Below, in pieces: positions 1 to 64,000 of a stretch of DNA of 64,000 nt. How positions within the stretch are numbered: position 1 is the first letter of the stretch; each line of letters begins with the position of its first letter. The position numbers were made by a program, and so were the translations under genes. The DNA lies in NCBI GenBank assembly GCA_036510875.1, contig DATCDE010000007.1, forward strand, positions 3,055 to 67,054. The letters run 5' to 3'. The DNA comes from Actinomycetes bacterium (GTDB taxonomy: Bacteria > Actinomycetota > Actinomycetes > Prado026). Under the pieces are notes generated by a model. The model did not search any database and had not been told where the DNA came from. It worked only from the letters and a program-made list of their open reading frames with translations.

Positions 1-294
1 GCCAGAGTCGAGCGCGCCGAACAGCTGCTCGTCGCCGGCGTACATGGTCAGCACGACGATGCCGAGGTCCGGGCGCTGCCGCCGTGCGGCCTTGACGATG
101 TCGAGGCCGCTGCCGTCGGGGAGCCGGACGTCGACGACGACGACATCCGGGTGCAGCACCGCCAGCTGCCGTGCCGCCTCGGCGACGGATCCGGCCTCGC
201 CGATGACCTCGAAGTCCTCGTTGCGCTCGAACGCGCGACGTAGCCCCTGCCGGATCAGCTCGTGGTCGTCAACGAGCAGCACGGTCGTGGACAT
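1..294 (-). CDS. Response regulator, NarL/LuxR family, receiver domain. Partial: the C-terminus lies beyond the window start.
   Basis: Reverse-strand translation MSTTVLLVDDHELIRQGLRRAFERNEDFEVIGEAGSVAEAARQLAVLHPDVVVVDVRLPDGSGLDIV... is a classic receiver. Its start overlaps the upstream kinase stop by 26 nt. Confidence 0.8.
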   Translation of the reverse strand, partial: MSTTVLLVDDHELIRQGLRRAFERNEDFEVIGEAGSVAEAARQLAVLHPDVVVVDVRLPDGSGLDIVKAARRQRPDLGIVVLTMYAGDEQLFGALDSG

Positions 295-1951
295 GGTCAC
301 CCCCTGCGTGGCCTAAACCGTTGGGAGAGTCCGGTGCGAGCTCACCCACGACGACCTCAACGACGGTACCTCCGCCGTCGCGTGGTCTTACCGTGAGGTC
401 GGCTCCGAGTCGTCTCGCACGCTCCCTCATGATCTCCATACCGTAACTGTCGGTACGCGAGGGCCCCAACCCGAGTCCGTCGTCCTCGATTCGCAGAAAG
501 GCGTTAGGCGGGTTCGTCTGGCAGGTCACCCACAGGTTGGCCGATCTGGCGTGCTTGCGGACGTTGGTGATGGACTCCTGGGCAATGCGAAGCAGCTCCG
601 CCTCAGTCTCGGCGCGCAGCCGGTGGGGGGACTCGTCCAGGATCAGGTGGACGGTGAGGTCCGAGGTGGCGCCGATGGTCCGCACGTAGTCCGACAGAGC
701 CGCCCCCAGGCCGGTGGAGGTGTGCACCTCGCTGCGCAGGTCGAAGATGGACAGCCGCAGCTCGGAGATGATCCGGGTCAGATCGGAACGCAGACTCTGC
801 AGCGCCTGGCGCTGCTCCTCGGTAGCCGCCCGGTATGCCATGTCGTCCATGACGTACCCCAGCGAAGCCAGCTCCTGCGCTATGCCGTCGTGGATCTCTC
901 GGGCCAACCGGCGGCGCTCCTCGGCGGTCGCGATCTGGCGCACCTCGGAGAACAGCAGAGCCGTCTCGATCCGCAGGGAGGCATCCGCGAGCAGGGTCTC
1001 GGCGGCAGCAAGCTCCTCGGACGTGAACGGTTCGTCGAGCCGCTCCACGCCGAGGATGCCGATCACGCGGACCCCAACGCGCAGTGGCAGGGCGGCGGCA
1101 TAGCCGTCCTCACCGCCGGAGAACAGCCCCTGGCCACGGCTGGGACTTCCGCTGGTCCAGGCCTCAGCCCAGAGGGAGTCGGCATCGATGGATGGATGCC
1201 AGTCGACCGGCATCGCGCTGCCGAAAGCGAGCGGCACGAGCAGTCCCCCCTCCGACCGGGCGAACAACGCAGCTCGGGAGTAGGCCACTGAGCGCTGCAG
1301 GTTCTCCAGGGTCGCCTGGGCGAGGGAATAGGCGTCCAAGCCGCCGGCGAGCTGCCGGGAAACCGTGCGCAGCTGGGACAGCAACCGGTACGCGGCCTGG
1401 TAGGAGGCCTGACTCGGGTCGCTCTGGGACTCCACCCGCAGTCGGCGTGCCCACGCCGCGAGCAGCCCCGCAATGAGCGAGAGCACCAGCCACTGGCCGG
1501 CGTAGGCCGAGAACGAGCGGGGGTCCGCCTCGACCACAACGGCGGTCAGCGCGAGGACGCCGAGCGCCAAGCCCACCGACACGGATGCGACGGAGGCGCC
1601 CCACAGAAGTCCGGCGGCGACGGCTGGCGCGATCAGATACGGCATCAAGGTCGCGCCGCTCGGCTCGTTGAGCCCGATGAGGAGGGCCGCCGCACCGATC
1701 TCGATCGCCGGCCCGATCCGAGCGATCGAACGCGCCGTTGCGAGGGTGGCCCCAGCAACGATGGCCAGCAGCAACCCGAGCGGCGGCCAGGCGACGTCGA
1801 AGCCAACGAGCAGCACCAGGACGACGGCCAGCATCGTGAAGAGGCCGAGGCGCAGCCCGATCACAAAGCCACGCGGACTCCTCAGCAGGGTGCGCAGTCG
1901 CATGGGCCGACGGTTGCACACGGGCTCATAGATTGCTACGGCCGGGGCCAT
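269..1951 (-). CDS. Sensor histidine kinase: multi-TM N-terminus, GAF domain, HisKA_3 (NarX/DesK type) and HATPase_c.
   Basis: Hydrophobic N-terminus, central GAF-like segment, H-box REIHDGIAQELASL, and a C-terminal ATPase with NVRKHA...DDGLGLG motifs. The true start may be an internal Met. Confidence 0.8.
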   Translation of the reverse strand: MAPAVAIYEPVCNRRPMRLRTLLRSPRGFVIGLRLGLFTMLAVVLVLLVGFDVAWPPLGLLLAIVAGATLATARSIARIGPAIEIGAAALLIGLNEPSGATLMPYLIAPAVAAGLLWGASVASVSVGLALGVLALTAVVVEADPRSFSAYAGQWLVLSLIAGLLAAWARRLRVESQSDPSQASYQAAYRLLSQLRTVSRQLAGGLDAYSLAQATLENLQRSVAYSRAALFARSEGGLLVPLAFGSAMPVDWHPSIDADSLWAEAWTSGSPSRGQGLFSGGEDGYAAALPLRVGVRVIGILGVERLDEPFTSEELAAAETLLADASLRIETALLFSEVRQIATAEERRRLAREIHDGIAQELASLGYVMDDMAYRAATEEQRQALQSLRSDLTRIISELRLSIFDLRSEVHTSTGLGAALSDYVRTIGATSDLTVHLILDESPHRLRAETEAELLRIAQESITNVRKHARSANLWVTCQTNPPNAFLRIEDDGLGLGPSRTDSYGMEIMRERARRLGADLTVRPRDGGGTVVEVVVGELAPDSPNGLGHAGGDHVHDRAAR

Positions 1952-1991
1952 TCCGCCGCGCTGGGGGGCGCAGGTCTGGGATCATGAGCAG

Positions 1992-2990
1992 GTGGAGGGT
2001 TTGAGTACTCTGAGCAGCGTCCTGCATGAAGCCAACTGCAAGTTGGAACAGGGGCGCTCCGCAGCTGCCAGCGTGTGGCCGACCGGCTTCACCCCGTTGG
2101 ACGCCTACCTCAACGGTGGTCTGCGCTCGGGCGAGCTGACGCTGCTGGGCGGGCCTCAGGGTCTGGGCAAGACCACCTTGGCACTGCAGCTCCTGCGTAA
2201 CGTCGTAGCGTCCGGTCACACCGCCGTCTACTTCTCCTTCGAGCACGACGCGGTCCTGGTCCTGGAGCGGCTGCTGGCAGTCGAAGCCGGACTCGCCGGA
2301 GGGATCGAGGCTCCGACGATCCGCCAGTTCCGGGAGGCGCTGGAGGCGGCGGACGGCCAGTTGGGCGGGCTTGAGGACCGGCTGGCTGCCACCGAGGGGG
2401 GCGCCGAGGCAGTTCTCGCAGTCCGGGCGTGGGGAGACCGCCTCATGATCCATCGCTCCAACGGCACAACCACGAGCGTGCAGACCATCGCCGCGGTCGT
2501 CCAGGAGGTCCGCGCCACCCACGGCCAGCCGCCGCTCGTCGTCGTCGACTACCTGCAGAAGGTCGCGGTGCCGCTCGGTGGCCCCAGCGAGGAGGAGCGG
2601 ATCACCGATGTGGTCCAGGGGCTGAAGGACCTGGCTCTGGCCGCCGACGTGCCGGTTCTGGCCGTCGTGGCAGCGGACAAGGAGGGTATCCGGGCGGGTC
2701 GTCGACTGCGCACCCACCACCTACGCGGCGCATCGGCCTTGGCCTACGAGGCCGACGTCGTACTCGTGATGAACGACAAGTTCAACGTGGTGGCCCGACA
2801 CCACCTGGTCTACGACATCACGAATGCCGAGAGCTTCCGCAACTTCGTGGTGGTGAGCCTCGAGAAGAACCGAAATGGGCTGGACCACATCGACCTGCAG
2901 TTTCGCAAGAGGTTCGAGCGCGGTCGCTTTGACCCGGAGGGGTCCGCAGTCTCCGAGCAGCTCGTCGACGAGCGGGTCTTTGTCGAGTAG
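1992..2990 (+). CDS. Stand-alone DnaB-helicase C-terminal-like RecA-fold ATPase. It lacks the DnaB N-terminal domain.
   Basis: PTGFTPLDAYLNGGLRSGELTLLGGPQGLGKTTLALQL matches the DnaB Walker A region. EADVVLVMND...LEKNRNG resembles the DnaB C-terminal motifs. It has a GTG start and sits divergent from the kinase gene (40 bp gap). Confidence 0.6.
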   Translation: MEGLSTLSSVLHEANCKLEQGRSAAASVWPTGFTPLDAYLNGGLRSGELTLLGGPQGLGKTTLALQLLRNVVASGHTAVYFSFEHDAVLVLERLLAVEAGLAGGIEAPTIRQFREALEAADGQLGGLEDRLAATEGGAEAVLAVRAWGDRLMIHRSNGTTTSVQTIAAVVQEVRATHGQPPLVVVDYLQKVAVPLGGPSEEERITDVVQGLKDLALAADVPVLAVVAADKEGIRAGRRLRTHHLRGASALAYEADVVLVMNDKFNVVARHHLVYDITNAESFRNFVVVSLEKNRNGLDHIDLQFRKRFERGRFDPEGSAVSEQLVDERVFVE

Positions 2991-2996
2991 CCGGCC

Positions 2997-3884
2997 CTAA
3001 CGGTCCTCGGCCTTGCGCGCTGTGTAGCGGATCAGCGCCCGCGCCAGCCGGCGGACTTCGAGTGCCTCGAGGAGAAAGGCCGCCGCGTCGCGGCCCAGGC
3101 TGGCTGACTGCTCGATGTTGTCCTCCGAGAACGGCGGATTGTTGCGGCGAGCGAGGATCAGTATGCCGCCGATGTGGGGGACAGGAATGGCCAAGAGATG
3201 CCGCCAACTCGCCAACGGTGCGCCGGCCAGCATCTGCCGGGCGATGTCGGTGTCCGTTACGAGCACACCGCGGGCACCGACGCCAACGGTCTGGACCAGC
3301 CAGTGATCGATCGAGAGCTCGGATCGGGCCTCCAAGGGTCGCAAGCCTGATCCCGCGGCAACCCACCAGTGGTTCTCCTCGCGCAGCATCAGGGCACCCG
3401 CGTCAGCCTTGTTCTCCACAAGTGCCTGCTGGAGGACGACCCTGCTGACCTCCGCGACGGTGGGGAGTCGGCCCGCGCTCGGCAGAAGTGCCCGCACCAG
3501 GTCGAGGGGCGTCATGGCCGAAAGCCCGGTGGGTTTGGGCTCCCGCCGGGCGACTTGGCCAGCCCCCTCAGGGGCGGTTGGTGAGACCTGAGTCGCGTCG
3601 AGCAACCGCTCCAGCGACTGGACGAGCGACGGCTGGCTGACCGGCCGGACGACGATCGAGGTCTGCGGCGGCCGCTGGACAGGAGTGACGTCCCAGTCCG
3701 GGCTGACCAGGACCAGCGCTGGGATCGGTGCGAAGCGGTGGCGCAAGGTCGTCAACAACCGGACCGTCTCGTCGGCGGACTGAAGGTCGAGCAGGATCGC
3801 GTCGACCGATGGGGGCTCCGCTGACTCGATGACCTCGTGCTCGGACAGCACGACCGTGGTGAAGCGCGTGCCGGCCAGCCCCAT
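2997..3884 (-). CDS. Receiver-like (REC) plus GAF domain protein encoded immediately downstream of tadC.
   Basis: N-terminus TTVVLSEHEVIE...ILLDLQSADETVRLL...PALVLVS looks receiver-like. The C-terminal about 150 aa look GAF-like. ATG at 3884. The upstream part of the long ORF 2997..4481 is low-complexity R/G/P and is treated as non-coding. Confidence 0.5.
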   Translation of the reverse strand: MGLAGTRFTTVVLSEHEVIESAEPPSVDAILLDLQSADETVRLLTTLRHRFAPIPALVLVSPDWDVTPVQRPPQTSIVVRPVSQPSLVQSLERLLDATQVSPTAPEGAGQVARREPKPTGLSAMTPLDLVRALLPSAGRLPTVAEVSRVVLQQALVENKADAGALMLREENHWWVAAGSGLRPLEARSELSIDHWLVQTVGVGARGVLVTDTDIARQMLAGAPLASWRHLLAIPVPHIGGILILARRNNPPFSEDNIEQSASLGRDAAAFLLEALEVRRLARALIRYTARKAEDR

Positions 3885-3925
3885 GGCGAGCGCCGGGGTC
3901 CGGGACACCACGAGGAGTCGAGGCA

Positions 3926-4864
3926 CTACAGCTTGCCGGTCAGCGAATTGATCACCGAGATGATGGCCGGCCCGACAACGACGATCATCATGACCGGAAG
4001 GATGCAGAAGATCAACGGGAAGAGCATCTTCACGGGGACCTTCTGGGCGGCTTCCTCCGCCCGCTGCGACCTCTTGATCCGCAGCTCGTGCGACTGGATC
4101 CGCAGCACGTTGGCGATGGGGATGCCGAACGAGTCGGCCTGAACCATCGCACTGGCGAAGCTCTTCATCTCCGGCAGGTTCGCCCGGTCGCCGAGGTCGC
4201 GAATCGCCTCCGACCGGCTGCGTCCGAGTTGCATCTCCTGCAACACCCTGAAGAACTCCGAGGCCAGGGGTCCCGCGGTGTTCCTGGACACCTCCGAAAG
4301 CGCACCGTCGAAGGACTGCCCCGCCTCCACCGAGATGGTCAGCATGTCGAGGGCGTCCGGGAGATCCCGGCGAAGCTGCTCGGTGCGCTTCACCGCTCGC
4401 TCGTTCAGGACAAGGTCGGGAGTGAAGTAACCGAGGACAGAAAGCCCGACCACTGCCGCCAGGAACCACACCACCCCCCATCCGAGCACGAGCGGCAGTG
4501 CTAGCCCGATCGCGAATCCGATGATCAGTCCCAGTGCCTTGAAGGCCAGGATCCGGTCGACGTTCCAGTGAGCAGGGTTTCCTGCCAGGTCCAGCCGCCG
4601 TCTGATGCGGGCAGCCTGCTCCGCGGGAGTGATGCGCCGGCCCATCTCGGTGAGCTGGGCGAAACCCGGCTTCGTCACTCGGTCTGCAAACGGTCGGTCC
4701 ATCGCACCACGTAGCTCCGGTGGCGTCGCCCGCATCGTGCTGACCGCCTCGAGCGACCGGCCCACACCTGTCGGTTCTCGGCGCAGGACCCCGAAGAAGC
4801 CGAGAAAGAGCAGCGTCCCCACGAAGAAGGCCCCGAGGCCGGCGAGCAGCAGCATCCCGCTCAC
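3926..4864 (-). CDS. tadC: Tad pilus assembly inner-membrane protein TadC (T2SS-F domain).
   Basis: TM-rich about 312 aa protein with T2SSF-like loops (GQSFDGALSEVSRNTAGPLASEF, LRIQSHELRIKRSQRAEEAAQK). Its start overlaps the tadB stop. Confidence 0.8.
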   Translation of the reverse strand: MSGMLLLAGLGAFFVGTLLFLGFFGVLRREPTGVGRSLEAVSTMRATPPELRGAMDRPFADRVTKPGFAQLTEMGRRITPAEQAARIRRRLDLAGNPAHWNVDRILAFKALGLIIGFAIGLALPLVLGWGVVWFLAAVVGLSVLGYFTPDLVLNERAVKRTEQLRRDLPDALDMLTISVEAGQSFDGALSEVSRNTAGPLASEFFRVLQEMQLGRSRSEAIRDLGDRANLPEMKSFASAMVQADSFGIPIANVLRIQSHELRIKRSQRAEEAAQKVPVKMLFPLIFCILPVMMIVVVGPAIISVINSLTGKL

Positions 4865-4865
4865 G

Positions 4866-6860
4866 TCAGTACTCCACCCTCACCACTCGACGGAGCCACA
4901 CGACGCCGACGATGAACAACACCAAACCGACGGTCAGCATGACCAACCCGAGCGGCGTCGTGAACAGCAGTGACAGGTATCCCGGCCGCACCAGCGCGAG
5001 AAAGACCGCAAAGATGAACGGCAGCAAGCCGATGATCCACGCCGACAGCCGACCCTCCGCGGACAGGACACGAACCTGGCGACGGAGCCGTTCCCGTTCC
5101 CGCAGAGTGCTGGCCACGTTGCGCAGCACCTCCGCCAGGTTACCGCCGACCTCCCGCTGGATCCGGATCGCCATCACCGTCCAACGGAAGTCCGTGCTGT
5201 CCATTCGCTCGCCGATCCCTGCGAGCGCGTCCTCGATCGGGACGCCGAGCCGAGCTTCCACGAGCGCATGGTTGAACTCCCCGGCGATGGGGTCGGCGCC
5301 TTCTCGGACGACAGAGTCGACGGCTTGGGGGAGGGAGTAGCCCGCCTGCAGACCGCCAGCCATGAGCTGCAGGGTGTCCGCCAGCTGGTCGTTGAAGGCG
5401 CTCAGCCGCCGGTTCCACCGCACGCTCAGATACGTCCAGGGGAGCAGCGCCCCCAGCCCCACCGCGATGAGCGCGGCAAGCAGTCGACCGGTGAGCAGTC
5501 CGACGAGCAAGCCGCTGCCGAGCGTAATGCCCGCATGGATGATCACCCACTCCGCGGGTTGGAGCGGGACAGCCGCTCGGTCCAACCGCTGGGCAAGTTC
5601 TACCTCCACGTCTCGGTTCTTGGTGACGCGGCCGGCGAACTCCACCGCGGATCGGGCGACCGCGCTGTCCCCGAGCGCCGGTGTGGACTCCGACTCCTTG
5701 ACTGGCAGCTTTCCGCGCAGAGTGTAGATCGCGATCCGTCGGTCGACGGCGCTGAGCTGGTCGCCGCCGAGGTCACGCATCGCCACTCCGAGCAGGATGG
5801 CAAGAGAGAGGAACAGCACGCCCAGCGCGGACCAGAGTGCGGGGCGCGTCAGATGGGCGTACCAGGGGGCGGTGACAGCGATGGGGCCCGCGGCAGCCGG
5901 GGTGGATGGCGAGCTGCTGGGGGAACCCTGGGTGCCCAGCAGCGGGACGAACACTGTGTCCGACAGCTGGGTGGTTCCGGCGTAGGCCTCGATGGTCAGC
6001 TGCTGGCTGTTCAGCAGGACAGTCGGCACGTCGACCAGAACCTGGAGCTGGTTGCTGATCGCGTTCGCACTCTGCACGAAGATCGTGCTGAGGTTGCTCG
6101 CCTGGGCGGTGGCCACCACCTGGCCCTTGCCAGCCGCCGTCAGAGTCTTGAGGGTCGCCAGCTGGCCCTGGCCCGCGCCCAGGGAGACGGCATCGACGAC
6201 GACCTGTGACCTGCCGATCGCGTTGGTGGCATCGGCCAGCGTCGCTTGGCTGGAACCGTCGTCCGCGCCGTCGCTGAGCACTAGAACCTGCCGGATCCCG
6301 GTACTGCCAGCGCTGGCTACAGCCAGCCGGACTCCGTCATAGAGCGCGGTACCACCGTTGGGTGGCGCCGACAGCCGGTCGATCGCAGCCCGGACGGCGA
6401 TCCGGTCGAGCGTGGGTGACAGGGCAAGCTGGGGGCGGCCGGCGAAGGTGACCAGCCCGACGCGTACCGATGCTGGCACCGAGGCGAGGAACTGCGAAGC
6501 TGCGGCCTTGGCGGCTGCTATCGGAGCTCCGTTCATGCTGCCCGAGGTGTCCATCGCGAGAATGGCGATCCGATGGACCGCGGTGTCCCCCTGGCCGACG
6601 ACCGTCGCGGTCGCGGGAAGGGCCGCGCCACCCACGCTGGCAGTGACGCTGGACGTGCTGATCGTCGTTCCTGTCGGGAGCCCGGCGGCTTCGAAGAATG
6701 CGGTGACCTGGGCTCCGTCGCTCGTCGGCTGAACCTTGGCCGAGACGATGCGACCGACCGGTCCGTTCGTTGCGGCCAAGGCCACCCCGGTGGGCATCAA
6801 CCCAACGGCCACCAGCAGCCCCAGCACAGTGAAGAGGCGACGGAACGGGAAAGCAGTCAC
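4866..6860 (-). CDS. tadB: Fusion protein: signal peptide, von Willebrand factor A (VWA) domain, Ser/Pro-rich linker, then TadB (T2SS-F domain).
   Basis: N-terminal MTAFPFRRLFTVLGLLVAVGLMPTGVALA is followed by a VWA MIDAS motif (ILAMDTSGSM...LVTFAGRP...LSDGADD). The C-terminal about 300 aa are a typical TadB T2SSF domain. Confidence 0.75.
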   Translation of the reverse strand: MTAFPFRRLFTVLGLLVAVGLMPTGVALAATNGPVGRIVSAKVQPTSDGAQVTAFFEAAGLPTGTTISTSSVTASVGGAALPATATVVGQGDTAVHRIAILAMDTSGSMNGAPIAAAKAAASQFLASVPASVRVGLVTFAGRPQLALSPTLDRIAVRAAIDRLSAPPNGGTALYDGVRLAVASAGSTGIRQVLVLSDGADDGSSQATLADATNAIGRSQVVVDAVSLGAGQGQLATLKTLTAAGKGQVVATAQASNLSTIFVQSANAISNQLQVLVDVPTVLLNSQQLTIEAYAGTTQLSDTVFVPLLGTQGSPSSSPSTPAAAGPIAVTAPWYAHLTRPALWSALGVLFLSLAILLGVAMRDLGGDQLSAVDRRIAIYTLRGKLPVKESESTPALGDSAVARSAVEFAGRVTKNRDVEVELAQRLDRAAVPLQPAEWVIIHAGITLGSGLLVGLLTGRLLAALIAVGLGALLPWTYLSVRWNRRLSAFNDQLADTLQLMAGGLQAGYSLPQAVDSVVREGADPIAGEFNHALVEARLGVPIEDALAGIGERMDSTDFRWTVMAIRIQREVGGNLAEVLRNVASTLRERERLRRQVRVLSAEGRLSAWIIGLLPFIFAVFLALVRPGYLSLLFTTPLGLVMLTVGLVLFIVGVVWLRRVVRVEY

Positions 6861-8254
6861 TACGATCGCCCGTACCTCTCGAACGCGAAGATCCGCGGGT
6901 CGACATCAACGCCTGCGTCCGACAGCTTCTCCAGGAACCGCGGGCGCAGCCCGGTGGACTTCAGCTGGCCCAGCGAGCGGCCGTGCTCGTCGAAGCCCAT
7001 GTGGTGGTCGAAGACGAACAGGTCCTGAAGAGTGATGATGTCGCCCTCCATCCCGACAACCTCAGACACGTGCGTGATGTGGCGCGTGCCGTCCTTGAAG
7101 CGGGCCTGGTGGACGATCAGGTCGATGGCGCTGGACACCTGTTCGCGGATCGCGCGCAGCGGCAGGTCGTAGCCGGCAAAGAGCACCATCGTCTCGATGC
7201 GAGCGAGGGTGTCCCGGGGGCTGTTCGCGTGCACGGTGCAGATCGACCCGTCGTGTCCGGTGTTCATCGCCTGCAGCATGTCCAGCGCGGCGGCGTCGCG
7301 CACCTCGCCGATGACGATGCGGTCAGGGCGCATGCGGAGGGCATTGCGCACGAGGTCCCGGACGGCGATCTCGCCCTTGCCCTCGATGTTCGGTGGGCGG
7401 GCCTCCAGCCTGATCACGTGCTCCTGGTGCATCTGGAGCTCCGCGGCGTCCTCGATGGTGATGATCCGCTCGTCGTTCGGGATGAAGGCGGACAGCACGT
7501 TCAGGGTGGTGGTCTTGCCGGCGCCAGTTCCGCCTGACACAAGGATGTTCAGCCGGCCGAGTACGCACGCCTCAAGGAACTCCGACACCGCGCGGCTCAG
7601 GGTGCCGAACCCGACCAGGTCGTCGACTTCGTAGGGGTCTGCGGCGAACTTGCGGATCGTCAGGGCGCTGCCATCCACCGCGAGTGGCGGGATGATCGCG
7701 TTGACCCGGCTGCCATCCTGCAGGCGGGCGTCGACCATGGGGCTCGACTCGTCGACCCGGCGACCAACGCGTCCGACGATCTTGTCGATGGTGCGACGCA
7801 AGTGGGCGTCGTCCGCGAACTGGGCGTCCACGGGGTAGATCCGCCCGCCCCGCTCGACATAGATGCGGTCGTAGCCGTTGACCATGACCTCGGTCACGTC
7901 CGCGTCCCGAAGGTACGGCTCGAGCGGCCCGTATCCGAGGATGTCGTCAGCGATCTCCTGTGAGATGCGAGCGCGGTCCGCCACTGTCAGCGGCGTCTCC
8001 TCCTTGGCCAGCACCTCCTGCAGGGTCGCTCGGACGCGCTGCTCGAGCTCGGGCTGGGTCAGTCGGGAGTCGTAGAGGTGCGGCCCGAGGGTCTCGAGGA
8101 GCGAGCGGTGGACCTCGCGCTTGAGGCCCGCGAACGGGTCGGCTCCGCGGGGGACGCGCGCTCCGGGCCCCTGCCGGCTGAGCGAGTCATTGTCGGGGGT
8201 GATCTCGGTGCCACGGGCCCGCCGAGCTTCGGCGAGGCGGTCGGAGAGGCTCAT
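6860..8254 (-). CDS. tadA: Tad/Flp pilus secretion ATPase TadA/CpaF.
   Basis: Walker A GGTGAGKTT, ...IEDAAEL..., GEVRD, TGHDGSICTVHANS: the canonical CpaF/VirB11-like signature. Confidence 0.9.
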   Translation of the reverse strand: MSLSDRLAEARRARGTEITPDNDSLSRQGPGARVPRGADPFAGLKREVHRSLLETLGPHLYDSRLTQPELEQRVRATLQEVLAKEETPLTVADRARISQEIADDILGYGPLEPYLRDADVTEVMVNGYDRIYVERGGRIYPVDAQFADDAHLRRTIDKIVGRVGRRVDESSPMVDARLQDGSRVNAIIPPLAVDGSALTIRKFAADPYEVDDLVGFGTLSRAVSEFLEACVLGRLNILVSGGTGAGKTTTLNVLSAFIPNDERIITIEDAAELQMHQEHVIRLEARPPNIEGKGEIAVRDLVRNALRMRPDRIVIGEVRDAAALDMLQAMNTGHDGSICTVHANSPRDTLARIETMVLFAGYDLPLRAIREQVSSAIDLIVHQARFKDGTRHITHVSEVVGMEGDIITLQDLFVFDHHMGFDEHGRSLGQLKSTGLRPRFLEKLSDAGVDVDPRIFAFERYGRS

Positions 8255-9453
8255 CTCGAGGACTTCCTTCCGAATCGGTGGCGCCGGTCATGGCGCAATG
8301 GAGAGGGAACGGAGTCGTCAACCGACGGCCCCACGACGACGTACCGCTCGGCGAACTGGCGGATCGCCTGGCTCACCGGGTGATTCGGCTGGTCCAGGGC
8401 GATCGGCACGCCGCGGTTGATGGTGGACGGGACCTCGCGAGAGGAGGGGATCTGCGCGACGATCTTGGCGTTGAGGGTCTTCTCGACGTCGGCCGCGGTC
8501 AGCCCCACCTTGGAGTCCGCCCTGTTGAGTACGACCACCCACCGGTCGCGGGAGTAGTTGAGGAGCTCGAGGGTCTCGAGGGTGAGCTTGAGGTTCTTGA
8601 TCGCAGGGATGTCCAAGGTGGCGATGTTCGCGATGATGTCGCTGCGGTCGAAGGCGGCCAGCACCTGGTCGTCGAACGCGGGCGGGGTGTCGACGACGAC
8701 GTAGTCGAACTGGTCGCGCAGTATCTCGAGCATCCGGCCGATCAGCTCGGCCGGGATGTGGCCTGCCGTGCCTGGCTCGACGGGCGCCACGAGAGCCGAC
8801 AGCCCAGGGGAGTGCCGGGTGATCAGGGATTTCAGGCCATCGGCGTCCAGGCTGTCACCCAGCGCAACCGCATCGGCGAGTGTGTGCGCGGGGAACAACT
8901 GGAGGACGATCGCCACATCCCCGAAGGCCAGGTCGAGGTCGAGAATGCAGACCTCCCGCCGGCCGTGGTCAGCGAGGATCGCGGCGAGGTTGGTGGCCAG
9001 GGTGGTCTTTCCGCACCCGCCCTTCGCCGAGAAGACGGTAACGATATGACCACGGTGCCCCGGGCTGGCATGCTCGCCCCCGCGAGTGTCTGCACTGCGC
9101 AGCCGTCGGGACAGGACCCGCGAGCGCCGGGCTGCCTCGGCTAGACCGGACAGGTCACGCTCCTCGACGACGTCCCGGACGCCGGCTCGGAGAGCCTCGG
9201 CCAGCACTGAGGCGTCTACCCGGCGGCGGACCAGGATGACCCCGATGCTTGGGTGCAGCACGCGCACCTCCGACGCGACACTCAGCGCAGTCGGCAGGTC
9301 GACGGTCGGACCGAACACCACCGTGTCCTCGGTCAGCCCTGGGACCAGGTGGTGTCGCAGGGCGTCGACGGACGGCAGGACCTCGGTGTCCGAGCCCAGC
9401 GCCGTCCGCAGGATGTCAGCGATCGAAGGGTCCAGGTCGACCACGATGGCCAT
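8251..9453 (-). CDS. tadZ: TadZ/CpaE: N-terminal receiver-like domain plus ParA/MinD-type ATPase.
   Basis: VFSAKGGCGKTTLATNLA deviant Walker A and DTPPAFDD motifs. Confidence 0.85.
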   Translation of the reverse strand: MAIVVDLDPSIADILRTALGSDTEVLPSVDALRHHLVPGLTEDTVVFGPTVDLPTALSVASEVRVLHPSIGVILVRRRVDASVLAEALRAGVRDVVEERDLSGLAEAARRSRVLSRRLRSADTRGGEHASPGHRGHIVTVFSAKGGCGKTTLATNLAAILADHGRREVCILDLDLAFGDVAIVLQLFPAHTLADAVALGDSLDADGLKSLITRHSPGLSALVAPVEPGTAGHIPAELIGRMLEILRDQFDYVVVDTPPAFDDQVLAAFDRSDIIANIATLDIPAIKNLKLTLETLELLNYSRDRWVVVLNRADSKVGLTAADVEKTLNAKIVAQIPSSREVPSTINRGVPIALDQPNHPVSQAIRQFAERYVVVGPSVDDSVPSPLRHDRRHRFGRKSSR

Positions 9454-9498
9454 GCGGGCGTCTCCTCGGTACTGGCGTCAGTTCGATGGTTCGCCGGA

Positions 9499-10236
9499 TC
9501 AGCCAAACACGTTTGTTGAGGTGACGGCTCCACCGGGGCTGACCTTGGAGTCCGGGGTGAGCAGGGCGAAGTACAGCTGACCCTGTTGGGTGGCGTAGAT
9601 GATCTTGGTGGCCTCCTGCTGGGTGAGGGCCAGGGTGAGGATCGTCCGCGGGATCTGCTCTGAGTTCTGCTGCCCGCTGGAGTCGGTCGTGGTCTTGGTC
9701 ACCGTGGTCGTGTTGCCGACCCCGACGACGGTCACCCGGGGGAGCAGGATCTGGGTGACGCTGGTTTGGGCCGCGGCGGTTCCGGACGAGATGGTTGCGA
9801 AAACCGAGACCTCGGACCCGTTGCTCACGAACCCGGCTACCCGCTCCGGGTCGCCCAGCTGGACGCTCACCGCGATCTTCCCGGCTGGGATCGGCAGCGT
9901 GCTCTGCGAGCCGGCAGGACCGAACTGCTGCTGGAGGATCTGCTCGCCAGGGAAGATCGGAGACAGGGCCACCAGGGCTGCCACCGCGGTGATGTCACTC
10001 AGGGCTCCTTTTGCGACCGAGTTCTGGGCCACCTCGCGCGGTTCAAGTGCCCCGCTTTCGGCAGCCGAGGAGCCCGTCGTACCGGCGGAGATCTGGGACT
10101 TGGCGAAGAGTACCTTGACCAGCTGTTGCCCGGCTGCTGCGCGCTGGTCGGCTCCTCGGGCGTAGAGGAACACCAGGCCGGTTCCCAGTGCCGCGACAAG
10201 TAGCGCGGCCACGAGCAGGATCGTTCTGCGTCCCAT
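9499..10236 (-). CDS. cpaB: Flp pilus assembly protein CpaB/RcpC (SAF domain).
   Basis: N-terminal TM (MGRRTILLVAALLVAALGTGLVFLYA) and a Thr/Ser/Gly-rich beta-type domain typical of CpaB. RBS GAGAGG lies upstream. Confidence 0.75.
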   Translation of the reverse strand: MGRRTILLVAALLVAALGTGLVFLYARGADQRAAAGQQLVKVLFAKSQISAGTTGSSAAESGALEPREVAQNSVAKGALSDITAVAALVALSPIFPGEQILQQQFGPAGSQSTLPIPAGKIAVSVQLGDPERVAGFVSNGSEVSVFATISSGTAAAQTSVTQILLPRVTVVGVGNTTTVTKTTTDSSGQQNSEQIPRTILTLALTQQEATKIIYATQQGQLYFALLTPDSKVSPGGAVTSTNVFG

Positions 10237-10536
10237 GGGTTTCCTCTCAGCGGTCCTCGGGAACGTGGAAACCCCGGCTCAGGATGGGCGCAGCGTACGC
10301 GTTCACGCAGCGTCCCTGCTCGACTACACCCCGTGCCACGCGCCCCCCTGCCGACAGCGGACCACCGTCACCTATCTTGCGTTTTGTGTGTCCCGCCTGT
10401 CTGCCTCTTTTGGATGAGCAACACTACCGAGCGTGAGCAGTTCAGACCGTGGGACAGCGGGTTCGACCTGAAGGGATGACGCGGATTCGGGCCGAACGGC
10501 CGACGGCGCGCCCGGTGTGCGGCTTTCTGGCTGGGC

Positions 10537-12327
10537 TCAGCGGTAGATGGCGTCGATCTCGGCGGCGAATCGCTCCATCACGACCCCCCGCCTGAGTTTC
10601 ATCGTCGGGGTGAGCTGGCCGCTCGACTCGGTGAAGTCCTCGGTGAGAAGGCTGAACTTCTTGATCGCCTCGGCGTGGGAGACCGCTTTGTTGGCGTCGT
10701 CCACGGCGGCCTGGACGGCGGCCAGCACCTCCGGGTCCTCGACGACGGCGGCCGGCGGCAGGTCGGCCGGTTTGCCGTGGGCGGTCAGCCAGCCGGGCAG
10801 GGACTCGGCGTCGAGGGTCACCAGGGCCGCGATGAACGGTTGGCGGTCACCCACGACCATGCAGTGGCTGATCAGCTGATGCGCGCGCAGCCGGTCCTCG
10901 AGCACCGCCGGGGCCACGTTCTTGCCCCCGGCGGTGACGATGAGCTCCTTCTTTCGCCCGGTGATGAACAGGTAGCCGTCGTCGTCCAGCCGGCCGATGT
11001 CGCCGGTGTGGAACCAGCCGTCCGGTTCCAGGGCCTCCTTGGTCGCCGTCTCGTTGCGCCAGTAGCCGACGAACACGTGGTCGCCCTTGAGCAGGACCTC
11101 GCCGTCCTCGGCGATCCGGACCGACCCGCCGGGGATCGGCTGGCCCACCGACCCGACCCGGATCGCGTCCGGCCGGTTGATGGTGGCGCCCGCGGAGGTC
11201 TCGGTGAGGCCGTAGCCCTCCAAGATGGTGATCCCGGCGCCGCGGAAGAAGTGGCCCAGGCGCGCACCCAGCGGTGCGCCGCCCGACACGGCGTACTCGA
11301 TCCGCCCGCCCATGCGCTCCCGCAGCTTGCTGTAGACGAGCCGGTCGAACAGCGCGTGCTGCAGCCGGACCCCCAGGCCCGGGCCGCCGGCGTCCAGCCC
11401 CTCGCTGTAGGCGACGGCTGTGGCGGCGGCGCGCTCGAAGATCTTGCCCTTGCCCTCGGCGGTGGCCTTGGCCTGGGCGCCGTTGAAGACCTTTTCGAAC
11501 ACGCGGGGCACGGAAAGGATGAAAGTCGGCCGGAAGCCGGCCAGGTCGTCCAGCAGCGCGGCCGGGTCCGCGGTGTGCCCGAGCACGACCCCGGCGTGGA
11601 CGCACCCGATCTGGATGAGCCGGCCGAACACGTGCGCCAGCGGGATGAACAGCAGCGTCGACTTGCCGGGCCCGAAGACCTCGCCGAGCCCGGCCACCAC
11701 GTTGGTCACGTCGGCCAGCATGTTGTGGTGGGTCAGCTCGCAGCCCTTGGGGCGCCCCGTGGTCCCGGAGGTGTAGATCAAAGTGCCCAGGCTGTCTGCT
11801 GTCAGCGTGCGTCGACGCTCCTCGACGTCGGCGTCGGGCACCTCGGCCCCCGCCTCCACGAGCGCGTCGATCGCGCCCGAGTCGATCCGCCACACGTTGC
11901 CGACGTTGGGGACGGCGGCCAGCACCTCGGTGACCGTCCGCTCGTGCTCCTCGTGCTCGACGAAGCAGGCGACCGCGCCCGAGTCGGTCAGGATCCACTC
12001 CACCTGCTCGGCCGAGGAGGTCTCGTAGATCGGCACCGGAACCGCGCCGGCGGCCCACAGCGCGAAGTCGGCGAGGGTCCACTCGTAACGGGTGCGGGAC
12101 ATGATGCCCACCCGGTCGCCGGGGCCGACCCCGGAGGCCATCAGCCCCTTCGCCAAGTCGGTCACCTCGGCCAGGAACTGCCGGGAGGTGACGTCCTGCC
12201 ACCGATCACCGACCTTGCGTCGGAACTGCACCCGGTGGGGGGTCCGGACGGCGTTGTCGTAGACCAGATCGGAGAGGTTGCGCTCGGTGGGCACCTCTGC
12301 GGCGGCGGGGACGCTGAACTCGTGCAC
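10537..12327 (-). CDS. fadD: Long-chain-fatty-acid-CoA ligase (AMP-binding, FadD15-like).
   Basis: IYTSGTTGRPKG, EGYGLTET, TGDIGRLDDDGYLFITGRKKE motifs. Proposed GTG start is at VHEFSVP (12327); the longer ORF runs to 12525. Confidence 0.85.
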   Translation of the reverse strand: MHEFSVPAAAEVPTERNLSDLVYDNAVRTPHRVQFRRKVGDRWQDVTSRQFLAEVTDLAKGLMASGVGPGDRVGIMSRTRYEWTLADFALWAAGAVPVPIYETSSAEQVEWILTDSGAVACFVEHEEHERTVTEVLAAVPNVGNVWRIDSGAIDALVEAGAEVPDADVEERRRTLTADSLGTLIYTSGTTGRPKGCELTHHNMLADVTNVVAGLGEVFGPGKSTLLFIPLAHVFGRLIQIGCVHAGVVLGHTADPAALLDDLAGFRPTFILSVPRVFEKVFNGAQAKATAEGKGKIFERAAATAVAYSEGLDAGGPGLGVRLQHALFDRLVYSKLRERMGGRIEYAVSGGAPLGARLGHFFRGAGITILEGYGLTETSAGATINRPDAIRVGSVGQPIPGGSVRIAEDGEVLLKGDHVFVGYWRNETATKEALEPDGWFHTGDIGRLDDDGYLFITGRKKELIVTAGGKNVAPAVLEDRLRAHQLISHCMVVGDRQPFIAALVTLDAESLPGWLTAHGKPADLPPAAVVEDPEVLAAVQAAVDDANKAVSHAEAIKKFSLLTEDFTESSGQLTPTMKLRRGVVMERFAAEIDAIYR

Positions 12328-12400
12328 GGTCGCGGCCTCCCGGTTGGGGTCGTGGTCGGACCAAACTAGGGCCTCGGGGCCGCGATGGCATGCTCTTGCC

Positions 12401-12862
12401 GTGCCCTGGGTCGACCTCATCGACGAGACCTTCATCGTCGCCGCACCCGGTGAGCTGGCCGCGGTGGTCCACGACCCGCAGCGGTGGCGCAGCTGGTGGC
12501 CGGGCCTGCAGCTCGCCGTGTTCATGGACCGCGGGGAGCAGGGGGTGCGCTGGTCGGTGACCGGCGACCTCGTCGGGTCGGCCGAGATCTGGCTGGAGCC
12601 GTTTGGTGACGGCGTCGTCGTCCACCACTACCTGCGGGCCGACCCGACCCGGCCCGGCAGCCGCACGCAGGTGGTCGAGGGCGCTCCCGCCGCGCTGGCG
12701 CGACTGGCCGACCGGATCCGCCGGCGCCACGCGCTGGCGTGGAAGCGCTCGGTGAACGCACTCAAGGACGAGCTGGAGGCCGGCCGGCCCCCGGGAACCC
12801 CGCGGACCGGGGTCAAGCCAACGCCCGAGGCTGCCGAACCATTAACCCGTGAGGGTGACTGA
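12401..12862 (+). CDS. SRPBCC family protein (polyketide cyclase/dehydrase-like).
   Basis: About 153 aa with WVDLIDETFIVAAP...W...VVHHYLRADP. GTG start; sits divergent from fadD. Confidence 0.55.
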   Translation: MPWVDLIDETFIVAAPGELAAVVHDPQRWRSWWPGLQLAVFMDRGEQGVRWSVTGDLVGSAEIWLEPFGDGVVVHHYLRADPTRPGSRTQVVEGAPAALARLADRIRRRHALAWKRSVNALKDELEAGRPPGTPRTGVKPTPEAAEPLTREGD

Positions 12863-13313
12863 TCCACGCTGCCCGCAGTGCAGCGCCCTGGTGCGGGCCG
12901 GCTCGTCCTGGTGCACGCTGTGCCACGCCGACCTGCGTCCCCCGGAGGAGCGGCCGGTAGCACAGCCGGCCCCGGTGCCGGTCGAGCCGGCCCCCGGACA
13001 GCGCCGGCACGCCCGGCAGGCCCGTGGCGCGTCCCTGCAGACCCTGGAGTCGGCCGAGACCGCTGAGCAGGTCGAGCAGGTCGAGGTGGCTGATCTCGCC
13101 GAGCCGGCGCCGCCGGTGCAGTCCCTCGAGGACGTCGACATCGACGCGATGTTCGCCCTCCTGGCGGCCGAGCACACCGACCCGCTCCTCAACGAGCTCC
13201 CGGGGCGGCTGAGCACCAAGTCGTCCAAGACGGTGGTGATCGCCGGCGGGATGGTGCTGATCACGGCCATCGGACTGATCTCGATGGTGATCCTCGGCAC
13301 CCTCTTCGGCTGA
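12849..13313 (+). CDS. Hypothetical protein: N-terminal zinc ribbon (CPQC...CTLC), acidic linker and a C-terminal TM helix.
   Basis: CxxC...CxxC at the N-terminus and a hydrophobic C-terminus VVIAGGMVLITAIGLISMVILGTLFG. Confidence 0.4.
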   Translation: MRVTDPRCPQCSALVRAGSSWCTLCHADLRPPEERPVAQPAPVPVEPAPGQRRHARQARGASLQTLESAETAEQVEQVEVADLAEPAPPVQSLEDVDIDAMFALLAAEHTDPLLNELPGRLSTKSSKTVVIAGGMVLITAIGLISMVILGTLFG

Positions 13314-13384
13314 TCTGCCCCTCATCCGGGAGGGGCGAGGGAGGCTAGGCTGCGGGCCACCGATCAGCGGGAGGGCGCAGGAGC

Positions 13385-13819
13385 ATGGCGGACCAGACCG
13401 AGTCGAGCATCGTCATCGCCGCCTCGACGGGCGACGTCATGGGCGTGATCACCGACTTCGAGTCCTATCCCGAGTGGAACGACGAGGTGAAGCTCGTCGA
13501 GGTGCTCAGCATCTTCGAGGACACCGACCTGCCAGCGGAGGTCCGCTTCATCCTGGACGCCGGCGCGATCAAGGACGACTACGTCCTGGAGTACGACTGG
13601 GTCAGCGACACCGAGCTGCGCTGGAGCCTGGTGCGCGGCGAGATCCTCAAGACCATGGACGGCGTGTACCTGCTCGGCGCCGTCGACGGCGGGACCGAGG
13701 TGTCCTACCGGCTGTCGGTGGACGTCAAGATCCCGATGATCGGCATGATCAAGCGCAAGGCGGAGAAAGTGATCATCGACCGGGCGCTCAAGGGGCTCAA
13801 GCAGCGCGTCGAGGGCTGA
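13385..13819 (+). CDS. SRPBCC (cyclase/dehydrase) family protein.
   Basis: 144 aa: IVIAASTGDVMGVITDFESYPEWNDEVK... typical START/Bet v1-like fold. Confidence 0.65.
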   Translation: MADQTESSIVIAASTGDVMGVITDFESYPEWNDEVKLVEVLSIFEDTDLPAEVRFILDAGAIKDDYVLEYDWVSDTELRWSLVRGEILKTMDGVYLLGAVDGGTEVSYRLSVDVKIPMIGMIKRKAEKVIIDRALKGLKQRVEG

Positions 13820-13856
13820 CCCTTACCGGCCTCGGCGACCGGTAGCGTGGTGGCCC

Positions 13857-15044
13857 ATGCGTGTCCTGCTGTTCACCGGCAAGGGCGGGGTCGGGAAGAC
13901 CACCGCCGCTGCCGGCACGGCCGCGCTGGCCGCCTCGCGCGGATTGAAGACCCTCGTGCTGTCCACCGACGCGGCCCACTCGCTGGCTGACGCGCTCGGC
14001 GCACCGATCGGCGGCGAGCCCACCGAGCTGGCCGATGGGCTGTTCGGCCAGCAGGTCGACGTGCAGCGCCGCTTCGAGAGCAGCTGGCGGGAGATCCAGG
14101 AGTACCTGCTCGCCGTCCTCGACACTGCCGGGGTCGACCCGATCGAGGCCGAGGAGTTGACCGTGCTCCCAGGCGCCGAGGAGGTCCTCGCGCTGCTCGA
14201 GGTGCGCGACCAGGTGCGCTCGGGCCGCTGGGACCTCGTGGTCGTCGACTGCGCGCCCACGGCTGAGACGCTGCGGCTGCTGGCCTTGCCGGAGGCGCTC
14301 GGCTGGTACATGAACCGGGTGTTCCCGGTCGAGCGGCGGGTGGTCCGGTCGCTTCGGCCGGTGCTCGGGCGGGTCGCTGGCGTCCCGATGCCTCGGGACA
14401 AGGTCTTCGACGCCGTCGAGCGGCTGCACGCCGAGCTGGCCGAGGTGCGCGAGGTGCTCACCGACCCGGCCACCTCGGTCCGGCTGGTCCTCACCCCCGA
14501 GTCGGTGGTCGTGGCCGAGGCCCGGCGCACCCTGACCTCGCTGTCCCTGCACGGCTACACGGTGGACGCTGTGGTCGCCAACCGGGTCTTCCCGGCCGAC
14601 GGCGCGGACCCGTGGCGGCAGCAGTGGGTGCGGGCGCAGGGCGAGCAGCTGGCCGACATCGATGCGTCGTTCGCCCCGCTGCCGGTCTATCGCTCGCCCT
14701 ACCAGGCCAGCGAGCCGGTGGGGTTGCGCGCGCTGGTCGAGTTCGCGGAGGCGGCGTATGGCGAGGACGTCGACGCGTTCGCGGAGTCGCCCGGCCACGA
14801 GCTGCTCACTGTCGAGCGGTCGGGGGAGGAGTTCGTGCTCTCGCTGGCGCTGCCCTTCGCCGACAAGGCGGACACCGCGCTGGTCCGCAAGGGCGACGAG
14901 CTGGTCGTCACGGTGGGCTCCTCGCGCCGGGTGCTCGCGCTGCCGAGCGCGTTGCGCCGCTGCACGGTCGTGGGGGCCGCGCTGCGGGATGGCCGGCTTA
15001 GGATCCGATTCGAGCCGGACCCGGCGCTGTGGATGGGGCTGTGA
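13857..15044 (+). CDS. ArsA/GET3-family ATPase (anion-transporting ATPase-like).
   Basis: MRVLLFTGKGGVGKTTAAAGTAALAA, DTAHSLADALG, VVDCAPTAETLRLLALPEAL motifs. Confidence 0.85.
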   Translation: MRVLLFTGKGGVGKTTAAAGTAALAASRGLKTLVLSTDAAHSLADALGAPIGGEPTELADGLFGQQVDVQRRFESSWREIQEYLLAVLDTAGVDPIEAEELTVLPGAEEVLALLEVRDQVRSGRWDLVVVDCAPTAETLRLLALPEALGWYMNRVFPVERRVVRSLRPVLGRVAGVPMPRDKVFDAVERLHAELAEVREVLTDPATSVRLVLTPESVVVAEARRTLTSLSLHGYTVDAVVANRVFPADGADPWRQQWVRAQGEQLADIDASFAPLPVYRSPYQASEPVGLRALVEFAEAAYGEDVDAFAESPGHELLTVERSGEEFVLSLALPFADKADTALVRKGDELVVTVGSSRRVLALPSALRRCTVVGAALRDGRLRIRFEPDPALWMGL

Positions 15045-15382
15045 CCACTCCGAGCGGCGGTGCCGCGCCCGGCCCGGGTCTTGGCAGTGCCGCCGAGGAG
15101 GCCGCGCGGCTGTTCGAGGCCGTGCAGGACTGGGCCAAGCGCAGCGCTGGGAGCGGCGCGTCCTCGGTCGGGGAGCGCATCGCGACCGGGTCGGCGGAGT
15201 GCCAGCTGTGCCCGGTCTGCCAGCTCATTGGACTGGTGCGGGCCACCCGGCCCGAGGTCGCCGAGCACCTCGCGGAGGCGGCCGCGTCGCTGCTGGCCGC
15301 CGTCCGGGCCGCCGTCGTCGCCCACGAGCGTGAGTGGTCGGCGCGCCGGGCGGCCCCGGTCGAACGGATCGACATCGGATGA
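15029..15382 (+). CDS. Small conserved actinobacterial hypothetical protein that follows the ArsA-like gene.
   Basis: 117 aa with a CQLCPVCQLIG motif. It overlaps the ArsA end and the glucokinase start (operon-like). The true start may be an internal GTG. Confidence 0.4.
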   Translation: MDGAVTTPSGGAAPGPGLGSAAEEAARLFEAVQDWAKRSAGSGASSVGERIATGSAECQLCPVCQLIGLVRATRPEVAEHLAEAAASLLAAVRAAVVAHEREWSARRAAPVERIDIG

Positions 15383-16320
15383 GCCTCACCGTGGGAGTGG
15401 ACGTCGGCGGGACCAAGGTCGCCGCCGGCGTCGTGGACGAGGACGGCGTGGTGCTGGTCCGGCGCCGTCGGTCCAGCGCGGCCCAGCAGACCGGTGCGAC
15501 CGAGCAGGTGATCGCCGAGCTGGTGTCCGAGCTGGCCGAGGCCCACCCGGTGGTCGCGGTGGGCGTGGGGGCCCCCGGGCTGGTCGACGAGACCCGCTCG
15601 GTGGTCCGGTTCGCGCCGAACCTGGCCTGGCACGACCTGCCCCTGGGTGCCCAGCTGGGCGAGCTGACAGGGCTGCCGGTCGTGGTCGAGAACGACGCCA
15701 ACGCGGCGGCTTGGGCCGAGTACCGGTTCGGCGCGGCCCGCGGCCGGGAGGAGGTCGTGGTCGTCACGGTTGGCACCGGGATCGGTGGCGGGCTGGTCCT
15801 GGGAGGGACGCTGCGGCGCGGCCGGTTCGGCCTGGCCGGCGAGATCGGCCACCTGGTCCTCGAGTCTGGGGGCCGGTTGTGCGCGTGCGGCCGGCGCGGC
15901 TGCTGGGAGCAGTACGCCAGCGGCAACGCACTGCTGCGGGAGGCCCGCACCCGGGCAGCCGAGGACCGGGCCGGTGCGCAGCTGCTGCTGTCCCTCGGAG
16001 ACGGGACTCCGGAAGGTGTCTCGGGCAAGCACATCAGCCTGGCCGCCGAAGGCGGTGACCCGGTGGCGCTGGCCGCGTTCTCGGAGATCGGCCAGTGGCT
16101 CGGACGAGGTATGGCCGAGCTGGCCGCCGTGCTCGACCCCGGCTGCTTCGTGATCGGTGGTGGCGTGTCCGAGGCCGGTGAGCTGCTGCTCGGCCCGGCC
16201 CGCGACGCCCACCGCACCTATCTCGTAGGGGCGGGCATCCGCCCGTTCCCCGAGATCGTCGCGGCCGAGCTCGGCAACGAGGCCGGACTCGTCGGAGCCG
16301 CCGACCTGGCCCGGGTCTAG
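15379..16320 (+). CDS. glk: ROK-family glucokinase.
   Basis: MSLTVGVDVGGTKVAAGVVD, ENDANAAAWAE, GTGIGGG, GHLVLESGGRLCACGRRGCWEQYASG (the ROK zinc motif). Confidence 0.85.
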   Translation: MSLTVGVDVGGTKVAAGVVDEDGVVLVRRRRSSAAQQTGATEQVIAELVSELAEAHPVVAVGVGAPGLVDETRSVVRFAPNLAWHDLPLGAQLGELTGLPVVVENDANAAAWAEYRFGAARGREEVVVVTVGTGIGGGLVLGGTLRRGRFGLAGEIGHLVLESGGRLCACGRRGCWEQYASGNALLREARTRAAEDRAGAQLLLSLGDGTPEGVSGKHISLAAEGGDPVALAAFSEIGQWLGRGMAELAAVLDPGCFVIGGGVSEAGELLLGPARDAHRTYLVGAGIRPFPEIVAAELGNEAGLVGAADLARV

Positions 16321-16330
16321 CCGACCGGCG

Positions 16331-17404
16331 TCACTTGTAGAGCGAGACTCCGGTCACACCCATGTCGCAGCTGGAGCCGAAAGCGCATGACCCGCCAGCT
16401 CCTGGGTAGCTGCTCGTCGAGTAGTTGACATACTGGAATTCCAAGAAGTCGACCTTGTTGTCGATGTATTTGGCCGCCTTGCTGGCATCCCAGCAGGATC
16501 CCCTGCCGATCTTGTTGTTCAGGGAGTATCCGCAGATCTTCGCGCCCACGAACGCCACGGTGTCGAACGATGGGTTGTTGACGCCGCGCGTGTGGTTGTA
16601 CCGGGTGACGACGGGCAGTAGCACGACTTGATCGAGCAGCGAGGTCAGCGGTCCGTCTATCTCGCCGGGGCGCGGCATTCGTCCAGCGGGGAGTTGCCGG
16701 TCGATTGTGATCGCTCCGGGGTAGCCATTTCGGGTCCAGTCCGCGAGGTCGTTGGCGCCATACGCGCCCCCGTTGAAGTCGACCGTCCCCCAGTTCCCGG
16801 GCTCGGTCGTTCCGCAGATCCCGATCTTGTTGTTCAGGTCGGCTACGAAAGTCTGGTTCGGGCGCGCCATGGCGTTCTGCGCCGTGGCTAGACAGATGGC
16901 GAAGGGACGCAGGCCGGTCACCGTGGTGGCCGGCCCGATCCGCGCGGTTGCCTGCTGCTTCGGCGTCAACGGCTGGGGGTTTCCACCGAACAGCTTCAGT
17001 GCCGACAGGAAGAACGACTGGACCTCCTTGGAGTTGCTGACCTGAACCTCGATAGCAGTTCCGTTGTCCACGCAGCGGGGTTGGCCGACGACGATGCTCG
17101 AGCCTGGCGCTGTCCCCTGTTCCGAAGCCTGAGCCGCGCTGATGGCCGCAGAGATGGCCGTAGACGTCAGCACCTCCTCGCAGTTCCCGGGGTTGATCGG
17201 CGCGACTTCACCGATCCGTCCAGCAGCCGCCAGCGCGGCACCGTCGGCCGCGACCGAGAGGTTGCGTTTGGTGGCCCAGGCGGCGCTGACGTCGACCGCG
17301 GCTGCTGCCATCAGCATCAGCAACGGCAACAGGATCGCTACCAGGGCCGCCACCGCACCCTCGTCGCGCCGAGATGGCACCCGTCGACTCAGCTGAACTC
17401 GCAT
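16331..17404 (-). CDS. tadG: TadG-like (TadE/G pseudopilin family) Flp pilus assembly protein.
   Basis: ATG at 17404 gives MRVQLSRRVPSRRDEGAVAALVAILLPLLMLMAAAAVDVSAAW (TadE-like N-terminus). The ORF upstream of it is arginine-rich junk. Confidence 0.65.
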   Translation of the reverse strand: MRVQLSRRVPSRRDEGAVAALVAILLPLLMLMAAAAVDVSAAWATKRNLSVAADGAALAAAGRIGEVAPINPGNCEEVLTSTAISAAISAAQASEQGTAPGSSIVVGQPRCVDNGTAIEVQVSNSKEVQSFFLSALKLFGGNPQPLTPKQQATARIGPATTVTGLRPFAICLATAQNAMARPNQTFVADLNNKIGICGTTEPGNWGTVDFNGGAYGANDLADWTRNGYPGAITIDRQLPAGRMPRPGEIDGPLTSLLDQVVLLPVVTRYNHTRGVNNPSFDTVAFVGAKICGYSLNNKIGRGSCWDASKAAKYIDNKVDFLEFQYVNYSTSSYPGAGGSCAFGSSCDMGVTGVSLYK

Positions 17405-17892
17405 CGATACACCGCCTTGGAGGACAGCGTGATCGTGGGTCCGAGACCCAGCGGCAGAATGAACTCTGCCGGGTAGGTGGCCTTGACGATCAGGCTCGCA
17501 TTCTCGCCGTTGGACGAGTCGAGACTGTTGGTGCACGGCACCGAGGTACTCCTCGGGTTGGCGCCGGTGCCGCACGCGTTGCTGCCGTCGGACCGGGTCA
17601 CCGTGACGTTGATCAGGTTCTGCCGGTTGACCACTCCGAGGGTTCCGGCTGCAGCGGCGCGGACGTTGGCCACCACGGTGTTGCACTGCCGGTCGATGCC
17701 CCCGCCGGCGACCACCGCGGCTCGGGCACCCTCGCGTACCGCGTTGTTCACCGTCAGCTGGGCGCTGAATACCCAGCCGAAACTGATGATCCCGAAGAGC
17801 AGGAGCAGGAGGATTGGCAAAATCAGCACGAACTCCACAGCAGCCGCGCCGTCCGCGCCGAGAGCCCGCAGGCTGGCCGACCCTCGTCCCAT
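17389..17892 (-). CDS. tadE: TadE-like pseudopilin.
   Basis: AAAVEFVLILPILLLLLFGIISFGWVFSAQ is the TadE N-terminal motif. RBS AGGTGGGGGG is present. The stop overlaps the tadG start. Confidence 0.75.
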   Translation of the reverse strand: MGRGSASLRALGADGAAAVEFVLILPILLLLLFGIISFGWVFSAQLTVNNAVREGARAAVVAGGGIDRQCNTVVANVRAAAAGTLGVVNRQNLINVTVTRSDGSNACGTGANPRSTSVPCTNSLDSSNGENASLIVKATYPAEFILPLGLGPTITLSSKAVYRCEFS

Positions 17893-18212
17893 AGCCCCCC
17901 ACCTGCCTAGTCCGGACCCGCACCGTGGTGCGCACCCCCGACGACGGTGATCAGGCTACGCCGTCTGATGAGGGCCCGGATCGGACGTTCGTCTGCTCGG
18001 GCACCACCCGGATGACTCAACTGCACGGCGTGACTGGCCGGTCACCCAGGGCGAGGTGAGTGGGCTCAGCTGCGGTGGAACAGGCGCTGTCGCAGGGTGC
18101 CGCGGCTGCGGCGGTGCGGGAGCTCGAGGGACGATTCCAGAAGTCCGGCGGCGAGAAGGCTGGCCGGCCTGTACTGGCGCGACACAGAAACCACATTCCT
18201 TACGTGATCGAC

Positions 18213-18233
18213 GGTGCGGGGCGACTCCCCGCA
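18213..18233 (-). terminator. GC-rich hairpin GTGCGGGG-cgact-CCCCGCAC downstream of the 18318..19550 gene.
   Basis: Perfect 8-bp stem seen in sequence, about 85 nt after the stop codon. No clear U-tract follows, which is common in Actinobacteria. Confidence 0.35.
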
Positions 18234-18317
18234 CTCCGATTGTCCCAGCCGGTCGTAACGCTGCGTGACCGACCGCGTGATCCCGATCGGCCGGTGAGGT
18301 CGCTCACATCCAGGGTG

Positions 18318-19550
18318 TCACGACGCTCGGTAGCCGGTCAGCTCCTGGGCCAGCTGCTCGAGGAACAGCCCGATGTCGGTGACGACGCCGGTGGCCTGTG
18401 CGCTGCCGCGGTCGGACAGTTTGGTGACCGTCGCCGGGTTGATGTCGACGCAGACCAGCGGGACGGACGCCGGCAGGATGTTGCCCGTGGCGATCGCGTG
18501 CAGCATGGTCGCCACCATGATCGCGTAGCCGACGCCGGGCAGCTGGGCGCGCATCGCGCGCTGGCCCTCGATCACGTCGGTGTGGACGTCCGGCAGCGGG
18601 CCGTCGTCCCGTACCGACCCGACCAGCACGAACGGCCTGCCGGCCGTCACCAGGTCGTGCATGACGCCGCAGGTGAGCACGCCCTGCTCGACGGCCGCCG
18701 CGATCGAGCCGGACTTGCGGATCCGGTTGATCGCCCGGATGTGGTGCTCGTGCCCGTGCTTGACACCGGAGCCCTTGGACAGGTCCACCCCGAGCGAGGT
18801 GCCGTACAGCGACGACTCGATGTCGTGGGTGGCCAGCGCGTTGCCGGCGAACAGCACGTCCACGTAGCCGGCCGTGATCAGGGCGGACATGGCTGGCGCC
18901 GCGCCGGTGTGCACCACGGCCGGACCGCCGACCCACAGGATCCGCTGCCCGGCGGCCTTGACGTCACGCATCTGCTGGGCGATCTGGCGGACCTGCAGGA
19001 CCTGCGGCTTCTCGCTGGACACCACCGAGTTCATGAACTCGAAGACGCTCTCGTCGGCCGTCGGCTTGGGGTTCATGACGACCTTCACCCCGTGCGAGCC
19101 GCACACGACGCGGTCGCCGCGCCGCACGTCGCTCACCGGCACCGTGCGCACCGACGCCTCGTCCACCGTCACGACCAGGCCGCAGTCCATCTCCGGCTGC
19201 GGCACGGTCAGCCAGCGACCGCCCAGCCGGATCTGGGTGACCAGGTTGGTCGTGGAGTAGAAGTCGTCGGGGAACACCCCGTCGGTCTCGGCCTCGCGCA
19301 GCAGCGCCTCGCCGACGTCGACCAGGTTGGCGCCGTAGCTCTGCAGCCGCGACAGCAGCTGCTGCAGCAGGTCGTCGGTCGCTGCGACCACCCGGATCCG
19401 CGCGTACGACGAGTCGTCCGGGTGCTTGCCGAGGTCGAACCGCTCGATCGTGTAGTCGGTGCCCAGCTCGAGGACGTCGTCCAGCAGCCGGGTGAGCGTC
19501 CCCGCGTCGATGATGTGGCCCTGGACCTCGATGACCTCGCTGACCGTCAC
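18318..19550 (-). CDS. TIGR00300 / LOR-SDH conserved-domain protein (ornithine cyclodeaminase-like).
   Basis: 410 aa with LWVGGPAVVHTGAAPAMSALITAGYVDVLFAGNALATHDIE... and a C-terminal Rossmann-like portion. The family assignment is from memory of the TIGR00300 pattern. Confidence 0.5.
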   Translation of the reverse strand: MTVSEVIEVQGHIIDAGTLTRLLDDVLELGTDYTIERFDLGKHPDDSSYARIRVVAATDDLLQQLLSRLQSYGANLVDVGEALLREAETDGVFPDDFYSTTNLVTQIRLGGRWLTVPQPEMDCGLVVTVDEASVRTVPVSDVRRGDRVVCGSHGVKVVMNPKPTADESVFEFMNSVVSSEKPQVLQVRQIAQQMRDVKAAGQRILWVGGPAVVHTGAAPAMSALITAGYVDVLFAGNALATHDIESSLYGTSLGVDLSKGSGVKHGHEHHIRAINRIRKSGSIAAAVEQGVLTCGVMHDLVTAGRPFVLVGSVRDDGPLPDVHTDVIEGQRAMRAQLPGVGYAIMVATMLHAIATGNILPASVPLVCVDINPATVTKLSDRGSAQATGVVTDIGLFLEQLAQELTGYRAS

Positions 19551-19580
19551 GACCGTTCAGCCTGCCAGACCGGGCGCGGC

Positions 19581-20252
19581 TCAGACCACCGCACCGTCGT
19601 CCGGGTCGTCGGTGTCGCGGTCCTTGAGCCGGGAGACGAGGTAGCCGAAGCCGGCCAGGAACGCGACGGCGGCGACCAGCAGCACCCAGCCGTCGAGCTG
19701 CCAGCCCAGCAGCGTCGCCAGCACGAACGCGGCCGGACCGCCGAGCGCCCCGGCCCAGGCGAACCGAGTGGCCGGCGTGGTCTCCGGCAGCGGCGGGGGC
19801 GGCGGCGGGACGTACCGCTCCTCCTCGGCGCGGACCCCGGCCGGCTCGGCGGTCGGGACCTCCGGCCAGCCGTCGTCGCCGGACGACGGCGGCTCACGGT
19901 GCGCCGCCCCGGCGTCCCAGAGGTCCTCACTCACCGGCCAGGACGGCACCGGGTCGATGGCCGGGGCGTCGTAGTCGGCCACGATGCTGGCGAACAGCGC
20001 CTCGATGTCGGGCTCCCGGGGGGAGGAGAGCGGCGACGGGCGGTCCGCGCCGACGAGCGCACGGGCCCGCCCCTCGGCGCCGGCGTCCACGTGCAGCCGG
20101 TCCAGCGGCGTCCCGGGAGCGGTACGGGGGAGCGGCGTCACGTAGGCGGCGATGCCGGCGTCCCGCAGCGCCGCCAGTGCGGCGTCGGCGGCGTCCGCGT
20201 CGAGGTCGGTGATCGCGACGTACGACGCCGCGGTCAGCCCGTTGCCACGCAC
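19581..20252 (-). CDS. Hypothetical proline-rich protein with a C-terminal TM segment.
   Basis: 223 aa with PPPPPPLPETTP and a hydrophobic WAGALGGPAAFVLATLLGW...LLVAAVAFLAGFGYLV. Confidence 0.35.
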   Translation of the reverse strand: MRGNGLTAASYVAITDLDADAADAALAALRDAGIAAYVTPLPRTAPGTPLDRLHVDAGAEGRARALVGADRPSPLSSPREPDIEALFASIVADYDAPAIDPVPSWPVSEDLWDAGAAHREPPSSGDDGWPEVPTAEPAGVRAEEERYVPPPPPPLPETTPATRFAWAGALGGPAAFVLATLLGWQLDGWVLLVAAVAFLAGFGYLVSRLKDRDTDDPDDGAVV

Positions 20253-20268
20253 CGCGGCCTCCTCCCGG

Positions 20269-21087
20269 TCAGCCCGCCGGAGCGGGCGCGTGCTTGCGGA
20301 TGAACTCGACGCTACCCGCGAAGATGTCGGGGGCGTCGTAGTCCAAGGTCGCCACGTGGTAGCTGCGCAGCAGCTCGCGGTCCTCGACGTCCGACGACCC
20401 GATGTGGCCGAGGATGTACGCGGTGTTGGACGGCTCCACCACGTGGTCCTGGCGGCTGTGGAACAGCAGCAGCGGCGCGCTGATGCGGCCCAGGTCGGCC
20501 TTGACCGTTCGCCAGGCGTCGGACATCGAGGCGAGTGCCTTCAGCGGGACCTTGTCGTAGCAGCCCTCGTCCTGACCGGGCCTGGCGATGTCGTTGCCGA
20601 TGCCGTTGAGCGTCTTCACGACGTGCTTGAGCACCGGCAGCGCGACGAACGCCTTGTTCTCGCTGTGCACCGCCGGGTTGACCAGGACGAGGCCGGCCAC
20701 GGCGTCGCCCCTGGTCTCGGCCAGCCGCAGCGCCAGGCTGCCGCCCATCGACAGGCCCGCGACGAACACGGTCGAGCACCGACCGGCGAGGTCGTCGAAC
20801 GCGCGGCTGACCTCGGCGTACCAGTCGTCCCACCGGGTCAGGCTCATCTCCTGCCAGGTGGTGCCGTGGCCGGGCAGCCGCGGCAGCCGGACGGTGAACC
20901 CCTCGGCGGCCAGGTGCTCGGCCCACGGCCGCATCGACTTCGGCGAGCCGGTGAAGCCGTGCAGGACGAGGACGCCGACCTCGCCACCGTCGTGGCTGTA
21001 CGGCTCGGCGCCGGGGATGAGTGGCACGGTGCCTCCAGGAACGCTAAAGCGGCTAGGGTCGTCCCGTACGTGTGACCTGCGTCGCAT
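20269..21087 (-). CDS. Alpha/beta hydrolase (esterase/lysophospholipase-like).
   Basis: VLVLHGFTGSP, GLSMGGSLAL (GxSxG nucleophile elbow) and a C-terminal His region. ATG at 21087. Confidence 0.75.
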   Translation of the reverse strand: MRRRSHVRDDPSRFSVPGGTVPLIPGAEPYSHDGGEVGVLVLHGFTGSPKSMRPWAEHLAAEGFTVRLPRLPGHGTTWQEMSLTRWDDWYAEVSRAFDDLAGRCSTVFVAGLSMGGSLALRLAETRGDAVAGLVLVNPAVHSENKAFVALPVLKHVVKTLNGIGNDIARPGQDEGCYDKVPLKALASMSDAWRTVKADLGRISAPLLLFHSRQDHVVEPSNTAYILGHIGSSDVEDRELLRSYHVATLDYDAPDIFAGSVEFIRKHAPAPAG

Positions 21088-21111
21088 CGTCGCACGTCGA
21101 CCGGTGAGGAG

Positions 21112-21858
21112 GTGACCGTGTTCTACTGGCTGCTCAAGCGGGTGATCCTCGGTCCCATCCTGCGGCTGTTCTTCCGGCCTTGGGTCGAGGGCCTGGAGAA
21201 CGTGCCGGCAGAGGGTGGCGCGATCCTCGCCAGCAACCACCTGTCGTTCTCCGACTCGATCTTCCTGCCGCTCGTCGTGCCCCGCCGGATCACCTTCCTG
21301 GCGAAGGCCGACTACTTCACCGGCAAGGGTCCCAAGGGCCGGGCCAAGGCCGTCTTCTTCAAGGGCGTCGGCCAGGTGCCGGTGGACCGCTCCGGCGGCA
21401 AGGCCAGCGAGGCGGCCATGCGCACCGGGCTGGCGCTGCTGGCCAAGGGCGAGCTGCTCGGCATCTACCCCGAGGGCACCCGCTCGGCCGACGGCCGGCT
21501 GTACCGCGGCAAGACCGGCGTCGCGCGGATGGCGCTCGAGGTGCACGTCCCGGTGCTGCCCGTGGCCATGATCGACACCGAGAAGATCCAGCCGCCCGGC
21601 AAGGTGTTCCCCAAGATCATGCGGGTCGGCATCCGGATCGGTGCGCCGCTGGACTTCTCCCGCTACGAGGGCATGGAGTCCGACCGGTTCGTGCTGCGGT
21701 CGATCACCGACGAGATCATGTACGAGCTCATGACGCTGTCCGGCCAGGAGTACGTCGACATGTACGCGACGAAGGCCAAGGCCGAGATTGCCGCGGGCCG
21801 GGTCCCGGGCCATCACCCGGTCGAGCCTGCCCAAGAGCCGGTCCAGCCGGCCGCCTGA
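21112..21858 (+). CDS. plsC: 1-acyl-sn-glycerol-3-phosphate acyltransferase (PlsC family).
   Basis: NHLSFSDSIFL (HxxxxD) and IYPEGTRS motifs. Confidence 0.85.
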   Translation: MTVFYWLLKRVILGPILRLFFRPWVEGLENVPAEGGAILASNHLSFSDSIFLPLVVPRRITFLAKADYFTGKGPKGRAKAVFFKGVGQVPVDRSGGKASEAAMRTGLALLAKGELLGIYPEGTRSADGRLYRGKTGVARMALEVHVPVLPVAMIDTEKIQPPGKVFPKIMRVGIRIGAPLDFSRYEGMESDRFVLRSITDEIMYELMTLSGQEYVDMYATKAKAEIAAGRVPGHHPVEPAQEPVQPAA

Positions 21859-21872
21859 TCACTCCTCGGGCG

Positions 21873-23366
21873 TCACCCCTCGGACGCCGCCCAGCCCTTC
21901 GCCCGCTCCACGGCCGCCCGCCACCGCCGGTGCGCCGCGTCGTCCCCGACCCCCGGCTCGAAGCGGCGGTCCTCCCGCCAGGTGGCGGCCAGCTCGTCCG
22001 TGGACGACCACACCCCGGTACCCAGCCCGGCGAGGAACGCGGCCCCCAGCCCGGTCGTCTCGAGCACCTCAGGACGGACGACGGGCACGCCGAGCTGGTC
22101 GGCCTGCAGCTGGCACAGCAGGTCGTTCGCCGCGGCGCCGCCGTCCACCGCCAGCACCGGCAGGTGCACTCGCGCCTCGTCGGTCATCAGGTCGACCACG
22201 TCACGGACCTCGAACGTGATGGCCTCCAGGGTGGCCCGCACGAGGTGCGCTCGGGTGGTTCCGCGGGTGATCCCGATGATCAGGCCGCGGGCCGTGGGGT
22301 CCCAGTCCGGCGCGCCCAGACCGGTCAGCGCCGGGACGAACACCACGCCACCGGAGTCGGGGACGGTGCGCGCGAGCGGCTCGGTCTCCGCCGCGCTGCC
22401 GACCAGCTGCAGGCCGTCCCGCAGCCACTGCACCGCGGCGCCGGTGACGAAGATCGACCCCTCGAGGGCGTACTCGAGCCGACCGTCCGGGTGGCCCCAC
22501 GCGACCGTCGTGAGCAGCCCCCGCTGCGAGAGCACCCGCTCGCTGCCGGTGCTGACCAGGATGAACGAGCCGGTGCCGTAGGTGCACTTGCTAGCACCGG
22601 GTGCGTAGCAGGTCTGCCCGAACATCGCGGCCTGCTGATCACCGGCGATGCCGGCGATCGGCAGGTCCAGGCCCAGGAAGGCCGCGGGGTCGGTGCGGCC
22701 GACGACTCCGTACGACGGCACGACCTCGGGCAGTGCCGAGACCGGGACGCCGAACAGCTTGCACAGCTCCGCCGACCAGGCGCCGGTGGTCAGGTCGAAC
22801 AGCAGGGTGCGCGAGGCGTTGGACGCGTCGGTGACGTGGTGCAGGCCGCGGGTCATCCGGGCCGCCAGGTAGGAGTCCAGCGTGCCGACCGCCGTCCGGC
22901 CGGACACGACCCCCGCCCAGGTGTGTGGCTCGTGGCGGGCCAGCCAGGTCAGCTTGGTGGCCGAGAAGTACGGGTCCAGCCGCAGGCCGGTGAGCTCGGC
23001 CACCCGCGGCTCGTGGCCGGCGGCGCGCAGCTCCTCGCAGATGCTCGCGGTGCGACGGTCCTGCCACACGATCGCGCGCCGGGCCGCGCCGAGGGTCTCG
23101 CGATCCCACAGCACCACGGTCTCGCGCTGGTTGGTGATGCCCACGGCGGTCGGGGGCGCCACCCCCGACGCGGCGCCGGCCGCGAGGGCCGAGCGCACCG
23201 CCTCGAGGGCCGCCGACCAGATCTCCTCGGGCGCGTGCTCCACCCAGCCGTCGGCCGGGAAGTGCTGGGCGAACTCCTGGTAGCCGCGCGCGGCGACCCG
23301 GCCGTCGTGGGTCACCAGCAGTGCGGTGACCCCGGTCGTCCCGGCGTCGACCGCCAGCACGGTCAC
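21873..23366 (-). CDS. glpK: Glycerol kinase.
   Basis: VTVLAVDAGTTGV..., GITNQRETVVLWDRETLG, FGQTCYAPGASKCTYGTGSF, GGAAAN. GTG at 23366. The upstream part of the ORF belongs to the next gene's region. Confidence 0.9.
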   Translation of the reverse strand: MTVLAVDAGTTGVTALLVTHDGRVAARGYQEFAQHFPADGWVEHAPEEIWSAALEAVRSALAAGAASGVAPPTAVGITNQRETVVLWDRETLGAARRAIVWQDRRTASICEELRAAGHEPRVAELTGLRLDPYFSATKLTWLARHEPHTWAGVVSGRTAVGTLDSYLAARMTRGLHHVTDASNASRTLLFDLTTGAWSAELCKLFGVPVSALPEVVPSYGVVGRTDPAAFLGLDLPIAGIAGDQQAAMFGQTCYAPGASKCTYGTGSFILVSTGSERVLSQRGLLTTVAWGHPDGRLEYALEGSIFVTGAAVQWLRDGLQLVGSAAETEPLARTVPDSGGVVFVPALTGLGAPDWDPTARGLIIGITRGTTRAHLVRATLEAITFEVRDVVDLMTDEARVHLPVLAVDGGAAANDLLCQLQADQLGVPVVRPEVLETTGLGAAFLAGLGTGVWSSTDELAATWREDRRFEPGVGDDAAHRRWRAAVERAKGWAASEG

Positions 23367-24193
23367 GGCTGGGCCCGCAGCTGCTCCAGCACGAGCGGGT
23401 CGATCCGGCCGGGCACCAGCCGCTCCTCGAGGTTCTCCACGCCGGCCCAGGCGGCGAGCGCGGCGTCCAGCTCCGGCCGCCCGTAGCCGACCGCCACCAG
23501 CCGGGTGCGGACCTCGTCGGCCAGCGCGCCGTCCAGGGGCAGGCAGTCGGCCGGGTCCGGGCGATCGAAGTACAGCCGGTGCAGGTCGAGCAGCCGGGCC
23601 AGCTCCGTCACCGGGTCCGGGTGGTCGTCGACCCGCAGGTCGACCAGCACGTCGCTGCCCCCGCCATACCCGCCGCCGGGCGAGACGACCAGCAGGGCGG
23701 CGCTCTGCCGGCCGCGTCGGTCGCCGCCGGCCCGGTCCCCGGCGGTCAGCGCGGCGAGCAGCCGGTTGGCCAGCGGCTCTCCGCCGCCGGTCGCGAGGAA
23801 CGCCTGCTCCATGTTGGCCACGACCTCCGGGCCGGTGAGGATGTTGCCCTGGATCGCGTAGCCGTCCCCCGTGGCCCCGCCAGCCCAGGGGAAGCACAAG
23901 GCCCCGGTGAACGTCGAACCGTCGCCCGACCCGCCGACGACGCCGGCCTGCCGCCGCTCGCGCAGCCGGTCCCCGACGGTCAGCGCGGCCAGGGTGTCCG
24001 CCGCGCTCGCGCCGTCGGCCAGCAGCTGCAGGCCGACCGGTCGGTAGGTCAGGTTCACGATCGACTGGGTGGCGATGGCGCCGACGCCGACGCTCGCCGC
24101 CGGCACGGCCGCCCCGACGGCGAGGAACTTCGAGGCGACGGCGACGCCGAACTGGGCACCGTCGCCGCTGCGCGCCACGATCGAGAACGTCAT
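23363..24193 (-). CDS. DUF1028-family protein (Ntn-hydrolase-like) with a C-terminal peptidoglycan-binding-like tail.
   Basis: MTFSIVARSGDGAQFGVAVASKFLAVGA... is the characteristic DUF1028 N-terminus. 4-nt overlap with glpK. Confidence 0.55.
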   Translation of the reverse strand: MTFSIVARSGDGAQFGVAVASKFLAVGAAVPAASVGVGAIATQSIVNLTYRPVGLQLLADGASAADTLAALTVGDRLRERRQAGVVGGSGDGSTFTGALCFPWAGGATGDGYAIQGNILTGPEVVANMEQAFLATGGGEPLANRLLAALTAGDRAGGDRRGRQSAALLVVSPGGGYGGGSDVLVDLRVDDHPDPVTELARLLDLHRLYFDRPDPADCLPLDGALADEVRTRLVAVGYGRPELDAALAAWAGVENLEERLVPGRIDPLVLEQLRAQP

Positions 24194-24210
24194 GCCCGGA
24201 GCCTAGAACC

Positions 24211-24275
24211 CCCTCCCGCATGAAGGGCACTTTCAGTGCGCACTGCCGCACAAAGCCACCCTTCATGCGGAGGGG
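24211..24275. promoter_or_regulatory. Long imperfect inverted repeat (about 17-bp arms, one mismatch) enclosing a perfect 12-bp palindrome CAGTGCGCACTG. It lies in the divergent promoter region upstream of pfkA.
   Basis: Left arm CCCTCCCGCATGAAGGG (24211-24227), inner palindrome (24234-24245), right arm CCCTTCATGCGGAGGGG (24259-24275). Seen directly in sequence. Confidence 0.5.
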
Positions 24276-24330
24276 GTGCGGTGGTTGGATGGGAGCGCCA
24301 ACAAATCGGTGCGGTGCGAAGGAGCGAGCC

Positions 24331-25356
24331 ATGCGGATCGGGGTACTCACCGGCGGCGGGGACTGTCCAGGGCTCAACGCGGTCATCCGCAGCGTGGTCC
24401 GCAAGGGCACCGAGGAGTACGGCCACGAGTTCGTGGGCTACCGGGACGGCTGGAAGGGCCCGCTCGAGGGGCTGACGATGTCGCTGGACATCGCGGCCGT
24501 GCGCGGGATCCTGCCCAGGGGCGGCACCATCCTCGGCTCGTCGCGGACCAACCCGATCAAGATCGAGGGGGGCGTCGACCGGATCGAGCAGAACCTGGCC
24601 GCCCAGGGCGTGGACGCGCTGATCGCCATCGGCGGCGAGGACACCCTCGGCGTGGCCACCCAGCTGGACGCCCTGGGCGTGCACGTCGTCGGTGTCCCCA
24701 AGACCATCGACAACGACCTCAACGCGACCGACTACACGTTCGGCTTCGACACCGCCGTGGGCATCGCCACCGAGGCCATCGACCGGCTGCACACCACGGC
24801 CGAGTCGCACCACCGGGCGCTCGTCGTCGAGGTGATGGGTCGCCACGCGGGGTGGATCGCGCTGCACTCCGGCGTCGCGGGCGGCGCGAACATCATCCTC
24901 ATCCCGGAGGAGCCGTTCGACATCGACGAGGTCTGCGGCTGGGTCGAGCACCGGTTCCAGACCAACTACGCGCCGATCATCTGCGTGGCCGAGGGCGCGC
25001 TGCCCAGCGACGGCGACCTGATCGCCAAGGACGCCCCGCTCGACGCGTTCGGGCACGTGCGGCTGTCGGGGATCGGTGAGTGGCTGGCCACGGAGATCGA
25101 GAAGCGCACCGGCAAGGAGGCCCGCACCACGGTGCTCGGCCACGTGCAGCGCGGCGGCACGCCCACCGCGCGCGACCGCTGGCTCGCGACCCGCTTCGGG
25201 CTGGCGGCGATCGACGCCGCGCACGAGGGCGACTGGGGGAAGATGGTCGCCCTGCAGGCCACCGACATCGTCCGGGTACCGCTGGCCGCGGCCACGGCCG
25301 AGCTGAAGACCGTGCCGCGGGTGCTGTACGACGAGTTCAAGGTGTTCTTCGGCTGA
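24331..25356 (+). CDS. pfkA: ATP-dependent 6-phosphofructokinase.
   Basis: MRIGVLTGGGDCPGLNAVIR, GGEDTLGVA, PKTIDNDL, MGRHAGW. RBS GAAGGAG lies 7 nt upstream of the ATG. Confidence 0.9.
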   Translation: MRIGVLTGGGDCPGLNAVIRSVVRKGTEEYGHEFVGYRDGWKGPLEGLTMSLDIAAVRGILPRGGTILGSSRTNPIKIEGGVDRIEQNLAAQGVDALIAIGGEDTLGVATQLDALGVHVVGVPKTIDNDLNATDYTFGFDTAVGIATEAIDRLHTTAESHHRALVVEVMGRHAGWIALHSGVAGGANIILIPEEPFDIDEVCGWVEHRFQTNYAPIICVAEGALPSDGDLIAKDAPLDAFGHVRLSGIGEWLATEIEKRTGKEARTTVLGHVQRGGTPTARDRWLATRFGLAAIDAAHEGDWGKMVALQATDIVRVPLAAATAELKTVPRVLYDEFKVFFG

Positions 25357-25359
25357 GCC

Positions 25360-25398
25360 GCGGGACCAGCCGGGACAGGGGACCAGGCCCCGCGGGTC
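25360..25398 (+). terminator. GC-rich stem-loop after pfkA.
   Basis: CCGCGGG...CCCGCGG 7-bp stem with a long loop, immediately after the stop. Weak call. Confidence 0.25.
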
Positions 25399-25411
25399 GT
25401 ACCCTCGTGGG

Positions 25412-26734
25412 GTGCCCGACCTGACCTGGCCCGACCTGCCGGCCGACCAGCAGCCCGAGTGGCCCGACCCGGCCGAGCGGGACGAGGCCGTCGCGACACT
25501 GCGCGGCCTGCCGCCGCTCGTCTTCGCGGGGGAGTGCGACCAGCTGCGCGAGCGGCTGGCGCTCGCGGCGCGGGGGAAGGCGTTCGTGCTGCAGGGCGGC
25601 GACTGCGCCGAGACGTTCGACGGCGTCGGCGCGGACGCGATCCGGGCCAAGCTGCGCACCGTGCTGCAGATGGCGATCGTGCTGACCTACGGCGCCGCGC
25701 TCCCGGTGGTCAAGGTCGGCCGGATCGCTGGCCAGTACGGCAAGCCCCGTTCCAGCCGGCTGGAGGCCAGGGACGGGCTGGCCCTGCCGGTGTACCGCGG
25801 CGACATGGTCAACGGGCTCGGCTTCACCCCGGAGCTGCGCCGGCCCGACCCGGCCCGGATGGTGGCCGCCTACCACCACTCGGCCGCGACGCTGAACCTG
25901 GTGCGCGCGTTCACGCAGGGCGGCTATGCGGCCCTGCAGCAGGTGCACGCGTGGAACCAGGACTTCGTCAGGGACAGCCCGGCCGGGCAGCGCTACGAGC
26001 GGCTGGCCGGCGAGATCGACCGGGCCATGGCGTTCATGCACGCGTGCGGCGCCGACCCCGAGGAGTTCCAGCGGGTCGACCTGTACGCCGGGCACGAGGC
26101 GCTCGTACTCGACTACGAGAAGGCCCTCACCCGCATCGACTCGCGGACCGGCCTGCCCTACGACGTGGCCGGGCATTTCGTCTGGATCGGGGACCGCACC
26201 CGCTCGCTCGACGGCGCGCACGTCGACTTCGCGGCCCGCATCCGCAACCCGATCGGGCTGAAGATCGGGCCGTCCGCCTCCCCGGAGGAGGTGCTCGCGC
26301 TCGTCAGCCGGCTCGACCCGGACCGCGAGCCGGGCCGGCTCACGCTGATCGCCCGCATGGGCGCCGGGCGGGTGCGCGAGCTGCTGCCGCCGATCGTGGA
26401 GAAGGTCAACGCGTCCGGCGCCGAGGTCGTGTGGATCTGCGACCCGATGCACGGCAACACCCGCGAGACGGCGTCCGGGGTGAAGACGCGGCTGTTCGAG
26501 GACGTCGTGGAGGAGGTCCGCGGCTTCTTCGAGGTGCACCGATCGCTGGGCACCGTCCCCGGCGGCATCCACGTGGAGCTCACGGGCGACGACGTCACGG
26601 AGTGCCTCGGCGGTGCGCTGGGGACCGAGGAGCACCACCTCGAGCCGCGCTACGAGACCGCGTGCGACCCGCGACTGAACCGGGAGCAGTCGATCGAGCT
26701 GGCGTTCCTCGTCGCGGAGATGCTCGCGCACTGA
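25412..26734 (+). CDS. aroG: 3-deoxy-7-phosphoheptulonate (DAHP) synthase, class II.
   Basis: About 440 aa with QGGDCAE, KPRSS, RIAGQYGKPRS, HxWIGDRTR and IWICDPMHGNT, the plant/actinobacterial-type DAHPS. Confidence 0.9.
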   Translation: MPDLTWPDLPADQQPEWPDPAERDEAVATLRGLPPLVFAGECDQLRERLALAARGKAFVLQGGDCAETFDGVGADAIRAKLRTVLQMAIVLTYGAALPVVKVGRIAGQYGKPRSSRLEARDGLALPVYRGDMVNGLGFTPELRRPDPARMVAAYHHSAATLNLVRAFTQGGYAALQQVHAWNQDFVRDSPAGQRYERLAGEIDRAMAFMHACGADPEEFQRVDLYAGHEALVLDYEKALTRIDSRTGLPYDVAGHFVWIGDRTRSLDGAHVDFAARIRNPIGLKIGPSASPEEVLALVSRLDPDREPGRLTLIARMGAGRVRELLPPIVEKVNASGAEVVWICDPMHGNTRETASGVKTRLFEDVVEEVRGFFEVHRSLGTVPGGIHVELTGDDVTECLGGALGTEEHHLEPRYETACDPRLNREQSIELAFLVAEMLAH

Positions 26735-26793
26735 GCGTCCGGTGGTCCGATTCCCGCTAGTCCAGCCCGCTCGCGGGCCGCACACTGGGACGC

Positions 26794-28269
26794 GTGACGA
26801 CGAGCGAGTGGGAGGTCGAGGCCTGGCATCGGGCGGTGGACAGCCGTGACCCGCGCTTCGACGGTCGGGTGTTCCTGGGCGTCACGTCCACGGGCATCTA
26901 CTGCCGGCCGTCTTGCCCGGCCCGGCGGCCGAAGCGGGAGAACCGCCGCTTCTACCGGACGCCGGGCGCCGCGGTGGCGGCCGGGTTCCGGGCCTGCCGG
27001 CTGTGCCGCCCGGACGCGCTGCCCGGGTCGCGGGAGTGGGACCACCGTGGCGACCTCGCCGGGCGGGCGCTGCGGTTGATCGCGGCCGGGGCCGTGGACG
27101 AGCAGGGGGTGGCCGGCCTGGCTCGCCGGCTCGCGGTGAGCGAGCGGCACCTGCACCGCACGCTGGTCACTGAGGTGGGCGCCGGACCGCTGTCGCTGGC
27201 CAGGACCCGGCGGGCGCAGACCGCCCGGCTGCTCATCGACCAGACCCTGCTGCCGATGGTCGACGTCGCGTTCGCGGCCGGCTTCGCCAGCCTGCGGCAG
27301 TTCAACGACGTGATGCGGGCCGAGTTCGGCTGCCCGCCGTCCCAGCTGCGCCGGCGCCCCGACCCGGAGGCCGCGGCCCGCGCGCCCGGCGGCGGACTGG
27401 TACTGCGCCTGGTGCACCGGGAGCCGCTCGCGGCCGGACCGCTGCTCGGCTTCCTGGCGGCGCGCGCTATCCCCGGTGTGGAGATGGGTGACGCCGGGGG
27501 ACTGCGCCGGGTCGTGGCCACGCCAGGCGGCGGTGCCGTCGTGTCGGTGCAGCCGGTGCCGGGTGCGGGACACGTGCTGGCCGGGGTCCGGCTGCCCCGG
27601 CTGAGCGACCTGGCCGGGGTCGTGGCCGGCCTGCGCCAGCTGCTCGACCTGGACGCCGAGCCGGACGCCGTGGACGCCGTGCTGGGCGCCGAGCCGGCGC
27701 TCGGCAGCCTCGTGGCGGCCCGGCCCGGGCTGCGGGTGCCGGGCGCCGTGGACGGCTTCGAGCTCGCGGTGCGGGCCGTGCTGGGCCAGCAGGTCTCGGT
27801 GGCCGGCGCCCGGACGCTCGCGGGCCGGCTGGTCGCGGCGTTCGGTGAGCCGCTGCCTGAGCCCGAGGACGGGCTGACGGCCGCGTTCCCCGTGGCCGAG
27901 GCGCTGGCCGACGCCGACCTGGGCCGGGTGGGCCTCACCGGTGCGCGACAGCGGGCGCTGCGGGAGCTGAGCGCGGCCGTGGCCGCGGGGGAGCTGCAGC
28001 TGGACCCCGGTGCCGACCGGGCCGAGACCCGGGCCCGGCTGCTCGACATCCCCGGCATCGGGCCGTGGACCGTCGAGTACGTCGCGATGCGCGCGCTGGC
28101 TGACTCCGACGCGTGGCCGGCCACCGACCTCGTGCTGCGCCGCGAGGTGCAGCGGCACGGTCTCCAGCCCGACCGGCTGCGCCCCTGGCGCTCCTACGTC
28201 GCGCTCCACCTGTGGGCCGCCGTCGCCGACCCCGTCCCCGTCCCCCCGAGCCGCCAGGAGATCCGATGA
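26794..28269 (+). CDS. Bifunctional Ada-type regulator/repair protein: Ada N-terminal Zn methylphosphotriester domain, AraC HTH and AlkA 3-methyladenine DNA glycosylase II.
   Basis: FYRTPGAAVAAGFRACRLCRP / YCRPSCPAR Cys cluster (Ada-N). HTH region. The C-terminal HhH-GPD region includes LDIPGIGPWTVEYVAMRAL. Confidence 0.8.
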   Translation: MTTSEWEVEAWHRAVDSRDPRFDGRVFLGVTSTGIYCRPSCPARRPKRENRRFYRTPGAAVAAGFRACRLCRPDALPGSREWDHRGDLAGRALRLIAAGAVDEQGVAGLARRLAVSERHLHRTLVTEVGAGPLSLARTRRAQTARLLIDQTLLPMVDVAFAAGFASLRQFNDVMRAEFGCPPSQLRRRPDPEAAARAPGGGLVLRLVHREPLAAGPLLGFLAARAIPGVEMGDAGGLRRVVATPGGGAVVSVQPVPGAGHVLAGVRLPRLSDLAGVVAGLRQLLDLDAEPDAVDAVLGAEPALGSLVAARPGLRVPGAVDGFELAVRAVLGQQVSVAGARTLAGRLVAAFGEPLPEPEDGLTAAFPVAEALADADLGRVGLTGARQRALRELSAAVAAGELQLDPGADRAETRARLLDIPGIGPWTVEYVAMRALADSDAWPATDLVLRREVQRHGLQPDRLRPWRSYVALHLWAAVADPVPVPPSRQEIR

Positions 28270-29801
28270 ACGCGCCGAGTCAGCCGCTGGACAGCACCAC
28301 GCTCAGCACGCCGGTCGGCTCGTGGGGGATCGTGGTCCTGGACGGCGTGGTGGTGGCCTCGGGGTTCGCCTCCGCGGCGGACCTGTCGCAGCGGCTCGCG
28401 CCCGAGCTGCGGGCAGCCGGGCTGCGGGGGCGTCGCGACCTCGGGCCGGTCACCGCGGCCGCCCGGGCCTACCTGGACGGCGACCTGTCCGCCCTGGACG
28501 CCGTCCAGGTCAGCCAGCCCGGTGGGCCGTTCCTGCAGGAGATCTGGCGGGTCATGCGGCAGATCCCGGCCGGGCAGACCTGGACGTACGCCGAGCTGGC
28601 CGCCAAGGCCGGCCGCCCCACCGCGGTCCGGGCCGCCGGGAGCGGCTGCGCCCGCAACCTGGTGGCCCCGTTCGTCCCGTGCCACCGGGTCGTCCGCAGC
28701 GACGGCACGCTCGGCGGCTACTACTACGGACTGCCGGTCAAGCAGTGGCTGCTCGCCCACGAGCGCGCCGCCTGACCGGCCGGGGTCAGCGGCGGTCGGT
28801 GTCGCCGGCCGGACGGCGGCCGCGAGGGCCCGCAGGTCCCCATTCACCAGGGCCTGCGGGCCGTCGACGAGTGCATGCTCCGGGTCGGGGTGGACGTCGA
28901 CGATGATCCCGTCCGCGCCGACCGCGATCGCGGCTCTGGACAGCGGGACGACGAGGTCGCGGCGCCCACCGGAGTGCGACGGGTCGACGACGACGGGCAG
29001 GTGCGACAGCCCGTGTGCGACCGGCACCGCCGAGATGTCCAGCGTGTTCCGGGTGGCGGTCTCGAAGGTGCGGATGCCGCGCTCGCACAGCACGATGTCC
29101 AGGTTGCCGCGCTGGGCGATGTACTCGGCCGCCATCAGCCACTCCTCGATGGTCGCCTGCATGCCGCGCTTGAGCATGACCGGCTTGCCCACCGAGCCGA
29201 CGGCCTGCAGCAGGGTGAAGTTGGCCATGTTGCGGGTGCCCACCTGGAGCATGTCCGCGTACTCGGCCACCCGCTCGACGTCACCGGGGTCGACCACCTC
29301 GGTGACGATCGGCAGGCCGGTCGCCTCCCGAACGTCGGCCAGGATCCGCAGGCCTTCCTCGCCGAGGCCCTGGAACGCGTACGGCGAGCTGCGCGGCTTG
29401 AACGCGCCGCCGCGCAGCAGGGTGGCCCCGGCGGCCTTGGCCATCTCGGCGGCCTCGAGGGTCTGCTGCGGCGTCTCCACGGCGCAGGGTCCCGCGATCA
29501 GCGTGAACGTGTCCGGCCCGATCGGTACCCGCTGCCCGGCGGGGCCCACCCACACGGTCGTCATGTCCGGGTGGTGCTGGCGGGAGACCAGCTTGTAGGG
29601 CACCGAGATCCGCACGACGTCGCTCACCCCCGCCAGGCCACGCAGCTCGAGCGCCTGGAACTGCTCGATGTCGCCGACCAGCCCGATGATGGTGCGGGTG
29701 ACCCCGCGGCTGACGAAGGCGGTGCCACCCGCACCCTCCACCCGTGCCACCACGGCGTCGACGTCCGCGTCGGTCGCCTCGGGCGACATCACCACGACCA
29801 T
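28194..29801 (-). CDS. aroF: DAHP synthase type I-beta (AroF/KDO8PS-like) with an N-terminal ACT/ferredoxin-like regulatory domain. Only about 29801..28790 looks like genuine protein. The in-frame stop is not reached until 28194, which would run antisense across ogt.
   Basis: N-terminal regulatory domain (VVARVEGAGGTAFVSRGVTRTIIGLVGD), then catalytic LLRGGAFKPRSSPY, GLPIVTEV, GKPVMLKRG, VVDPSHSGGRRD. RBS AGGAGAAGG before the ATG at 29801. The C-terminal 180 aa of the ORF are low-complexity. This suggests a frameshift/sequence error or an undetected true stop. Coordinates are the raw ORF. Confidence 0.6.
   Translation of the reverse strand: MVVVMSPEATDADVDAVVARVEGAGGTAFVSRGVTRTIIGLVGDIEQFQALELRGLAGVSDVVRISVPYKLVSRQHHPDMTTVWVGPAGQRVPIGPDTFTLIAGPCAVETPQQTLEAAEMAKAAGATLLRGGAFKPRSSPYAFQGLGEEGLRILADVREATGLPIVTEVVDPGDVERVAEYADMLQVGTRNMANFTLLQAVGSVGKPVMLKRGMQATIEEWLMAAEYIAQRGNLDIVLCERGIRTFETATRNTLDISAVPVAHGLSHLPVVVDPSHSGGRRDLVVPLSRAAIAVGADGIIVDVHPDPEHALVDGPQALVNGDLRALAAAVRPATPTAADPGRSGGALVGEQPLLDRQSVVVAAERAVAADDPVARDERGHQVAGAAAPGGPDRGGAAGLGGQLGVRPGLPGRDLPHDPPDLLQERPTGLADLDGVQGGQVAVQVGPGGRGDRPEVATPPQPGCPQLGREPLRQVRRGGEPRGHHHAVQDHDPPRADRRAERGAVQRLTRRVHRISWRLGGTGTGSATAAHRWSAT
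28266..28775 (+). CDS. ogt: Methylated-DNA--protein-cysteine methyltransferase.
   Basis: TYAELAAKAGRPTAVRAAGSGCARNLVAPFVPCHRVV contains the PCHRV active site. ATG at 28266 overlaps the upstream stop (ATGA). Confidence 0.85.
   Translation: MNAPSQPLDSTTLSTPVGSWGIVVLDGVVVASGFASAADLSQRLAPELRAAGLRGRRDLGPVTAAARAYLDGDLSALDAVQVSQPGGPFLQEIWRVMRQIPAGQTWTYAELAAKAGRPTAVRAAGSGCARNLVAPFVPCHRVVRSDGTLGGYYYGLPVKQWLLAHERAA
28773..28788. terminator. Short imperfect palindrome TGACCGGCCGGGGTCA between the convergent ogt and DAHPS genes.
   Basis: Seen in sequence. A possible bidirectional terminator; it also contains a TGA in an alternative frame of the DAHPS gene. Confidence 0.3.
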
Positions 29802-29824
29802 GACCTTCTCCTGACATGCAAAGA

Positions 29825-29844
29825 GCCCCGGACGGGTCCGGGGC
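29825..29844. promoter_or_regulatory. Perfect palindrome GCCCCGGAC-GG-GTCCGGGGC in the divergent intergenic region (DAHPS I-beta / Mo-oxidoreductase).
   Basis: 9-bp arms seen directly. Candidate operator or RNA hairpin. Confidence 0.35.
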
Positions 29845-30007
29845 TCGAGTGGGGGGTTCGTGTGCGGCTACCGCAAGCCGCCCGCCGCCCACCGGGGAGC
29901 CCCGGTGGGAAAGCCATAGGCGAACCAGCGCGTCTGCACGTGGCCAGCATAGGCGGTGGGCCGACCGCTGTCGTCGCTGTCCACAATGTGGACGGCCGTC
30001 TCATCCG

Positions 30008-30661
30008 ATGGGTGTGCCCGTCCGACCGCCGACGCGGCTCTGCGAGACTGCGAAGGTGCGCGCGGCCAGCTCGGAGACCAGGTTGCCACCGGGGCAGACT
30101 GTGGCGCGCGGCTGGCCGGCGCGGCACTACGGCCCAGTGCCGAAGTTTCGTCCTGACCGGTGGGACCTGCGCATCTTCGGGGCCACCGCGAGCGGGGAGA
30201 ACCTGAGCTGCGGCTACCAGGACCTCGACCAGCTCCCCGTCGACGAGGTGGTCGCCGACCTGCACTGCGTCACGAAGTTCTCGGTGCTGCGCAACGTGTG
30301 GAGCGGCGTCCTCACGCGGTCCGTTCTGGCCACGGCGCCGCCGCACCCCGACGTGACCCACGTGCTGGTCTGGGCCGAGTACGGCTACAGCACGAACCTG
30401 CCGATCGAGGACCTCACCTTGCCGACGACGATCCTGGCCACGCACCACAACGGGCAGCCGCTGACCCCCGAGCACGGCTTCCCGCTGCGGCTGGTCGTGC
30501 CGCACCGCTACGCCTGGAAGGGCCCGAAGTGGGTGCGTGGCATCGAGTACCTGCTGGCCGACCGTCGCGGCTTCTGGGAGGAGCGCGGCTACCACAACCT
30601 GGCCGACCCGTGGACCGAGCAGCGGTACTCCTACCAGGAGGCTGAGACGACAACGCGGTAG
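30008..30661 (+). CDS. Sulfite-oxidase-like molybdopterin-binding oxidoreductase domain protein.
   Basis: C-terminal ...VVPHRYAWKGPKWVRGIEYLLADRRGFWEERGY resembles the Moco oxidoreductase fold (MsrP/YedY family). The start is placed at ATG 30008; the long ORF from 29816 is R/P-rich. Confidence 0.55.
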   Translation: MGVPVRPPTRLCETAKVRAASSETRLPPGQTVARGWPARHYGPVPKFRPDRWDLRIFGATASGENLSCGYQDLDQLPVDEVVADLHCVTKFSVLRNVWSGVLTRSVLATAPPHPDVTHVLVWAEYGYSTNLPIEDLTLPTTILATHHNGQPLTPEHGFPLRLVVPHRYAWKGPKWVRGIEYLLADRRGFWEERGYHNLADPWTEQRYSYQEAETTTR

Positions 30662-30704
30662 CGCCCGGGATACCGGGCGCCACCGCGTCGTGGGTGGCTA
30701 GGCG

Positions 30705-31502
30705 TCAGTGGCCGTGGCCGGCCTGACCGGAGTCGTGGCCGCCGAAGCCGCCCAGGTTGCCGAGGCCCTGGCCAAGACCGAGGCCGAGGCCGCCGCCGTG
30801 GCGACCCTGGTCCTTCTTGCCGTGCTTGGTGTCCATGGGCCAGCTGTGCTCACCGTCGTGCTGCTTCTTGTGCCGGCCGTCGCCGATGCCAGCGGCCTTG
30901 AGGAGAGTCTGGACCTGCGCGACGGACTGCGCGTTCTTCACGTCAGTCTGCAGCTGCGTCAGCTTGTCCTTCTGGGCAGTCAGGGCCGCGGTCGCTGCGG
31001 CCTGCTGGGTGGCGTCCAGCTTCGAGGTCGGCAGCTTCGCGATCTTCTCGTCGAGCTCGGCCAGCTGGTGGGTGATCATGACGTTGATCCGCGCCTGGAG
31101 CTCGGTCAGGCTCGGCGCCCAGTAGTTCGCGAGGGCCGTCTGGACGTCGGCCACGGTGCTCGCGGCGTTGACCGCGGCCTGCAAGTCGGTGAGCTTCGTC
31201 TGCAGGATCGAGATCAGGTCCTGCTTGGCCTTGATCTCGTCCGCCGTCATCTGCGCCGTCGGCACGGTGGGGAGTGCGGCGAGCTTGGCCGTCAGTGCCG
31301 CCTGCCGGGCGGTGATCTTCGCGGTCACCTTGGCCTTGAGCTGGTCCACGGTCAGGGTGCTGTCGGACTGGACGGTCGTCACGGCCCCCGCCGTTGACGT
31401 GGGGGTGGTGGTGCCACCGGTGGCGAAGGCCGGGGAGGCCACGCCGAGGGACAGCAGCGCCACACCGCCGACGACGGTCTTGCGGAGCAGTGTCTTGTTC
31501 AT
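30705..31502 (-). CDS. Secreted Ala/Thr/Gln-rich coiled-coil protein with a His/Gly-rich C-terminal tail.
   Basis: Signal peptide MNKTLLRKTVVGGVALLSLGVASPAFA with RBS GAGGA. Internal ...LTxLQ... repeats. C-terminal HKKQHDGEHSWPMDTKHGKK...GHDSGQAGHGH. Confidence 0.55.
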   Translation of the reverse strand: MNKTLLRKTVVGGVALLSLGVASPAFATGGTTTPTSTAGAVTTVQSDSTLTVDQLKAKVTAKITARQAALTAKLAALPTVPTAQMTADEIKAKQDLISILQTKLTDLQAAVNAASTVADVQTALANYWAPSLTELQARINVMITHQLAELDEKIAKLPTSKLDATQQAAATAALTAQKDKLTQLQTDVKNAQSVAQVQTLLKAAGIGDGRHKKQHDGEHSWPMDTKHGKKDQGRHGGGLGLGLGQGLGNLGGFGGHDSGQAGHGH

Positions 31503-31658
31503 GGGTCGAGGGATCCTCACGTTGGGAAACTACGGGCAGCAGGAGGTCTGCCCGGTCGGTCGCCGTCGAAACCCGGAACCACCCGAATGAGTGTTAACGC
31601 AGTCCAAAGGGCGACCTAAGATTCGCCGTGGCCCGATTGCCGCAACGGCAGCGAAGGC

Positions 31659-32570
31659 CTACAACGCCTCGAGGCGAGGCACCGTGGCGTCCCGGCCGCG
31701 CCGCGGGCCGAGCTCGACGCCGAGCATCGCCGTGACGACGAGCAGGCCACCCACGAGGATCGCCCAAGTGAGCGGCTCGCCGGCGAACACGACCGCGAAG
31801 ACCCCCGCGAACACCGGCTCCATGGTCAAGATGACCGCCGCCCGGGTCGCCGGCAGGTGCGCCTGGGCCCAGGTCTGCACCATGAACCCGATGGCGGTCG
31901 CAGCCACCGCCATGAAGCCGACCGCCCACCAGGCGGACCGGTCCGGCGGCAGCGCGACATGGCCGTCCGCGGCGGTGAGCAGCAGGCACAGGCCGGCCAC
32001 CGTGGCGGCCTGGACCAGCGTGAGCCCGTAGGCGTCGTCCGGACGGGACCACTCGCCCAGCCCGACGATGTGGAACGCGTAGAACGCCGCGCCCAGCAGG
32101 GTGAGCGCCTCGCCGAAGCCGACCGACACGCCACGCACGGTGAGCAGCCCGAGGCCGACCGTGGCCATGGCCACGCCCAGCCAGGCGCTGCGCTCGACCC
32201 GCTGCCGCAGCACCAGCCAGGCGACCAGCGGGGTGAAGACCACCATCATGCCGGTGACGAAGCCGGACACGGTCGCCGACGTCGTGCGCAGCCCCGCCGT
32301 CTGGGCCAGGAAGCCGGCGCCGAGGAAGCCGCCGAGCAGCACGCCGCGCCGGCGGGCGCCCGGTGACATCCGCAGCACCGCCCTCGGGCGGATGACGACC
32401 AGCAGCGCGGTGGCCACCGCGAACCGCCAGAACAGGAAGTCGGTCACCGCCATCCGGCCGATCACGTCCTTGACGACGATGAACGTGGAGCCCCACACCG
32501 CAGTGGCCGCCACCAGGGCGATGGAGGCGCCGTGCGCGGGGGAGACCCGGCGCTGCGACAGCACGCTCAT
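31659..32570 (-). CDS. DMT-superfamily (EamA-like) transporter.
   Basis: About 10 TM segments in two EamA-like repeats. 4-nt overlap with the upstream nfo stop. Confidence 0.7.
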   Translation of the reverse strand: MSVLSQRRVSPAHGASIALVAATAVWGSTFIVVKDVIGRMAVTDFLFWRFAVATALLVVIRPRAVLRMSPGARRRGVLLGGFLGAGFLAQTAGLRTTSATVSGFVTGMMVVFTPLVAWLVLRQRVERSAWLGVAMATVGLGLLTVRGVSVGFGEALTLLGAAFYAFHIVGLGEWSRPDDAYGLTLVQAATVAGLCLLLTAADGHVALPPDRSAWWAVGFMAVAATAIGFMVQTWAQAHLPATRAAVILTMEPVFAGVFAVVFAGEPLTWAILVGGLLVVTAMLGVELGPRRGRDATVPRLEAL

Positions 32571-33442
32571 CGGTCCCGCAGCCGCTGCAGCAGGGCCACG
32601 TCGTGGGCGTGGTCGTCGACGTCACCGGGGGTCTCAATGACCACTGGGACGCCGGACAACGCCGGGTCGGCCAGCAGCTCGGCGAAGGAAGCCTCCCCGA
32701 TGCGCCCCTTGCCGATCCGCTCGTGCCGGTCACGGTGGGACCCGCAGGGGTCCCCGGAGTCGTTGGCGTGCACCAGTTGCAGCCGACCCGGGCCGACCAC
32801 CCGGACGAGGGCGTCCAAGGTCCGCCGCATGCCGCCGGGCGCGGCCAGGTCGTGCCCGGCGGCGTAGGCGTGGCAGGTGTCCAGGCAGACGCCGACCTTG
32901 GGGTGCCGGTCGAGTGCGGCCAGGTACCGCTCGAGGTCCTCGACCGTCGCGCACAGCGAGCGTCCCTGCCCCGCGGTCGGCTCCAGCAGCAGGGCCGGGC
33001 CGTCGTCCGGCAGCCGTTCGAGCAGCGGCAGCAGCAGGGCGCGCACCTGGGCCAGCGCGGCCACCACGCCGTCCTGGCCGGTCGAGGTGACGGTCGACCC
33101 GGTGTGCACGACGACCCCCTCGGCGCCCACCTGGGCGGCCCGCAGCAGGCTGTGCGCCACCAGGTGGGTGGAGCGCTCGGCGGTCCCCGGGGTCGGGCTG
33201 GCCAGGTTCACCAGGTACGGCGAGTGCACGAAGATGCGCAGCCCGCGCTGCTCGCAGCCGGCCCGGAAGGCCGCGTCCTCGGCGGGGTCACCGGTGCTCG
33301 TCGACCAGCCGCGAGGGTTGCCCACGAAGACTTGGGCCGCCTGTGCGCCGACCCGGTCGGCATCGGCGAGGGCGCCCTTGACCAGCCCACCCGCGGTCCG
33401 TAGGTGGCTGCCCACCGGCGGCGGGACACGGCGGCGGGGCAT
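32567..33442 (-). CDS. nfo: Deoxyribonuclease IV / endonuclease IV (AP endonuclease family 2).
   Basis: VGSHLRTAGGL, HSPYLVNLASP, VVHTGS, LLEPTAGQG, CLDTCHAYAAGHD, RHERIGKGRIG motifs. Confidence 0.85.
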   Translation of the reverse strand: MPRRRVPPPVGSHLRTAGGLVKGALADADRVGAQAAQVFVGNPRGWSTSTGDPAEDAAFRAGCEQRGLRIFVHSPYLVNLASPTPGTAERSTHLVAHSLLRAAQVGAEGVVVHTGSTVTSTGQDGVVAALAQVRALLLPLLERLPDDGPALLLEPTAGQGRSLCATVEDLERYLAALDRHPKVGVCLDTCHAYAAGHDLAAPGGMRRTLDALVRVVGPGRLQLVHANDSGDPCGSHRDRHERIGKGRIGEASFAELLADPALSGVPVVIETPGDVDDHAHDVALLQRLRDR

Positions 33443-33455
33443 GCCCGCCAGGATC

Positions 33456-35423
33456 TCAGACGATGGTGAGGGTGATGGCACTGCCCATCGGGGCCTGCGA
33501 ACCCCCGGAGGGGTTCTGCAGCCGCACCGTGTCGAAGAACCCGCCGAGCACCTTGTTGATGTTCACGGTGAACCCGGCCTTGGTCAGCGCCTTGGTGGCG
33601 TCCTTGGTGCTCATGCCGACGACGCTCGGCACGGTCACCAGCGGCGGGCCCTTGGAGACGACGACGGTCACCGTGCTGCCCTGGGCGACCGAGGCCCCGG
33701 CGGCCGGCGTCTGGCTGACCACGGAGCCGGCAGGGACGGTCTGGCTGTACGCGTCGGTGCCTCGCTTGATGGTCAGCTTGGCGCTCTTCAGCGTGGTCGT
33801 CGCCTGGTCGAGGGCGAGGCCGGTGATCTTGGGCACGCTCACCGGCGGCAGCCCCTGGCTGACCGTGATCCGCACGGCGGTGTCCCGCTTGACCTGCGCG
33901 CCCACGCCCGGGTCCTGCGCCATGACCTGCCCGGCCGGGATGGTCTGGGAGTAGCCGTTCGACGAGGTGCCCACGACCAGGTTGACCGCGGCCAGCGCCG
34001 CGGCGGCCTGGTCGGGGGTCATGCCGGCCAGGCTCGGCACGGCGTACCGCTCGGGTCCGCTGGACAGGACCAGCGTGACGGTGCTGCCTTTGCGGACCTG
34101 CTCGGTCGGCGCCGGTCGGGTGTCGACGACCAGCCCGGCCTTGACCGTCTCGCTGAACACCGGGTCGCCGAGCTTGGTGGACAGCCCGTCCGCCTGCAGC
34201 TTGCTGGTGGCCGCGGCGCCGGTCAGCCCGAGCACCGACGGCATGGCCGTGTACCGGCCGCTGCCCAGCCACCAGGCGCCGTAGCCGACGACGGTGGTGA
34301 CCAGCAGCAGGAGCAGCAGGCCCACGACGACCGGCCGGCGCCGCTTGGCCCCGAGCGCGGCCTTGGGGACCTGACCGGGCGGGCCGACCGGGGCCGGGAC
34401 GGCGGCGACCACCGCGGGCGTGCCCGGGATCGGCACGATGAGGGTCTGGGTGAGGTCGATCGGGTGCCCGCTGCCCCCGAGCTGCGCGGGCGACAGCTGA
34501 TGCCGGGTCAGCTCAACCCGCTCGAGCAGGGCCGCGGCGTCGGCCGGCCGGCTGGACGGGTCCCGGTGGGTGGCCACGAGGACCAGCTCATCGAGCGGGC
34601 CGGCCAGCGCCGGGACGACGGACGACGGGGGTGGGACGTCCTCGTGCACGTGCCGGTAGACCACGCCCATGACGTCCTCGGCCGTGAACGGCGGCACGCC
34701 GGTGAGCATCTCGAACAGCATGATCCCGGCCGAGTAGACGTCGCTGCGCTCGTCGGCCAGGCCGCTGGCCTGCTCCGGCGCCAGGTAGGCCACCGTGCCC
34801 ATGAGCAGCCCGTGGGTGGTCTGCCCGGTCTGGGCCGTGGCAGCACGGGCCAGACCGAAGTCGGCCACCTTCACCCGGCCGTCGTCGGCGAGCAGCACGT
34901 TCTCCGGCTTGATGTCGCGGTGCACCAGGCCGGCCCGGTGGGCGACCGCCAGCGCGGACAGCACCGGCTCGAGCAGGTCGAGGGCCTCCCGGGGGCTGAG
35001 CCGGGTGCGCTCGCGCAGGAGGTCCCGCAGGGTGCGGCCCTGGACGTACTCCATGGCCAGGAACACGGTGCCGTCGTCCGCGCCCTGGTCGTAGACGGCC
35101 ACGATGTTGGGGTGGGACAACCGGGCGGCGGAGCGTGCCTCGTGGATGAACTTGGACACGAAGGTGGCGTCCTCGGCCAGCCACGGGTGCATGACCTTCA
35201 GCGCGACCGGGCGGTCCAGCCGGGTGTCCAGCGCTTCGTACACCACCGCCATGCCGCCGCGGGCGATCCGGCGCACAACCCGGTAGCGGCCGTCCAGCAG
35301 CCGCCCCACCAGCGCGTCGGTGACCGTGGTGTCCACCCCAGGAGTGTACGGTCCGGCGTCCGATTCGCCCGGAAGACCGGGCTGGACCGTCTCGGCCGGA
35401 CCGTAGGGTTCGGGTATGGCCAA
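33456..35423 (-). CDS. pknL: Ser/Thr protein kinase with TM and four PASTA repeats (PknL/PknB-like).
   Basis: Kinase subdomains (AVVYEALD...VALKVM, HRDIKPENVLL, DFGLARA, APEQ), a TM helix, then four PASTA repeats. It lies next to an Rv2175c-like gene, as pknL does in M. tuberculosis. Confidence 0.85.
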   Translation of the reverse strand: MAIPEPYGPAETVQPGLPGESDAGPYTPGVDTTVTDALVGRLLDGRYRVVRRIARGGMAVVYEALDTRLDRPVALKVMHPWLAEDATFVSKFIHEARSAARLSHPNIVAVYDQGADDGTVFLAMEYVQGRTLRDLLRERTRLSPREALDLLEPVLSALAVAHRAGLVHRDIKPENVLLADDGRVKVADFGLARAATAQTGQTTHGLLMGTVAYLAPEQASGLADERSDVYSAGIMLFEMLTGVPPFTAEDVMGVVYRHVHEDVPPPSSVVPALAGPLDELVLVATHRDPSSRPADAAALLERVELTRHQLSPAQLGGSGHPIDLTQTLIVPIPGTPAVVAAVPAPVGPPGQVPKAALGAKRRRPVVVGLLLLLLVTTVVGYGAWWLGSGRYTAMPSVLGLTGAAATSKLQADGLSTKLGDPVFSETVKAGLVVDTRPAPTEQVRKGSTVTLVLSSGPERYAVPSLAGMTPDQAAAALAAVNLVVGTSSNGYSQTIPAGQVMAQDPGVGAQVKRDTAVRITVSQGLPPVSVPKITGLALDQATTTLKSAKLTIKRGTDAYSQTVPAGSVVSQTPAAGASVAQGSTVTVVVSKGPPLVTVPSVVGMSTKDATKALTKAGFTVNINKVLGGFFDTVRLQNPSGGSQAPMGSAITLTIV

Positions 35424-36384
35424 CGATGGGGTGCGGTTCGGTTTCCTCGGGGCGGGCGAGATCGCCTCGACCCAGCTCGGCCCGGCGGTGCACGCGGCCG
35501 ACGGGGCGGTGCTGCAGGCCGTCGCTGCGCGCGACCCCCAGCGGGCCGCGGCGCTGGAGCCCCGGGGCCGCAGCTACGACGACTACCGCGGGGTGCTCGA
35601 GGACCCGGACGTCGACGTCGTCTACATCGCGCTGCCGAACGACCAGCACTACCCGTGGGTCCGGGCCGCGCTGGCCGCCGGCAAGCACGTGCTGTGCGAG
35701 AAGCCGCTGGGACTCACCGCGGTGGAGACGGCCACCCTGGGCGACGCGGCGCGGGGGGCCGGGCTGCTGCTCGTCGAGGCGTTTTGGTACCGCTGGCACC
35801 CGCGGCAGCGCGCGCTGGAGGTCATGGTGGCCGAGGGCGCGGTGGGTGGGGTGGAGTCCGTCGAGGCCGAGTTCGTCTTCGACAAGGACCTGACCGGCAA
35901 CTACCGGTTGGACCCGGCCCGCGGCGGCGGCGCGCTGTACGACGTGGGCTGCTACACGGCCTCCGCGGCGATCGCCCTGCTCGGCGAGGACGCGCCGCCG
36001 GACGCCGTCTCGGACGTGGTGGTGGACCGCGCGGGGACGCTGGTGGACCTCACCACCGAGGCGGTGCTGCAGTGGCCGCGGGGCTCGGCCCGGATGCGCT
36101 GCGGCATGGCCGGGCCGACGGCGCAGCGGCTGACCGTGACCGGCGAGCTGGGCCGCATCGAGGTGCCGGGCCAGGCGTTCACGTCCAGCACCGGGACGGC
36201 GACCGAGCTGGTCGTCACCAAAGGCGGCTCGGAGGATCGGCTGGCGTTCGCCCCCGCCGAGCCCTACCGGATCATGGTCGAGTCGGTCGCGTCGGCGGTG
36301 CGCGGCGAGGCGGTCTTCCTGGTGCCGCTCGAGCACTCGGTGTCGGTCGCGCAGGCGCTGGACGACATCCGCGCGGCCGGCTGA
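35416..36384 (+). CDS. Gfo/Idh/MocA-family NAD(P)-dependent oxidoreductase.
   Basis: VRFGFLGAGEIAS Rossmann motif, EKPLGLT, and a C-terminal alpha/beta domain. Confidence 0.8.
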   Translation: MANDGVRFGFLGAGEIASTQLGPAVHAADGAVLQAVAARDPQRAAALEPRGRSYDDYRGVLEDPDVDVVYIALPNDQHYPWVRAALAAGKHVLCEKPLGLTAVETATLGDAARGAGLLLVEAFWYRWHPRQRALEVMVAEGAVGGVESVEAEFVFDKDLTGNYRLDPARGGGALYDVGCYTASAAIALLGEDAPPDAVSDVVVDRAGTLVDLTTEAVLQWPRGSARMRCGMAGPTAQRLTVTGELGRIEVPGQAFTSSTGTATELVVTKGGSEDRLAFAPAEPYRIMVESVASAVRGEAVFLVPLEHSVSVAQALDDIRAAG

Positions 36385-36408
36385 GCGCCGGCATGGCAGG
36401 CTGCTCCC

Positions 36409-36756
36409 GTGACTGACACGATCGAGCTGGTCGGGGAGTGGCTGCCGCTGCCCGACATCGCCGAGCTGCTCGGCATCGACATCCTGCGGGCCCGCCAGCT
36501 GGTCAGGCACCGCCAGGTACTGGCCGTGCGCAGCGAGGGCGTGCTACGGGTGCCGGCGGCCTTCGTCCAGGACGGGCGGGTCGTCAAGGGGCTGCCAGGG
36601 GTGCTCACCCTGCTCGCGGACGCCGGCTACTCCGACGAGGAGGCGCTGCGCTGGCTGTTCACGGCTGAGGACACGCTGCCGGGCACCCCGGTGCAGGCGC
36701 TGGTGGAGAACCGCGGGACCGAGGTCAAGCGCCGCGCCCAGGCGCTGGGCTTCTAG
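36409..36756 (+). CDS. Rv2175c-like DNA-binding protein (a PknL substrate in M. tuberculosis).
   Basis: LPLPDIAELLGIDILRARQLVRHRQVLAVR...VVKGLPGVLTLLADAGYSDEEALRWLFT... parallels Rv2175c (LPRVAELLGVPVSKVAQQLREGHLVAVR...VVKSLPGLLTIL...RWLFT), quoted from memory. Confidence 0.6.
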   Translation: MTDTIELVGEWLPLPDIAELLGIDILRARQLVRHRQVLAVRSEGVLRVPAAFVQDGRVVKGLPGVLTLLADAGYSDEEALRWLFTAEDTLPGTPVQALVENRGTEVKRRAQALGF

Positions 36757-36770
36757 CCGGCCGTCGTCCG

Positions 36771-37253
36771 GTGGCCAGCCAGCGGGCCGCGATCGCCATG
36801 ACGGCGGCCGAGGCCGACGACTTCCTGCGGTCCGGTCGGATCTGCGTGCTCGTCACGCTCGGCCCGGACGGGCTGCCCGACCCGGTGCCCATGTGGTATG
36901 TCGTGGACGACGAGGGCCGGGTCGTCATGCGAACCTTCGCCAAGTCGCAGAAGGTGGTGAACCTGCGCCGCGACCCGCGCTACTCGGCGCTGGTCGAGGC
37001 CGGTGAGCGGTACGTGGAGCTGCGCGGCGTGCAGCTGACCGGCACGGTCGAGCTGGTGGAGGACCGTGAGGTGGTCGCGGACACGCTGACCGGCCTGGCC
37101 CTGAAGTACGAGGGCCTGGAGCCGCAGCACGCCGCCGGGTTCCGGGCCGCCGCCCTGGAGCAGGTCGGCAAGCAGGTGGGGCTGCGGCTGGGGGTGGACC
37201 GGCTGGTGTCCTGGGACCACCGCAAGCTGCCAACCAGTGGGGCCGGGGCGTGA
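36771..37253 (+). CDS. Pyridoxamine 5'-phosphate oxidase-family (PPOX class, probably F420-dependent) protein.
   Basis: 160 aa split-barrel-like sequence: ICVLVTLGPDGLPDPVPMWYVVDDEGRVVMRTFAKSQKVVNLRRDPR. Confidence 0.55.
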   Translation: MASQRAAIAMTAAEADDFLRSGRICVLVTLGPDGLPDPVPMWYVVDDEGRVVMRTFAKSQKVVNLRRDPRYSALVEAGERYVELRGVQLTGTVELVEDREVVADTLTGLALKYEGLEPQHAAGFRAAALEQVGKQVGLRLGVDRLVSWDHRKLPTSGAGA

Positions 37254-37588
37254 CCCGGTGCACCTACCTGGGCGTCCTGCTGGCCGCCCTCCTGGGCGCC
37301 AGCTGGCTCGAGGTGGTGCTGCACACCGGGGTGTTCCGCCGCTGGCGGCGGCTGCTGTTGACGCTGGCACCCGTGGTGGCGGTGTTCGTGGTGTGGGACC
37401 TGTACGCGATCGGGCACGGGCAGTGGACCTTCGACCCGCGGCGGACGACAGGGGTGCTGCTGGGGCGGCTGCCGGTGGAGGAGCTGCTGTTCTTCGTGGT
37501 GATCCCGGTGTGCTCGGTGCTCACCCTCGAGGCGGTGCGGGTGGTGCGCGGCTGGCCGGTCGGCGACGAGCCGGACGACCAGCGGTGA
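37250..37588 (+). CDS. crtYc: Lycopene cyclase domain protein (heterodimeric lycopene beta-cyclase subunit CrtYc-like).
   Basis: About 112 aa, 3 TM, YLGVLLAALLGASWLE..., as in actinobacterial crtYc/crtYd pairs. Overlaps the next gene (GTGA). Confidence 0.6.
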   Translation: MTRCTYLGVLLAALLGASWLEVVLHTGVFRRWRRLLLTLAPVVAVFVVWDLYAIGHGQWTFDPRRTTGVLLGRLPVEELLFFVVIPVCSVLTLEAVRVVRGWPVGDEPDDQR

Positions 37589-37926
37589 CCTACACCCAGC
37601 AGGCCGTGGCCGGGGTGCTCGTCTCCGTCGTCCTGGACCTGTGGGTGCTGGGGACCCGACTGGTCACCCGCAAGGCGTTCTGGACGTCGTACGCGATCAT
37701 CGTGTTCTTCCAGCTGGTGACCAACGGGGTGCTCACCGGGCTGAAGGTGGTCCGCTACGACCCGGCCACGATCGTCGGGTCCTCGGCGGTGCCGTTTCTC
37801 GGAGCCGGCAGGATCGCCTTCGCCCCGGTGGAGGACCTGCTGTTCGGCTTCGCCCTCGTCCTCCAGACCCTGTCCTGGTGGGTCTTCTGGGGCCGCCGCC
37901 TCCGACCCCCCGCCTCACCCGGGTGA
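37585..37926 (+). CDS. crtYd: Lycopene cyclase domain protein (CrtYd-like second subunit).
   Basis: GTG start overlapping the crtYc stop. About 113 aa, TM-rich (AGVLVSVVLDLWVLGTRLVTRKAFWTSYAIIVFFQLVTNGVLTGL). Confidence 0.6.
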   Translation: MTYTQQAVAGVLVSVVLDLWVLGTRLVTRKAFWTSYAIIVFFQLVTNGVLTGLKVVRYDPATIVGSSAVPFLGAGRIAFAPVEDLLFGFALVLQTLSWWVFWGRRLRPPASPG

Positions 37927-37930
37927 CCGT

Positions 37931-38851
37931 CTATGCGCAACGGGGGAGACGGCTGGCGACCAGGGCGGGGACGGCGACGGCGACGCGGCGGGTGAGCGGC
38001 ACCCGCGCCCGCCGGCTGAACACCTGGAAGTCGATGTCCTCCACCGCGTCCACGATGCCGCAGTACAGCACGCGGGCCGCCTCGATACACGGCTGTGCAC
38101 TGGGGTCCAGCAGGGCGATGCCGGGCCGGGCGGCTGCCTCCAGCCGGCGCACCCGGGCGATCTCGAACCGCAGCAGGTCGCGCACCCGGTCGTCGACCAC
38201 CCGGCGCTCGAGGTCGGCCCGGGTCAGCCCGAACCGCTCGAGGTCCTCCAGCGGCAGGTAGACCCGGCCGCGGTCGAGGTCCTCGCCGACATCGCGGATG
38301 AAGTTGGCCAGCTGGAACGCGGTCCCCAGGTCCTCGGCCGGCCGCCGCGCCGCTGGGGAGGTGCTGCCCAGGACCGGCAGCATCAGCAGCCCGATGACCG
38401 AGGCCGACCCGTAGACGTACTCGACGAGGTCCTTGTAGGTGGCGTACTCGGTGACGGTGAGGTCCATGGCCATCGAGCCCAGGAACGCCTCGAAGTGCTC
38501 CACCGGGAGGTCGAAGCGGCGCGCCGTGTCGACCACGGCCCGGCCGATCGGGTCGGTGCTGGAACCCCGGCGGACGTCGGCCAGGAACCGGTCCCCCCAG
38601 GTCTGCAGCCGGTCGGCCCGTTCCGGCGGGGACAGCGTGCAGCCGAGGTCGTCGACGATCTCGTCGGCGTAGCGGGCGAAGCCGTACAGCGCGTGCACGT
38701 GCGGCCGCCTGGCGGCCGGCAGCAGCCGGGTGGCCAGGTAGTACGTCTTCCCGTGCCCGGCGTTCAGCCGGCGGCAGCGCTCGTACGACGCCCGGAGTTC
38801 GGGGCCGTGGATCCCCGCCGCATCAAGCTCTTTTCGACCCACGCGTCTCAC
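37931..38851 (-). CDS. crtB: Phytoene synthase.
   Basis: ELDAAGI...LRASYERCRRLNAGHGKTYYLATRLLP, YGFARYADEIVDD, and LPLEDLERFG... DxxxD motifs. Start chosen at an in-frame GTG; 38842 is an alternative. Confidence 0.85.
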   Translation of the reverse strand: MRRVGRKELDAAGIHGPELRASYERCRRLNAGHGKTYYLATRLLPAARRPHVHALYGFARYADEIVDDLGCTLSPPERADRLQTWGDRFLADVRRGSSTDPIGRAVVDTARRFDLPVEHFEAFLGSMAMDLTVTEYATYKDLVEYVYGSASVIGLLMLPVLGSTSPAARRPAEDLGTAFQLANFIRDVGEDLDRGRVYLPLEDLERFGLTRADLERRVVDDRVRDLLRFEIARVRRLEAAARPGIALLDPSAQPCIEAARVLYCGIVDAVEDIDFQVFSRRARVPLTRRVAVAVPALVASRLPRCA

Positions 38852-38916
38852 GCTACCGGCGACCGTGCCAGGATGCCTGTCGTGAGGAGTAGGCCGCTCG
38901 CCCCGGAGGTCCACTC

Positions 38917-39336
38917 ATGAGCCTCGCGCAGGTGATCGGCGGACAGCGCCACGGCGTGTTCCGCTACAACGGCCGAGCCGACGCTGAGCGCCGCGCCGAG
39001 GAGCACGGCTGGCGCTACGTGCTGCTGGACACCGGCCAGGTGACCGACCGTGACGGGTTCATGGACGCCTGCTCGGAGGCCTTCGACCTGCCGTCGTGGT
39101 TCGCCCGCAACTGGGACTCCCTCGACGAGTGCCTGCGCGGCCTGGACCTGGAGGAGCCGGACGGCGTGCTCGTCGTGTGGGACGGCTGGGGCACCCTCGC
39201 CGACAGCGACCCGGACTGCTTCGAGGTCGCTATCGAGGTGTTCCAGGACGCCTGCGTGGCGTGGACCGACGACGACGTGCCCGGCGCGGTGCTGCTGCGC
39301 GGAACCGGGCCGGAGACGGACCTGCCCACGTTGTGA
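38917..39336 (+). CDS. Barstar-like ribonuclease-inhibitor family protein.
   Basis: FDLPSWFARNWDSLDECLRGL resembles the barstar core (YFGRNWDALWDCL). RBS GGAGG. No barnase-like gene was seen nearby. Confidence 0.55.
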   Translation: MSLAQVIGGQRHGVFRYNGRADAERRAEEHGWRYVLLDTGQVTDRDGFMDACSEAFDLPSWFARNWDSLDECLRGLDLEEPDGVLVVWDGWGTLADSDPDCFEVAIEVFQDACVAWTDDDVPGAVLLRGTGPETDLPTL

Positions 39337-39408
39337 GGTCGGGCGGCTCTCATCAACCTTGAAGGCTGCTCTCAGTGAAGCGTCATCACCGCGCGCCATC
39401 CTGGCGGC

Positions 39409-39720
39409 ATGGCACAGGTCCCCGAGCTCACCATCGTCCGCGGCGGTTTCGCGGCCGAGCCGGTTCTGCTCGACGCTGCGGCGCGGATCCTGGGCCGGGC
39501 CGGGGACAGTGACGTGCTGCTCGACGACGTGACCGTCTCACCGCACCATGCGCAGATCCGGCGCACCGAGGACGGCGGGCTGGAGGTCCGCGACCTGGGC
39601 AGCGTCAACGGCACCTACGTGAACGGCCGGCGCACGGACTGCTGCGCCCTCGCAGACGGGGACGAGCTGCGGATCGGGGCGTTCCGGCTGTGCGTGCACG
39701 CCCACCGGCGCGCGTCCTGA
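39409..39720 (+). CDS. FHA-domain protein.
   Basis: LGRAGDSDVLLDDVTVSPHHAQIRRTEDGGLEVRDLGSVNGTYVNGRR has the FHA GR...S..H...NGT signature. Confidence 0.75.
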   Translation: MAQVPELTIVRGGFAAEPVLLDAAARILGRAGDSDVLLDDVTVSPHHAQIRRTEDGGLEVRDLGSVNGTYVNGRRTDCCALADGDELRIGAFRLCVHAHRRAS

Positions 39721-39724
39721 CGTC

Positions 39725-41272
39725 CTAGAGCTGGATGAGCTCCGGCTCGGCGCCGCGCCGGTCGGCCAGCAGCAGCGTCCGCACGCGCTTGGACGACGCG
39801 AGCGTCGCGAGCACGACCGCCAGCGACAGCAGGGCGGCCAGGCCGTCCGACAGGTCGCCGTAGCTGTCCACGGTGGCCCCGGTGTTGACCAGGCTGTAGA
39901 TGACGAACCCGATCGTCAGCAGCACCGCCGCACGGGTCTTGCCGCCGGACAGCCCCGCCGCGGCCAGGATGGTGAAGCCCCACAGCAGGTACCACGGCTG
40001 CAGCACCGGGCCCAGCACGACGACGGCGAGCAGCGCCAGGCCGAGCCCACGGGCGATCGGACGCCGGTCGGAGGTGAGCACCAGCCAGCCGATCACGGCC
40101 ACGGTGAGCACCTCGCCGACCAACCGGAAGACGGCTACGGTCCCGTCGACGTGGTAGCCCAGGCCGAGGTACTGGCCCAGCTTGCCGGTGAGCATGCCCA
40201 GTGCGGTCATGGGGGAGAGCGGGGTCCGCACGGCCGCGGGAGTCTGCAGCGCCGACACCCAGCCGAAGTTGAGGCCGAGCAGCACATTGAGCACGCCGAA
40301 CGTGCTGAGCGCCACCGCCCCGGCGACGACCCAGCCCCCGATCCGGCGGGCCCAGGAGGCGCCCACGCCGGCCCAGGCCAGCGCCACGAACGGCAGGGCC
40401 AGCAGCGCCGGAGCCTTCACCGCGCCGGCCAGCGTCACCATCAGCAGCCCGAGCAGGAACCGTCGCTCCAGCGCCAGCGCGACCCCGGCCACGAGCAGGC
40501 CGACCATGAGGGCGTCGTTGTGGGCCGCCGAGACGAAGTGCATGAGGACCAGCGGGTTGAGGACACCGAGCCACACGGCCTTCGCGGCGTCCACCCCGCA
40601 GGCCTCCGCCAGCCGGGGCACGAAGACGACAAGCAGGGCGATCCCCGCGAGCGCCAGCAGCCGGAAGGCCAGCAGCGCCAGGTTGGCCTCGGCGTGCGTC
40701 GTCCCGTAGACGACGTTGGACAGCCCCATCCACACCGGGCCGTAGGGCGCGGGGGAGGTGCGCCACAGCGAGTCCGCGCCGTCGGTGTAGTAGGTGGCGA
40801 AGGTGCCGGTGCCGTACAGGTACGGGTCGATGCCGTTGGGCAGCAGCCGGCTCAGCGCGACGTAGCTGAACACGTCACGGCTGAACAGCACGGGCGCCAC
40901 CACGAGCGGCGCGGACCACCACCAGACCAGCTTGCCGAGCCCGGCCGGGTGGTCGACCCGGTGCTGGCGCACGTGCAGGCCCAGCTGCAGCCACGCCTGC
41001 AGCAGCAGGCCGATGCCCAGGACGACGAGCATCTTGCCGAACAGCGAGAAGGCCGGGATGGTGCGCAGCTGCTCGACGACCGGGGCGGAGGCCAGGCCGG
41101 AGGAGCGGGCGATCCAGCCGACCGAGACGGCGCCGGCGGCGGCCAGCGAGGAGCCCAGGAACCCGGGGACGGCGAAAGCCGCGACGAGGCCGGCCGAGGA
41201 CTCGGCCGGCTCTTCCGCGAAGACTGGGCTAGCCGAGGCGGCGTCCCGCTCGGCCTGGTCGACAAGGGCCAT
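39725..41272 (-). CDS. mptA: Polyprenol-phosphate-mannose-dependent alpha-(1->6)-mannosyltransferase-like GT-C membrane protein (MptA/DUF2029 family).
   Basis: Start proposed at MALVDQAERD. About 515 aa polytopic membrane protein. The position next to an idsA2-like gene parallels M. tuberculosis Rv2173-Rv2174. Confidence 0.55.
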   Translation of the reverse strand: MALVDQAERDAASASPVFAEEPAESSAGLVAAFAVPGFLGSSLAAAGAVSVGWIARSSGLASAPVVEQLRTIPAFSLFGKMLVVLGIGLLLQAWLQLGLHVRQHRVDHPAGLGKLVWWWSAPLVVAPVLFSRDVFSYVALSRLLPNGIDPYLYGTGTFATYYTDGADSLWRTSPAPYGPVWMGLSNVVYGTTHAEANLALLAFRLLALAGIALLVVFVPRLAEACGVDAAKAVWLGVLNPLVLMHFVSAAHNDALMVGLLVAGVALALERRFLLGLLMVTLAGAVKAPALLALPFVALAWAGVGASWARRIGGWVVAGAVALSTFGVLNVLLGLNFGWVSALQTPAAVRTPLSPMTALGMLTGKLGQYLGLGYHVDGTVAVFRLVGEVLTVAVIGWLVLTSDRRPIARGLGLALLAVVVLGPVLQPWYLLWGFTILAAAGLSGGKTRAAVLLTIGFVIYSLVNTGATVDSYGDLSDGLAALLSLAVVLATLASSKRVRTLLLADRRGAEPELIQL

Positions 41273-41339
41273 GGCCACTCCAGGATAGGGCCGGAAGCCT
41301 CCGCGGATCGAGTGGCTTACGGCACGTCGTCCCGGACGG

Positions 41340-42830
41340 TCACCGCCAGGAGCGGGACGTGTACGCCTGGTCACGGCCGATCACCCGCTCGGCCGCGAGC
41401 CGGCCGCTGATCAGGACCATGGGCACGCCCACGCCCGGCTGGGTGCCGGACCCGGCGAACACGACGTTCTCGCCCCACAGGTTGCCGGGGCGGAACGGCC
41501 CGGTCTGCCGGAACGAGTGCGCCGCGGAGAACGGCGCCCCGCGCTCCATGCCTCGTTGCAGCCACTGCAGCGGGGTGGTCAGGTCCTCGACCTCGATGGC
41601 GTCGCCGAAGCCGAGGTAGCCGCGCTGCTCGAGGGTCCGCACCATGACGTCGCGGTAGCGCGGGCCGAGCCGCTCCCAGTCCAGCCCCGCCTCGGTGTTG
41701 GGCGTGGGGAACAGCGCGTAGTAGATCTGCCGACCCGCCGGCGCCAGCCCCGGGTCGGACCGGGTCGGGTTGGTCACCAGCAGCGACGGGTCGGACATCA
41801 GCCGGCCCTCGTCGATCAGCTCGGAGAAGACGCCCCGCCAGGACCGGCCGAAGTGGATGTTGTGGTGGGCGATCTTCGAGTAGGACGCCGAGGAGCCGAC
41901 CAGCAGCAGCGCGCAGGACGGCGAGTAGGTCAGCCGCCGCACCGTCCAGGGCTCCCGGCCGAGCAGGTCGCGGTAGGCCACCGGCAGGTCCGGGTTGAGC
42001 ACGACCGCGTCGCAGCGGATCCGCTCGCCGTCGGCGGTGCGAACCGCCACGGCCCGCGAGCCCACGACCTCCACCCGCTGCACCTCGGTGGAGTACCGGA
42101 GGCGCACCCCGTGCTTCTGCGCGGCGCCGGCCAGCGCCCTGGGCACCGCGTGCATGCCGCCGACCGGGAAGTACACCCCGGACACCGAGTCCATGTAGGC
42201 GATCACCGCGTAGAGCGCGAGCGCGTCGTACGGCGACAGCCCCGCGTACATCGCCTGGAACGAGAACACCCGCTGGGTGCGCGGGTCCTTGAGGTACTGG
42301 CCCACCTTCGGGGCCAGCCGGCGCAGCCCGCCGGCGGCGACCAGGCGGGCCAGGTTCGGGGTGAGCAGGTCCAGCGGCGAGTCGATGTTGCGGTCGATGA
42401 AGTCGCGCATCTCGTAGCGGTACAGCCGGGACACGAACTCCACATAGCGCCGGTAGCCGTCCGCCTCGGCCGGGCCGCAGCACCGGGCGACCTCCTCGGC
42501 CATCGCCTCGGGGTCGCTGTGCACGTCGAGGGTGGAGCCGTCCGGGTAGTAGGCCCGGTACAGCGGGTCCACCGGCCGCAGGTCCAGCCAGTCCGCCATC
42601 CGCTCGCCGACGCTGTCCAGCGCGTCCGCGATCAGGTCGGGCATGGTGAGCACGGTCGGCCCGGTGTCGAACCGGTAGCCGTCCACCTCGAGCAGCCCGG
42701 CCCGCCCCCCGGGGACCGCGGCCCGCTCGAGCACCGTCACCTGGCGGCCCGCGCCGGCCAGCCGCAGCGCCGCCGAGAGCCCGGCCAAGCCGGCACCCAC
42801 CACGACGACGTGGTCGGTGGGGCCGCTCAC
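41340..42830 (-). CDS. crtI: Phytoene desaturase.
   Basis: MSGPTDHVVVVGAGLAGLSAALRLAGAGRQVTVLE FAD motif and the C-terminal CrtI-family pattern. GTG start at 42830 (alternative 42839). Confidence 0.85.
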   Translation of the reverse strand: MSGPTDHVVVVGAGLAGLSAALRLAGAGRQVTVLERAAVPGGRAGLLEVDGYRFDTGPTVLTMPDLIADALDSVGERMADWLDLRPVDPLYRAYYPDGSTLDVHSDPEAMAEEVARCCGPAEADGYRRYVEFVSRLYRYEMRDFIDRNIDSPLDLLTPNLARLVAAGGLRRLAPKVGQYLKDPRTQRVFSFQAMYAGLSPYDALALYAVIAYMDSVSGVYFPVGGMHAVPRALAGAAQKHGVRLRYSTEVQRVEVVGSRAVAVRTADGERIRCDAVVLNPDLPVAYRDLLGREPWTVRRLTYSPSCALLLVGSSASYSKIAHHNIHFGRSWRGVFSELIDEGRLMSDPSLLVTNPTRSDPGLAPAGRQIYYALFPTPNTEAGLDWERLGPRYRDVMVRTLEQRGYLGFGDAIEVEDLTTPLQWLQRGMERGAPFSAAHSFRQTGPFRPGNLWGENVVFAGSGTQPGVGVPMVLISGRLAAERVIGRDQAYTSRSWR

Positions 42831-42900
42831 CGTGCGCACCTCAGCGAGCCTAGGCGAGCAACGGCTGACCCGCTCGTCGGTGGGGTCGTAGCCTGCGGGC

Positions 42901-45276
42901 GTGACGGACCCGCGGGTGGGCCTGACCTCGGCCGAGGTCTCCGAGCGTGTCGCCCGCGGCCAGCTGAACGCCGTCCCCAGCGCGCCGAGCCGCACGGTGG
43001 GCCAGATCGTCCGGGGCAACACGTTCACCGTGTTCAACGCGATCCTCGGGACGCTCACCGTCGTCGTCCTGGTCTACGGCAACTGGCGGGACGCGCTGTT
43101 CGGCCTGGTCGTCGTCGCCAACACCGGCATCGGCATCGTCCAGGAGCTGCGGGCCAAGGCCACCCTCGACCGGCTGGCCGTGCTCGGGGCGGTTAGGCCC
43201 ACCGTGCTACGCGACGGCGAGCAGCGGGAGGTCGAGCCGGGCGAGATCGTCCTGGACGACGTGCTCCCGGTGTCGTCCGGCGACCGGATCGTCGTGGACG
43301 GCGTGGTGTGCGCCTCGGCGGCCCTCGAGGTCGACGAGTCGCTGCTCACGGGGGAGTCCGACCCGGTGCACAAGCAGGTCGGCGACCCGGTGCTGTCCGG
43401 CTCGTTCGCGATGGCCGGGACCGGCTGCTACCAGGCCACCGCCGTGGGCTCGCACGCCTTCGCGGCCGGGCTGGCCGAGGAGGCCCGCCGGTTCACCCTG
43501 GTGCACTCGCAGCTGATGGCGAGCATCAACACGATCCTCCGGGTGATGGTCACGATCATGGTCCCGGTGGCGGTGCTGCTCACCTGGAGCCAGCTGCGCA
43601 GCCACGAGCACTTCGGCACCGCGGTCAGCGGTGCGGTTGCCGGGGTGATCACCATGATTCCCGAGGGGCTGGTGCTGCTCACCAGTGTGGCCTTCGCCGT
43701 CGGTGTGGTCCGGCTCGGCCGGCACCAGGTGCTCGTGCAGGAGCTGCCGGCGGTCGAGCTGCTGGCCCGGGTGGACGTCGTGTGCCTGGACAAGACCGGG
43801 ACACTCACCGAGCCGGGCATGCACCTGGCCGACGTCCGGGTCGTGGACGCCGCCGCACCGATTCCGCAGGTGCTGGCCGGGCTGGTCGGCACCGAGCCGG
43901 CGCCGAACGCCAGCCTGGCCGCGGTCGCGCGGCGCTACCCCGCGGCGGGCGCGCCGACGGCCACGGCGGTGGTGCCGTTCTCGTCCGCGCGGCGCTGGAG
44001 CGGCGCCACCCTGGACGGCCTGGGCTCGTGGGTGCTCGGTGCGCCGGACGTGCTGCTGCCGGTCGGGGACCCCGCCCGGGCCACCGCCGACCAGGTCGCC
44101 GCCACCGGGCGCCGGGTGCTCGTGCTGGCGGCGTCCGACCTGGCCGGGCCGGACCAGCTCGGCCCCACCCGGCCCGCGGCGCTGCTCGTACTCGAGCAGC
44201 GGATCAAGCCGGACGCCGCGCAGACGCTCGCCTACTTCGCCGAGCAGGGCGTCGCCGTCAAGGTCATCTCGGGGGACAACCCGCGGACGGTGGCCACCGT
44301 GGTGAGCACCCTCGGGGTGCCCGGCGCCGGCGACGGGGTGGACGGTGGCACCCTGCCCACCGACCCCGAGGCGCTGGCCGACGTGGTCGAGGGGGCGGTC
44401 GCCTTCGGCCGGGTGACCCCCCGGCAGAAGCAGGCGATGGTCGCGGCGCTGCAGTCCAGGGGCCACGTGGTCGCGATGACGGGGGACGGCGTCAACGACG
44501 TGCTGGCCGTCAAGGACGCCGACCTCGGGATCGCCATGGCGTCCGGCAGTGACGCCACCCGAGCGGTGGCCCAGCTGGTGCTCGTGGACAACCGGTTCGA
44601 GCAGCTGCCGACCGTGGTGGCCGAGGGCCGTCGGGTGATCAACAACGTGGAGCGGGTGGCCAACCTGTTCCTCACCAAGACCGTCTACGCCACCTTGCTG
44701 TCGGTCCTGTGCGGCGTGCTGGGGCTGCCGTTCCCGTTCCTGCCGAGGCACCTGACCGTGGTGACGGCGCTGACCATCGGCATCCCGGGCTTCTTCCTGG
44801 CGCTGGCCCCCAACACGCGGCGGGCCCAGGCCGGGTTCATCCCCCGGGTGCTGCGCTTCGCGGTGCCCGCGGGGGTGGTGGCCGCGGTGGCGACCTTCGG
44901 CGCCTACGCCTCGGCCCGGCTGGATGAGGACGTCACCACGGCCGAGGCCAGCACGCTGGCCGCCATGGTGCTGTTCCTCGTCGTGTGGTGGGCGGTGGTC
45001 GTGCTGGCCCGGCCGCTGTCGCCGCTGCGGCTGCTGCTGGTGGGCACCCTGCTCGCCGGGTTCGCGCTGGTGCTCATGGTGCCGTTCGTCAGGGACTTCT
45101 TCGCCTTCGCGCTGCCCACCCTCGAGGCCACCGGCGTGGCGCTCGCCGTCGGGGCGGCCGCGATCGTCGTCCTCGAGCTGGTGCTGGGCGTGAGCGGGTG
45201 GGACCGGCCGGTCAGCCCCGACGCGTCGTCGCCGCCACCGCGAGCTGACCGAGGACGTCGCGCGCCGGTGCGCTGA
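42901..45276 (+). CDS. Cation-transporting P-type ATPase (P2-type, Ca/Mg-like, CtpE/CtpF-like).
   Basis: TGES, PEGL, DKTGTLT, MTGDGVNDVLAVKDADLGIAMASGSD, VAEGRRV motifs. About 10 TM segments. Confidence 0.9.
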   Translation: MTDPRVGLTSAEVSERVARGQLNAVPSAPSRTVGQIVRGNTFTVFNAILGTLTVVVLVYGNWRDALFGLVVVANTGIGIVQELRAKATLDRLAVLGAVRPTVLRDGEQREVEPGEIVLDDVLPVSSGDRIVVDGVVCASAALEVDESLLTGESDPVHKQVGDPVLSGSFAMAGTGCYQATAVGSHAFAAGLAEEARRFTLVHSQLMASINTILRVMVTIMVPVAVLLTWSQLRSHEHFGTAVSGAVAGVITMIPEGLVLLTSVAFAVGVVRLGRHQVLVQELPAVELLARVDVVCLDKTGTLTEPGMHLADVRVVDAAAPIPQVLAGLVGTEPAPNASLAAVARRYPAAGAPTATAVVPFSSARRWSGATLDGLGSWVLGAPDVLLPVGDPARATADQVAATGRRVLVLAASDLAGPDQLGPTRPAALLVLEQRIKPDAAQTLAYFAEQGVAVKVISGDNPRTVATVVSTLGVPGAGDGVDGGTLPTDPEALADVVEGAVAFGRVTPRQKQAMVAALQSRGHVVAMTGDGVNDVLAVKDADLGIAMASGSDATRAVAQLVLVDNRFEQLPTVVAEGRRVINNVERVANLFLTKTVYATLLSVLCGVLGLPFPFLPRHLTVVTALTIGIPGFFLALAPNTRRAQAGFIPRVLRFAVPAGVVAAVATFGAYASARLDEDVTTAEASTLAAMVLFLVVWWAVVVLARPLSPLRLLLVGTLLAGFALVLMVPFVRDFFAFALPTLEATGVALAVGAAAIVVLELVLGVSGWDRPVSPDASSPPPRADRGRRAPVR

Positions 45277-46279
45277 CCGGGCTGGCTTGCAGGGCGGCCA
45301 TCGAGCGGGCGGTCAGCTCGGCGACCAGGCGCTCCACGTGCTCGAGGGCGCCGGTGTCCTGGATGATCCGGCGCAGCTCGACGACCCGGTCCTGGTCCAG
45401 GTCCGGGTCGCCCAGGTCGGAGCGCAGCCGGGCCGCATCGGCCGGGGCGGCCCGGGCCAGCGCGGTCGTCACGAGCACGGTGCGCTTGCCCTCGCGCAGG
45501 TCGTCCCCGGCTGGCTTGCCGGTCTCCTCCGGGTCGCCGAACACCCCCAAGACGTCGTCCCTCAGTTGGAACGCCTCACCGAGCGGCAGCCCGTAGGCGG
45601 AGTAGGCCTCGAGCAGCTCCTGGCTCGCACCGGCGAGGGCCGCTCCGAGGTGCAGCGGCCGCTCGACGGTGTACTTGGCGCTCTTGTACCGGACCACCCG
45701 CATGGCCCGCTCGACCGACCCGCCGCCGAGGGCCTGCTCCAGCAGGTCCAGGTACTGCCCGGCCATCAGCTCGCTGCGCATGACGTCGAACACCGGCTTG
45801 GCGTGCAGCAGGGCGCCCGCGGGCAGCCCGGAGTCGAACAGCAGCTCGTCCGCCCAGGCCAGGCACAGGTCGCCCAGCAGGATCGCCGAGCCGACGCCGA
45901 AGTCCTCCGGCGATCCCAGCCAGCCGTGCCCCCGGTGCAGGGCGGCGAACCCGCGGTGCGCCGCGGGCTGGCCGCGCCGGGTGTCCGAGCGGTCCATCAC
46001 ATCGTCGTGGATCAGCGCGCAGGCCTGCAGCAGCTCCAGCGAGGCGGCCGCCCGGACGATCTGCTCGCTGTCCGCACCGCCGGCGCCGCGCCACGCCCAG
46101 TAGGCGAACGCCGGGCGCAGCCGCTTGCCGCCGGACAGCAGGGTCACGGCTGAGTCCAGCAGCGGGGCCAGGTCCTCGCTGATGCCCTGCAGCCGGGGGC
46201 CCTGGACGGCGAGGAACTCGTCCAGGGCCTTCTGCACCCGGGCTCTGAGGTCCTCGGCCTCCGTCGCAGTCCCGCCCAT
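45212..46279 (-). CDS. crtE: Polyprenyl diphosphate synthase (GGPP synthase, IdsA2/CrtE-like).
   Basis: LIHDDVMDRSDTRRG and FQLRDDVLGV aspartate-rich motifs. Confidence 0.85.
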   Translation of the reverse strand: MGGTATEAEDLRARVQKALDEFLAVQGPRLQGISEDLAPLLDSAVTLLSGGKRLRPAFAYWAWRGAGGADSEQIVRAAASLELLQACALIHDDVMDRSDTRRGQPAAHRGFAALHRGHGWLGSPEDFGVGSAILLGDLCLAWADELLFDSGLPAGALLHAKPVFDVMRSELMAGQYLDLLEQALGGGSVERAMRVVRYKSAKYTVERPLHLGAALAGASQELLEAYSAYGLPLGEAFQLRDDVLGVFGDPEETGKPAGDDLREGKRTVLVTTALARAAPADAARLRSDLGDPDLDQDRVVELRRIIQDTGALEHVERLVAELTARSMAALQASPVSAPARDVLGQLAVAATTRRG

Positions 46280-46335
46280 GCCAGCAGCCTAGGTGCGCGG
46301 CCTCGTTCCGACAGGTCCGCCGCCGTTCCGTACCC

Positions 46336-47271
46336 TTGGGCGGCATGACCCGCGGGACCGCCTCCACGATGCCCGGCGGCTCCGCCACGGTCGCCGAGCT
46401 GCTCGCCGACGGCCACCGGTCGTTCTCGTTCGAGTTCTTCCCGCCGCAGACCGACGACGGGGAGCGCCAGCTGTGGCGGGCGCTGCGTGAGCTGGAGCCG
46501 TTGGCGCCGACGTTCGTCTCGGTCACCTACGGCGCCGGGGGCTCGACGCGCGATCGCACCACCCGGCTGACCGGGCGGATCGGCAGCGAGACGACGCTCA
46601 CCCCCATGGGCCACCTCACCTGCGTCGGCTCCTCCGTCGCCGAGCTGCGCCGGGTGGTCGGCGGCTACGCCGAGGCCGGCGTGCGCACGGTGCTCGCGCT
46701 GCGTGGCGACCCGCAGGGCGGCCCGGGGACGCCGTGGGTGCCGCACCCCGACGGGCTGCAGCACGCCGACGACTTGGTCCGGCTGGTGCGCGGGCTGGGC
46801 GACTTCAGCGTCGGGGTGGCGGCTTTCCCCGAGGGGCACCCGGAGTCCCCGGACCTGGACACCGACGCCCGGCACCTGGCGGCCAAGGTGGCCGCCGGGG
46901 CGGACTTTGCCGTCACCCAGTTCTTCTTCCGGGTCGAGGACTACTTCCGGCTGGTGGAGCGCGCCGAGCGCCACGGCGCCCGGGTGCCGATCATCCCGGG
47001 GATCATGCCGGTGACCAACGTGCGGCAGATCCAGCGCTTCGCGCAGTTGTCCGGGGCGGCGTTGCCGGGCGAGCTGGCCGAGCGGCTGACCGCCGTCCAG
47101 GACGACCCGGAGGCGGTGCGCGCGATCGGCGTGGAGGCCGCGGTCGAGCTGTGCGAGCAGCTGCTCGACGGCGGTGCGCCGGGGCTGCACTTCTACACGC
47201 TCAACCGGTCCACGGCGACCCGGGAGATCTACCAGGCGCTTGGACTGCACCACCGCGCGGCCCGCCGCTGA
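46336..47271 (+). CDS. metF: 5,10-methylenetetrahydrofolate reductase.
   Basis: FSFEFFPP, VSVTYGAGGSTRD, AFPEGHPE, FAVTQFFF motifs. Confidence 0.85.
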   Translation: MGGMTRGTASTMPGGSATVAELLADGHRSFSFEFFPPQTDDGERQLWRALRELEPLAPTFVSVTYGAGGSTRDRTTRLTGRIGSETTLTPMGHLTCVGSSVAELRRVVGGYAEAGVRTVLALRGDPQGGPGTPWVPHPDGLQHADDLVRLVRGLGDFSVGVAAFPEGHPESPDLDTDARHLAAKVAAGADFAVTQFFFRVEDYFRLVERAERHGARVPIIPGIMPVTNVRQIQRFAQLSGAALPGELAERLTAVQDDPEAVRAIGVEAAVELCEQLLDGGAPGLHFYTLNRSTATREIYQALGLHHRAARR

Positions 47272-47284
47272 CACAATTGGGCGC

Positions 47285-47926
47285 ATGAGCGAGCCCGCCA
47301 GCGTGTTCCCAGGGCCCAGCGTGACCGTCGTGGGCACCGGGACGGCCGCCGCGCCGCCCGACGTCGTGGTGCTCGACCTGGCCGCCGAGGCCGGCGCCCA
47401 GCATGCGGCCACCGCGCTGGGCGAGGCCGGCGCGGCGCTGACCCGGATGCGCGACGCGGCGCTCGTGGCCGGGGTCGAGCGGGCCGACCTGAGGTCGGCC
47501 GGCACCCAGCTGTGGCCGCAGACCGATCCGAAGGGCCGGCCGCTGGGCTACCGCGCCGTGCTGTCGCTGACCGTGCGGGTGCGGGAGCTGGCGGCCGCAT
47601 CCGAGCTGCTGCCGTCGCTGGTGGCGGCCGGTGGGGACGCCGCCCGGGTCCAGGGCACCCGGCTCGAGCACGACGACCTGGCCGCGCTGCACCGGGCGGC
47701 GCGGGACGCGGCGTTCGCCGACGCGAGGGGGCGGGCCGAGCAGTACGCCGGGCTGGCCGGTCGCGGGCTGGGCCCGGTGCTGGAGATCAGCGAGGCGCCG
47801 GTCCGTGGCGGCCCGGGGCCGATCAGCCCCCGGCTGGCGCTGATGGCCTCGGCGGAGGCGCTGCCCGTGGAGGCCGGGCTGTCCTCGGTCGAGGCGTCGG
47901 TCGTGGTCCGCTGGGGGCTGGCCTGA
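47285..47926 (+). CDS. SIMPL/DUF541 domain protein.
   Basis: 213 aa with the pattern ...AATALGEAGAALTRMRDAALVAGVERADLRS...VRVRELAAASELLPSLVAAGGD. Confidence 0.5.
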   Translation: MSEPASVFPGPSVTVVGTGTAAAPPDVVVLDLAAEAGAQHAATALGEAGAALTRMRDAALVAGVERADLRSAGTQLWPQTDPKGRPLGYRAVLSLTVRVRELAAASELLPSLVAAGGDAARVQGTRLEHDDLAALHRAARDAAFADARGRAEQYAGLAGRGLGPVLEISEAPVRGGPGPISPRLALMASAEALPVEAGLSSVEASVVVRWGLA

Positions 47927-48597
47927 GCCGTCCCGCGCCGCTGGGCCGCGACGAGTACCTGGCCCGGTGGTCGGGGCTGCACGGCGGGTACGACCCGGGC
48001 GCATCGGTCTGGGTGGGCGGCTGGCTGCGCCTGATGTACGCCGTGGCCCGTCCGTTCGCGGTGGCCGGGGTTCCTCCGGACGCCGTCACGCTGCTCGGGC
48101 TGGTCGCCGCCGGGGCGGTGGCCGCGCTCGCCTGGGCCGGCGCCGGCTGGCTGCTGCTGGCCGCGCTGGTGGTCGTGCTGTCCGGTGTCCTAGACGGCGT
48201 GGACGGCGCGGTGGCCGTGCTGACCGACCGGACCACCGCCTTCGGCTTCGTGCTCGACTCGCTGGTGGACCGTTGCTCTGACCTTCTGTACCTGTTGGCT
48301 TTGTACCTCGCCGGCGCTCCCGCATGGGTCTGCGTGGCCGCTGGGGTGGTCACCCTGCTGCACGAGTACGCCCGGGCCCGGGCCGCCGCCGGTGGGCTGC
48401 CCGACGTGGGCATGATCACGGTGGCCGAGCGGCCGACCCGGGTGATCGTCACCGCGCTGGCCCTGGCGCTCGCGGCGGCGGCGGCAGCTGACGGGGGTGC
48501 CGGACCCTGGGCGCAAGGGGGCGCGGTGGTGTGGCTGGTCCTCGGGGTCGTCGGCCTGGTCCAGCTGCTGGTCGTGCTGGGACGTCGGCTGCGCTGA
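47923..48597 (+). CDS. CDP-alcohol phosphatidyltransferase family protein. The start is uncertain.
   Basis: DGVDGAVAVLTDRTTAFGFVLDSLVDRCSD (D-G-x2-A-R...G...D-x3-D) and a TM-rich sequence. No ATG/GTG lies upstream of the conserved-looking RDEYLARWSGLHGG. Candidate starts are CTG 47923, GTG 48013 and ATG 48034. Confidence 0.6.
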   Translation: MSRPAPLGRDEYLARWSGLHGGYDPGASVWVGGWLRLMYAVARPFAVAGVPPDAVTLLGLVAAGAVAALAWAGAGWLLLAALVVVLSGVLDGVDGAVAVLTDRTTAFGFVLDSLVDRCSDLLYLLALYLAGAPAWVCVAAGVVTLLHEYARARAAAGGLPDVGMITVAERPTRVIVTALALALAAAAAADGGAGPWAQGGAVVWLVLGVVGLVQLLVVLGRRLR

Positions 48598-48615
48598 CTT
48601 CGGCAGGATGGGGGC

Positions 48616-50112
48616 GTGGACACCCAGCTGGCCCTGGCGCTGCTGGCCGGCGCGGTCATCGTGCTGGTCGGCGTGCTGGCCGTGCGGCTGGCCTACCGGC
48701 TGGGCCTGCCCGGCCTGCTGCTGTACCTGGGGCTGGGCATGGCGCTGGGGCAGTCCGGCCTCGGCATCCGGTTCGACGACGCCGTCCTGACCCGCGACCT
48801 CGGGCTGATCGCGCTCGCGGTCATCCTGGCGGAGGGCGGTCTCACCACCCGGCTGGCCCAGGTGCGGCCGGTGCTCGGCCGCGCGGCGGTCCTCGCCACG
48901 GTGGGGGTGGCCGTCTCGGTCCTCGTCGTCGCGGTCGCCGGCCGCTACCTGCTCTCCATGGACTGGCGGACGGCGGTGCTGCTCGGCGCCGTGGTGTCCT
49001 CGACCGACGCGGCCGCGGTGTTCTCGGTGCTGCGCCAGGTCCGGCTGCCGGCCCGGCTGCGCGGCCTGCTGGAGGCGGAGTCGGGGTTCAACGACGCGCC
49101 CGTCGTCGTGCTCGTCGCGGCGGTCTCGGCACCGAGCTGGGGCACCGGGCCGGCCTGGCAGCTGGCCCCGCTCATGGTCTACGAGCTCGCGGCCGGTGCC
49201 GCGGCCGGCCTGCTGGTCGGCTCGGCCGGGCGCCTGCTGCTGGCCCGGATCGCGCTGCCGGCGTCCGGCCTGTACCCGCTCGCGGCGATGGCCATCACCG
49301 CGGCTGCCTACTCCGGCACGGTGGTGCTGCACGCCAGCGGCTTCCTGGCCGTGTACGTGTGCGCGCTGCTGCTCGGGATGCCGGGGCTGCCGCACCGGCG
49401 CGCGGTGCTGGGCTTCGCCGAGGGTCTCGCCTGGCTGGCCCAGATCGGGCTGTTCGTGCTGCTCGGCCTGCTGTCCGTGCCCAGCCGGCTTCCGCACGCC
49501 GTGGGTCCCGCCCTGGTGACCGGCCTGACCCTGCTGGTCCTGGCCCGGCCACTGTCGGTGCTGGTGAGCGCGGCGCCGTTCCGGGTGCCATGGCGGGCGC
49601 AGGCGTTCGTCGCCTGGGCCGGGCTGCGGGGCGCGGTGCCCATCGTGCTGGCCACGATCCCGCTGTCCGAGGGCACGCCGTACGCAGTCGAGATGTTCGA
49701 CACGGTGTTCGTGCTGGTGCTCGTCTTCACCGTCGTCCAGGCGCCGACGCTGCCCTGGGTGGCCCGGCGGCTGAAGGTGGTGGCCCCCGAGGAGACCGGC
49801 GAGCTCGAGGTGGAGACCGCCCCGCTGGACGAGCTGGACGCCTCGCTGCTCGACGTCCGGGTGGTCGAGGGCTCCCGGCTGGCCGGGGCGTACGTGGACG
49901 ACCTGCGGCTGCCCCGCGGCGCCGCCGTGACGCTGGTGGTCAGGGACGGGGACAGCCGGGTGCCCGACCCGACGACGCGGCTGCGGGTCGGTGACCGGTT
50001 GGTGGTGGTGGCCACCTCGACCAGCCGGTCGGCGGCGGAGCGGCGGCTGCGGGCGGTCAGCCGCCGTGGTTCGCTGGCCCGCTGGCTGGGCGAGGAGGGC
50101 GACTCCGGCTGA
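48616..50112 (+). CDS. Monovalent cation:proton antiporter (CPA1/NhaP-type) with a C-terminal TrkA-C (RCK_C) domain.
   Basis: About 12 TM segments plus C-terminal ...VVEGSRLAGAYVDDLRLPRGAAVTLVVRDGDSRVPDPTTRLRVGDRLVVVA. Confidence 0.8.
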   Translation: MDTQLALALLAGAVIVLVGVLAVRLAYRLGLPGLLLYLGLGMALGQSGLGIRFDDAVLTRDLGLIALAVILAEGGLTTRLAQVRPVLGRAAVLATVGVAVSVLVVAVAGRYLLSMDWRTAVLLGAVVSSTDAAAVFSVLRQVRLPARLRGLLEAESGFNDAPVVVLVAAVSAPSWGTGPAWQLAPLMVYELAAGAAAGLLVGSAGRLLLARIALPASGLYPLAAMAITAAAYSGTVVLHASGFLAVYVCALLLGMPGLPHRRAVLGFAEGLAWLAQIGLFVLLGLLSVPSRLPHAVGPALVTGLTLLVLARPLSVLVSAAPFRVPWRAQAFVAWAGLRGAVPIVLATIPLSEGTPYAVEMFDTVFVLVLVFTVVQAPTLPWVARRLKVVAPEETGELEVETAPLDELDASLLDVRVVEGSRLAGAYVDDLRLPRGAAVTLVVRDGDSRVPDPTTRLRVGDRLVVVATSTSRSAAERRLRAVSRRGSLARWLGEEGDSG

Positions 50113-50113
50113 G

Positions 50114-50139
50114 CCGCCCGCTCACGGTGATCAGGGCGG
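50114..50139. terminator. Hairpin CCGCCC(n14)GGGCGG between convergent genes.
   Basis: 6-bp GC stem seen in the 44-bp gap between the antiporter and desaturase stops. Confidence 0.25.
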
Positions 50140-50155
50140 TGGCGCGGAGGGGTGG

Positions 50156-51658
50156 TCAGGCCGGGCCGATGAGCTCGGCGACGATCTCGGCGGACAGGCC
50201 CACGAGCGGCAGCCCGCCGCCGGGGTGGGCCGAGCCGCCCACGAGGAACAGCCTCGGCACCGGGCTGGCGTTGGCCGGGCGCAAGAACGCCGCCCTCGGC
50301 CCGTTGGACGACGTGCCGTAGATCGAGCCGCCCGGCGCCCTGGTGGCCCGCTCGAGGTCCGCGGGGGTACGGACCTCGTGCCACAGCAGCCGGTCCCGGA
50401 CGTCCAGCCCGCGCGCCGCCAGCACGGCGAGCACCCGGTCGGCGTACGCCTGGGCCAGACCGGGGGCGTCCCAGTCGACACCGTGCTCAGGGTCGTGTCG
50501 GGGCGCGTTGACGAGCACGAACCAGGACTCGTGCTCGGCGTCCGGGCGCATCGCCGGGTCGTCCGGCGCGCACACGTACACGGTGGGGTGCTCGACCGGG
50601 TGCGGCTGCGGCCCGAAGATCGCGTCGAACTCCGCGTCGTAGTCGGCGCTGAACACCACCGTGTGGTGCCGCAGTCCCGGCGTGCGGCCCCGGACGGCCA
50701 GCAGCAGCACGAAACCGGACAGCGAAGGGGTGGTCCTGGCCAGCCGGTCCAGCACGGGGGCCGCGACCGGGCGGGGGAGCAGGTCCCGGTACAGGTGGCT
50801 CGCATCGGCGTTGGCCACCACCACGTCCGCGGGCAACGTCTCGTCGTCGGCCAGCCGGACGCCGGACGCGCGGCCACCGTCCAGGGTCACCTCGACGGCA
50901 TCCGCGCCGAACCGGAAGCCGACCCCCCGGTCCAGGCAGCGGTCGTAGGTGGCCGTCGCCAGCCGGGCCAGGCCGCCGCCCACGTGCCAGGCGCCGAAGG
51001 TCTGCTCCACGTAGGGGATGGTGGCCAGCGCTGCGGGGGCCCGGCGCGGGTCGGAGCCGGCGTAGGTCGCGTACCGCTCGAGCAGCTGCCGCAGCCGCGG
51101 GTCGTGCAGGTACTGCCGACCGAGCCCGCGCAGCGAGGTGAATGGGGCCACCGTGCGCAGGTCGCGCAGCCGGATCGACTGCCGGACCAGCTGCCAGGGC
51201 CCGGTCAGCGGGCTGGTGAGGAACGGACGACGGGTCACCTGCCAGATGGCCGCTCCGCGGTCGACGAGCCCCGTCCACTGCTGTCCGGTTCCGGCGCCGA
51301 GTGCGGCGTCCAGGGCGTCGGCCGCGCCGTCCCGGGAGGCGTTGGGCAGCTCAACCGAGGTGCCGTCGGCGAACCGGTAGCCGAACGCCGGGTCGACCGG
51401 CACCAGCTCGACGTTGTCCTCCAGCGCCGCTCCGGCCCGGCGGACGGCGGTCTTGAGGAACAGGTCCCGGTAGACGGCGGGCAGCGTGAGCAGCGACGGG
51501 CCGGTGTCGAAGACGAAGCCGTCGCGCTGGTAGCTGGCCAGCTTGCCCCCGGGCGCGGTGGACCGCTCCACCACGGTCACCTGGTGCTTCGCCGCGGCGA
51601 GCCGGGCCGCCGCGGCGAGGCCGCCCATGCCGGCGCCGATCACCACCACCCTGGCCAC
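50156..51658 (-). CDS. crtD: Phytoene desaturase-family FAD oxidoreductase (CrtD/CrtI-like carotenoid desaturase).
   Basis: MARVVVIGAGMGGLAAAARLAAAKHQVTVVERSTAPGGK and a C-terminal CrtI-family segment. First gene of a carotenoid-modification block. Confidence 0.75.
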   Translation of the reverse strand: MARVVVIGAGMGGLAAAARLAAAKHQVTVVERSTAPGGKLASYQRDGFVFDTGPSLLTLPAVYRDLFLKTAVRRAGAALEDNVELVPVDPAFGYRFADGTSVELPNASRDGAADALDAALGAGTGQQWTGLVDRGAAIWQVTRRPFLTSPLTGPWQLVRQSIRLRDLRTVAPFTSLRGLGRQYLHDPRLRQLLERYATYAGSDPRRAPAALATIPYVEQTFGAWHVGGGLARLATATYDRCLDRGVGFRFGADAVEVTLDGGRASGVRLADDETLPADVVVANADASHLYRDLLPRPVAAPVLDRLARTTPSLSGFVLLLAVRGRTPGLRHHTVVFSADYDAEFDAIFGPQPHPVEHPTVYVCAPDDPAMRPDAEHESWFVLVNAPRHDPEHGVDWDAPGLAQAYADRVLAVLAARGLDVRDRLLWHEVRTPADLERATRAPGGSIYGTSSNGPRAAFLRPANASPVPRLFLVGGSAHPGGGLPLVGLSAEIVAELIGPA

Positions 51659-51686
51659 GCCAGGGATCCTCCCATCCGCGGGAGGC

Positions 51687-52805
51687 TCAGACCGGGCGGC
51701 CCTTCCACTGCAGCTCGCCGCGGCGCTTGCGCCGCCAGGACTGCGCGGCGAGGTACCCGAACAGGGTGACCGAGACCGGGTGGGCCAGCGCGTCCGGCCA
51801 GACCCGCCCGCCCACGCGCCGGGCCACCAGGGCCCGCCCGGCGACGCCCGCGGCGTACCCGGCCAGCCCGACCGGTGACCCGCGCAGCGCGGCCGCGGCC
51901 GGCAGCACGTAGGCCACCCCGAGACCGGCCATCACGGCGGCGGCGCCGGCCGGGGAGCCGAACGCCGACCACAGCGACTTGGCGTAGCCGGCCTCGAGGT
52001 CGGCCCACCCCTCGTACATCCGGCAGGTGGCGATCGCGGTGCCGTCGGCCACCGTCCCGCGCCCGCCCGAGCGCTTCACCGCGCGCATCAGCGCCACGTC
52101 GTCGAGCACCTCGCCGCGGACGGCGGCGTGCCCGCCGGCGGCCCGGTAGGCGCCCGCGTCGACCGCGATCAGCTGCCCGTTCGCGGCGGCGAGCGACTCC
52201 CGCGGCGACCGCTCGGCGGCACCCATCGGCAGCGTGGTCAGCCAGGACCACTGCAGCAGCGGCTGCACGAGCCGCTCGGCCACCGACCCGGTCAGCTGCC
52301 GCGGGTACGGCGAGACCAGGTCCAGCCCGGCCGAGCGCAGCAACGTCACGGTGGCGGCCACCGCGGTGGGGGCCAGCACCACGTCGGCGTCCACGAGGAC
52401 GAGCACGTCCCCGGTGGCCCGCTGCGCCAGCCGGTGGCAGGCCCACGGCTTGCCCAGCCAGCCGTCGGGCGGCGTGTCCTGGCCGCCGTCCAGCAGGGTC
52501 ACCCGGGGGTCGCCGGCCACGACCGACCGGACGACGTCGGCGGTGCCGTCAGCGGAGCCGTCGTCCAGCACCAGGATCTGCAGGTCCGGGACCCGCACCT
52601 GGGCGAGCAGCGACCGCAGGCACGGAGCCACCCGGCGGGCCTCGTCGCGCAGCGGCAGCAGCACGGACACCCGCTCGGTCACCGGGGCGGGGTCGACGGG
52701 TGGCACCCGCAGCCGCCGCAGGTTCACCGCCGTGTGCAGGGTTCCGGCCAGGGCGGCCGCCGATCCGGTGGTGACCGCCGCGCAGGTCAGTCCCGGCCGG
52801 ACCAC
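51687..52805 (-). CDS. Family-2 glycosyltransferase (carotenoid glycosyltransferase CruC/CrtX-like).
   Basis: VSVLLPLRDEARRVAPCLRSL, DDGSADGT, LVDADVVL (DxD). GTG start at 52805 overlaps the upstream gene end by 19 nt. Confidence 0.7.
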   Translation of the reverse strand: MVRPGLTCAAVTTGSAAALAGTLHTAVNLRRLRVPPVDPAPVTERVSVLLPLRDEARRVAPCLRSLLAQVRVPDLQILVLDDGSADGTADVVRSVVAGDPRVTLLDGGQDTPPDGWLGKPWACHRLAQRATGDVLVLVDADVVLAPTAVAATVTLLRSAGLDLVSPYPRQLTGSVAERLVQPLLQWSWLTTLPMGAAERSPRESLAAANGQLIAVDAGAYRAAGGHAAVRGEVLDDVALMRAVKRSGGRGTVADGTAIATCRMYEGWADLEAGYAKSLWSAFGSPAGAAAVMAGLGVAYVLPAAAALRGSPVGLAGYAAGVAGRALVARRVGGRVWPDALAHPVSVTLFGYLAAQSWRRKRRGELQWKGRPV

Positions 52806-53587
52806 AGCACCCAGGCGTAGGGGACGGCGACGACGCCCATGGCGATGCCGCCGTAGAGGGCCACCGCCGGGCGGTCGAAGAAGAACGCGTTGGCCACCAC
52901 CGAGGACACGTAGGTCCACAGGAACAGGAAGGCCGGCTGGCCGTCCGGCGCGCTGCGCCGAGGCAGCCGGTCGAGCAGCAGCATCATGACCAGCGCGGTG
53001 ACGAACCAGCCCAGGAAGTTGCTGGCCGGCACCCCCGGCACGTTCCGCAGCACCAGCCCGGGGTTGGTGAAGGTCCAGTAGCGCTCGCCGGTCATCATCG
53101 GGTCGAGGAAGAGGTCCCAGGAGGACAGCGCCAGGGCGCCGAGCAGCGGGGTGACCACGGCGGAGCGGGACAGCCTCCGGGCCGCGATCAGCGCGGGGTA
53201 GGCCATCATCGCCCAGGCCAGCGGGATCAGCCAGGGCACCCCGAGCACGGTCGCCCCCAGCGCGGTGCCGTACTCGTAGTGGCCGAACGGCAGCCCGGTG
53301 CGCACCCCCACGGCCTCGACCGCCAGCCCGCCCCCCACGGTGACCAGCAGGTACCAGGCGGACCACCAGGGGCCCCGCCAGATCAGCGCGTGGAACGCGG
53401 AGGCCAGGAAGAACGTGACGACGGTCGCCACGGTGACGTCGCGGCGGGCGTCACCGTGCACCAGCGGGAACGCGATCTCTAGCCCCACCACGCTGAGGGC
53501 GAGCAGCCACGGCAGCCACCGCACCAGCCCCGAGCGGCCGTGGTGGCGGTGGTCTGCGTGCGGGCCCGAGTATGACCGGACGCTCAC
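52787..53587 (-). CDS. cruF: Carotenoid biosynthesis membrane protein (DUF422/CruF-like; the family includes carotenoid 1,2-hydratase).
   Basis: About 266 aa polytopic membrane protein in an operon with the desaturase and GT2. Family assignment is by context and pattern only. Confidence 0.5.
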   Translation of the reverse strand: MSVRSYSGPHADHRHHGRSGLVRWLPWLLALSVVGLEIAFPLVHGDARRDVTVATVVTFFLASAFHALIWRGPWWSAWYLLVTVGGGLAVEAVGVRTGLPFGHYEYGTALGATVLGVPWLIPLAWAMMAYPALIAARRLSRSAVVTPLLGALALSSWDLFLDPMMTGERYWTFTNPGLVLRNVPGVPASNFLGWFVTALVMMLLLDRLPRRSAPDGQPAFLFLWTYVSSVVANAFFFDRPAVALYGGIAMGVVAVPYAWVLWSGRD

Positions 53588-53644
53588 CGGTCACCTGCCC
53601 GGCCTGGTTGCCATCCGGTCACGAGGGGGCAGCCTAGGCGACGA

Positions 53645-54355
53645 TCAGCGGGGCACGCGTATCGAGACCCCACCGAACGTCCCGCCGGCCTCCACGACGG
53701 CGAGCCGGGCGAACAGCTCCTCGGCGTACCAGCCGACCTCTGGCGTGCGGGCGACCACGGCCTGGTGCTCGGGCGTGCGGTGCGCGAAGGCGGTGAGAGC
53801 GTCGGGCGAGTCCCACAGGCTGAAGGTGCCTTGCAGGCCGACCGGGGCCTCGCCGATGCCGGTGGCCAGCAGCAGACCGGGGGTCCGCTTCAGCCGCTCG
53901 CTCACCGGCGGGACGGCCCGCCAGAACGTCGCCATCGACTGCGGCCGCAGCCGGGCCCGGGTGATCGCTGCCGTGGGCCCGTCGTGCCGCCCGGGCGCCG
54001 GGACGCCGAACGGCCGCCGTCCGGCCCAGGTGCCCCTGCTGGCCAGCGGGCGCATGGCCACGTGCAGCCGCTCGAAGGAGCGCCGCTGCCAGGACCGCAC
54101 GACGGCGGAGTCGTCGAACGCGTCGGCGTCCGCGGTGCTCGCCCAGGTGGCCAGCAGCCCCCAGTGGTGGACGTCGGCGTCGCGCGGGGTGAAGGTTCGG
54201 CCGTCGCCGGTGCCCAGCAGCTTGGCGAACCGCAGCCCGGGCGTGCGCCGGACCGGACGCCGGTCCAGCCCCATGTGCAGCAGGGCCGCGGGGACGGCTC
54301 GGGCGGCCACCCCCCACAGGTCGAGGGTGACCAGCGCCGGTACCTCGTCGGGCAC
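53645..54355 (-). CDS. CrtA-like protein (spheroidene monooxygenase family) / hypothetical.
   Basis: RTPGLRFAKLLGTGDGRTFTP, RGTWAGRRPF, FWRAVPPVS, GLQGTFSLWDSPDALTAF and GWYAEELFARLAVVE parallel Rhodobacter CrtA motifs as I remember them. Confidence 0.45.
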   Translation of the reverse strand: MPDEVPALVTLDLWGVAARAVPAALLHMGLDRRPVRRTPGLRFAKLLGTGDGRTFTPRDADVHHWGLLATWASTADADAFDDSAVVRSWQRRSFERLHVAMRPLASRGTWAGRRPFGVPAPGRHDGPTAAITRARLRPQSMATFWRAVPPVSERLKRTPGLLLATGIGEAPVGLQGTFSLWDSPDALTAFAHRTPEHQAVVARTPEVGWYAEELFARLAVVEAGGTFGGVSIRVPR

Positions 54356-54519
54356 GGCGATCAGCGTACGGCGCCCGCGGCCCGGCCCTCCCCTGAGACC
54401 GTGGCCGGACCCGCGGCGCCGCCTCCCTCACGATCGCCGTCCGCGCGGGACCTGGCGGCCGCGACACCCGAGGGCGCGGACCGGTTCGTCGACCTGCTGG
54501 CGGTGCTCGCCCTGCTCGC

Positions 54520-55810
54520 GTGATGCTGGGCCACTTCCTGATGGCCGCCGTCGTGGTCGCCCCGGACGGCCGGGCCACCGTGACGAACACGCTCGTCCTG
54601 GTCCCCTCGGCCCAGCTGCTGACCTGGCTGTTCCAGGTGATGCCGTGGTTCTTCGCGGTCGGCGGCTTCGCCCACGCGGTCGCGCTCGGCTCACTGGCCG
54701 GCCGCGACGGCAGCTACGCCGACTTCGTGCACGCGCGCGGACCGCCTGCTGGTGCCGACGATCGCGTTCGCGGGGACCGGGCTGGTCGCGGGCGTGGTGG
54801 TCGAGGCGCTCGGGCGGCTGGACGACCGCGCCGTGATGGTGCTGCGGATCGTGGCCCAGCCGCTGTGGTTCATCGGGATCTACCTCGGCGTGGTCGCGTT
54901 CGCCCCGTGGATGCTGCCGGCCCACCGGCGGTTCGGCGTCCGGGTCCTCGTCGTGCTCACGGCCCTGGTCGCCGTCGTGGACGTGCTGCGGATCGGGCTG
55001 GACCTGCCCTACGTGGGCTCCCTGAACTTCGCGTTCGTCTGGCTGGTGGTGCACCAGTGCGGGTTCCTCTACGCGGACGGCGGCCCGCAGCGGGGCGGCC
55101 GGCGGTTCGCGCTGACGCTCGCGGGGGTGGGTCTGGTGCTCACCGTCGCGCTGGTGGCACTCGGCCCGTACCCGCGGTCGATGGTGGCGCTGCCCGGTGA
55201 GACGACGTCCAACATGACGCCGTCGTTCGCGCTGCTGACGTTCTCGGCCTGGCTGCTCGGCCTGGCCCTGCTGCTGCGCCCCGCGCTTACCCGGCTGATG
55301 GCCGGCCGCGGACCGTGGACGGTCGTCGTCGCGGCCAGCGGCGTGGCCATGACCGCATTCCTGTGGCACCTCACCGCGATCACCATGGTGAGCGGCGGTC
55401 TGCTGCTGTCGGGCGGGCCGTTCTTCCCCGACGTCGGCAGCGTGTCCTGGTGGCTGCTGCGGCTGGTGTTCCTGCTGCTCGTCGTCGCGGTGCTGACCGT
55501 GCTGGTGGCGCTGTTCCGGCGGTTCGAGCGGCCGCGCCGGCTGGTCGTTCCGCCGCCGGGGCAGCGACGCGCGCACCGCGACGGGCTGGCCGCGCTCGGC
55601 CTGGCCCTCTCGCTGCTCGGCGTCCTGGGCTTCTCGGTGGCCGGGTTCGCCGGCGTGCTGTCGCGGCGGACGGCGACGCTGGTCGTGCTGCCGATGACCC
55701 CGGCGGTGGCCGCGCTGCTGCTCGGCCTGGGCGCCCTGCTGGTGCGCTGGGCGGCGGCGCCGGTCAGCCGGCGTCGCTCGTCCGGTCCGTCGTCCGGTCC
55801 AGCAGCCTGA
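54520..55810 (+). pseudogene. Acyltransferase family 3 membrane protein. It is interrupted by a frameshift near 54730 (ORFs 54520..55200 and 54752..55810 in different frames).
   Basis: Frame 1 encodes the N-terminal TM segment (MLGHFLMAAVVVAPDGR...FVHA). A +1 frame continues with PTIAFAGTGLVAGVVVEAL... and about 9 further TM helices. The break is in a GCGCGCGG run. Confidence 0.6.
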
Positions 55811-56561
55811 GCACGGCACCGGGGGCGTCCCACTGCGGGACGTGCCCGCAGTGCGGCAGCACCACCCACTGGGCGTGGGCCGGCAGCAGCGACCGCTCCT
55901 GGGTGGACCGGGCGGGCAGCACGTGGTCGCGGTCGCCCCACACGGCGGTGACCGGGACGTCGGAGGGGATCGAGCCGGCCCGGTCGAAGCGGAGCCCCAG
56001 GGTGCCGTCGAGGGCGGCCGGGTAGCCGGAGGCGTCGGTCTGGGCGCGGGCCGCCTCCAGCGCGACGTCGTAGGGGATCTGCGCAGGCCAGGCGGACACC
56101 GAGGCGAAGGCCAGCCGGCGTAAGGCCCGCGACCGCAGCACCACCGGCTGGACCCCGCGGGTGGCCCTGGCCGCGACCCGGTTCACCCGGACCACCGGGT
56201 TGCGCCGCTGGCTGGGGCGCAGCCACAGCCCGGCCGGGGCCAGCGTGGTCACCGACCGGGCCCGGCCGTCGGCCGCCAACTCCAGGCTGACCCAGCCGCC
56301 CAGGGAGTTGCCGAGCAGGTGCGGGCGGTCCCAGCCGAGGTGGTCGAGCAGGGCCCCGACGGTCCTGGCCAGCCGGGCCGGCGTGGCCGGCTCGGTGCGC
56401 GGCAGCGCCGGGGAGCGCCCATGACCGGGGAGGTCGACCGCAACGACGTCGTAGCGGGCGGCCAGCCGCGGGAGCAGCGGGTCCCAGGTGGTGGCTGCCG
56501 AGCCCAGTCCGTGGACGAGGAGCAGCGGGGGTCCGGACCCCTGGCGGGTGTGGGCCAGCAC
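55764..56561 (-). CDS. Alpha/beta-fold hydrolase.
   Basis: LLLVHGLGSAATTW, GNSLGGWVSL (GxSxG), and a C-terminal HCGHVPQ. Confidence 0.75.
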   Translation of the reverse strand: MLAHTRQGSGPPLLLVHGLGSAATTWDPLLPRLAARYDVVAVDLPGHGRSPALPRTEPATPARLARTVGALLDHLGWDRPHLLGNSLGGWVSLELAADGRARSVTTLAPAGLWLRPSQRRNPVVRVNRVAARATRGVQPVVLRSRALRRLAFASVSAWPAQIPYDVALEAARAQTDASGYPAALDGTLGLRFDRAGSIPSDVPVTAVWGDRDHVLPARSTQERSLLPAHAQWVVLPHCGHVPQWDAPGAVLRLLDRTTDRTSDAG

Positions 56562-56567
56562 CGTCGG

Positions 56568-57041
56568 TCAGCCGACCTCGGCGGGCTGGCCACCGGTGAT
56601 GCGCAACAGCTCGTCGTAGGACGTCGGGAACACCGTGTGCGGGTGCCCGGCCGCGGCCCAGACCACCGGGTGGCGGGCCAGGTCGACGTCGACGAGGGTG
56701 CGCAGGGGGTGCGGGTGCCCCACCGGCGCGACGCCGCCGATCGCCATGCCGGTGTGCTTGCGGACGAAGTCGGCGTCGGCCCGCCTCACCTGGGCCACCC
56801 CGAGGACCGAGGCGACCTTGAGGGTGTCCACCCGGTGCGCGCCCGAGGTCATGACGAGCAGGGGCTGCCCGTCGGCCTCGAAGACCAGCGAGTTCGCGAT
56901 GGCGCCGACCTCGCAGCCGAGCTGGGCCGCGGCCGCCGCAGCGGTCGGCGCGGCGTCGTCCAGCGCGATGGGGTCGCCGGTGGCCCCGACCGCGCGCAGC
57001 GCCTCGGTGACCCGGACGACCGTGGGGTGGTTCAGCGCCAT
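56568..57041 (-). CDS. ybaK: YbaK/ProX-type aminoacyl-tRNA deacylase.
   Basis: 157 aa with TVKSLVFEA-like ...GAIANSLVFEADGQPLLVMTSGAHRVD... Confidence 0.65.
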   Translation of the reverse strand: MALNHPTVVRVTEALRAVGATGDPIALDDAAPTAAAAAAQLGCEVGAIANSLVFEADGQPLLVMTSGAHRVDTLKVASVLGVAQVRRADADFVRKHTGMAIGGVAPVGHPHPLRTLVDVDLARHPVVWAAAGHPHTVFPTSYDELLRITGGQPAEVG

Positions 57042-57118
57042 GGCCGCAGCCTAGGGGGCCTTGACGGGTTGTCGCCGCCCCGGAGTATGGTCGAACACAT
57101 GTTCGAAGCAGGTGCTCG

Positions 57119-57430
57119 GTGACCCGACGCTACGCGGACCCGGTGCGCGACGCCGTCGACGTCCGCCGCGACCAGTCCGGCCAACGTCCGGTCCAGTTCC
57201 TGTGGCGGGGCCGGCTGTACCTCGTGCGCGACGTGCTGGCGCACTGGGTCGAGGTCGGGGCCTGGTGGCGGCAGCGCGGCGCCGACGGGCTGCCCGTGCG
57301 GGTCGACGAGGCGGGCCGGCAGGTGTGGCGGGTGGAGGCCGGGGCCGGCCGGGCCGCGGCGTCCGGGGTCTACGACCTCGCCTACGACGAGAGCGCGCGG
57401 ACGTGGACCCTCGCCCGCACGCTGGACTGA
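57119..57430 (+). CDS. Small conserved actinobacterial protein (DUF6504-like) paired with the downstream HEPN gene.
   Basis: 103 aa, Trp/Arg-rich (FLWRGRLYLVRDVLAHWVEVGAWWRQ). GTG start. 12-bp gap to the next gene. Confidence 0.45.
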   Translation: MTRRYADPVRDAVDVRRDQSGQRPVQFLWRGRLYLVRDVLAHWVEVGAWWRQRGADGLPVRVDEAGRQVWRVEAGAGRAAASGVYDLAYDESARTWTLARTLD

Positions 57431-57442
57431 CCGGGAGGGACT

Positions 57443-57883
57443 GTGGAGATGCCCGTGGTGATGCCCGTCGTCATTCCCAGGGCGCCCGTGGGGCCGGCGT
57501 CCCACGAGCTGCTCGAGGCGGCCCGGCGCGGACTGGTCGAGGCGGCCACCGCGCCCACCCCGGCCGAGCGGTACGTCGCGGCGCACCTGGCGGCGCTGCG
57601 GGCGGCCGCTGCGGTGCTGGCCGCACGGGCCCGGCCCGGCAGTGCCCGGCGCGGCCCGCGCAGCGCCTGGGAGCTGCTGCCCCAGGTGGCACCCGAGCTC
57701 AGCGAGTGGGCCGCGTTCTTCGCCGCGGGGGCGGGCAAGCGGGCCGCCGCAGAGGCCGGACTGACCAGGGCGGTCAGCGCCCGCGAGGCCGACGACCTGC
57801 TGCGCGACGCCGCGACCTTCCTCGCACTGGTGGCCACCACCCTCGGGGTGCCGCACCAGGACACCTTCCCGCTGGTGGGCTGA
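57443..57883 (+). CDS. SAV_6107-family HEPN-domain protein.
   Basis: SHELLEAARRGLVEAATAPTPAERYVAAHLAALRAAAAVLAARAR matches my recollection of the SAV_6107 HEPN family N-terminus. Confidence 0.5.
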   Translation: MEMPVVMPVVIPRAPVGPASHELLEAARRGLVEAATAPTPAERYVAAHLAALRAAAAVLAARARPGSARRGPRSAWELLPQVAPELSEWAAFFAAGAGKRAAAEAGLTRAVSAREADDLLRDAATFLALVATTLGVPHQDTFPLVG

Positions 57884-57911
57884 CCGGGCTCGATGGCGGG
57901 GCCAGCGCAAC

Positions 57912-57921
57912 GGTTGCAACC
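57912..57921. promoter_or_regulatory. Perfect 10-bp palindrome GGTTGCAACC upstream of coxM.
   Basis: Seen in sequence in the 163-bp region between the HEPN gene and coxM. Confidence 0.3.
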
Positions 57922-57995
57922 GATTGCATGGGAGATCGCCGTGAACTGGCCCCGATCCGTTGCCGTGGCCGGATCGACAGGGCACAGTGGGCGGA

Positions 57996-58011
57996 TGTGG
58001 CGTACGCCACA
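57996..58011. promoter_or_regulatory. Perfect 16-bp palindrome TGTGGCGTACGCCACA about 36 bp upstream of the coxM start. Candidate operator.
   Basis: Seen directly. The position is typical of a repressor or activator site for the cox operon. Confidence 0.45.
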
Positions 58012-58046
58012 TTCTCCTGACCCTGAGACCGGCCAGAGGGGACAGC

Positions 58047-58919
58047 ATGCAGACACCCGCGGAGATCGACTACGCGCGAGCGAGCAGTGTCGACCAAGCG
58101 ATCGCCTTGCTCGAGGAACACGGTGAGGATGCGCGGATCATCGCGGGTGGGCACAGCCTGCTGCCGATGATGAAGCTGCGCCTGGCCCGGCCTGAGTGGA
58201 TCATCGACATCAACGACCTGCACGAGCTGCGGGCCATCCGGGTCGAGAGCGGGGAGCTCGTGCTCGGCGCCCTGACCCGGCACGCCGACGTGCTCGAGTC
58301 ACCCGTCGTGGGCGAGCACTATCCGATCCTGATCGACGCCGAGCGGGTCATCGCCGACCCGGTCGTGCGCAACCGGGGCACGGTGGGCGGCTCGTTCTGC
58401 CAGGCCGACCCTGCGGAGGACCTCGCCGCCGTCGGCTCGGCGCTGCGGGCGAACGTCGTCATCCGCTCCTCCAGCGGCACCCGCACGGTGCCGGCCCGGG
58501 AGTTCCACACCGGCCCCTACGAGACCGAGGTCGGCCCGGCCGAGCTGCTCGTCGAGGTGCGCATCCCGATCCGGCCGTCCGCGGGCAGCGCCTACGAGAA
58601 GGTCGAGCGTCGGGCCGGTGACTGGGCGATCGCCGCGGCCGGTGCCTTCGTCGAGCTGTCCGGCGGCGTGGTCTCGGACGTCGGCATCGGACTGTCCGCG
58701 GTCGGGGCCCGGCACTACTGCGCGGCCGAGGCCGAGGAGTTCCTGCGCGGCCAGGCGCCCACCCCGGAGAACCTGGCCGAGGCCGGGCGGATCGCGGCCG
58801 AGCACTGCTCGCCGACGTCCGACCAGCGGGGGCCGGTCGACTACAAGCGCCATCTCGTCGGCGAGCTGACGAAACGAGCACTGAGCCGATCGCTCGAGCG
58901 AGCTGGAGGGGGAGCCTGA
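58047..58919 (+). CDS. coxM: CO dehydrogenase medium (FAD-binding) subunit CoxM.
   Basis: IIAGGHSLLPMMKLRLARP, VRNRGTVGGS FAD-binding motifs, and a CO_deh_flav_C-like C-terminus. RBS AGAGGGGA. Confidence 0.85.
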   Translation: MQTPAEIDYARASSVDQAIALLEEHGEDARIIAGGHSLLPMMKLRLARPEWIIDINDLHELRAIRVESGELVLGALTRHADVLESPVVGEHYPILIDAERVIADPVVRNRGTVGGSFCQADPAEDLAAVGSALRANVVIRSSSGTRTVPAREFHTGPYETEVGPAELLVEVRIPIRPSAGSAYEKVERRAGDWAIAAAGAFVELSGGVVSDVGIGLSAVGARHYCAAEAEEFLRGQAPTPENLAEAGRIAAEHCSPTSDQRGPVDYKRHLVGELTKRALSRSLERAGGGA

Positions 58920-59404
58920 TGCAGGTCACCATGACGGTCAACGGCACGCAGGTCACGCGTGACGTCGAGCCGCGGATGCTGCTCGTGCACTTCGTGCGCG
59001 ACGAGCTGCGACTGACCGGCACCCACTGGGGCTGCGACACCTCCAACTGCGGCACCTGCGTGCTGTGGGTGGACGGCGAGCCGGTGAAGAGCTGCACGGT
59101 GCTCACGGTGATGGCCGACGGCCACGAGGTCACCACCGTGGAGGCCCTGGCGAAGGGCGGCCAGCTGGACCCGGTGCAGCAGGGGTTCATGGAGGAGCAC
59201 GGACTGCAGTGCGGCTTCTGCACCCCCGGGATGATGATGACCGCCCGCTGGCTGCTGGACCGCAACCCGGACCCGGACGAGGGCACCATCCGCGAGGCCA
59301 TCTCCGGGCAGATCTGCCGCTGCACCGGCTACGAGAACATCGTCCGCGCCATCCGCTGGGCGGCCGAGCACCCCGCACCGGCCAATGAGGAGGTCCAGGC
59401 ATGA
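58919..59404 (+). CDS. coxS: CO dehydrogenase small (2Fe-2S) subunit CoxS.
   Basis: CDTSNCGTCVLWVDG and QCGFCTPGM...CRCTGY Cys clusters. Confidence 0.9.
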   Translation: MQVTMTVNGTQVTRDVEPRMLLVHFVRDELRLTGTHWGCDTSNCGTCVLWVDGEPVKSCTVLTVMADGHEVTTVEALAKGGQLDPVQQGFMEEHGLQCGFCTPGMMMTARWLLDRNPDPDEGTIREAISGQICRCTGYENIVRAIRWAAEHPAPANEEVQA

Positions 59405-61803
59405 CCGCCGTCGACGAGACCCCCGCCGTACCGATCAGCGCGGCCGGCAACCCCATCGGCTTCGGCCGGATGCTCCGCAAGGAGGACGTCCGGTTCGTCC
59501 GCGGCCACGGCAACTACGTCGACGACATCGCGCTGCCCGGGATGCTGCACGCGGCGATCCTGCGCAGCCCGTTCGCGCACGCGAAGATCGTGTCGATCGA
59601 CACCTCGGCCGCTGAGGCGCACCCGAAGGTCAAGGCGGTCATCACGGGCAAGATCCTGGAAACCCTCAAGCTGGCCTGGATGCCCACCCTGTCGATGGAC
59701 GTCCAGGCGGTGCTGGCGACCGACAAGGTCCGCTTCCACGGCCAGGAGGTCGCCTTCGTGGTGGCCGAGGACAAGTACTCCGCCCGGGACGCCCTCGAGC
59801 TGATCGACGTCGAGTACGAGCCGCTGCCCGCCGTCGTCGACGCCAAGAAGTCGCTCGACCCCGGTGCGCCGGTGATCCGCGACGACATCGAGGGCAAGAC
59901 CGACAACCACATCTTCGACTGGGAGGCCGGCGACAAGGCGTTGGCCGACGAGGTGTTCGCCAACGCCGAGGTTGTCGTCAGCCAGCAGATGCTCTACCCG
60001 CGGGTGCACCCCAGCCCGATGGAGACCTGCGGCACGGTCGCCAGCATGGACCCGATCACCGGCAAGCTCACCGTCTGGTCCACCAACCAGGCGCCGCACG
60101 CGCACCGGACGCTGTACGCGATCGTGGCCGGCATCCCCGAGCAGAAGATCCAGATCATCTCGCCGGACATCGGCGGCGGCTTCGGCGGCAAGGTCGGCAT
60201 CTACCCCGGCTACGTGCTCGCGGTGGTCGGCTCGATCGTCACCGGCCAGCCGGTCAAGTGGGTCGAGGACCGCAGCGAGAACCTCATGTCCACCGCGTTC
60301 GCCCGTGACTACCACATGAACGGCTCGATCGCGGCGACACGCGACGGCAAGATCCTCGGTCTGCGGGTCGACGTGCTCGCCGACCACGGCGCGTTCAACG
60401 GGACGGCGCAGCCGACCAAGTTCCCGGCCGGCTTCTTCCACATCTTCACCGGCAGCTACGACCTGCAGGCCGCGCACTGCAAGGTCACCGGCGTCTACAC
60501 CAACAAGGCGCCCGGCGGCGTCGCCTACGCCTGCTCGTTCCGGGTCACCGAGGCGGTGTACCTGGTCGAGCGCATGGTCGACGTCCTGGCCGACGAGCTC
60601 GGCATGGACCCGGCCGAGCTGCGGCTGAAGAACCTGCTGCGCCCCGAGCAGTTCCCGTACACCACCAAGACCGGTTGGGAGTACGACTCCGGCGACTACC
60701 CCCGTGCCCTGCGCAAGGCCATGGACATGGTCGGCTACGACCAGCTGCGGGCGGAGCAGGCCGAGAAGCGGGCCCGCGGCGAGCTCATGGGCATCGGGAT
60801 CAGCTTCTTCACCGAGGGCGTGGGCGCCGGCCCGCGCAAGCACATGGACATCCTCGGGCTGGGCATGGCCGACGGCTGCGAGCTTCGGGTGCACCCCACC
60901 GGCAAGGCGCAGATCCGGCTCAGCGTGCAGACCCAGGGCCAGGGCCACGAGACGACGTTCGCGCAGATCGTCTCGCACGAGCTCGGGATCCCGCCCGAGG
61001 ACGTCGAGGTGATCCACGGGGACACCGACAACACCCCCTTCGGCCTGGGCACCTATGGGTCGCGCTCGACGCCGGTGTCCGGCGCCGCCGCGGCGGTGGT
61101 GTCCCGGCGGATCAGGGACAAGGCCCGGATCATCGCGGCGGCCGCCCTCGAGGTCTCGGTCGACGACCTGGAGTGGGAGCTCGGCCGCTGGTACGTCAAG
61201 GGCGACCCGGACAAGGGCAAGACGATCAGCGAGATCGCTATGCTCAGCCACGGCGTCCTCGAACTGCCGGAGGGGGTCGAGGGCCACCTCGACGCCTCGG
61301 TGGTCTACGACCCGCCGAACCTCACCTATCCGTTCGGGGCCTACATCTGCGTCGTCGACGTCGACCCGGGCACGGGTGTGGTCAAGGTGCGCCGGTTCGT
61401 CGCGGTCGACGACTGCGGGCCGCGGATCAACCCGATGATCGTCGAGGGCCAGGTGCACGGCGGCCTGGCCGACGGTGTGGGCATGGCGCTCATGCAGCTC
61501 ATGGCGTTCGACGAGAACGGCACCCACCTCGGCGGGTCGTTCATGGACTACCTGCTGCCCAGCTCGATGGAGTGCCCGAGCTGGGAGACTGGCGAGACCG
61601 TGACCCCGTCCCCGCACCACCCGCTGGGGGTCAAGGGGGTGGGCGAGTCGGCCACGGTGGGCTCGCCGCCCGCGGTCGTCAACGCGATAATCGACGCGCT
61701 GGAGCCGTACGGTGTCCGGCACGCCGACATGCCGCTGACCCCGGCCAACGTGTGGCTGGCCATGCAGGGCCGGCAGCTGCGCAACGACCTCGCCGTGCCG
61801 TGA
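59401..61803 (+). CDS. coxL: CO dehydrogenase large (molybdopterin) subunit CoxL, form-I-like, with a variant active-site loop.
   Basis: 800 aa xanthine-dehydrogenase-family MoCo subunit. The active-site loop GGVAYACSFR matches the form I VAYRCSFR motif except R->A. Gene order M-S-L is the form I order. Confidence 0.85.
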   Translation: MTAVDETPAVPISAAGNPIGFGRMLRKEDVRFVRGHGNYVDDIALPGMLHAAILRSPFAHAKIVSIDTSAAEAHPKVKAVITGKILETLKLAWMPTLSMDVQAVLATDKVRFHGQEVAFVVAEDKYSARDALELIDVEYEPLPAVVDAKKSLDPGAPVIRDDIEGKTDNHIFDWEAGDKALADEVFANAEVVVSQQMLYPRVHPSPMETCGTVASMDPITGKLTVWSTNQAPHAHRTLYAIVAGIPEQKIQIISPDIGGGFGGKVGIYPGYVLAVVGSIVTGQPVKWVEDRSENLMSTAFARDYHMNGSIAATRDGKILGLRVDVLADHGAFNGTAQPTKFPAGFFHIFTGSYDLQAAHCKVTGVYTNKAPGGVAYACSFRVTEAVYLVERMVDVLADELGMDPAELRLKNLLRPEQFPYTTKTGWEYDSGDYPRALRKAMDMVGYDQLRAEQAEKRARGELMGIGISFFTEGVGAGPRKHMDILGLGMADGCELRVHPTGKAQIRLSVQTQGQGHETTFAQIVSHELGIPPEDVEVIHGDTDNTPFGLGTYGSRSTPVSGAAAAVVSRRIRDKARIIAAAALEVSVDDLEWELGRWYVKGDPDKGKTISEIAMLSHGVLELPEGVEGHLDASVVYDPPNLTYPFGAYICVVDVDPGTGVVKVRRFVAVDDCGPRINPMIVEGQVHGGLADGVGMALMQLMAFDENGTHLGGSFMDYLLPSSMECPSWETGETVTPSPHHPLGVKGVGESATVGSPPAVVNAIIDALEPYGVRHADMPLTPANVWLAMQGRQLRNDLAVP

Positions 61804-62708
61804 GGACCGACGTGGTCGCCGAGCGGGCCGCTGCGCTGCGGGCGCAGCGGGTCCCGTTCGTGCACGCCCGGGTGGTGCTGGCCGAGCGTCCGACGTCGGC
61901 CAAGCCGGGGGCCGAGGCCGTGATCTTCGCCGACGGCACCATCGAGGGATTCGTGGGGGGGACCTGCGCCGAGTCGACCGTGCGGGCGCAGAGCCTGGCC
62001 CTGCTCGACTCGGGGGAGCCGCTGCTGCTGCGGATCTGCCCCGAGCCGGAAGCTCCCCAGCCGGGGCGGCTGACCGTGCACAACCCGTGCCTGTCGGGAG
62101 GCACTCTGGAGATCTTCCTGCAGCCGGTGATACCGGCGCCGCTGCTCGTGGTGGTGGGCGAGACCCCCATCGCGGCTGCGCTGGCTGAGCTCGCGGCGGC
62201 CTTGGGCTACCAGGTCGAGCGCCGTGACCCCCGGAACGGCGTGGACGTGGTGCCCGAGGTCGCCGCGGCCGTGGTGGTGGCCTCGCACGGCCGCGACGAG
62301 GAGCCGGTGCTCGCCGCGGCACTGCAGGCGGGCACGCCGTACGTGGGGCTGGTCGCCAGCCGCAAGCGGGGGGAGGCGGTGCTCCTCTCCCTCGACGTCG
62401 ACGCGGCGGCCCGCACCCAGGTGCACACCCCGGCCGGCCTGGACATCGGGGCCCGCACCCCGGAGGAGGTCGCCCTGTCGATCCTGGCCGAGGTGGTGTC
62501 CGAGCGGCGCCGCCCGTCCGGCCGGCCGATCACGCTGGACCTCGAGCCGGTCGGCCCGGCCACGGCCATCGACCTGATCTGCGGCATGTCGGTGGCGATG
62601 GTCGACTCCTCGCTGCACCTGGACCACGAGGGCACCCGCTACTGGTTCTGCGGCAGCGGCTGCCTGCGTGCGTTCGCCGCCGACCCGGCCAGCTACGTCC
62701 CGGCGTGA
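61800..62708 (+). CDS. XdhC/CoxI/CoxF-family MoCo-insertion accessory protein fused to a C-terminal YHS/TRASH metal-binding domain.
   Basis: N-terminal XdhC_CoxI and Rossmann-like segments. The C-terminus CGMSVAMVDSSLHLDHEGTRYWFCGSGCLRAF is a YHS-type motif. GTG start overlaps the coxL stop. Confidence 0.7.
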   Translation: MRTDVVAERAAALRAQRVPFVHARVVLAERPTSAKPGAEAVIFADGTIEGFVGGTCAESTVRAQSLALLDSGEPLLLRICPEPEAPQPGRLTVHNPCLSGGTLEIFLQPVIPAPLLVVVGETPIAAALAELAAALGYQVERRDPRNGVDVVPEVAAAVVVASHGRDEEPVLAAALQAGTPYVGLVASRKRGEAVLLSLDVDAAARTQVHTPAGLDIGARTPEEVALSILAEVVSERRRPSGRPITLDLEPVGPATAIDLICGMSVAMVDSSLHLDHEGTRYWFCGSGCLRAFAADPASYVPA

Positions 62709-63607
62709 CCGACGCCCTGGGCGACCTGGCCGCGCTGGTCCCGGACGTCGCCTCGCTGCGCCAGCGGCTGGGGGACGCCGGCTACCTGGCCGACTCGGGG
62801 CTGGCCACGGCGTTGTTCTGCGCCGTCCGGCTGCCCCAGCCGCTGCTGCTCGAGGGGGAGGCGGGGGTCGGCAAGACCCAAGCCGCGAAGGCGCTGGCCG
62901 AGGTGCTGGACACCCGGCTCATCCGGCTGCAGTGCTACGAGGGCATCGACGCGGCCGAGGCGCTGTACGAGTGGAACTACCCGCGGCAGCTGCTGGGGAT
63001 CCGGCTGGCCGAGGCGCGCGGCGGCCCGGTGGCCGAGGAGGACCTGTTCGGCCGGGACTACCTGGTGCGCCGGCCGCTACTCGAGGCGATCGAGCATGCC
63101 GGCCCGCGGCCGGCCGTGCTGCTCATCGACGAGGTGGACCGCGCCGACGAGGAGTTCGAGGCGTTCCTGTTCGAGCTGCTCGCCGAGGCGGCCATCACGA
63201 TTCCCGAGCTGGGCACGGTGCGGGCCGAGCGGCCGCCGCTCGTGGTGCTCACGTCCAACCGCACCCGCGACCTGCACGACGCGCTCAAGCGGCGCTGCCT
63301 GTACCACTGGATCGACTACCCCGACCTCGACCGGGCCATCGAGATCATCCGGCGGCGGGTGCCGGGGGCGACCCTCGACATCACGGCCGGGGCGGCCGCG
63401 GCCGTGGGCCGGCTGCGGGCGCTCGACGTCCAAAAGCCGCCGGGGGTGGCCGAGGCGATCGACTGGGTGCAGGCGCTGACCCTGCTCGGCGTGCAGACCC
63501 TCGACGGCGAGGCCGCCGAGCAGACGCTGGGGTCGGTGCTGAAGTACCGCGAGGACCACGACGTCGCCCGTGAGCGCGGGCTGGCCTGGGTGACCGGGAG
63601 TGGCTGA
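62705..63607 (+). CDS. coxD: MoxR-like AAA+ ATPase CoxD.
   Basis: LLLEGEAGVGKTQAAKALA Walker A, LLIDEVDRADEE Walker B, and the AAA_3 pattern. Confidence 0.85.
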   Translation: MTDALGDLAALVPDVASLRQRLGDAGYLADSGLATALFCAVRLPQPLLLEGEAGVGKTQAAKALAEVLDTRLIRLQCYEGIDAAEALYEWNYPRQLLGIRLAEARGGPVAEEDLFGRDYLVRRPLLEAIEHAGPRPAVLLIDEVDRADEEFEAFLFELLAEAAITIPELGTVRAERPPLVVLTSNRTRDLHDALKRRCLYHWIDYPDLDRAIEIIRRRVPGATLDITAGAAAAVGRLRALDVQKPPGVAEAIDWVQALTLLGVQTLDGEAAEQTLGSVLKYREDHDVARERGLAWVTGSG

Positions 63608-64000
63608 CCTGGCCACCGCGGCGGCGTCGTTCGGGGCGCTGCTGCACGCGGGTGGGGTGCCGGTCACCCCCGAGCGCAGCGCCCGCTTCGCCGACTCGGT
63701 GCTGCTGGCCGACCCGCTCACGGTCGACGAGCTGTACTGGCTGGCCCGAGTGACGCTGCTGTCGACGCACGGCCAGGTCGACCTGTTCGACCGGGCCTTC
63801 GACCAGGTGTTCCGCGGCTTCGTCGACGTGGCCGACGACCGCGGGGACACCAGCCAGCCGCCGCCCCCGAACACCCGGCCCGGTTCGGACCGGGCGCCGT
63901 CCAAGGACAGCCGGGCGGGTACGGCGCCGTCCCCCCAGCCGAGCGCGACGTCGTCGGGGGACGGCCGCGACGAGGACGGTCCGGAGACCGTGCTCGCGGC
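63600..64000 (+). CDS. coxE: CoxE-like VWA-domain protein. Only the N-terminal part is in the window.
   Basis: GTG start overlaps the coxD stop. The N-terminus (VADLATAAASFGALLHAGGVPVTPERSARFADSVLL...) is typical of CoxE/VWA proteins that follow CoxD. Confidence 0.6.
   Translation, partial: MADLATAAASFGALLHAGGVPVTPERSARFADSVLLADPLTVDELYWLARVTLLSTHGQVDLFDRAFDQVFRGFVDVADDRGDTSQPPPPNTRPGSDRAPSKDSRAGTAPSPQPSATSSGDGRDEDGPETVLA

Follow-up and report, generated by a model that had tools for sequence, protein, structure and literature searches.

The stretch of DNA analysed here (64,000 nucleotides, hereafter the window) carries on its minus strand a Tad (tight adherence) assembly operon whose gene order, cpaB, tadZ, tadA, VWA-tadB, tadC and a receiver-like/GAF gene, had been read correctly in the first-pass annotation and is borne out by the Pfam and NCBIfam matches compiled in Table 1. 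All tad ORFs are intact, and strong family matches were obtained for every assembly gene. The TadA sequence is exactly that of NCBI HEY5183364.1, named 'CpaF family protein', and scores 338 bits with TIGR03819, slightly under the cutoff of 373; TadZ matches the NCBIfam model CpaE_hom_Actino at E 3e-16, under that model's cutoff. The platform proteins, TadB and TadC, are encoded by two neighbouring T2SSF genes. A tadE gene, the only TadE-type gene seen, and a tadG-like gene lie 6 kb from the assembly operon, as given earlier for this pair, and match PF07811 and PF13400, respectively. No secretin (RcpA) family match was found among the locus genes scanned; this absence is expected in a monoderm actinomycete, and a secretin is not needed for Tad membership (PMC6668835; PMC6916266).

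Table 1. Features of the Tad locus, in window positions
Feature	Coordinates	Strand	Evidence and remarks
NarL/LuxR-type response regulator, first 98 codons	1..294	-	Truncated by window edge; canonical receiver in translation
Membrane histidine kinase	269..1951	-	Pfam GAF, HisKA_3, HATPase_c; 4 TM segments by hydropathy
DnaB-C-terminal-like ATPase	1992..2990	+	Pfam DnaB_C, E 8e-24
Receiver-like/GAF gene, 304 aa	2997..3911	-	Start 14 nt past tadC stop
tadC, second platform paralogue	3926..4864	-	Pfam T2SSF, E 3.3e-20
VWA-tadB fusion	4866..6860	-	Pfam VWA_2, E 5e-15 (residues 100-198); T2SSF, E 1.3e-20 (residues 497-621)
tadA/cpaF secretion ATPase	6860..8254	-	Pfam T2SSE, E 5.6e-62
tadZ/cpaE	8251..9453	-	ParA/MinD-type ATPase with N-terminal extension of ~130 aa; Pfam ParA, CbiA, AAA_31
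cpaB/rcpC	9499..10236	-	First gene of assembly operon; Pfam RcpC, E 4.2e-21; NCBIfam TIGR03177, 93 bits (cutoff 71)
Region 5' of cpaB, 300 bp	10237..10536		No pilin ORF
tadG-like gene, 357 aa	16331..17404	-	Pfam Tad PF13400, E 6.5e-8; start codon checked; overlaps tadE stop by 16 nt
tadE minor pilin, 167 aa	17389..17892	-	Pfam TadE PF07811, E 2.6e-19; processing motif G/AAAVEF (motif scan)

Within the window no flp gene was detected by a scan for the motif G....[ED][YF], by two hydropathy scans that took in every stop-to-stop segment of at least 25 aa, or by a clade-specific Flp HMM built from relatives, which upholds the negative search reported previously. Run on 1,029 six-frame segments of the window, the HMM gave TadE as its best match (E 0.034), while its positive control reached E 1e-29 and 1e-31. 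In the region directly 5' of cpaB, all ORFs of at least 20 aa were read and none encodes a pilin, the HMM being likewise without a match; the 17893-18317 gap is also devoid of any flp-like ORF. Thus neither of the two gaps in which an flp of less than 60 aa might have been missed by eye (10.2-10.5 and 17.9-18.3 kb) contains one, and a divergent or very short flp elsewhere in the window was rejected, as the motif, hydropathy and HMM scans gave TadE alone.

The picture changed with a metagenomic (ENA) contig, L001, which is 99.975% identical to window positions 1-11951 and reaches 3,020 bp past the left edge. On the same strand as the Tad operon it carries two pilin genes, flp1 and flp2, lying 486-671 bp and 781-963 bp, respectively, beyond window position 1. 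Their products, Flp1 (MLQMIRKHLAAARTHDDG/ATATEY..., 61 aa) and Flp2 (MRAQPRSDHG/ATATEY..., 60 aa), score 34.6 and 34.9 with Flp_Fap, against a Pfam gathering cutoff of 32.2, and both genes are preceded by Shine-Dalgarno sequences. The window is cut inside the response-regulator gene, so that flp1, which begins 131 nt past the stop of that gene, and flp2 fall outside it. A single 78,547-bp NCBI contig encodes TadA, Flp1 and the GT-C-like protein (the last described below) with identical sequences, the link between this contig and the window being made by exact protein identity together with the 99.975% identical ENA contig. The order of the genes agrees with the consecutive accessions HEY5183355-364, whose locus tags run from VIM19_00280 onwards. 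Two of these, HEY5183356 and HEY5183357, bear the NCBI name 'Flp family type IVb pilin'; both pilin genes are already annotated in the parent contig's public record (MAG "Actinomycetes bacterium").

The missing pilin is accordingly a window-edge artefact. The earlier headline of a Tad operon without detectable flp does not stand, for the locus continues past position 2997 to the left edge and two canonical flp genes follow just beyond it. Of the explanations offered at that time, a pilin gene located elsewhere proved right, though only trivially so, since both genes belong to this very locus and are found about 3.5 kb downstream of the flagged positions (2997-10236); a highly divergent pilin or one below the ORF cutoff did not, the two proteins being canonical and 60-61 aa long. 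A 'pilin-less Tad operon' is thus non-existent and the question matters little as it was posed, a negative search in a window being uninformative on genes past its edge. In actinobacteria, flp normally comes after tadC (PMC4322843), and the present locus is a reminder that it is there, and not ahead of cpaB, that the pilin genes of actinobacterial tad loci are placed. The first-pass search had covered the region 5' of cpaB, which corresponds to the proteobacterial layout.

A regular expression for the A24 active-site motif, Pfam scans covering all multi-TM ORFs and the gene lists of the related loci revealed no prepilin peptidase gene (Peptidase_A24/tadV), be it in the 64-kb window and its 3-kb extension or up to about 10 kb from any related locus; pilin processing would therefore depend on a gene located elsewhere. 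This is in line with actinobacterial tadV typically lying outside tad loci (PMC4322843; PMC6916266) and with its treatment in the MacSyFinder model as a 'loner' gene for which an off-locus position is allowed (PMC6668835). Six loci share a conserved G-rich motif, CTCGWGGGGGGYCC, 5' of flp1; the window shows no enrichment of it, and it does not occur near cpaB or tadE. Neither the window nor L001 gave an Rfam match at gathering thresholds for a known RNA or riboswitch 5' of cpaB or flp. A search for sigma-70-type promoters gave no promoter-like site, and shuffled sequence contained terminator-like sites at least as often, so that the transcription units proposed below are drawn from strand and spacing alone.

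The last gene of the assembly operon encodes a 304-aa protein in which a Pro/Ala-rich linker joins a degenerate receiver-like domain to a GAF domain. A longer ORF of 494 aa was rejected as the gene at 2997, since it overlaps tadC out of frame. The earlier description of the last gene as a 'REC-GAF' gene holds for the C-terminal part, which qualifies as a GAF domain by fold or sequence, and holds in part for the N-terminal one, which has a CheY-like alpha/beta fold but no PF00072 Response_reg match at E <= 0.1. Of the phosphorylation residues, the Asp at the beta3 position (D42) never varies in the alignment; S-R-T takes the place of the acidic pair after beta1, and Arg or Leu that of the Lys after beta5. 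The domain is therefore a pseudo-receiver or an atypical receiver. BLASTP revealed no detectable relationship (E 0.48) that would make it a paralogue of the TadZ N-terminal domain.

Downstream, on the opposite strand, lies the gene for the DnaB-C-like ATPase, a stand-alone RecA-fold protein, which converges with the GAF gene (6-bp gap) and diverges from the kinase gene (40-bp gap). A PDB profile search returned DnaB at E 7e-18, then KaiC and RecA; the single-sequence and profile PDB searches put RecA and the DnaB C-terminal domain first and KaiC after. Its Walker B region, VVVDYLQK, presumably resembles that of DnaB. A bacterial counterpart of ArlH/FlaH, the KaiC-like partner of the archaellum ATPase, was rejected, as the PDB sequence and profile searches gave no ArlH/FlaH chain. 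The response regulator encoded beyond the kinase is complete on L001 (11658-12305; Response_reg E 6e-23, GerE E 1e-17) and its receiver sequence reads VDDHE ... VVVDVRLPD. The position of the kinase/regulator pair beside the pilin genes suggests that it may control flp transcription.

Two further proteins are of unusual composition. VWA-TadB begins with a signal-peptide-like N-terminus and a VWA domain whose MIDAS motif is DTSGS; a Ser/Pro linker and then a TM helix lead on to the TadB platform domain, and from this arrangement the VWA domain would be exported and tethered to TadB. Outside the window, a gene starting 10 nt past the flp2 stop encodes a GT-C-like membrane protein of 491 aa, whose predicted GT-C membrane fold matches protein glycosyltransferases and whose first extracytoplasmic loop carries an acidic motif; given where its gene lies, it might glycosylate the pilins.

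The same architecture was encountered in at least 9 further contigs. The gene order is repeated in L005, L057, L058, L059/L060, L061, L062, L065 and L066, and is shared in L063 up to the end of that contig. Protein identity between loci is only 40-80%, yet the assembly genes, ATPase, kinase, regulator and flp remain collinear; the DnaB-C-like ATPase is 60-78% identical in related loci.

Taken together, TadA, two platform paralogues, TadZ, a TadE-type minor pilin and, on L001 and not in the window, Flp make it highly probable that the window contains the greater part of an ordinary, complete Tad (type IVc, Flp) pilus locus of the monoderm type from an uncultured Actinomycetes MAG, with flp just outside. 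In the sequence, an assembly unit of cpaB, tadZ, tadA, VWA-tadB, tadC and the receiver-like/GAF gene is followed by the opposite-strand ATPase gene and by a second unit, on the same strand as the first, with the genes for the GAF histidine kinase, the NarL-type regulator, flp1, flp2 and the GT-C-fold membrane protein. By analogy with established Tad biology, the Flp prepilins would be cut after the Gly in G/ATATEY by a TadV encoded elsewhere and polymerised by the TadA ATPase on the TadB/TadC platform, with TadZ as the organising ParA-like protein, CpaB as an envelope-spanning part, and TadE and the TadG-like protein as priming minor pilins. The locus resembles Micrococcus luteus tad-1/tad-2 and Bifidobacterium breve tad2003 (PMC4322843; PMC6916266) in that (i) these are monoderm systems without secretin, with TadA and two platform paralogues, (ii) a small Flp with G/XXXXEY is encoded downstream of tadC, together with a TadE-type minor pilin with G/XXXXEF, and (iii) the tad genes may be distributed over several sites; tadV, which lies outside the locus in those systems, was not found here in the region examined. 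The locus differs from them by five extra genes, namely the receiver-like/GAF, DnaB-C-like ATPase, kinase and regulator genes between tadC and flp and a second flp copy after the first, by the predicted exported VWA fused to TadB, and the GT-C-fold gene after flp. Moreover, a CpaB/RcpC gene is present here, whereas Pelicic lists CpaB/RcpC as missing from the monoderm models.

That the machine truly lacks Flp, being either a degenerate remnant or the assembly apparatus of a fibre of TadE/TadG-like proteins, would fit the absence of flp from the 64-kb window and the pilin-type N-terminus of TadE, but has next to no probability left: two canonical flp genes are present on L001 and on the NCBI contig, no tad ORF is disrupted, and at least 9 contigs conserve the gene set, flp included. 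It is also very improbable that flp1, flp2 and the two-component system form an independent unit, assembled by another Tad machine and adjacent by accident. An opposite-strand gene does separate the flp unit from the assembly operon, which implies separate transcripts; yet collinearity is kept across loci despite protein identities of only 40-80%, and the window yielded no additional tadA, tadB or tadC. The function of a complete system is another matter. As in M. luteus, where Flp pili from split tad loci are needed for natural transformation (PMC4322843), the system could serve mainly for secretion or, as a competence pseudopilus, for DNA uptake, and not primarily for adhesion, and the tad genes are split here too, with tadE and tadG set apart from the operon. 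We regard this as unlikely, as no comEC/comEA-type genes were noticed near the locus and the predicted exported VWA, with its intact MIDAS, would suggest ligand or surface binding.

Within the complete monoderm-type pilus locus that we favour, only the conserved accessory genes are new, and mildly so. Tentatively, the pseudo-receiver/GAF protein, the DnaB-C-like ATPase, the GAF kinase and NarL regulator, VWA-TadB and the GT-C enzyme could constitute a dedicated module with roles in sensing, in the control of assembly and in glycosylating the pilins, the alternative being that they are neighbours merely travelling together. A kinase and regulator are likewise encoded beside flp/tad in Pseudomonas aeruginosa (PprA-PprB, which controls type IVb pili; 10.1101/639112) and in Pectobacterium (ECA0785/0786), where the two-component system adjoining the tad locus regulates flp/tad genes (PMC3767616); the Pectobacterium regulator is of the OmpR type, in contrast to the NarL/LuxR-type regulator and GAF-HisKA_3 kinase found here, for which position points to a regulatory role. 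The polytopic GT-C protein may modify the pilin as does TfpW, the P. aeruginosa group IV pilin glycosyltransferase (bioRxiv 10.1101/2020.04.19.049825); the pilin here is of the Flp type, not type IVa. The remaining value of the locus is descriptive, namely a widely conserved actinomycete Tad architecture with several uncharacterised accessory genes, which could seed studies of the regulation and modification of monoderm Tad pili. A VWA domain is also built into the Tad system of Caulobacter, in CpaL, a minor pilin-like protein fused to VWA for which surface sensing or binding has been proposed (PMC12607857). Unlike in CpaL, the domain found here stands on the TadB N-terminus, behind a signal-peptide-like segment, and not on a pilin module, so that it would sit at the membrane base and not at the pilus tip. 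The VWA part has a gene of its own in L059/L060.

The first-pass annotation had described the Tad pilus operon at window positions 2997-10236 as lacking a detectable flp pilin gene, and within the window flp is indeed absent. Reading of all ORFs of at least 20-25 aa disclosed no pilin ORF downstream of tadC or in the gaps 10237-10536 and 17893-18317, the two places where a short flp might have been overlooked. A six-frame scan of the window for G....[ED][YF] plus a hydrophobic stretch returned TadE as its sole match, and a screen of the window's short ORFs for a hydrophobic segment near the C-terminus, run at two stringencies, yielded no flp. Likewise, an HMM built on ten Flp sequences taken from related loci found no flp among 1,029 stop-to-stop segments of the window (>=20 aa; top match TadE, E 0.034); the same HMM retrieves both true Flp genes (E 1e-29 and 1e-31) on L001, a metagenomic contig overlapping the window.

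The Tad locus extends leftwards past position 2997. Exact-sequence look-up with the histidine kinase encoded there identified four metagenomic contigs, including L001, which matches window 1-11951 at 99.975% identity and reaches 3,020 bp further left than window position 1. This extension carries the remainder of the response regulator (REC + GerE), followed by two flp genes, some 3.5 kb outside the interval 2997-10236, each preceded by a Shine-Dalgarno sequence and each with a product above the Pfam Flp_Fap gathering score. Exact-sequence look-ups with TadA, Flp1 and a 491-aa membrane protein all led to the same 78,547-bp NCBI contig ("MAG TPA: Actinomycetes bacterium"), on which accessions follow gene order: HEY5183355 (hypothetical protein, VIM19_00280), HEY5183356 and HEY5183357 (both "Flp family type IVb pilin"), HEY5183361 ("GAF domain-containing protein") and HEY5183364 ("CpaF family protein"). 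Both flp genes are thus already annotated in the parent record, and the "missing" pilin is an effect of the 64-kb cut: the observation was accurate inside the window, while its interpretation as an operon without flp is a window-edge artefact. Flp2 is 87 aa long in NCBI (HEY5183356.1) versus 60 aa from other gene callers; since a strong Shine-Dalgarno sequence (AAGGAGG) precedes the 60-aa start, which also gives a leader of usual length, NCBI's start is probably too far upstream.

Features of the Tad locus (window coordinates unless stated)
Feature	Position	Strand	Remarks
cpaB/rcpC	9499-10236	minus	Pfam and NCBIfam
tadZ	8251-9453	minus	Pfam and NCBIfam
tadA/cpaF	6860-8254	minus	Pfam and NCBIfam
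VWA-TadB fusion	4866-6860	minus	664 aa; Pfam and NCBIfam
tadC	3926-4864	minus	Pfam and NCBIfam
receiver-like/GAF gene	2997-3911	minus	304 aa; called on four independent contigs
DnaB-C-terminal-like ATPase	1992-2990	plus	convergent with GAF gene
GAF-HisKA_3 histidine kinase	269-1951	minus	membrane protein
response regulator, start	1-294	minus	98 residues of canonical receiver domain; runs off window
flp1	486-671 bp left of base 1		61 aa; MLQMIRKHLAAARTHDDG/ATATEYVLLLAG...; 131 nt after regulator
flp2	L001 12732-12914; 781-963 bp left of base 1		60 aa; MRAQPRSDHG/ATATEYALLLAG...; 109 nt after flp1
polytopic membrane protein	L001 12925-14400; ~973-2448 bp left of base 1		491 aa; 10 nt after flp2
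tadE	17389-17892		processing motif G/AAAVEF; 6 kb from operon
tadG-like gene	16331-17404		6 kb from operon

The gene order first reported, and the remote position of tadE/tadG, agree with these assignments. A 494-aa ORF from the mechanical ORF list was rejected as the last operon gene, as it overlaps tadC out of frame. G+C across the window is 66-76%, and a GC3 above 0.8 marks out real genes. GC3 is 0.81-0.90 in all tad-locus genes wholly in the window (1-10236, 16331-17892) versus 0.90-0.97 in the interspersed and flanking housekeeping genes, a difference that fits either a distinct history or a distinct expression level.

The same order (cpaB, tadZ, tadA, VWA(-)tadB, tadC, GAF gene, reversed DnaB_C-like ATPase, kinase, regulator, one or two flp and usually a membrane protein) recurs on other contigs, namely L005 (an Actinomycetota MAG), L057, L058, L059/L060 (VWA domain as a separate gene), L061, L062, L065 (a 2.9-Mb contig), L066 (GCA_038246545.1) and, as far as the contig reaches, L063, with protein identities to the window of about 40% to 95%. 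Synteny with L059 extends to the acyl-CoA synthetase upstream of cpaB. A standard monoderm Tad pilus machine is the best reading; gene content, Flp motifs and this conservation are established from sequence, and the roles of the individual parts are inferred. A role in DNA uptake, as in M. luteus, is a less likely alternative. The locus is of an ordinary kind, from an uncultured organism, and its conserved, uncharacterised accessory genes are mildly interesting.

Neither the window nor the 3,020-bp extension contains a Peptidase_A24 (tadV) gene, and none turned up in the roughly 10 kb flanking any of the related loci. In actinobacteria generally the prepilin peptidase likewise lies outside tad loci (PMC4322843, an M. 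luteus study), B. breve too has its peptidase gene at another site (PMC6916266), and tadV counts as a loner in the MacSyFinder Tad model (PMC6668835). Peptidase_MA_2 genes recur on the flp side in L057 (13579-16526), L065 (3944-5772) and L066 (286-4245), accompanied in the latter two by Peptidase_M48 and NLPC_P60 genes, and never with Peptidase_A24 nearby.

Two-component systems adjoining tad loci are known regulators in Pectobacterium (PMC3767616), and P. aeruginosa type IVb pili are under PprA-PprB control (10.1101/639112); here the adjacent kinase and regulator would control flp. A G-rich motif, CTCGWGGGGGGYCC, precedes the flp1 start codon by 30-50 nt (L001 12395-12412), is conserved in six loci (L001, L057, L058, L059, L061, L062), shows no enrichment in the window, and could be a regulator site or 5'-UTR element. 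Only 40 bp separate the divergent starts of kinase and ATPase (1951-1992) and 6 bp the convergent stops of ATPase and GAF gene (2990-2997), very tight packing that implies leaderless or overlapping transcripts.

The name "receiver-GAF" holds at fold level for the 304-aa protein; its receiver-like domain has an invariant Asp where the phospho-acceptor would lie and lacks the canonical acidic pair and conserved Lys, hence a pseudo-receiver or atypical receiver. A word-limited search gave 33 relatives; the family is probably larger, as in L066 the corresponding position is taken by longer GAF proteins. The ATPase most resembles the DnaB C-terminal domain, RecA and KaiC, and a relationship to ArlH/FlaH was rejected as not detectable; its family has at least 2,410 matches (E <= 1e-10), named "DnaB-like helicase C-terminal domain-containing protein" in Actinomycetes and Nocardioidaceae MAGs. 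VWA-TadB comprises a signal-peptide-like segment (RRLF...GVALA/AT), a VWA domain with intact MIDAS motif (DTSGS), a Ser/Pro linker, a TM helix and the TadB domain; from this order and crude hydropathy, the VWA domain is predicted to be exported and tethered to the platform.

The 491-aa protein matches no Pfam or NCBIfam family and has 14 relatives, 13 of them clear, in a word-limited search. Its predicted fold is GT-C, the best matches being the protein glycosyltransferases STT3B, DPY19, PglB and AglB; a D41xD43 motif is invariant, and a GT4 glycosyltransferase gene follows on the other strand of L001. It is a candidate pilin glycosyltransferase, by which the pilins would be glycosylated. Most Flp proteins of the clade (L058, L059, L061, L062), including Flp2 and excluding Flp1 of this organism, have a C-terminal tail with two conserved Cys (e.g. 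DTCN...AACK), which suggests a disulfide-bonded loop.

Elsewhere in the window, a 549-aa protein (39725-41374, minus) is predicted to have about 11 TM segments and matches no Pfam family. Two carotenoid-related genes (37250-37588 and 52787-53587), one for a protein with a lycopene cyclase domain and one for a Caroten_synth protein, indicate that the organism is probably pigmented.

Follow-up and report, generated by a model that had tools for sequence, protein, structure and literature searches.

The last gene of the tad operon in the 64-kb window, the whole stretch of DNA analysed here, encodes a protein of 309 aa that joins an N-terminal pseudo-receiver domain (REC*) to a C-terminal GAF domain. 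Wherever this gene is present in related loci it is strictly linked to tad, yet it is not obligatory: it is inserted between tadC and a module of histidine kinase, response regulator and flp pilin genes in some loci and missing from others. Our favoured explanation, to which we give about an even chance, is that its product serves the Tad machine as an accessory regulator or adaptor that is optional and non-phosphorylatable, and in which the GAF domain does the work.

The machinery genes form a run on the minus strand that begins with cpaB/rcpC (9499..10236; TIGR03177, 93 bits, above cutoff) and continues with tadZ/cpaE, which encodes a ParA/MinD-type ATPase (8251..9453), the secretion ATPase gene tadA/cpaF (T2SSE; 6860..8254), tadB (4866..6860) and tadC (T2SSF, with a weak DUF5936 match at the N-terminus; 3926..4864). 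The REC*/GAF gene (2997..3926, minus strand) closes this run, as the preliminary description had said in calling it the last gene of the tad operon. TadB is a fusion in which the T2SSF platform domain is preceded by a signal/TM segment at the N-terminus (aa 8-31) and by a vWA domain (aa ~100-260). Because the signal/TM segment comes first, the vWA domain is probably extracytoplasmic; the same fusion is found in L014, L015, L017, and L019. The genes tadE (17389..17892, minus strand) and a tadG-like gene (about 16331..17422, minus strand) lie ~6 kb upstream of cpaB, separated from it by an AMP-binding acyl-CoA ligase gene (10537..12525, minus strand) and other unrelated genes. Since tadE and tadG are contiguous with cpaB in L017, the tad locus is split in the window genome.

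Converging on the operon from the other side is a gene for a single-domain RecA-superfamily ATPase (DnaB_C/AAA_25/KaiC-like; 1992..2990, plus strand), whose stop codon lies 6 nt from that of the REC*/GAF gene. The protein matches DnaB_C with an E-value of 8e-24 and has the Walker B motif 'VVVDYLQ'. It recalls ArlH, a KaiC-like protein that binds the archaellum motor ATPase. A specific link to ArlH is unsupported by the sequence, the PDB search having returned generic RecA, DnaB, KaiC, and RadA matches only. The 3' end of the ATPase gene contains a perfect palindrome, GCTCGTCGACGAGC, at 2960..2973 (plus strand), which was flagged as terminator-like. Terminator-like sites in this region are at chance level (3 found versus 2.8 expected), and promoter and terminator scans of the region likewise gave chance-level results only. 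Rfam had no match in the window, and a second copy of the REC*/GAF gene was not found within its 64 kb.

The gene is a real protein-coding gene on the minus strand that ends at 2997 (stop TAG at 2999-2997), as had been proposed. Its start was previously placed at an ATG at 3884 (295 aa), which is 14 codons too short by the N-termini of the homologues: all full-length homologues begin with MPRLL(V/M)VSRTPSLAMGLAG, 14 residues ahead of that ATG. In the AlphaFold2 models, aa 3-8 of this N-terminal stretch form strand beta-1 of the predicted receiver fold, and an identical 309-aa gene call was obtained on two independent metagenome contigs (P0001, 100% identical). On the strength of the homologue N-termini, the beta-1 residues, and the metagenome gene calls, the GTG at 3926-3924 is the true start. 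It has one base in common with the tadC stop codon (TAG at 3928-3926), so that the two genes overlap by 1 nt with no spacer, rather than lying 41 bp apart as first described. Among relatives the joint is similarly tight, with the two genes overlapping by up to 17 nt or lying at most a few nt apart. The start/stop overlap suggests that the protein is translated together with the Tad platform proteins, and the tadC and REC*/GAF genes are thus probably translationally coupled. The GC content of the region is ~68%, with long spurious ORFs on both strands. The REC*/GAF frame itself is open through the whole of tadC, with an ATG-initiated ORF of 494 aa (2997..4481) and a stop-to-stop frame that reaches 4865 (both minus strand). 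This open frame across tadC is a high-GC artefact, and gene callers could be led by it to a wrong start.

The N-terminal domain (aa 1-113; 3588..3926, minus strand) has a CheY-like (beta-alpha)5 fold over aa 3-113 in the AlphaFold2 model. Pfam Response_reg did not match the window protein or 13 relatives, even at E <= 1. A profile built from the N-terminal domains of the family matches many solved receivers, including PhoP (E 1.2e-8), CheY (2.6e-7), and dozens more, and these matches together with the fold model bear out the REC-like domain of the preliminary description. Designed TIM barrels in the same list of profile matches are short repeated beta-alpha matches that can be ignored, and when the 295-aa ORF was compared as a single sequence with the PDB sequences, the matches did not rise above chance level. 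The REC* sequence profile is nearer to OmpR/PhoB-type receivers than to TadZ. An origin of REC* from the TadZ N-terminus was considered and rejected, given an hhalign probability of 0.2% against the window's own TadZ.

Key positions of the active site were mapped by profile alignments to CheY and PhoB, and residues at these positions were counted over 130 family members. The Mg-binding acidic pair (CheY D12/D13) corresponds to S8/R9 in the window protein. Across the family, the D12 position is occupied by S (101 members), T (20), or A (9) and is acidic in 0/130, and the D13 position is R in 91 members and D in 8. The phospho-acceptor D57 of CheY corresponds to D47, which also aligns with PhoB D53; this position is D in 107 members (82%), E in 10, G in 8, A in 3, and Q in 2. 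CheY T87 is replaced by V74, with S75 alongside (S 47, A 40, T 13, and G 11 in the family), and K109 by R94 (L in 98 members, or 75%; R in 11; K in 3), and the cis-proline P110 is kept as P95 and in 129 of the 130 members. In receiver chemistry the acidic pair holds Mg2+, and phosphotransfer is unlikely in a domain that has neither the pair nor the lysine. Since both are absent, phosphotransfer to REC* is unlikely, and these alignments indicate a receiver that is degenerate family-wide, a pseudo-receiver that probably cannot be phosphorylated. The earlier view of the protein as phospho-responsive is therefore not supported, in light of the degenerate active-site positions in the 130 members and because the adjacent kinase has a regulator of its own. 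The acceptor aspartate is kept in 107 of the 130 members, and some aspartate-dependent role of REC* may be conceivable. When a receiver fold is encountered in a pilus operon, its active-site residues should be checked before it is read as a sign of phospho-control.

A disordered, Pro/Ala-rich tether (aa 114-139; 3510..3587, minus strand), recognized by low pLDDT and by the linkers of relatives, connects the two domains. The full AlphaFold2 model, based on a family alignment of 46 sequences, has a mean pLDDT of 90.7, dropping below 50 over aa 117-126, and its pTM of 0.61 reflects a flexible domain arrangement. Linkers throughout the family are disordered and rich in Pro, Ala, Gly, and Ser, with lengths from 25 to about 960 aa; that of the window protein (~25 aa) is among the shortest. 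In three members of 1186-1252 aa (P0121, P0122, and P0156), 900-960 disordered residues rich in Pro, Ala, and Gly lie between REC* and GAF. With a disordered linker of such variable length (25 to about 960 aa), the domains are better seen as two tethered modules than as a rigid unit in which REC acts allosterically on GAF. In the domain and structure analysis of the window protein, we detected no DNA-binding domain, other output domain, or hydrophobic segment. The protein is thus soluble, and the preliminary description was right that it has no DNA-binding output.

The GAF domain (aa 140-299; 3030..3509, minus strand) is the most conserved part of the family and is identified by Pfam, Foldseek, and conservation. 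GAF_2 (PF13185) is the sole Pfam match in the window protein, where it scores 24 bits (E 4.9e-5), below the gathering score of 28.6. The same model matches 13/13 relatives scanned, with a best E-value of 2.5e-8, and many database relatives carry a precomputed PF13185 assignment. Most of the 50 PDB matches listed by Foldseek for the full model are GAF domains. They include PtsP (3ci6), 3eea, DosS/DosT, PDE2A, and cyanobacteriochrome GAFs, with Foldseek probabilities of 1.00 and target-normalised TM-scores of 0.6-0.77. The model has a pLDDT of 93-98 over aa 140-299. With GAF_2 in all 13 relatives and the Foldseek matches, the GAF assignment of the preliminary description is borne out.

Among 186 members, conservation is far higher in the GAF domain than in REC*, and twelve GAF residues are at least 90% conserved (W187, R196, E199, R201, W209, R230, G235, P237, R260, F266, R292, and R296). 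In canonical GAFs, the beta2-beta3 and beta4-beta5 loops and helix alpha3 form the ligand pocket. A secondary-structure map of the model places R196, E199, R201, W209, R230, and R260 in these same elements, and the conserved Arg and Trp residues suggest that binding of a small ligand is plausible. Bilin-attaching GAF domains use a cysteine; because the protein has no cysteine, covalent bilin attachment is excluded. A recent duplication of the GAF domain of the neighbouring kinase was rejected as the origin of this domain (BLASTP E 0.15).

A word-indexed search for the family recovered 56 relatives, all without a name. When 1.84 billion cluster representatives (50% identity) were searched exhaustively with a profile, 248 clusters matched at E <= 1e-30, a number that rose to 439 at E <= 1e-10; the family proteins range in length from 295 to 1252 aa. 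Ten sampled clusters are annotated as 'hypothetical protein', unnamed, or evidently misnamed, and their sources are metagenomes or an 'Actinomycetota bacterium' MAG. When one genome per species was scanned, nine loci emerged, all in MAGs of uncultured Actinomycetota or Actinomycetes. Among the sampled members, with taxonomy taken to phylum or class level, the family is restricted to uncultured Actinomycetota. Some loci have, in the same slot after tadC, complete GAF-only ORFs (~185 aa) that have neither the pseudo-receiver nor the linker (L034, ~5300-5880; L038, ~2330-2880; also P0033, P0034, and P0119). Given these GAF-only versions directly after tadC, the GAF domain appears to be the indispensable part of the protein. 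NCBIfam has no model for the REC*/GAF protein, and no description of a REC/GAF protein in tad loci was found in the literature searched. Together with the unnamed or 'hypothetical' status of the sampled members, this agrees with the earlier remark that the arrangement is not familiar from well-studied Tad systems.

The position of the gene is highly conserved among the loci that carry it. The order tadC, REC*/GAF, ATPase, kinase recurs in L003-L008, L012, L014, L015, L017, and L018, and is kept in L019 up to the end of the contig. Where the contigs of relatives extend far enough upstream, they also carry the preceding genes as far as tadZ or cpaB. About 40 loci have upstream context, 14 anchored on the protein itself and 26 anchored independently on TadC; in all of these the gene directly follows tadC and starts within a few tens of nt of its end.

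Presence of the gene was surveyed separately in 80 metagenome loci anchored on TadC (50-62% identical), which are the best 80 of at least 307 confirmed matches. Of these best 80 loci, 64 continue for 400 nt or more downstream of tadC; the REC*/GAF gene is carried by 26 of them (24 with REC* and two GAF-only), and neither form is found in the other 38, an absence from 59% of closely related tad loci. In the 24 loci with REC*, from the same best 80 of at least 307, the distance between the tadC match and the start is 156 nt in one and 5-51 nt in the rest. Conservation of the gene after tadC in relatives, which the preliminary description had proposed to check, is borne out for its position, kept in about 40 loci, with the qualification that the gene is optional, being present in 26/64 of the best-matching loci. 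A core Tad part would be expected in every tad locus of the clade, and with the gene in 26 of these 64 loci a modulator fits better than a core part.

Thirty-five of the best 80 (of at least 307) loci have at least 1.8 kb downstream of tadC, and a kinase gene lies downstream of tadC in all 35. The kinase follows tadC directly in 15 of them, the convergent ATPase gene and then the kinase follow in 9, the full order of REC*/GAF, ATPase, and kinase is found in 7, REC*/GAF and kinase in 3, and a GAF-only gene and kinase in 1. In the 24/35 loci of this sample where the ATPase or kinase comes directly after tadC, the gap is at most 396 nt, with one 35-nt overlap. The convergent ATPase gene is present in 16/35 of these best-matching loci, independently of REC*/GAF. 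An obligate pairing of the two was rejected, as all four combinations of presence and absence occur in this sample of the best 80 of at least 307 (Fisher p = 0.27, with loci that are phylogenetically non-independent).

The histidine kinase in the window (269..1951, minus strand) is a membrane protein with a hydrophobic, multi-span N-terminus followed by GAF_3, HisKA_3, and HATPase_c domains. Overlapping the end of its gene is that of a canonical NarL/LuxR-type response regulator, of which the 5' part lies in the window (1..294, minus strand, cut by the window edge) and which has the DD, D, and T motifs. In relatives, the kinase and an overlapping NarL-type regulator are followed by one or two flp pilin genes where the contig reaches; in the window genome, the flp gene falls outside the window, beyond its left edge. 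The module is seen in L014 (5783-8407) and L017 (12174-15124), and in layout it is reminiscent of PilS/PilR and PprA/PprB, which control pilin. Since the kinase has an overlapping NarL-type regulator of its own, there is no orphan kinase in need of the REC*/GAF protein as a substrate.

In the accessory regulator or adaptor that we favour, the invariant Arg/Trp-rich loops and the C-terminal helix of the GAF domain would make the contact with a ligand or with a component of the machine, and the pseudo-receiver would serve as a tethered docking module. The output would be protein-protein contact with cytoplasmic or inner-membrane parts of the Tad machine (TadA, TadZ, or TadB/C), and would not pass through phosphotransfer or DNA binding. 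These partners, the ligand, and the effect on pilus assembly are what we infer. A more specific form of this proposal, which we regard as quite unlikely, is that the GAF domain senses a nucleotide second messenger, such as the c-di-GMP bound by the actinobacterial PdtaS GAF, and that the protein docks directly on TadA or TadB/C and switches a monoderm Tad pilus between assembly, retraction, or idling, with REC*, on its disordered linker of 25 to about 960 residues, anchoring it to TadZ or another landmark.

The protein could act instead on pilin supply, with REC* or GAF binding the GAF-HisKA_3 kinase or the NarL-type regulator and thereby tuning flp transcription, for example as a connector or decoy that reports the status of the machine or ligand. 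We hold this to be a possible but doubtful alternative. The gene sits exactly at the joint between tadC and the kinase module, a kinase gene is found downstream of tadC in 35/35 loci (from the best 80 of at least 307), flp genes come after the kinase-regulator pair, and receiver-like domains are natural kinase-docking surfaces. Two-component control of type IVb pili also has a precedent in PprA-PprB (PMC3510237, PMC6821963). Because the kinase-regulator pair is as constant a neighbour as tadC, genomic context does not tell whether the protein acts on the machine or on pilin expression. The start/stop overlap is with tadC, however, not with the kinase gene, a convergent ATPase gene intervenes between REC*/GAF and the kinase in many loci, and in most of the 35 related loci (best 80 of at least 307) the kinase module runs without REC*/GAF. 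Moreover, the GAF-only variants do not have the receiver-like docking domain, and the GAF domain has no specific similarity to that of the kinase (E 0.15). It is unlikely that the protein is a pure scaffold or localisation factor that positions or clusters Tad machines, on the model of the atypical receiver domain of TadZ, RomR, and FrzS, with a ligand-free GAF used for interaction or dimerisation. Against such a role are the absence of sequence similarity between REC* and the N-terminus of the window's own TadZ, and the conserved residues that fall in pocket-forming GAF elements, as placed by a secondary-structure map rather than by coordinates.

The phosphorylatable response regulator originally envisaged, fed by the adjacent kinase and controlling pilus assembly, is consistent with the receiver fold, with an acceptor aspartate that is kept here (D47) and in 82% of the family, and with a kinase gene about 1 kb away. 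We nevertheless disfavour it as very improbable. S8/R9 stand in for the acidic pair, none of 130 members is acidic at the D12 position, K109 gives way to Arg in the window protein and to Leu in 75% of the family, and 18% of members have G, A, Q, or E in place of the acceptor itself. In addition, GAF-only variants exist, and the kinase is already served by its own overlapping canonical regulator. There is hardly any likelihood, in our judgement, that the operon ends in a passenger ORF that is decaying or has no function. Its absence from 59% of closely related tad loci (best 80 of at least 307) and the purely metagenomic evidence for it would fit such an ORF; at least 248 clusters at 50% identity that match at E <= 1e-30, near-invariant GAF residues across 186 members, confident structure models, and the conserved position and start/stop overlap with tadC would not.

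Tad pili drive adhesion, surface sensing, and DNA uptake. To our knowledge, little is known about post-translational control of the single Tad motor, least of all in Gram-positive (monoderm) lineages. The family described here is a compact, conserved, and machine-linked candidate regulator of these pili, and its natural variants (full-length, GAF-only, or absent, with or without the ATPase) are a ready-made comparative experiment. If the second-messenger-receptor reading were true, it would add a new, dedicated post-translational input for monoderm Tad pili in a clade known from metagenomes only.

Several known systems share individual features with the REC*/GAF protein. The top Foldseek match over both domains is 6oap (E 4.3e-10, about 337 aligned columns), which with 6oaq and 6ob8 represents a dual-sensor histidine kinase that has the same REC-then-GAF order; according to the entry titles, its structures include green-light and BeF3- states. 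Unlike that kinase, the window protein has no kinase output and no cysteine, and it has a degenerate acceptor site and a disordered tether. Pseudomonas aeruginosa pprAB adjoins the tad locus, a locus that is not known to have a REC*/GAF gene. PprA-PprB is a two-component system that controls type IVb (Flp/Tad) pili in P. aeruginosa (PMC3510237, PMC6821963), and is the best analogue of the neighbouring module of kinase, NarL-type regulator, and flp, not of the REC*/GAF protein. The pseudo-receiver of ShkA and the actinobacterial GAF of PdtaS from M. tuberculosis bind c-di-GMP (PMC10519070), and are thus precedents for either domain type as a c-di-GMP receptor; their likeness to the REC*/GAF protein is one of domain type. 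For the atypical receiver domains of TadZ and the degenerate receiver of RomR, protein-protein contact at type IV filament machines has been proposed (bioRxiv 10.64898/2026.07.08.737194), a precedent for the contact-based output favoured here. TadZ/CpaE combines its atypical receiver with a ParA/MinD-type ATPase, whereas the REC*/GAF protein has no P-loop ATPase and has a GAF domain instead. RomR and FrzS regulate the polarity of type IVa pili in Myxococcus, and so belong to another pilus class and another phylum than the Tad system in this study; the C-terminal module here is a GAF domain, and the likeness lies in the receiver fold. Receiver-like accessories of type IV filaments and GAF sensors are thus already known kinds of protein, and what is new is their clade-restricted combination of REC* and GAF.

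What the first reader, a model, noticed from the sequence alone, without database searches (positions are those of the whole stretch)
4866..6860. VWA domain fused to the N-terminus of TadB
The inner-membrane platform protein carries a signal peptide or TM, a complete von Willebrand A domain with an intact MIDAS motif (DTSGSM...T...DGxD), and a Ser/Pro-rich linker, all ahead of the TadB T2SSF domain. A metal-dependent adhesion/interaction module on the Tad platform is unusual and could couple pilus assembly to a partner such as a pilin, pseudopilin or signal. The predicted topology places the VWA domain outside the membrane.
Basis: seen in the sequence. Interest (0 to 1): 0.6.

Follow-up and report, generated by a model that had tools for sequence, protein, structure and literature searches.

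The report
Tad pilus platform carrying VWA domain
The membrane "platform" protein TadB of a Tad/Flp pilus machine in an uncultured actinobacterium carries a complete metal-binding VWA domain on the outer side of the membrane; the fusion is real, old and widespread in Actinomycetota, but I found no paper that describes or tests it.

Summary
Window 4866-6860 (-) is one uninterrupted 664-aa ORF. It reads: Sec-type signal peptide, beta-sandwich with an inserted VWA domain, Ala/Pro/Ser/Thr-rich linker, then a full TadB-type T2SSF platform protein. The MIDAS residues D104, S106, S108 and T171 are invariant in 75 homologues.

The gene lies in a tightly packed cpaB-cpaE-tadA-(VWA)tadB-tadC operon. A two-component system and two flp pilin genes follow, the pilin genes just beyond the window edge.

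The fusion is not an oddity of this genome. 71-73 of the 80 best related genome loci have it, spanning Actinomycetes, Acidimicrobiia and Coriobacteriia. Double-VWA versions exist. An unfused Kineosporiaceae clade looks like a secondary loss.

The TadG-like pseudopilins of these loci lack a VWA domain. This differs from proteobacterial TadG/CpaL.

The short linker (14-37 aa) keeps the VWA close to the membrane, so it is not a surface adhesin. My best reading (about 0.4) is a fixed, MIDAS-dependent docking or anchoring module for the minor-pilin complex or fibre base, sitting above the TadB-TadC platform. A sensor role or a cell-wall anchoring role remains possible.

No paper describing this architecture was found. 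I rate it a new variant of a known kind, of moderate interest.

The parts
4866..6860 (-). VWA-TadB fusion gene, 664 aa plus stop
   Evidence: Single ORF. Pfam VWA_2/VWA + T2SSF. The identical gene is called in an independent assembly, L081.
6774..6860 (-). Sec-type signal peptide, residues 1-29 (MTAFPFRRLFTVLGLLVAVGLMPTGVALA|A)
   Evidence: Hydropathy and charge. AxA is conserved in 69/75 and 67/75 homologues.
6591..6764 (-). N-terminal beta strands of the ectodomain, residues 33-90
   Evidence: AF2 strands 35-87 with pLDDT >90.
6054..6572 (-). VWA domain, residues 97-269, with MIDAS D104/S106/S108 (nt 6537-6551), T171 and D197
5943..6047 (-). C-terminal beta strands of the ectodomain, residues 272-306. 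They probably complete a sandwich with the N-terminal strands.
   Evidence: AF2 strands 272-304. The long Foldseek alignments (320-362 columns) to ArnB and 4fx5, larger VWA-containing proteins, extend beyond the VWA core.
5847..5942 (-). Flexible Ser/Pro/Ala/Thr-rich linker, residues 307-338
   Evidence: pLDDT <50 at 312-331. Length is 14-37 aa in homologues, 22% identity, A/P/S/T rich.
4869..5846 (-). TadB platform core, residues 339-664: TM1, cytoplasmic N-domain, TM hairpin, T2SSF domain (nt 4998-5372), two C-terminal TM helices
   Evidence: Pfam T2SSF. Hydropathy. AF2 helices. 73% mean identity in the T2SSF part.
3926..4864 (-). tadC, the paralogous platform protein (312 aa, no ectodomain)
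   Evidence: Pfam T2SSF 3.3e-20. Present in 80/80 related loci.
6860..8254 (-). tadA/cpaF secretion ATPase
   Evidence: Pfam T2SSE 5.6e-62. NCBIfam TadA-family hit at 338 bits, below that model's cut-off.
8251..9453 (-). cpaE/tadZ-like ParA/MinD ATPase
   Evidence: Pfam ParA/CbiA/AAA_31.
9499..10236 (-). cpaB/rcpC
   Evidence: Pfam RcpC 4.2e-21. NCBIfam pilus_cpaB 93 bits, above the cut-off of 71.
269..1951 (-). GAF-HisKA_3 histidine kinase, lying between tadC and the flp genes
   Evidence: Pfam. Syntenic in 56/80 loci.
1..294 (-). First 98 residues of a LuxR-type response regulator, cut by the window edge. Two flp pilin genes follow, outside the window.
   Evidence: L081 gene table shows Response_reg+GerE followed by two Flp_Fap genes.
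17389..17892 (-). TadE-like pseudopilin (167 aa)
   Evidence: Pfam TadE 2.6e-19. Motif scan.
16331..17392 (-). TadG-like pseudopilin (353 aa) without a VWA domain
   Evidence: Pfam finds only PF13400. All 16 Pfam-annotated homologues of 17 carry only PF13400. The AF2 model has no VWA-like PDB match.

Best explanation
What it is (near certain, about 0.97). This is the TadB platform subunit of a complete Tad/Flp (type IVc) pilus machine. A Sec-exported ectodomain has been fused to its N-terminus. The ectodomain is a beta-sandwich carrying a canonical MIDAS-type VWA domain, joined to the first TadB transmembrane helix by a short flexible linker.

How it most likely works (inferred, about 0.4). 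TadB and TadC are thought to form a trimer of heterodimers beneath the nascent fibre. This is a model for Caulobacter CpaG/CpaH (PMC13170226). On that model, about three VWA domains would sit within roughly 5-13 nm of the outer face of the membrane, around the site where the TadE/TadG-type minor pilins prime the Flp fibre. I propose that the metal ion of the MIDAS site binds an acidic side chain of a machine component. The most likely partner is the minor-pilin priming complex or the base of the Flp fibre. The VWA would then dock or anchor that component on the platform during initiation and after retraction. This would make it a stationary counterpart of the VWA domain that TadG/CpaL or PilY1 bring to the pilus in diderm bacteria.

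Shown: the architecture, topology, MIDAS conservation, operon membership, phyletic spread, and the absence of any other VWA in the loci. Inferred: the stoichiometry, the identity of the ligand and the docking role.
For: The architecture and the extracytoplasmic location are established.

The MIDAS residues are invariant, although the VWA as a whole is only 48% identical and the linker 22%. This argues that metal-mediated ligand binding is under selection.

The gene is translationally coupled within cpaB-cpaE-tadA-tadB-tadC. In other genera it sits in single flp-tadE-tadG-cpaB-cpaE-tadA-tadB-tadC operons. It is therefore part of the pilus machine.

The closest relatives of the ectodomain are almost all TadB fusions: 94 of 145 representative clusters have both parts, and most of the rest are short fragments. 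The module is specialised for this context.

The TadG-like proteins of 10 VWA-TadB loci, the window included, have no VWA. No other MIDAS motif occurs within +-10 kb in 80 loci or anywhere in the window. In Proteobacteria, by contrast, TadG/CpaL carry the VWA and are proposed to prime, tip or anchor the pilus (PMC4858521; PMC13170226; 10.1101/2025.02.12.637803).

The linker of 14-37 residues limits the reach of the VWA to the near-membrane zone.
Against: No interaction was modelled or measured.

A whole clade of close relatives (Kineosporiaceae, more than 100 clusters) has lost the ectodomain. Its loci still encode cpaB, TadE and a TadG-like protein with no VWA. The VWA is therefore not essential for assembly, and there is no complementary TadG-VWA / TadB-VWA pattern inside the phylum.

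Double-VWA variants would fit a ligand-capturing or sensing role equally well.

The AF2 pTM of 0.50 means that the position of the ectodomain relative to the membrane core is not defined.
Confidence: 0.4

Rival explanations
1. Trans-membrane sensor. The VWA binds an envelope or environmental ligand, or senses force or retraction of the fibre. It passes this through TM1 to the cytoplasmic N-domain of TadB. This would modulate the TadA/CpaF motor or the neighbouring two-component system.
For: The VWA domains of PilY1 and CpaL are discussed as mechanosensors or surface sensors (10.1101/2025.02.12.637803).

A GAF-HisKA_3 kinase and a LuxR-type regulator lie between tadC and the flp genes in 56/80 loci. 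In the window's clade a KaiC/DnaB_C-like ATPase and a GAF protein lie there as well.

The ectodomain is directly continuous with TM1 and with the cytoplasmic domain that is expected to contact the ATPase.
Against: The 14-37-residue disordered linker is a poor transmitter of conformational change. The kinase has its own membrane and GAF modules, and nothing links it physically to TadB. The two-component system is absent from the flp-tadE-tadG-cpaB... type loci, which still have the fusion.
Confidence: 0.2
2. Cell-wall tether or alignment element. In these monoderm bacteria, which have no secretin, the VWA would bind a wall component (an anionic polymer or a peptidoglycan-associated group). This would fix the platform under a passage through the wall, working with CpaB.
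For: No secretin gene was seen in the loci, whereas cpaB is retained. A MIDAS site binds carboxylate or other anionic groups (general knowledge of VWA domains). The Ala/Pro/Ser/Thr-rich linker resembles wall-spanning spacers. The ectodomain diverges faster than the core, as expected for a partner that varies between taxa.
Against: The fusion also occurs across classes with different wall chemistry (Acidimicrobiia, Coriobacteriia, Actinomycetes). The MIDAS and neighbouring motifs are nevertheless invariant, which suggests a conserved partner. Kineosporiaceae manage without the domain. No peptidoglycan-binding domain is present.
Confidence: 0.2
3. Surface adhesin. The VWA itself would bind host or substrate molecules, as pilus-tip VWA adhesins do (RrgA, SpaC, Mfa5, S. 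sanguinis PilB).
Against: The VWA is tethered to an inner-membrane helix by only 14-37 residues. It has no pilin module and no sortase signal. It therefore cannot reach beyond a Gram-positive wall (inference from wall thickness, general knowledge).
Confidence: 0.04
4. Artefact. Two separate genes (a secreted VWA protein and tadB) would have been merged by a sequencing or assembly error.
For: Some MAG loci do show frameshift-broken versions (L046, L065, L079). Some database entries are truncated fragments.
Against: The same single ORF occurs in an independent assembly and in all 120 listed homologues. It occurs in isolate genomes of Nocardioides, Pimelobacter simplex ATCC 6946, Intrasporangium, Lentzea and others, including a complete Krasilnikovia chromosome. 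The broken versions are the exceptions.
Confidence: 0.01

Closest known systems
TadB / CpaG platform protein of Tad (type IVc) pili (Aggregatibacter, Caulobacter, Bifidobacterium breve, Micrococcus luteus)
   Same: It has a T2SSF domain and a polytopic helical core. It is paired with the paralogue TadC, directly downstream of the TadA/CpaF ATPase, in an operon with cpaB and cpaE and with flp, tadE and tadG nearby.
   Different: The N-terminus carries a signal peptide and a roughly 310-residue extracytoplasmic beta-sandwich+VWA module. The descriptions of characterised TadB/CpaG proteins that I read mention no such module (PMC13170226, PMC6916266). Close unfused relatives are about 350 aa.
TadG / CpaL: the VWA-containing, pilin-like minor component of proteobacterial Tad pili
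   Same: It is a MIDAS-type VWA domain associated with a Tad machine and located outside the cytoplasmic membrane. CpaL is placed on top of the CpaG/CpaH platform before assembly (PMC13170226; 10.1101/2025.02.12.637803).
   Different: There is no pilin-like N-terminal helix and no class III signal. The VWA is permanently tethered to the platform and cannot travel with the fibre. There is no beta-barrel insertion inside the VWA. The TadG-like proteins of these loci lack a VWA.
PilY1 / PilC1 (type IVa pili) and the modular minor pilin PilB of Streptococcus sanguinis
   Different: Those proteins are fibre-borne, either tip-associated or pilin-fused. This one is fixed to the platform. Sequence identity is only 12-15%.
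BatA/BatB-type membrane-anchored bacterial VWA proteins, and the VWA protein 4fx5 of Catenulispora acidiphila
   Different: Those proteins are not part of a secretion or pilus platform. No MoxR-type partner is present in the locus.
ArnB (archaeal VWA regulator of the archaellum; Sec23/24-like)
   Different: ArnB is a cytoplasmic, phosphorylation-controlled regulator that is not encoded in type IV pilus loci (PMC4858521). Here the domain is exported and fused to the machine. The resemblance is one of fold, not of role.

Membership tests
TadB-type T2SSF platform protein (Tad / type IVc pilus) | T2SSF (GspF/PilC-type) domain above the family threshold | tested here: met
   PF00482 at 497-621, 74.1 bits against a cut-off of 25.2.
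TadB-type T2SSF platform protein (Tad / type IVc pilus) | Polytopic membrane protein with an N-out first helix and the T2SSF domain in the cytoplasm | tested here: met
   Hydropathy and positive-inside pattern. AF2 helices. This is a prediction only, with no experimental topology.
TadB-type T2SSF platform protein (Tad / type IVc pilus) | Encoded next to a TadA/CpaF ATPase and a second T2SSF paralogue (TadC), with Flp pilin and TadE/TadG pseudopilins | tested here: met
   Order cpaB-cpaE-tadA-tadB-tadC. flp x2 downstream in L081. TadE and TadG-like at 16331-17892. Same order in 77-80 of 80 loci.
TadB-type T2SSF platform protein (Tad / type IVc pilus) | Assignment as TadB rather than TadC | tested here: inconclusive
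   This rests only on gene order (the first T2SSF gene after tadA) and on the JGI name 'tight adherence protein B' given to homologues. No TadB-specific model matched.
VWA domain with MIDAS | Rossmann-like alpha/beta VWA fold | tested here: met
VWA domain with MIDAS | Complete MIDAS signature DxSxS...T...D | tested here: met
   D104, S106, S108, T171 and D197. The first four are invariant in 75/75 sequences and D197 in 74/75.
VWA domain with MIDAS | Binding of a divalent cation and of an acidic ligand | not testable with these tools
   Needs biochemistry or a structure with metal bound.
TadG/CpaL-type VWA minor pilin-like protein | N-terminal pilin-like module (class III signal, G/A-x4-E/F motif and a hydrophobic alpha1N helix) ahead of the VWA | tested here: not met
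   The N-terminus is a Sec signal peptide with AxA. There is no PF13400 or TadE hit in this protein. The Flp/TadE motif scan of the window found only the TadE gene.
Sortase-pilus tip adhesins with VWA (RrgA, SpaC, GBS104) | C-terminal LPXTG sorting signal and Ig-like (CnaB-type) stalk domains | tested here: not met
   The C-terminus is the TadB membrane core. No such Pfam domains were found. The similarity is limited to the VWA fold.
BatA/BatB - MoxR-associated VWA proteins | Genomic pairing with a MoxR AAA+ ATPase or a bat operon | tested here: not met
   No MoxR or bat genes appear among the neighbours.

The most novel reading that the evidence does not exclude
The platform-tethered VWA could be a built-in 'fibre-state' sensor and latch. 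It would capture the TadE/TadG tip complex, or the fibre base, through its MIDAS site when the pilus is fully retracted or under load. It would report this across the membrane through TadB to the bidirectional TadA/CpaF motor, and indirectly to the embedded kinase-regulator-flp module. Monoderm Actinomycetota would then perform at the machine base the surface sensing that diderm bacteria perform with tip-borne PilY1/CpaL. That would be the first case of a type IV filament platform protein with a direct extracytoplasmic ligand-binding function.
Probability: 0.15. Interest if true: 0.8.

Novelty: new variant of a known kind. Interest (0 to 1): 0.5.

Why it matters
Platform proteins (PilC/GspF/TadB/TadC) are the least understood core parts of type IV filament machines. 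They are usually pictured as membrane-embedded couplers between the cytoplasmic ATPase and the pilins, with no functional domain outside the membrane.

Here a strictly conserved metal-dependent binding domain is fused to the outer face of TadB, in hundreds of actinobacterial lineages. This implies that the platform itself engages a partner on the far side of the membrane.

The fusion gives a genetically simple handle for asking where and how minor pilins, or the fibre base, sit on the platform. Possible tools are MIDAS point mutants, ectodomain deletions, and the natural unfused Kineosporiaceae as a control. It also gives a way to ask how Tad pili cross a thick monoderm wall without a secretin.

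It also corrects annotation. These proteins are currently labelled only 'type II secretion system F family protein' or 'VWA domain-containing protein'.

Tried and rejected
1. Split-gene (Rosetta-stone) forms. The roughly 270-470-aa 'ectodomain-only' hits looked like stand-alone VWA proteins. On reading, the seven sequences I read are contig-end truncations or frameshifted calls, and the rest are of similar length. I did not count them as separate subunits.

2. Displacement of the VWA from TadG to TadB. TadG-like proteins of VWA-TadB loci do lack a VWA. But the TadG of an unfused Kineosporia locus lacks one too, and no other VWA is nearby. A strict either/or pattern within the phylum is therefore not supported. 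The contrast holds only against Proteobacteria, and there it rests on the literature.

3. Literature. Seven full-text searches combining TadB, TadG, TadC, T2SSF, platform, Actinoplanes with VWA or von Willebrand found no description of the fusion. The co-occurrences I opened were unrelated.

4. The afdb50 fold library was unavailable.

5. ArnB as a functional analogue. It is the top structural and sequence match, but it is cytoplasmic. I treated it as fold similarity only.

6. NCBIfam gave no specific family for the fusion. All three hits were far below their cut-offs.

7. Organism identity. The best genome-collection relative is only 51% identical. The window matches an ENA metagenome contig exactly. 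The organism remains an unnamed actinomycete. Its nearest named relatives by this protein are MAGs labelled Actinomycetia, Sporichthyaceae, Frankiaceae and Mycobacteriales.
Full report
1. THE OBSERVATION

Window 4866-6860 on the minus strand is a single 664-codon ORF with a GTG start. Third-position G+C is high (0.82) over the whole stop-to-stop frame. The GTG shares one base with the TAG stop of the upstream ATPase gene ('cgTAGTGact'). The next gene starts one base after its stop. The gene is therefore embedded in a translationally coupled operon.

Pfam finds VWA_2 (residues 100-198, E 5e-15), VWA (101-260, 1.2e-9) and T2SSF (497-621, 1.3e-20). All three are above their curated cut-offs.

The MIDAS signature is complete: D104-T-S106-G-S108, T171 and D197.

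An identical gene is called on an independent ENA metagenome contig (L081). Proteins 97% and 85% identical have the same length of 664 aa.

2. ANATOMY AND TOPOLOGY

Residues 1-29 (MTAFPFRRLFTVLGLLVAVGLMPTGVALA) have the n/h/c layout of a Sec signal peptide. The A27-x-A29 site is conserved in 69 and 67 of 75 homologues.

The AF2 model was built on a 75-sequence alignment and has mean pLDDT 84. It shows these elements:
- beta strands at 35-87;
- a VWA alpha/beta domain at 97-269;
- further strands at 272-304;
- a disordered stretch at 312-331 (GSPSSSPSTPAAAGP);
- an all-helical membrane and cytoplasmic core from 339 onward.

Hydropathy gives TM helices at about 339-365, 438-480 (a hairpin), 606-625 and 637-655. 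K/R-rich segments follow TM1 and occur at the C-terminus. The ectodomain 30-338 is therefore outside and the T2SSF domain inside. This holds whether or not the signal peptide is cleaved.

TadC (3926-4864) starts directly with the equivalent N-out helix and has no ectodomain.

3. CONTEXT

The operon is cpaB/rcpC (9499-10236), a cpaE/tadZ-like ATPase (8251-9453), tadA/cpaF (6860-8254), VWA-tadB and tadC.

Downstream come the following genes:
- a GAF-containing protein (2997-3911);
- a KaiC/DnaB_C-like ATPase on the other strand (1992-2990);
- a GAF-HisKA_3 kinase (269-1951);
- the first 98 codons of a LuxR-type response regulator, cut by the window edge.

L081 continues past the edge. It shows the rest of the regulator, two Flp pilin genes (G|ATATEY motif) and a 491-aa polytopic membrane protein with no Pfam hit.

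A TadE-like and a TadG-like pseudopilin lie 6 kb upstream of cpaB, at 16331-17892.

This is therefore a complete Tad/Flp system and the fusion protein is its TadB. The B-versus-C assignment rests on gene order and on JGI's naming of homologues.

4. DISTRIBUTION

All 120 listed homologues of the full protein carry VWA+T2SSF at about 620-680 aa.

A scan of one genome per species found at least 594 relatives. Among the 80 best loci, tblastn finds the ectodomain directly upstream of the TadB core in 73. A MIDAS motif is there in 71.

Carriers include isolates of Nocardioides, Pimelobacter simplex, Kribbella, Catellatospora, Intrasporangium, Phycicoccus, Knoellia, Flexivirga, Terrabacter, Lentzea, Spirillospora and Krasilnikovia. 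They also include MAGs of Acidimicrobiia and Coriobacteriia.

A search of 1.84 billion representative proteins with the ectodomain alone gave 64 clusters at E<1e-30. Of the 145 new top representatives, 94 contain both the ectodomain and the TadB core. Four of these have two ectodomain copies. These are about 890-900 aa with 2xVWA+T2SSF, and one is from Egibacteraceae. Most of the remainder are truncated or frameshifted fragments.

Two locus layouts occur:
- cpaB-cpaE-tadA-tadB-tadC-kinase-regulator-flp, as here and in Nocardioidaceae;
- flp-tadE-tadG-cpaB-cpaE-tadA-tadB-tadC, in Intrasporangiaceae, Micromonosporaceae, Lentzea and Coriobacteriia.

Conservation is uneven: T2SSF 73%, VWA 48%, flanking beta strands 29-34%, linker 22%. 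The linker is 14-37 residues long and A/P/S/T-rich. Yet the MIDAS residues are invariant.

5. LOSS, NOT GAIN, IN THE UNFUSED RELATIVES

Kineosporia and related Kineosporiaceae have a TadB of about 350 aa in the same synteny. In Kineosporia L054 it starts on the tadA stop codon. Its short N-terminal 'GPSPDD' looks like the end of the linker in fused proteins. This clade is large: 118 of the 120 listed hits have T2SSF only.

I built a neighbour-joining tree of TadB cores rooted on TadC. All deep branches are fused. The unfused clade is nested beside the window's clade, in 48 of 60 bootstrap replicates. The simplest reading is an old fusion with secondary loss.

There are caveats. The method is NJ only. 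Sampling was limited to relatives of two queries. More distant unfused TadBs (for example of Bifidobacterium or Mycobacterium) were not included.

6. WHAT IT PROBABLY DOES

Shown: a canonical, selectively maintained MIDAS site is held outside the membrane on the platform of a Tad pilus machine.

Inferred from the Caulobacter model of a (CpaG-CpaH)3 platform with the minor pilins CpaJ/K/L sitting on it (PMC13170226): about three VWA domains surround the site of fibre initiation.

The tether of 14-37 residues allows at most roughly 5-13 nm of reach if fully extended. This is my estimate at about 0.35 nm per residue. It is less than the thickness of a Gram-positive wall (general knowledge). A role as a surface adhesin is therefore unlikely, despite the fold similarity to tip adhesins.

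In Proteobacteria the VWA of the Tad system is carried by the pilin-like TadG/CpaL. It has been proposed to anchor, prime or tip the pilus and to take part in surface sensing (PMC4858521; 10.1101/2025.02.12.637803; PMC13170226).

In the actinobacterial loci the TadG-like proteins have only the PF13400 N-terminal module. This was tested on 10 loci, the window included, on 17 homologues and on an AF2 model that has no VWA-like match. No other MIDAS motif lies within +-10 kb or in the window.

My preferred explanation (about 0.4) is a stationary docking or anchoring module. Its MIDAS ion would bind an acidic residue of the minor-pilin complex or of the fibre base.

The main counter-evidence is that Kineosporiaceae lost the domain without any visible replacement. 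The role is therefore accessory rather than essential.

The rivals are as follows:
- a trans-membrane sensor (0.2), favoured by the embedded kinase-regulator-flp arrangement and weakened by the floppy linker;
- a cell-wall tether or alignment element working with CpaB in the absence of a secretin (0.2);
- a surface adhesin (0.04);
- an artefact (0.01).

7. COMPARISON WITH WHAT IS KNOWN, AND NOVELTY

The protein is a member of the TadB/T2SSF platform family and of the MIDAS-VWA superfamily. All testable defining features are met.

It is not a TadG/CpaL-type protein, because it has no pilin module. It is not a sortase-pilus adhesin, because it has no LPXTG signal or stalk domains. It is not a Bat/MoxR-type VWA protein, because it has no MoxR partner.

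Databases already hold many copies, with both Pfam domains precomputed. They are named only 'type II secretion system F family protein', 'tight adherence protein B' or 'VWA domain-containing protein'.

Seven full-text searches found no paper that mentions the fusion. Reviews of monoderm type IV pili and the in situ Tad architecture paper describe platform proteins without any such domain (PMC6916266, PMC13170226). The library does not cover most subscription-journal papers, so a prior mention cannot be excluded.

I class it as a new variant of a known kind. It is a real, ancient and widespread architecture that has not been studied, with moderate surprise value for pilus specialists. It offers a clear route to experiments on what the platform contacts outside the membrane.

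Interest: 0.5.

Noticed in passing
window 269-1951 (-) and 1-294 (-); L081 14910-17823: A GAF-HisKA_3 histidine kinase and a LuxR-type response regulator sit between tadC and two flp pilin genes. The kinase is syntenic in 56 of 80 related loci; the regulator and the flp genes behind it were read directly in L009 and L081, and flp-like motifs follow the kinase in most of these loci. This suggests a dedicated regulator of pilin expression embedded in the Tad locus.
   Followed up: partly
window 1992-2990 (+) and 2997-3911 (-): A KaiC/DnaB_C/AAA_25-like ATPase and a 304-aa protein with a C-terminal GAF_2-like domain are inserted between tadC and the kinase. They are found in only 12 and 7 of 80 related loci. 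KaiC-family ATPases are also linked to archaeal type IV pilus loci (PMC4858521).
   Followed up: partly
L081 17834-19309 (just outside the window's left edge): A 491-aa polytopic membrane protein with no Pfam hit lies immediately after the two flp genes. It might modify or handle the pilins (for example by glycosylation), but nothing was tested.
   Followed up: no
window 16331-17892 (-): The TadE-like and TadG-like pseudopilin genes are separated from cpaB by about 6 kb of unrelated genes: acyl-CoA synthetase, SRPBCC proteins, an ArsA-like ATPase and a ROK kinase. The C-terminal domain of the TadG-like protein (Cys-rich, with the conserved motif GLRPFA.C...GNWG.VDF) has no Pfam family and no structural match in the PDB.
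   Followed up: partly
P0136, P0143, P0194, P0251 (about 890-900 aa; P0136 from Egibacteraceae): These TadB variants have two tandem VWA ectodomains ahead of the T2SSF core.
   Followed up: partly
P0183 (1185 aa): This relative of the ectodomain has two VWA domains fused to a family-2 (cellulose-synthase-like) membrane glycosyltransferase. It is another case of VWA modules attached to a membrane-embedded polymer-exporting machine.
   Followed up: no
L001 13237-13944: A highly repetitive stretch lies between tadC and the GAF-protein gene in a related MAG. It translates as long runs of GGAGFF or ARASSA, depending on the frame. Its nature is unknown.
   Followed up: no
L054 9941-11002 (Kineosporia sp. 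R_H_3): This unfused TadB starts with a GTG on the tadA stop codon. It keeps a 'GPSPDD' remnant that resembles the end of the linker in fused proteins, which is consistent with deletion of the ectodomain.
   Followed up: partly
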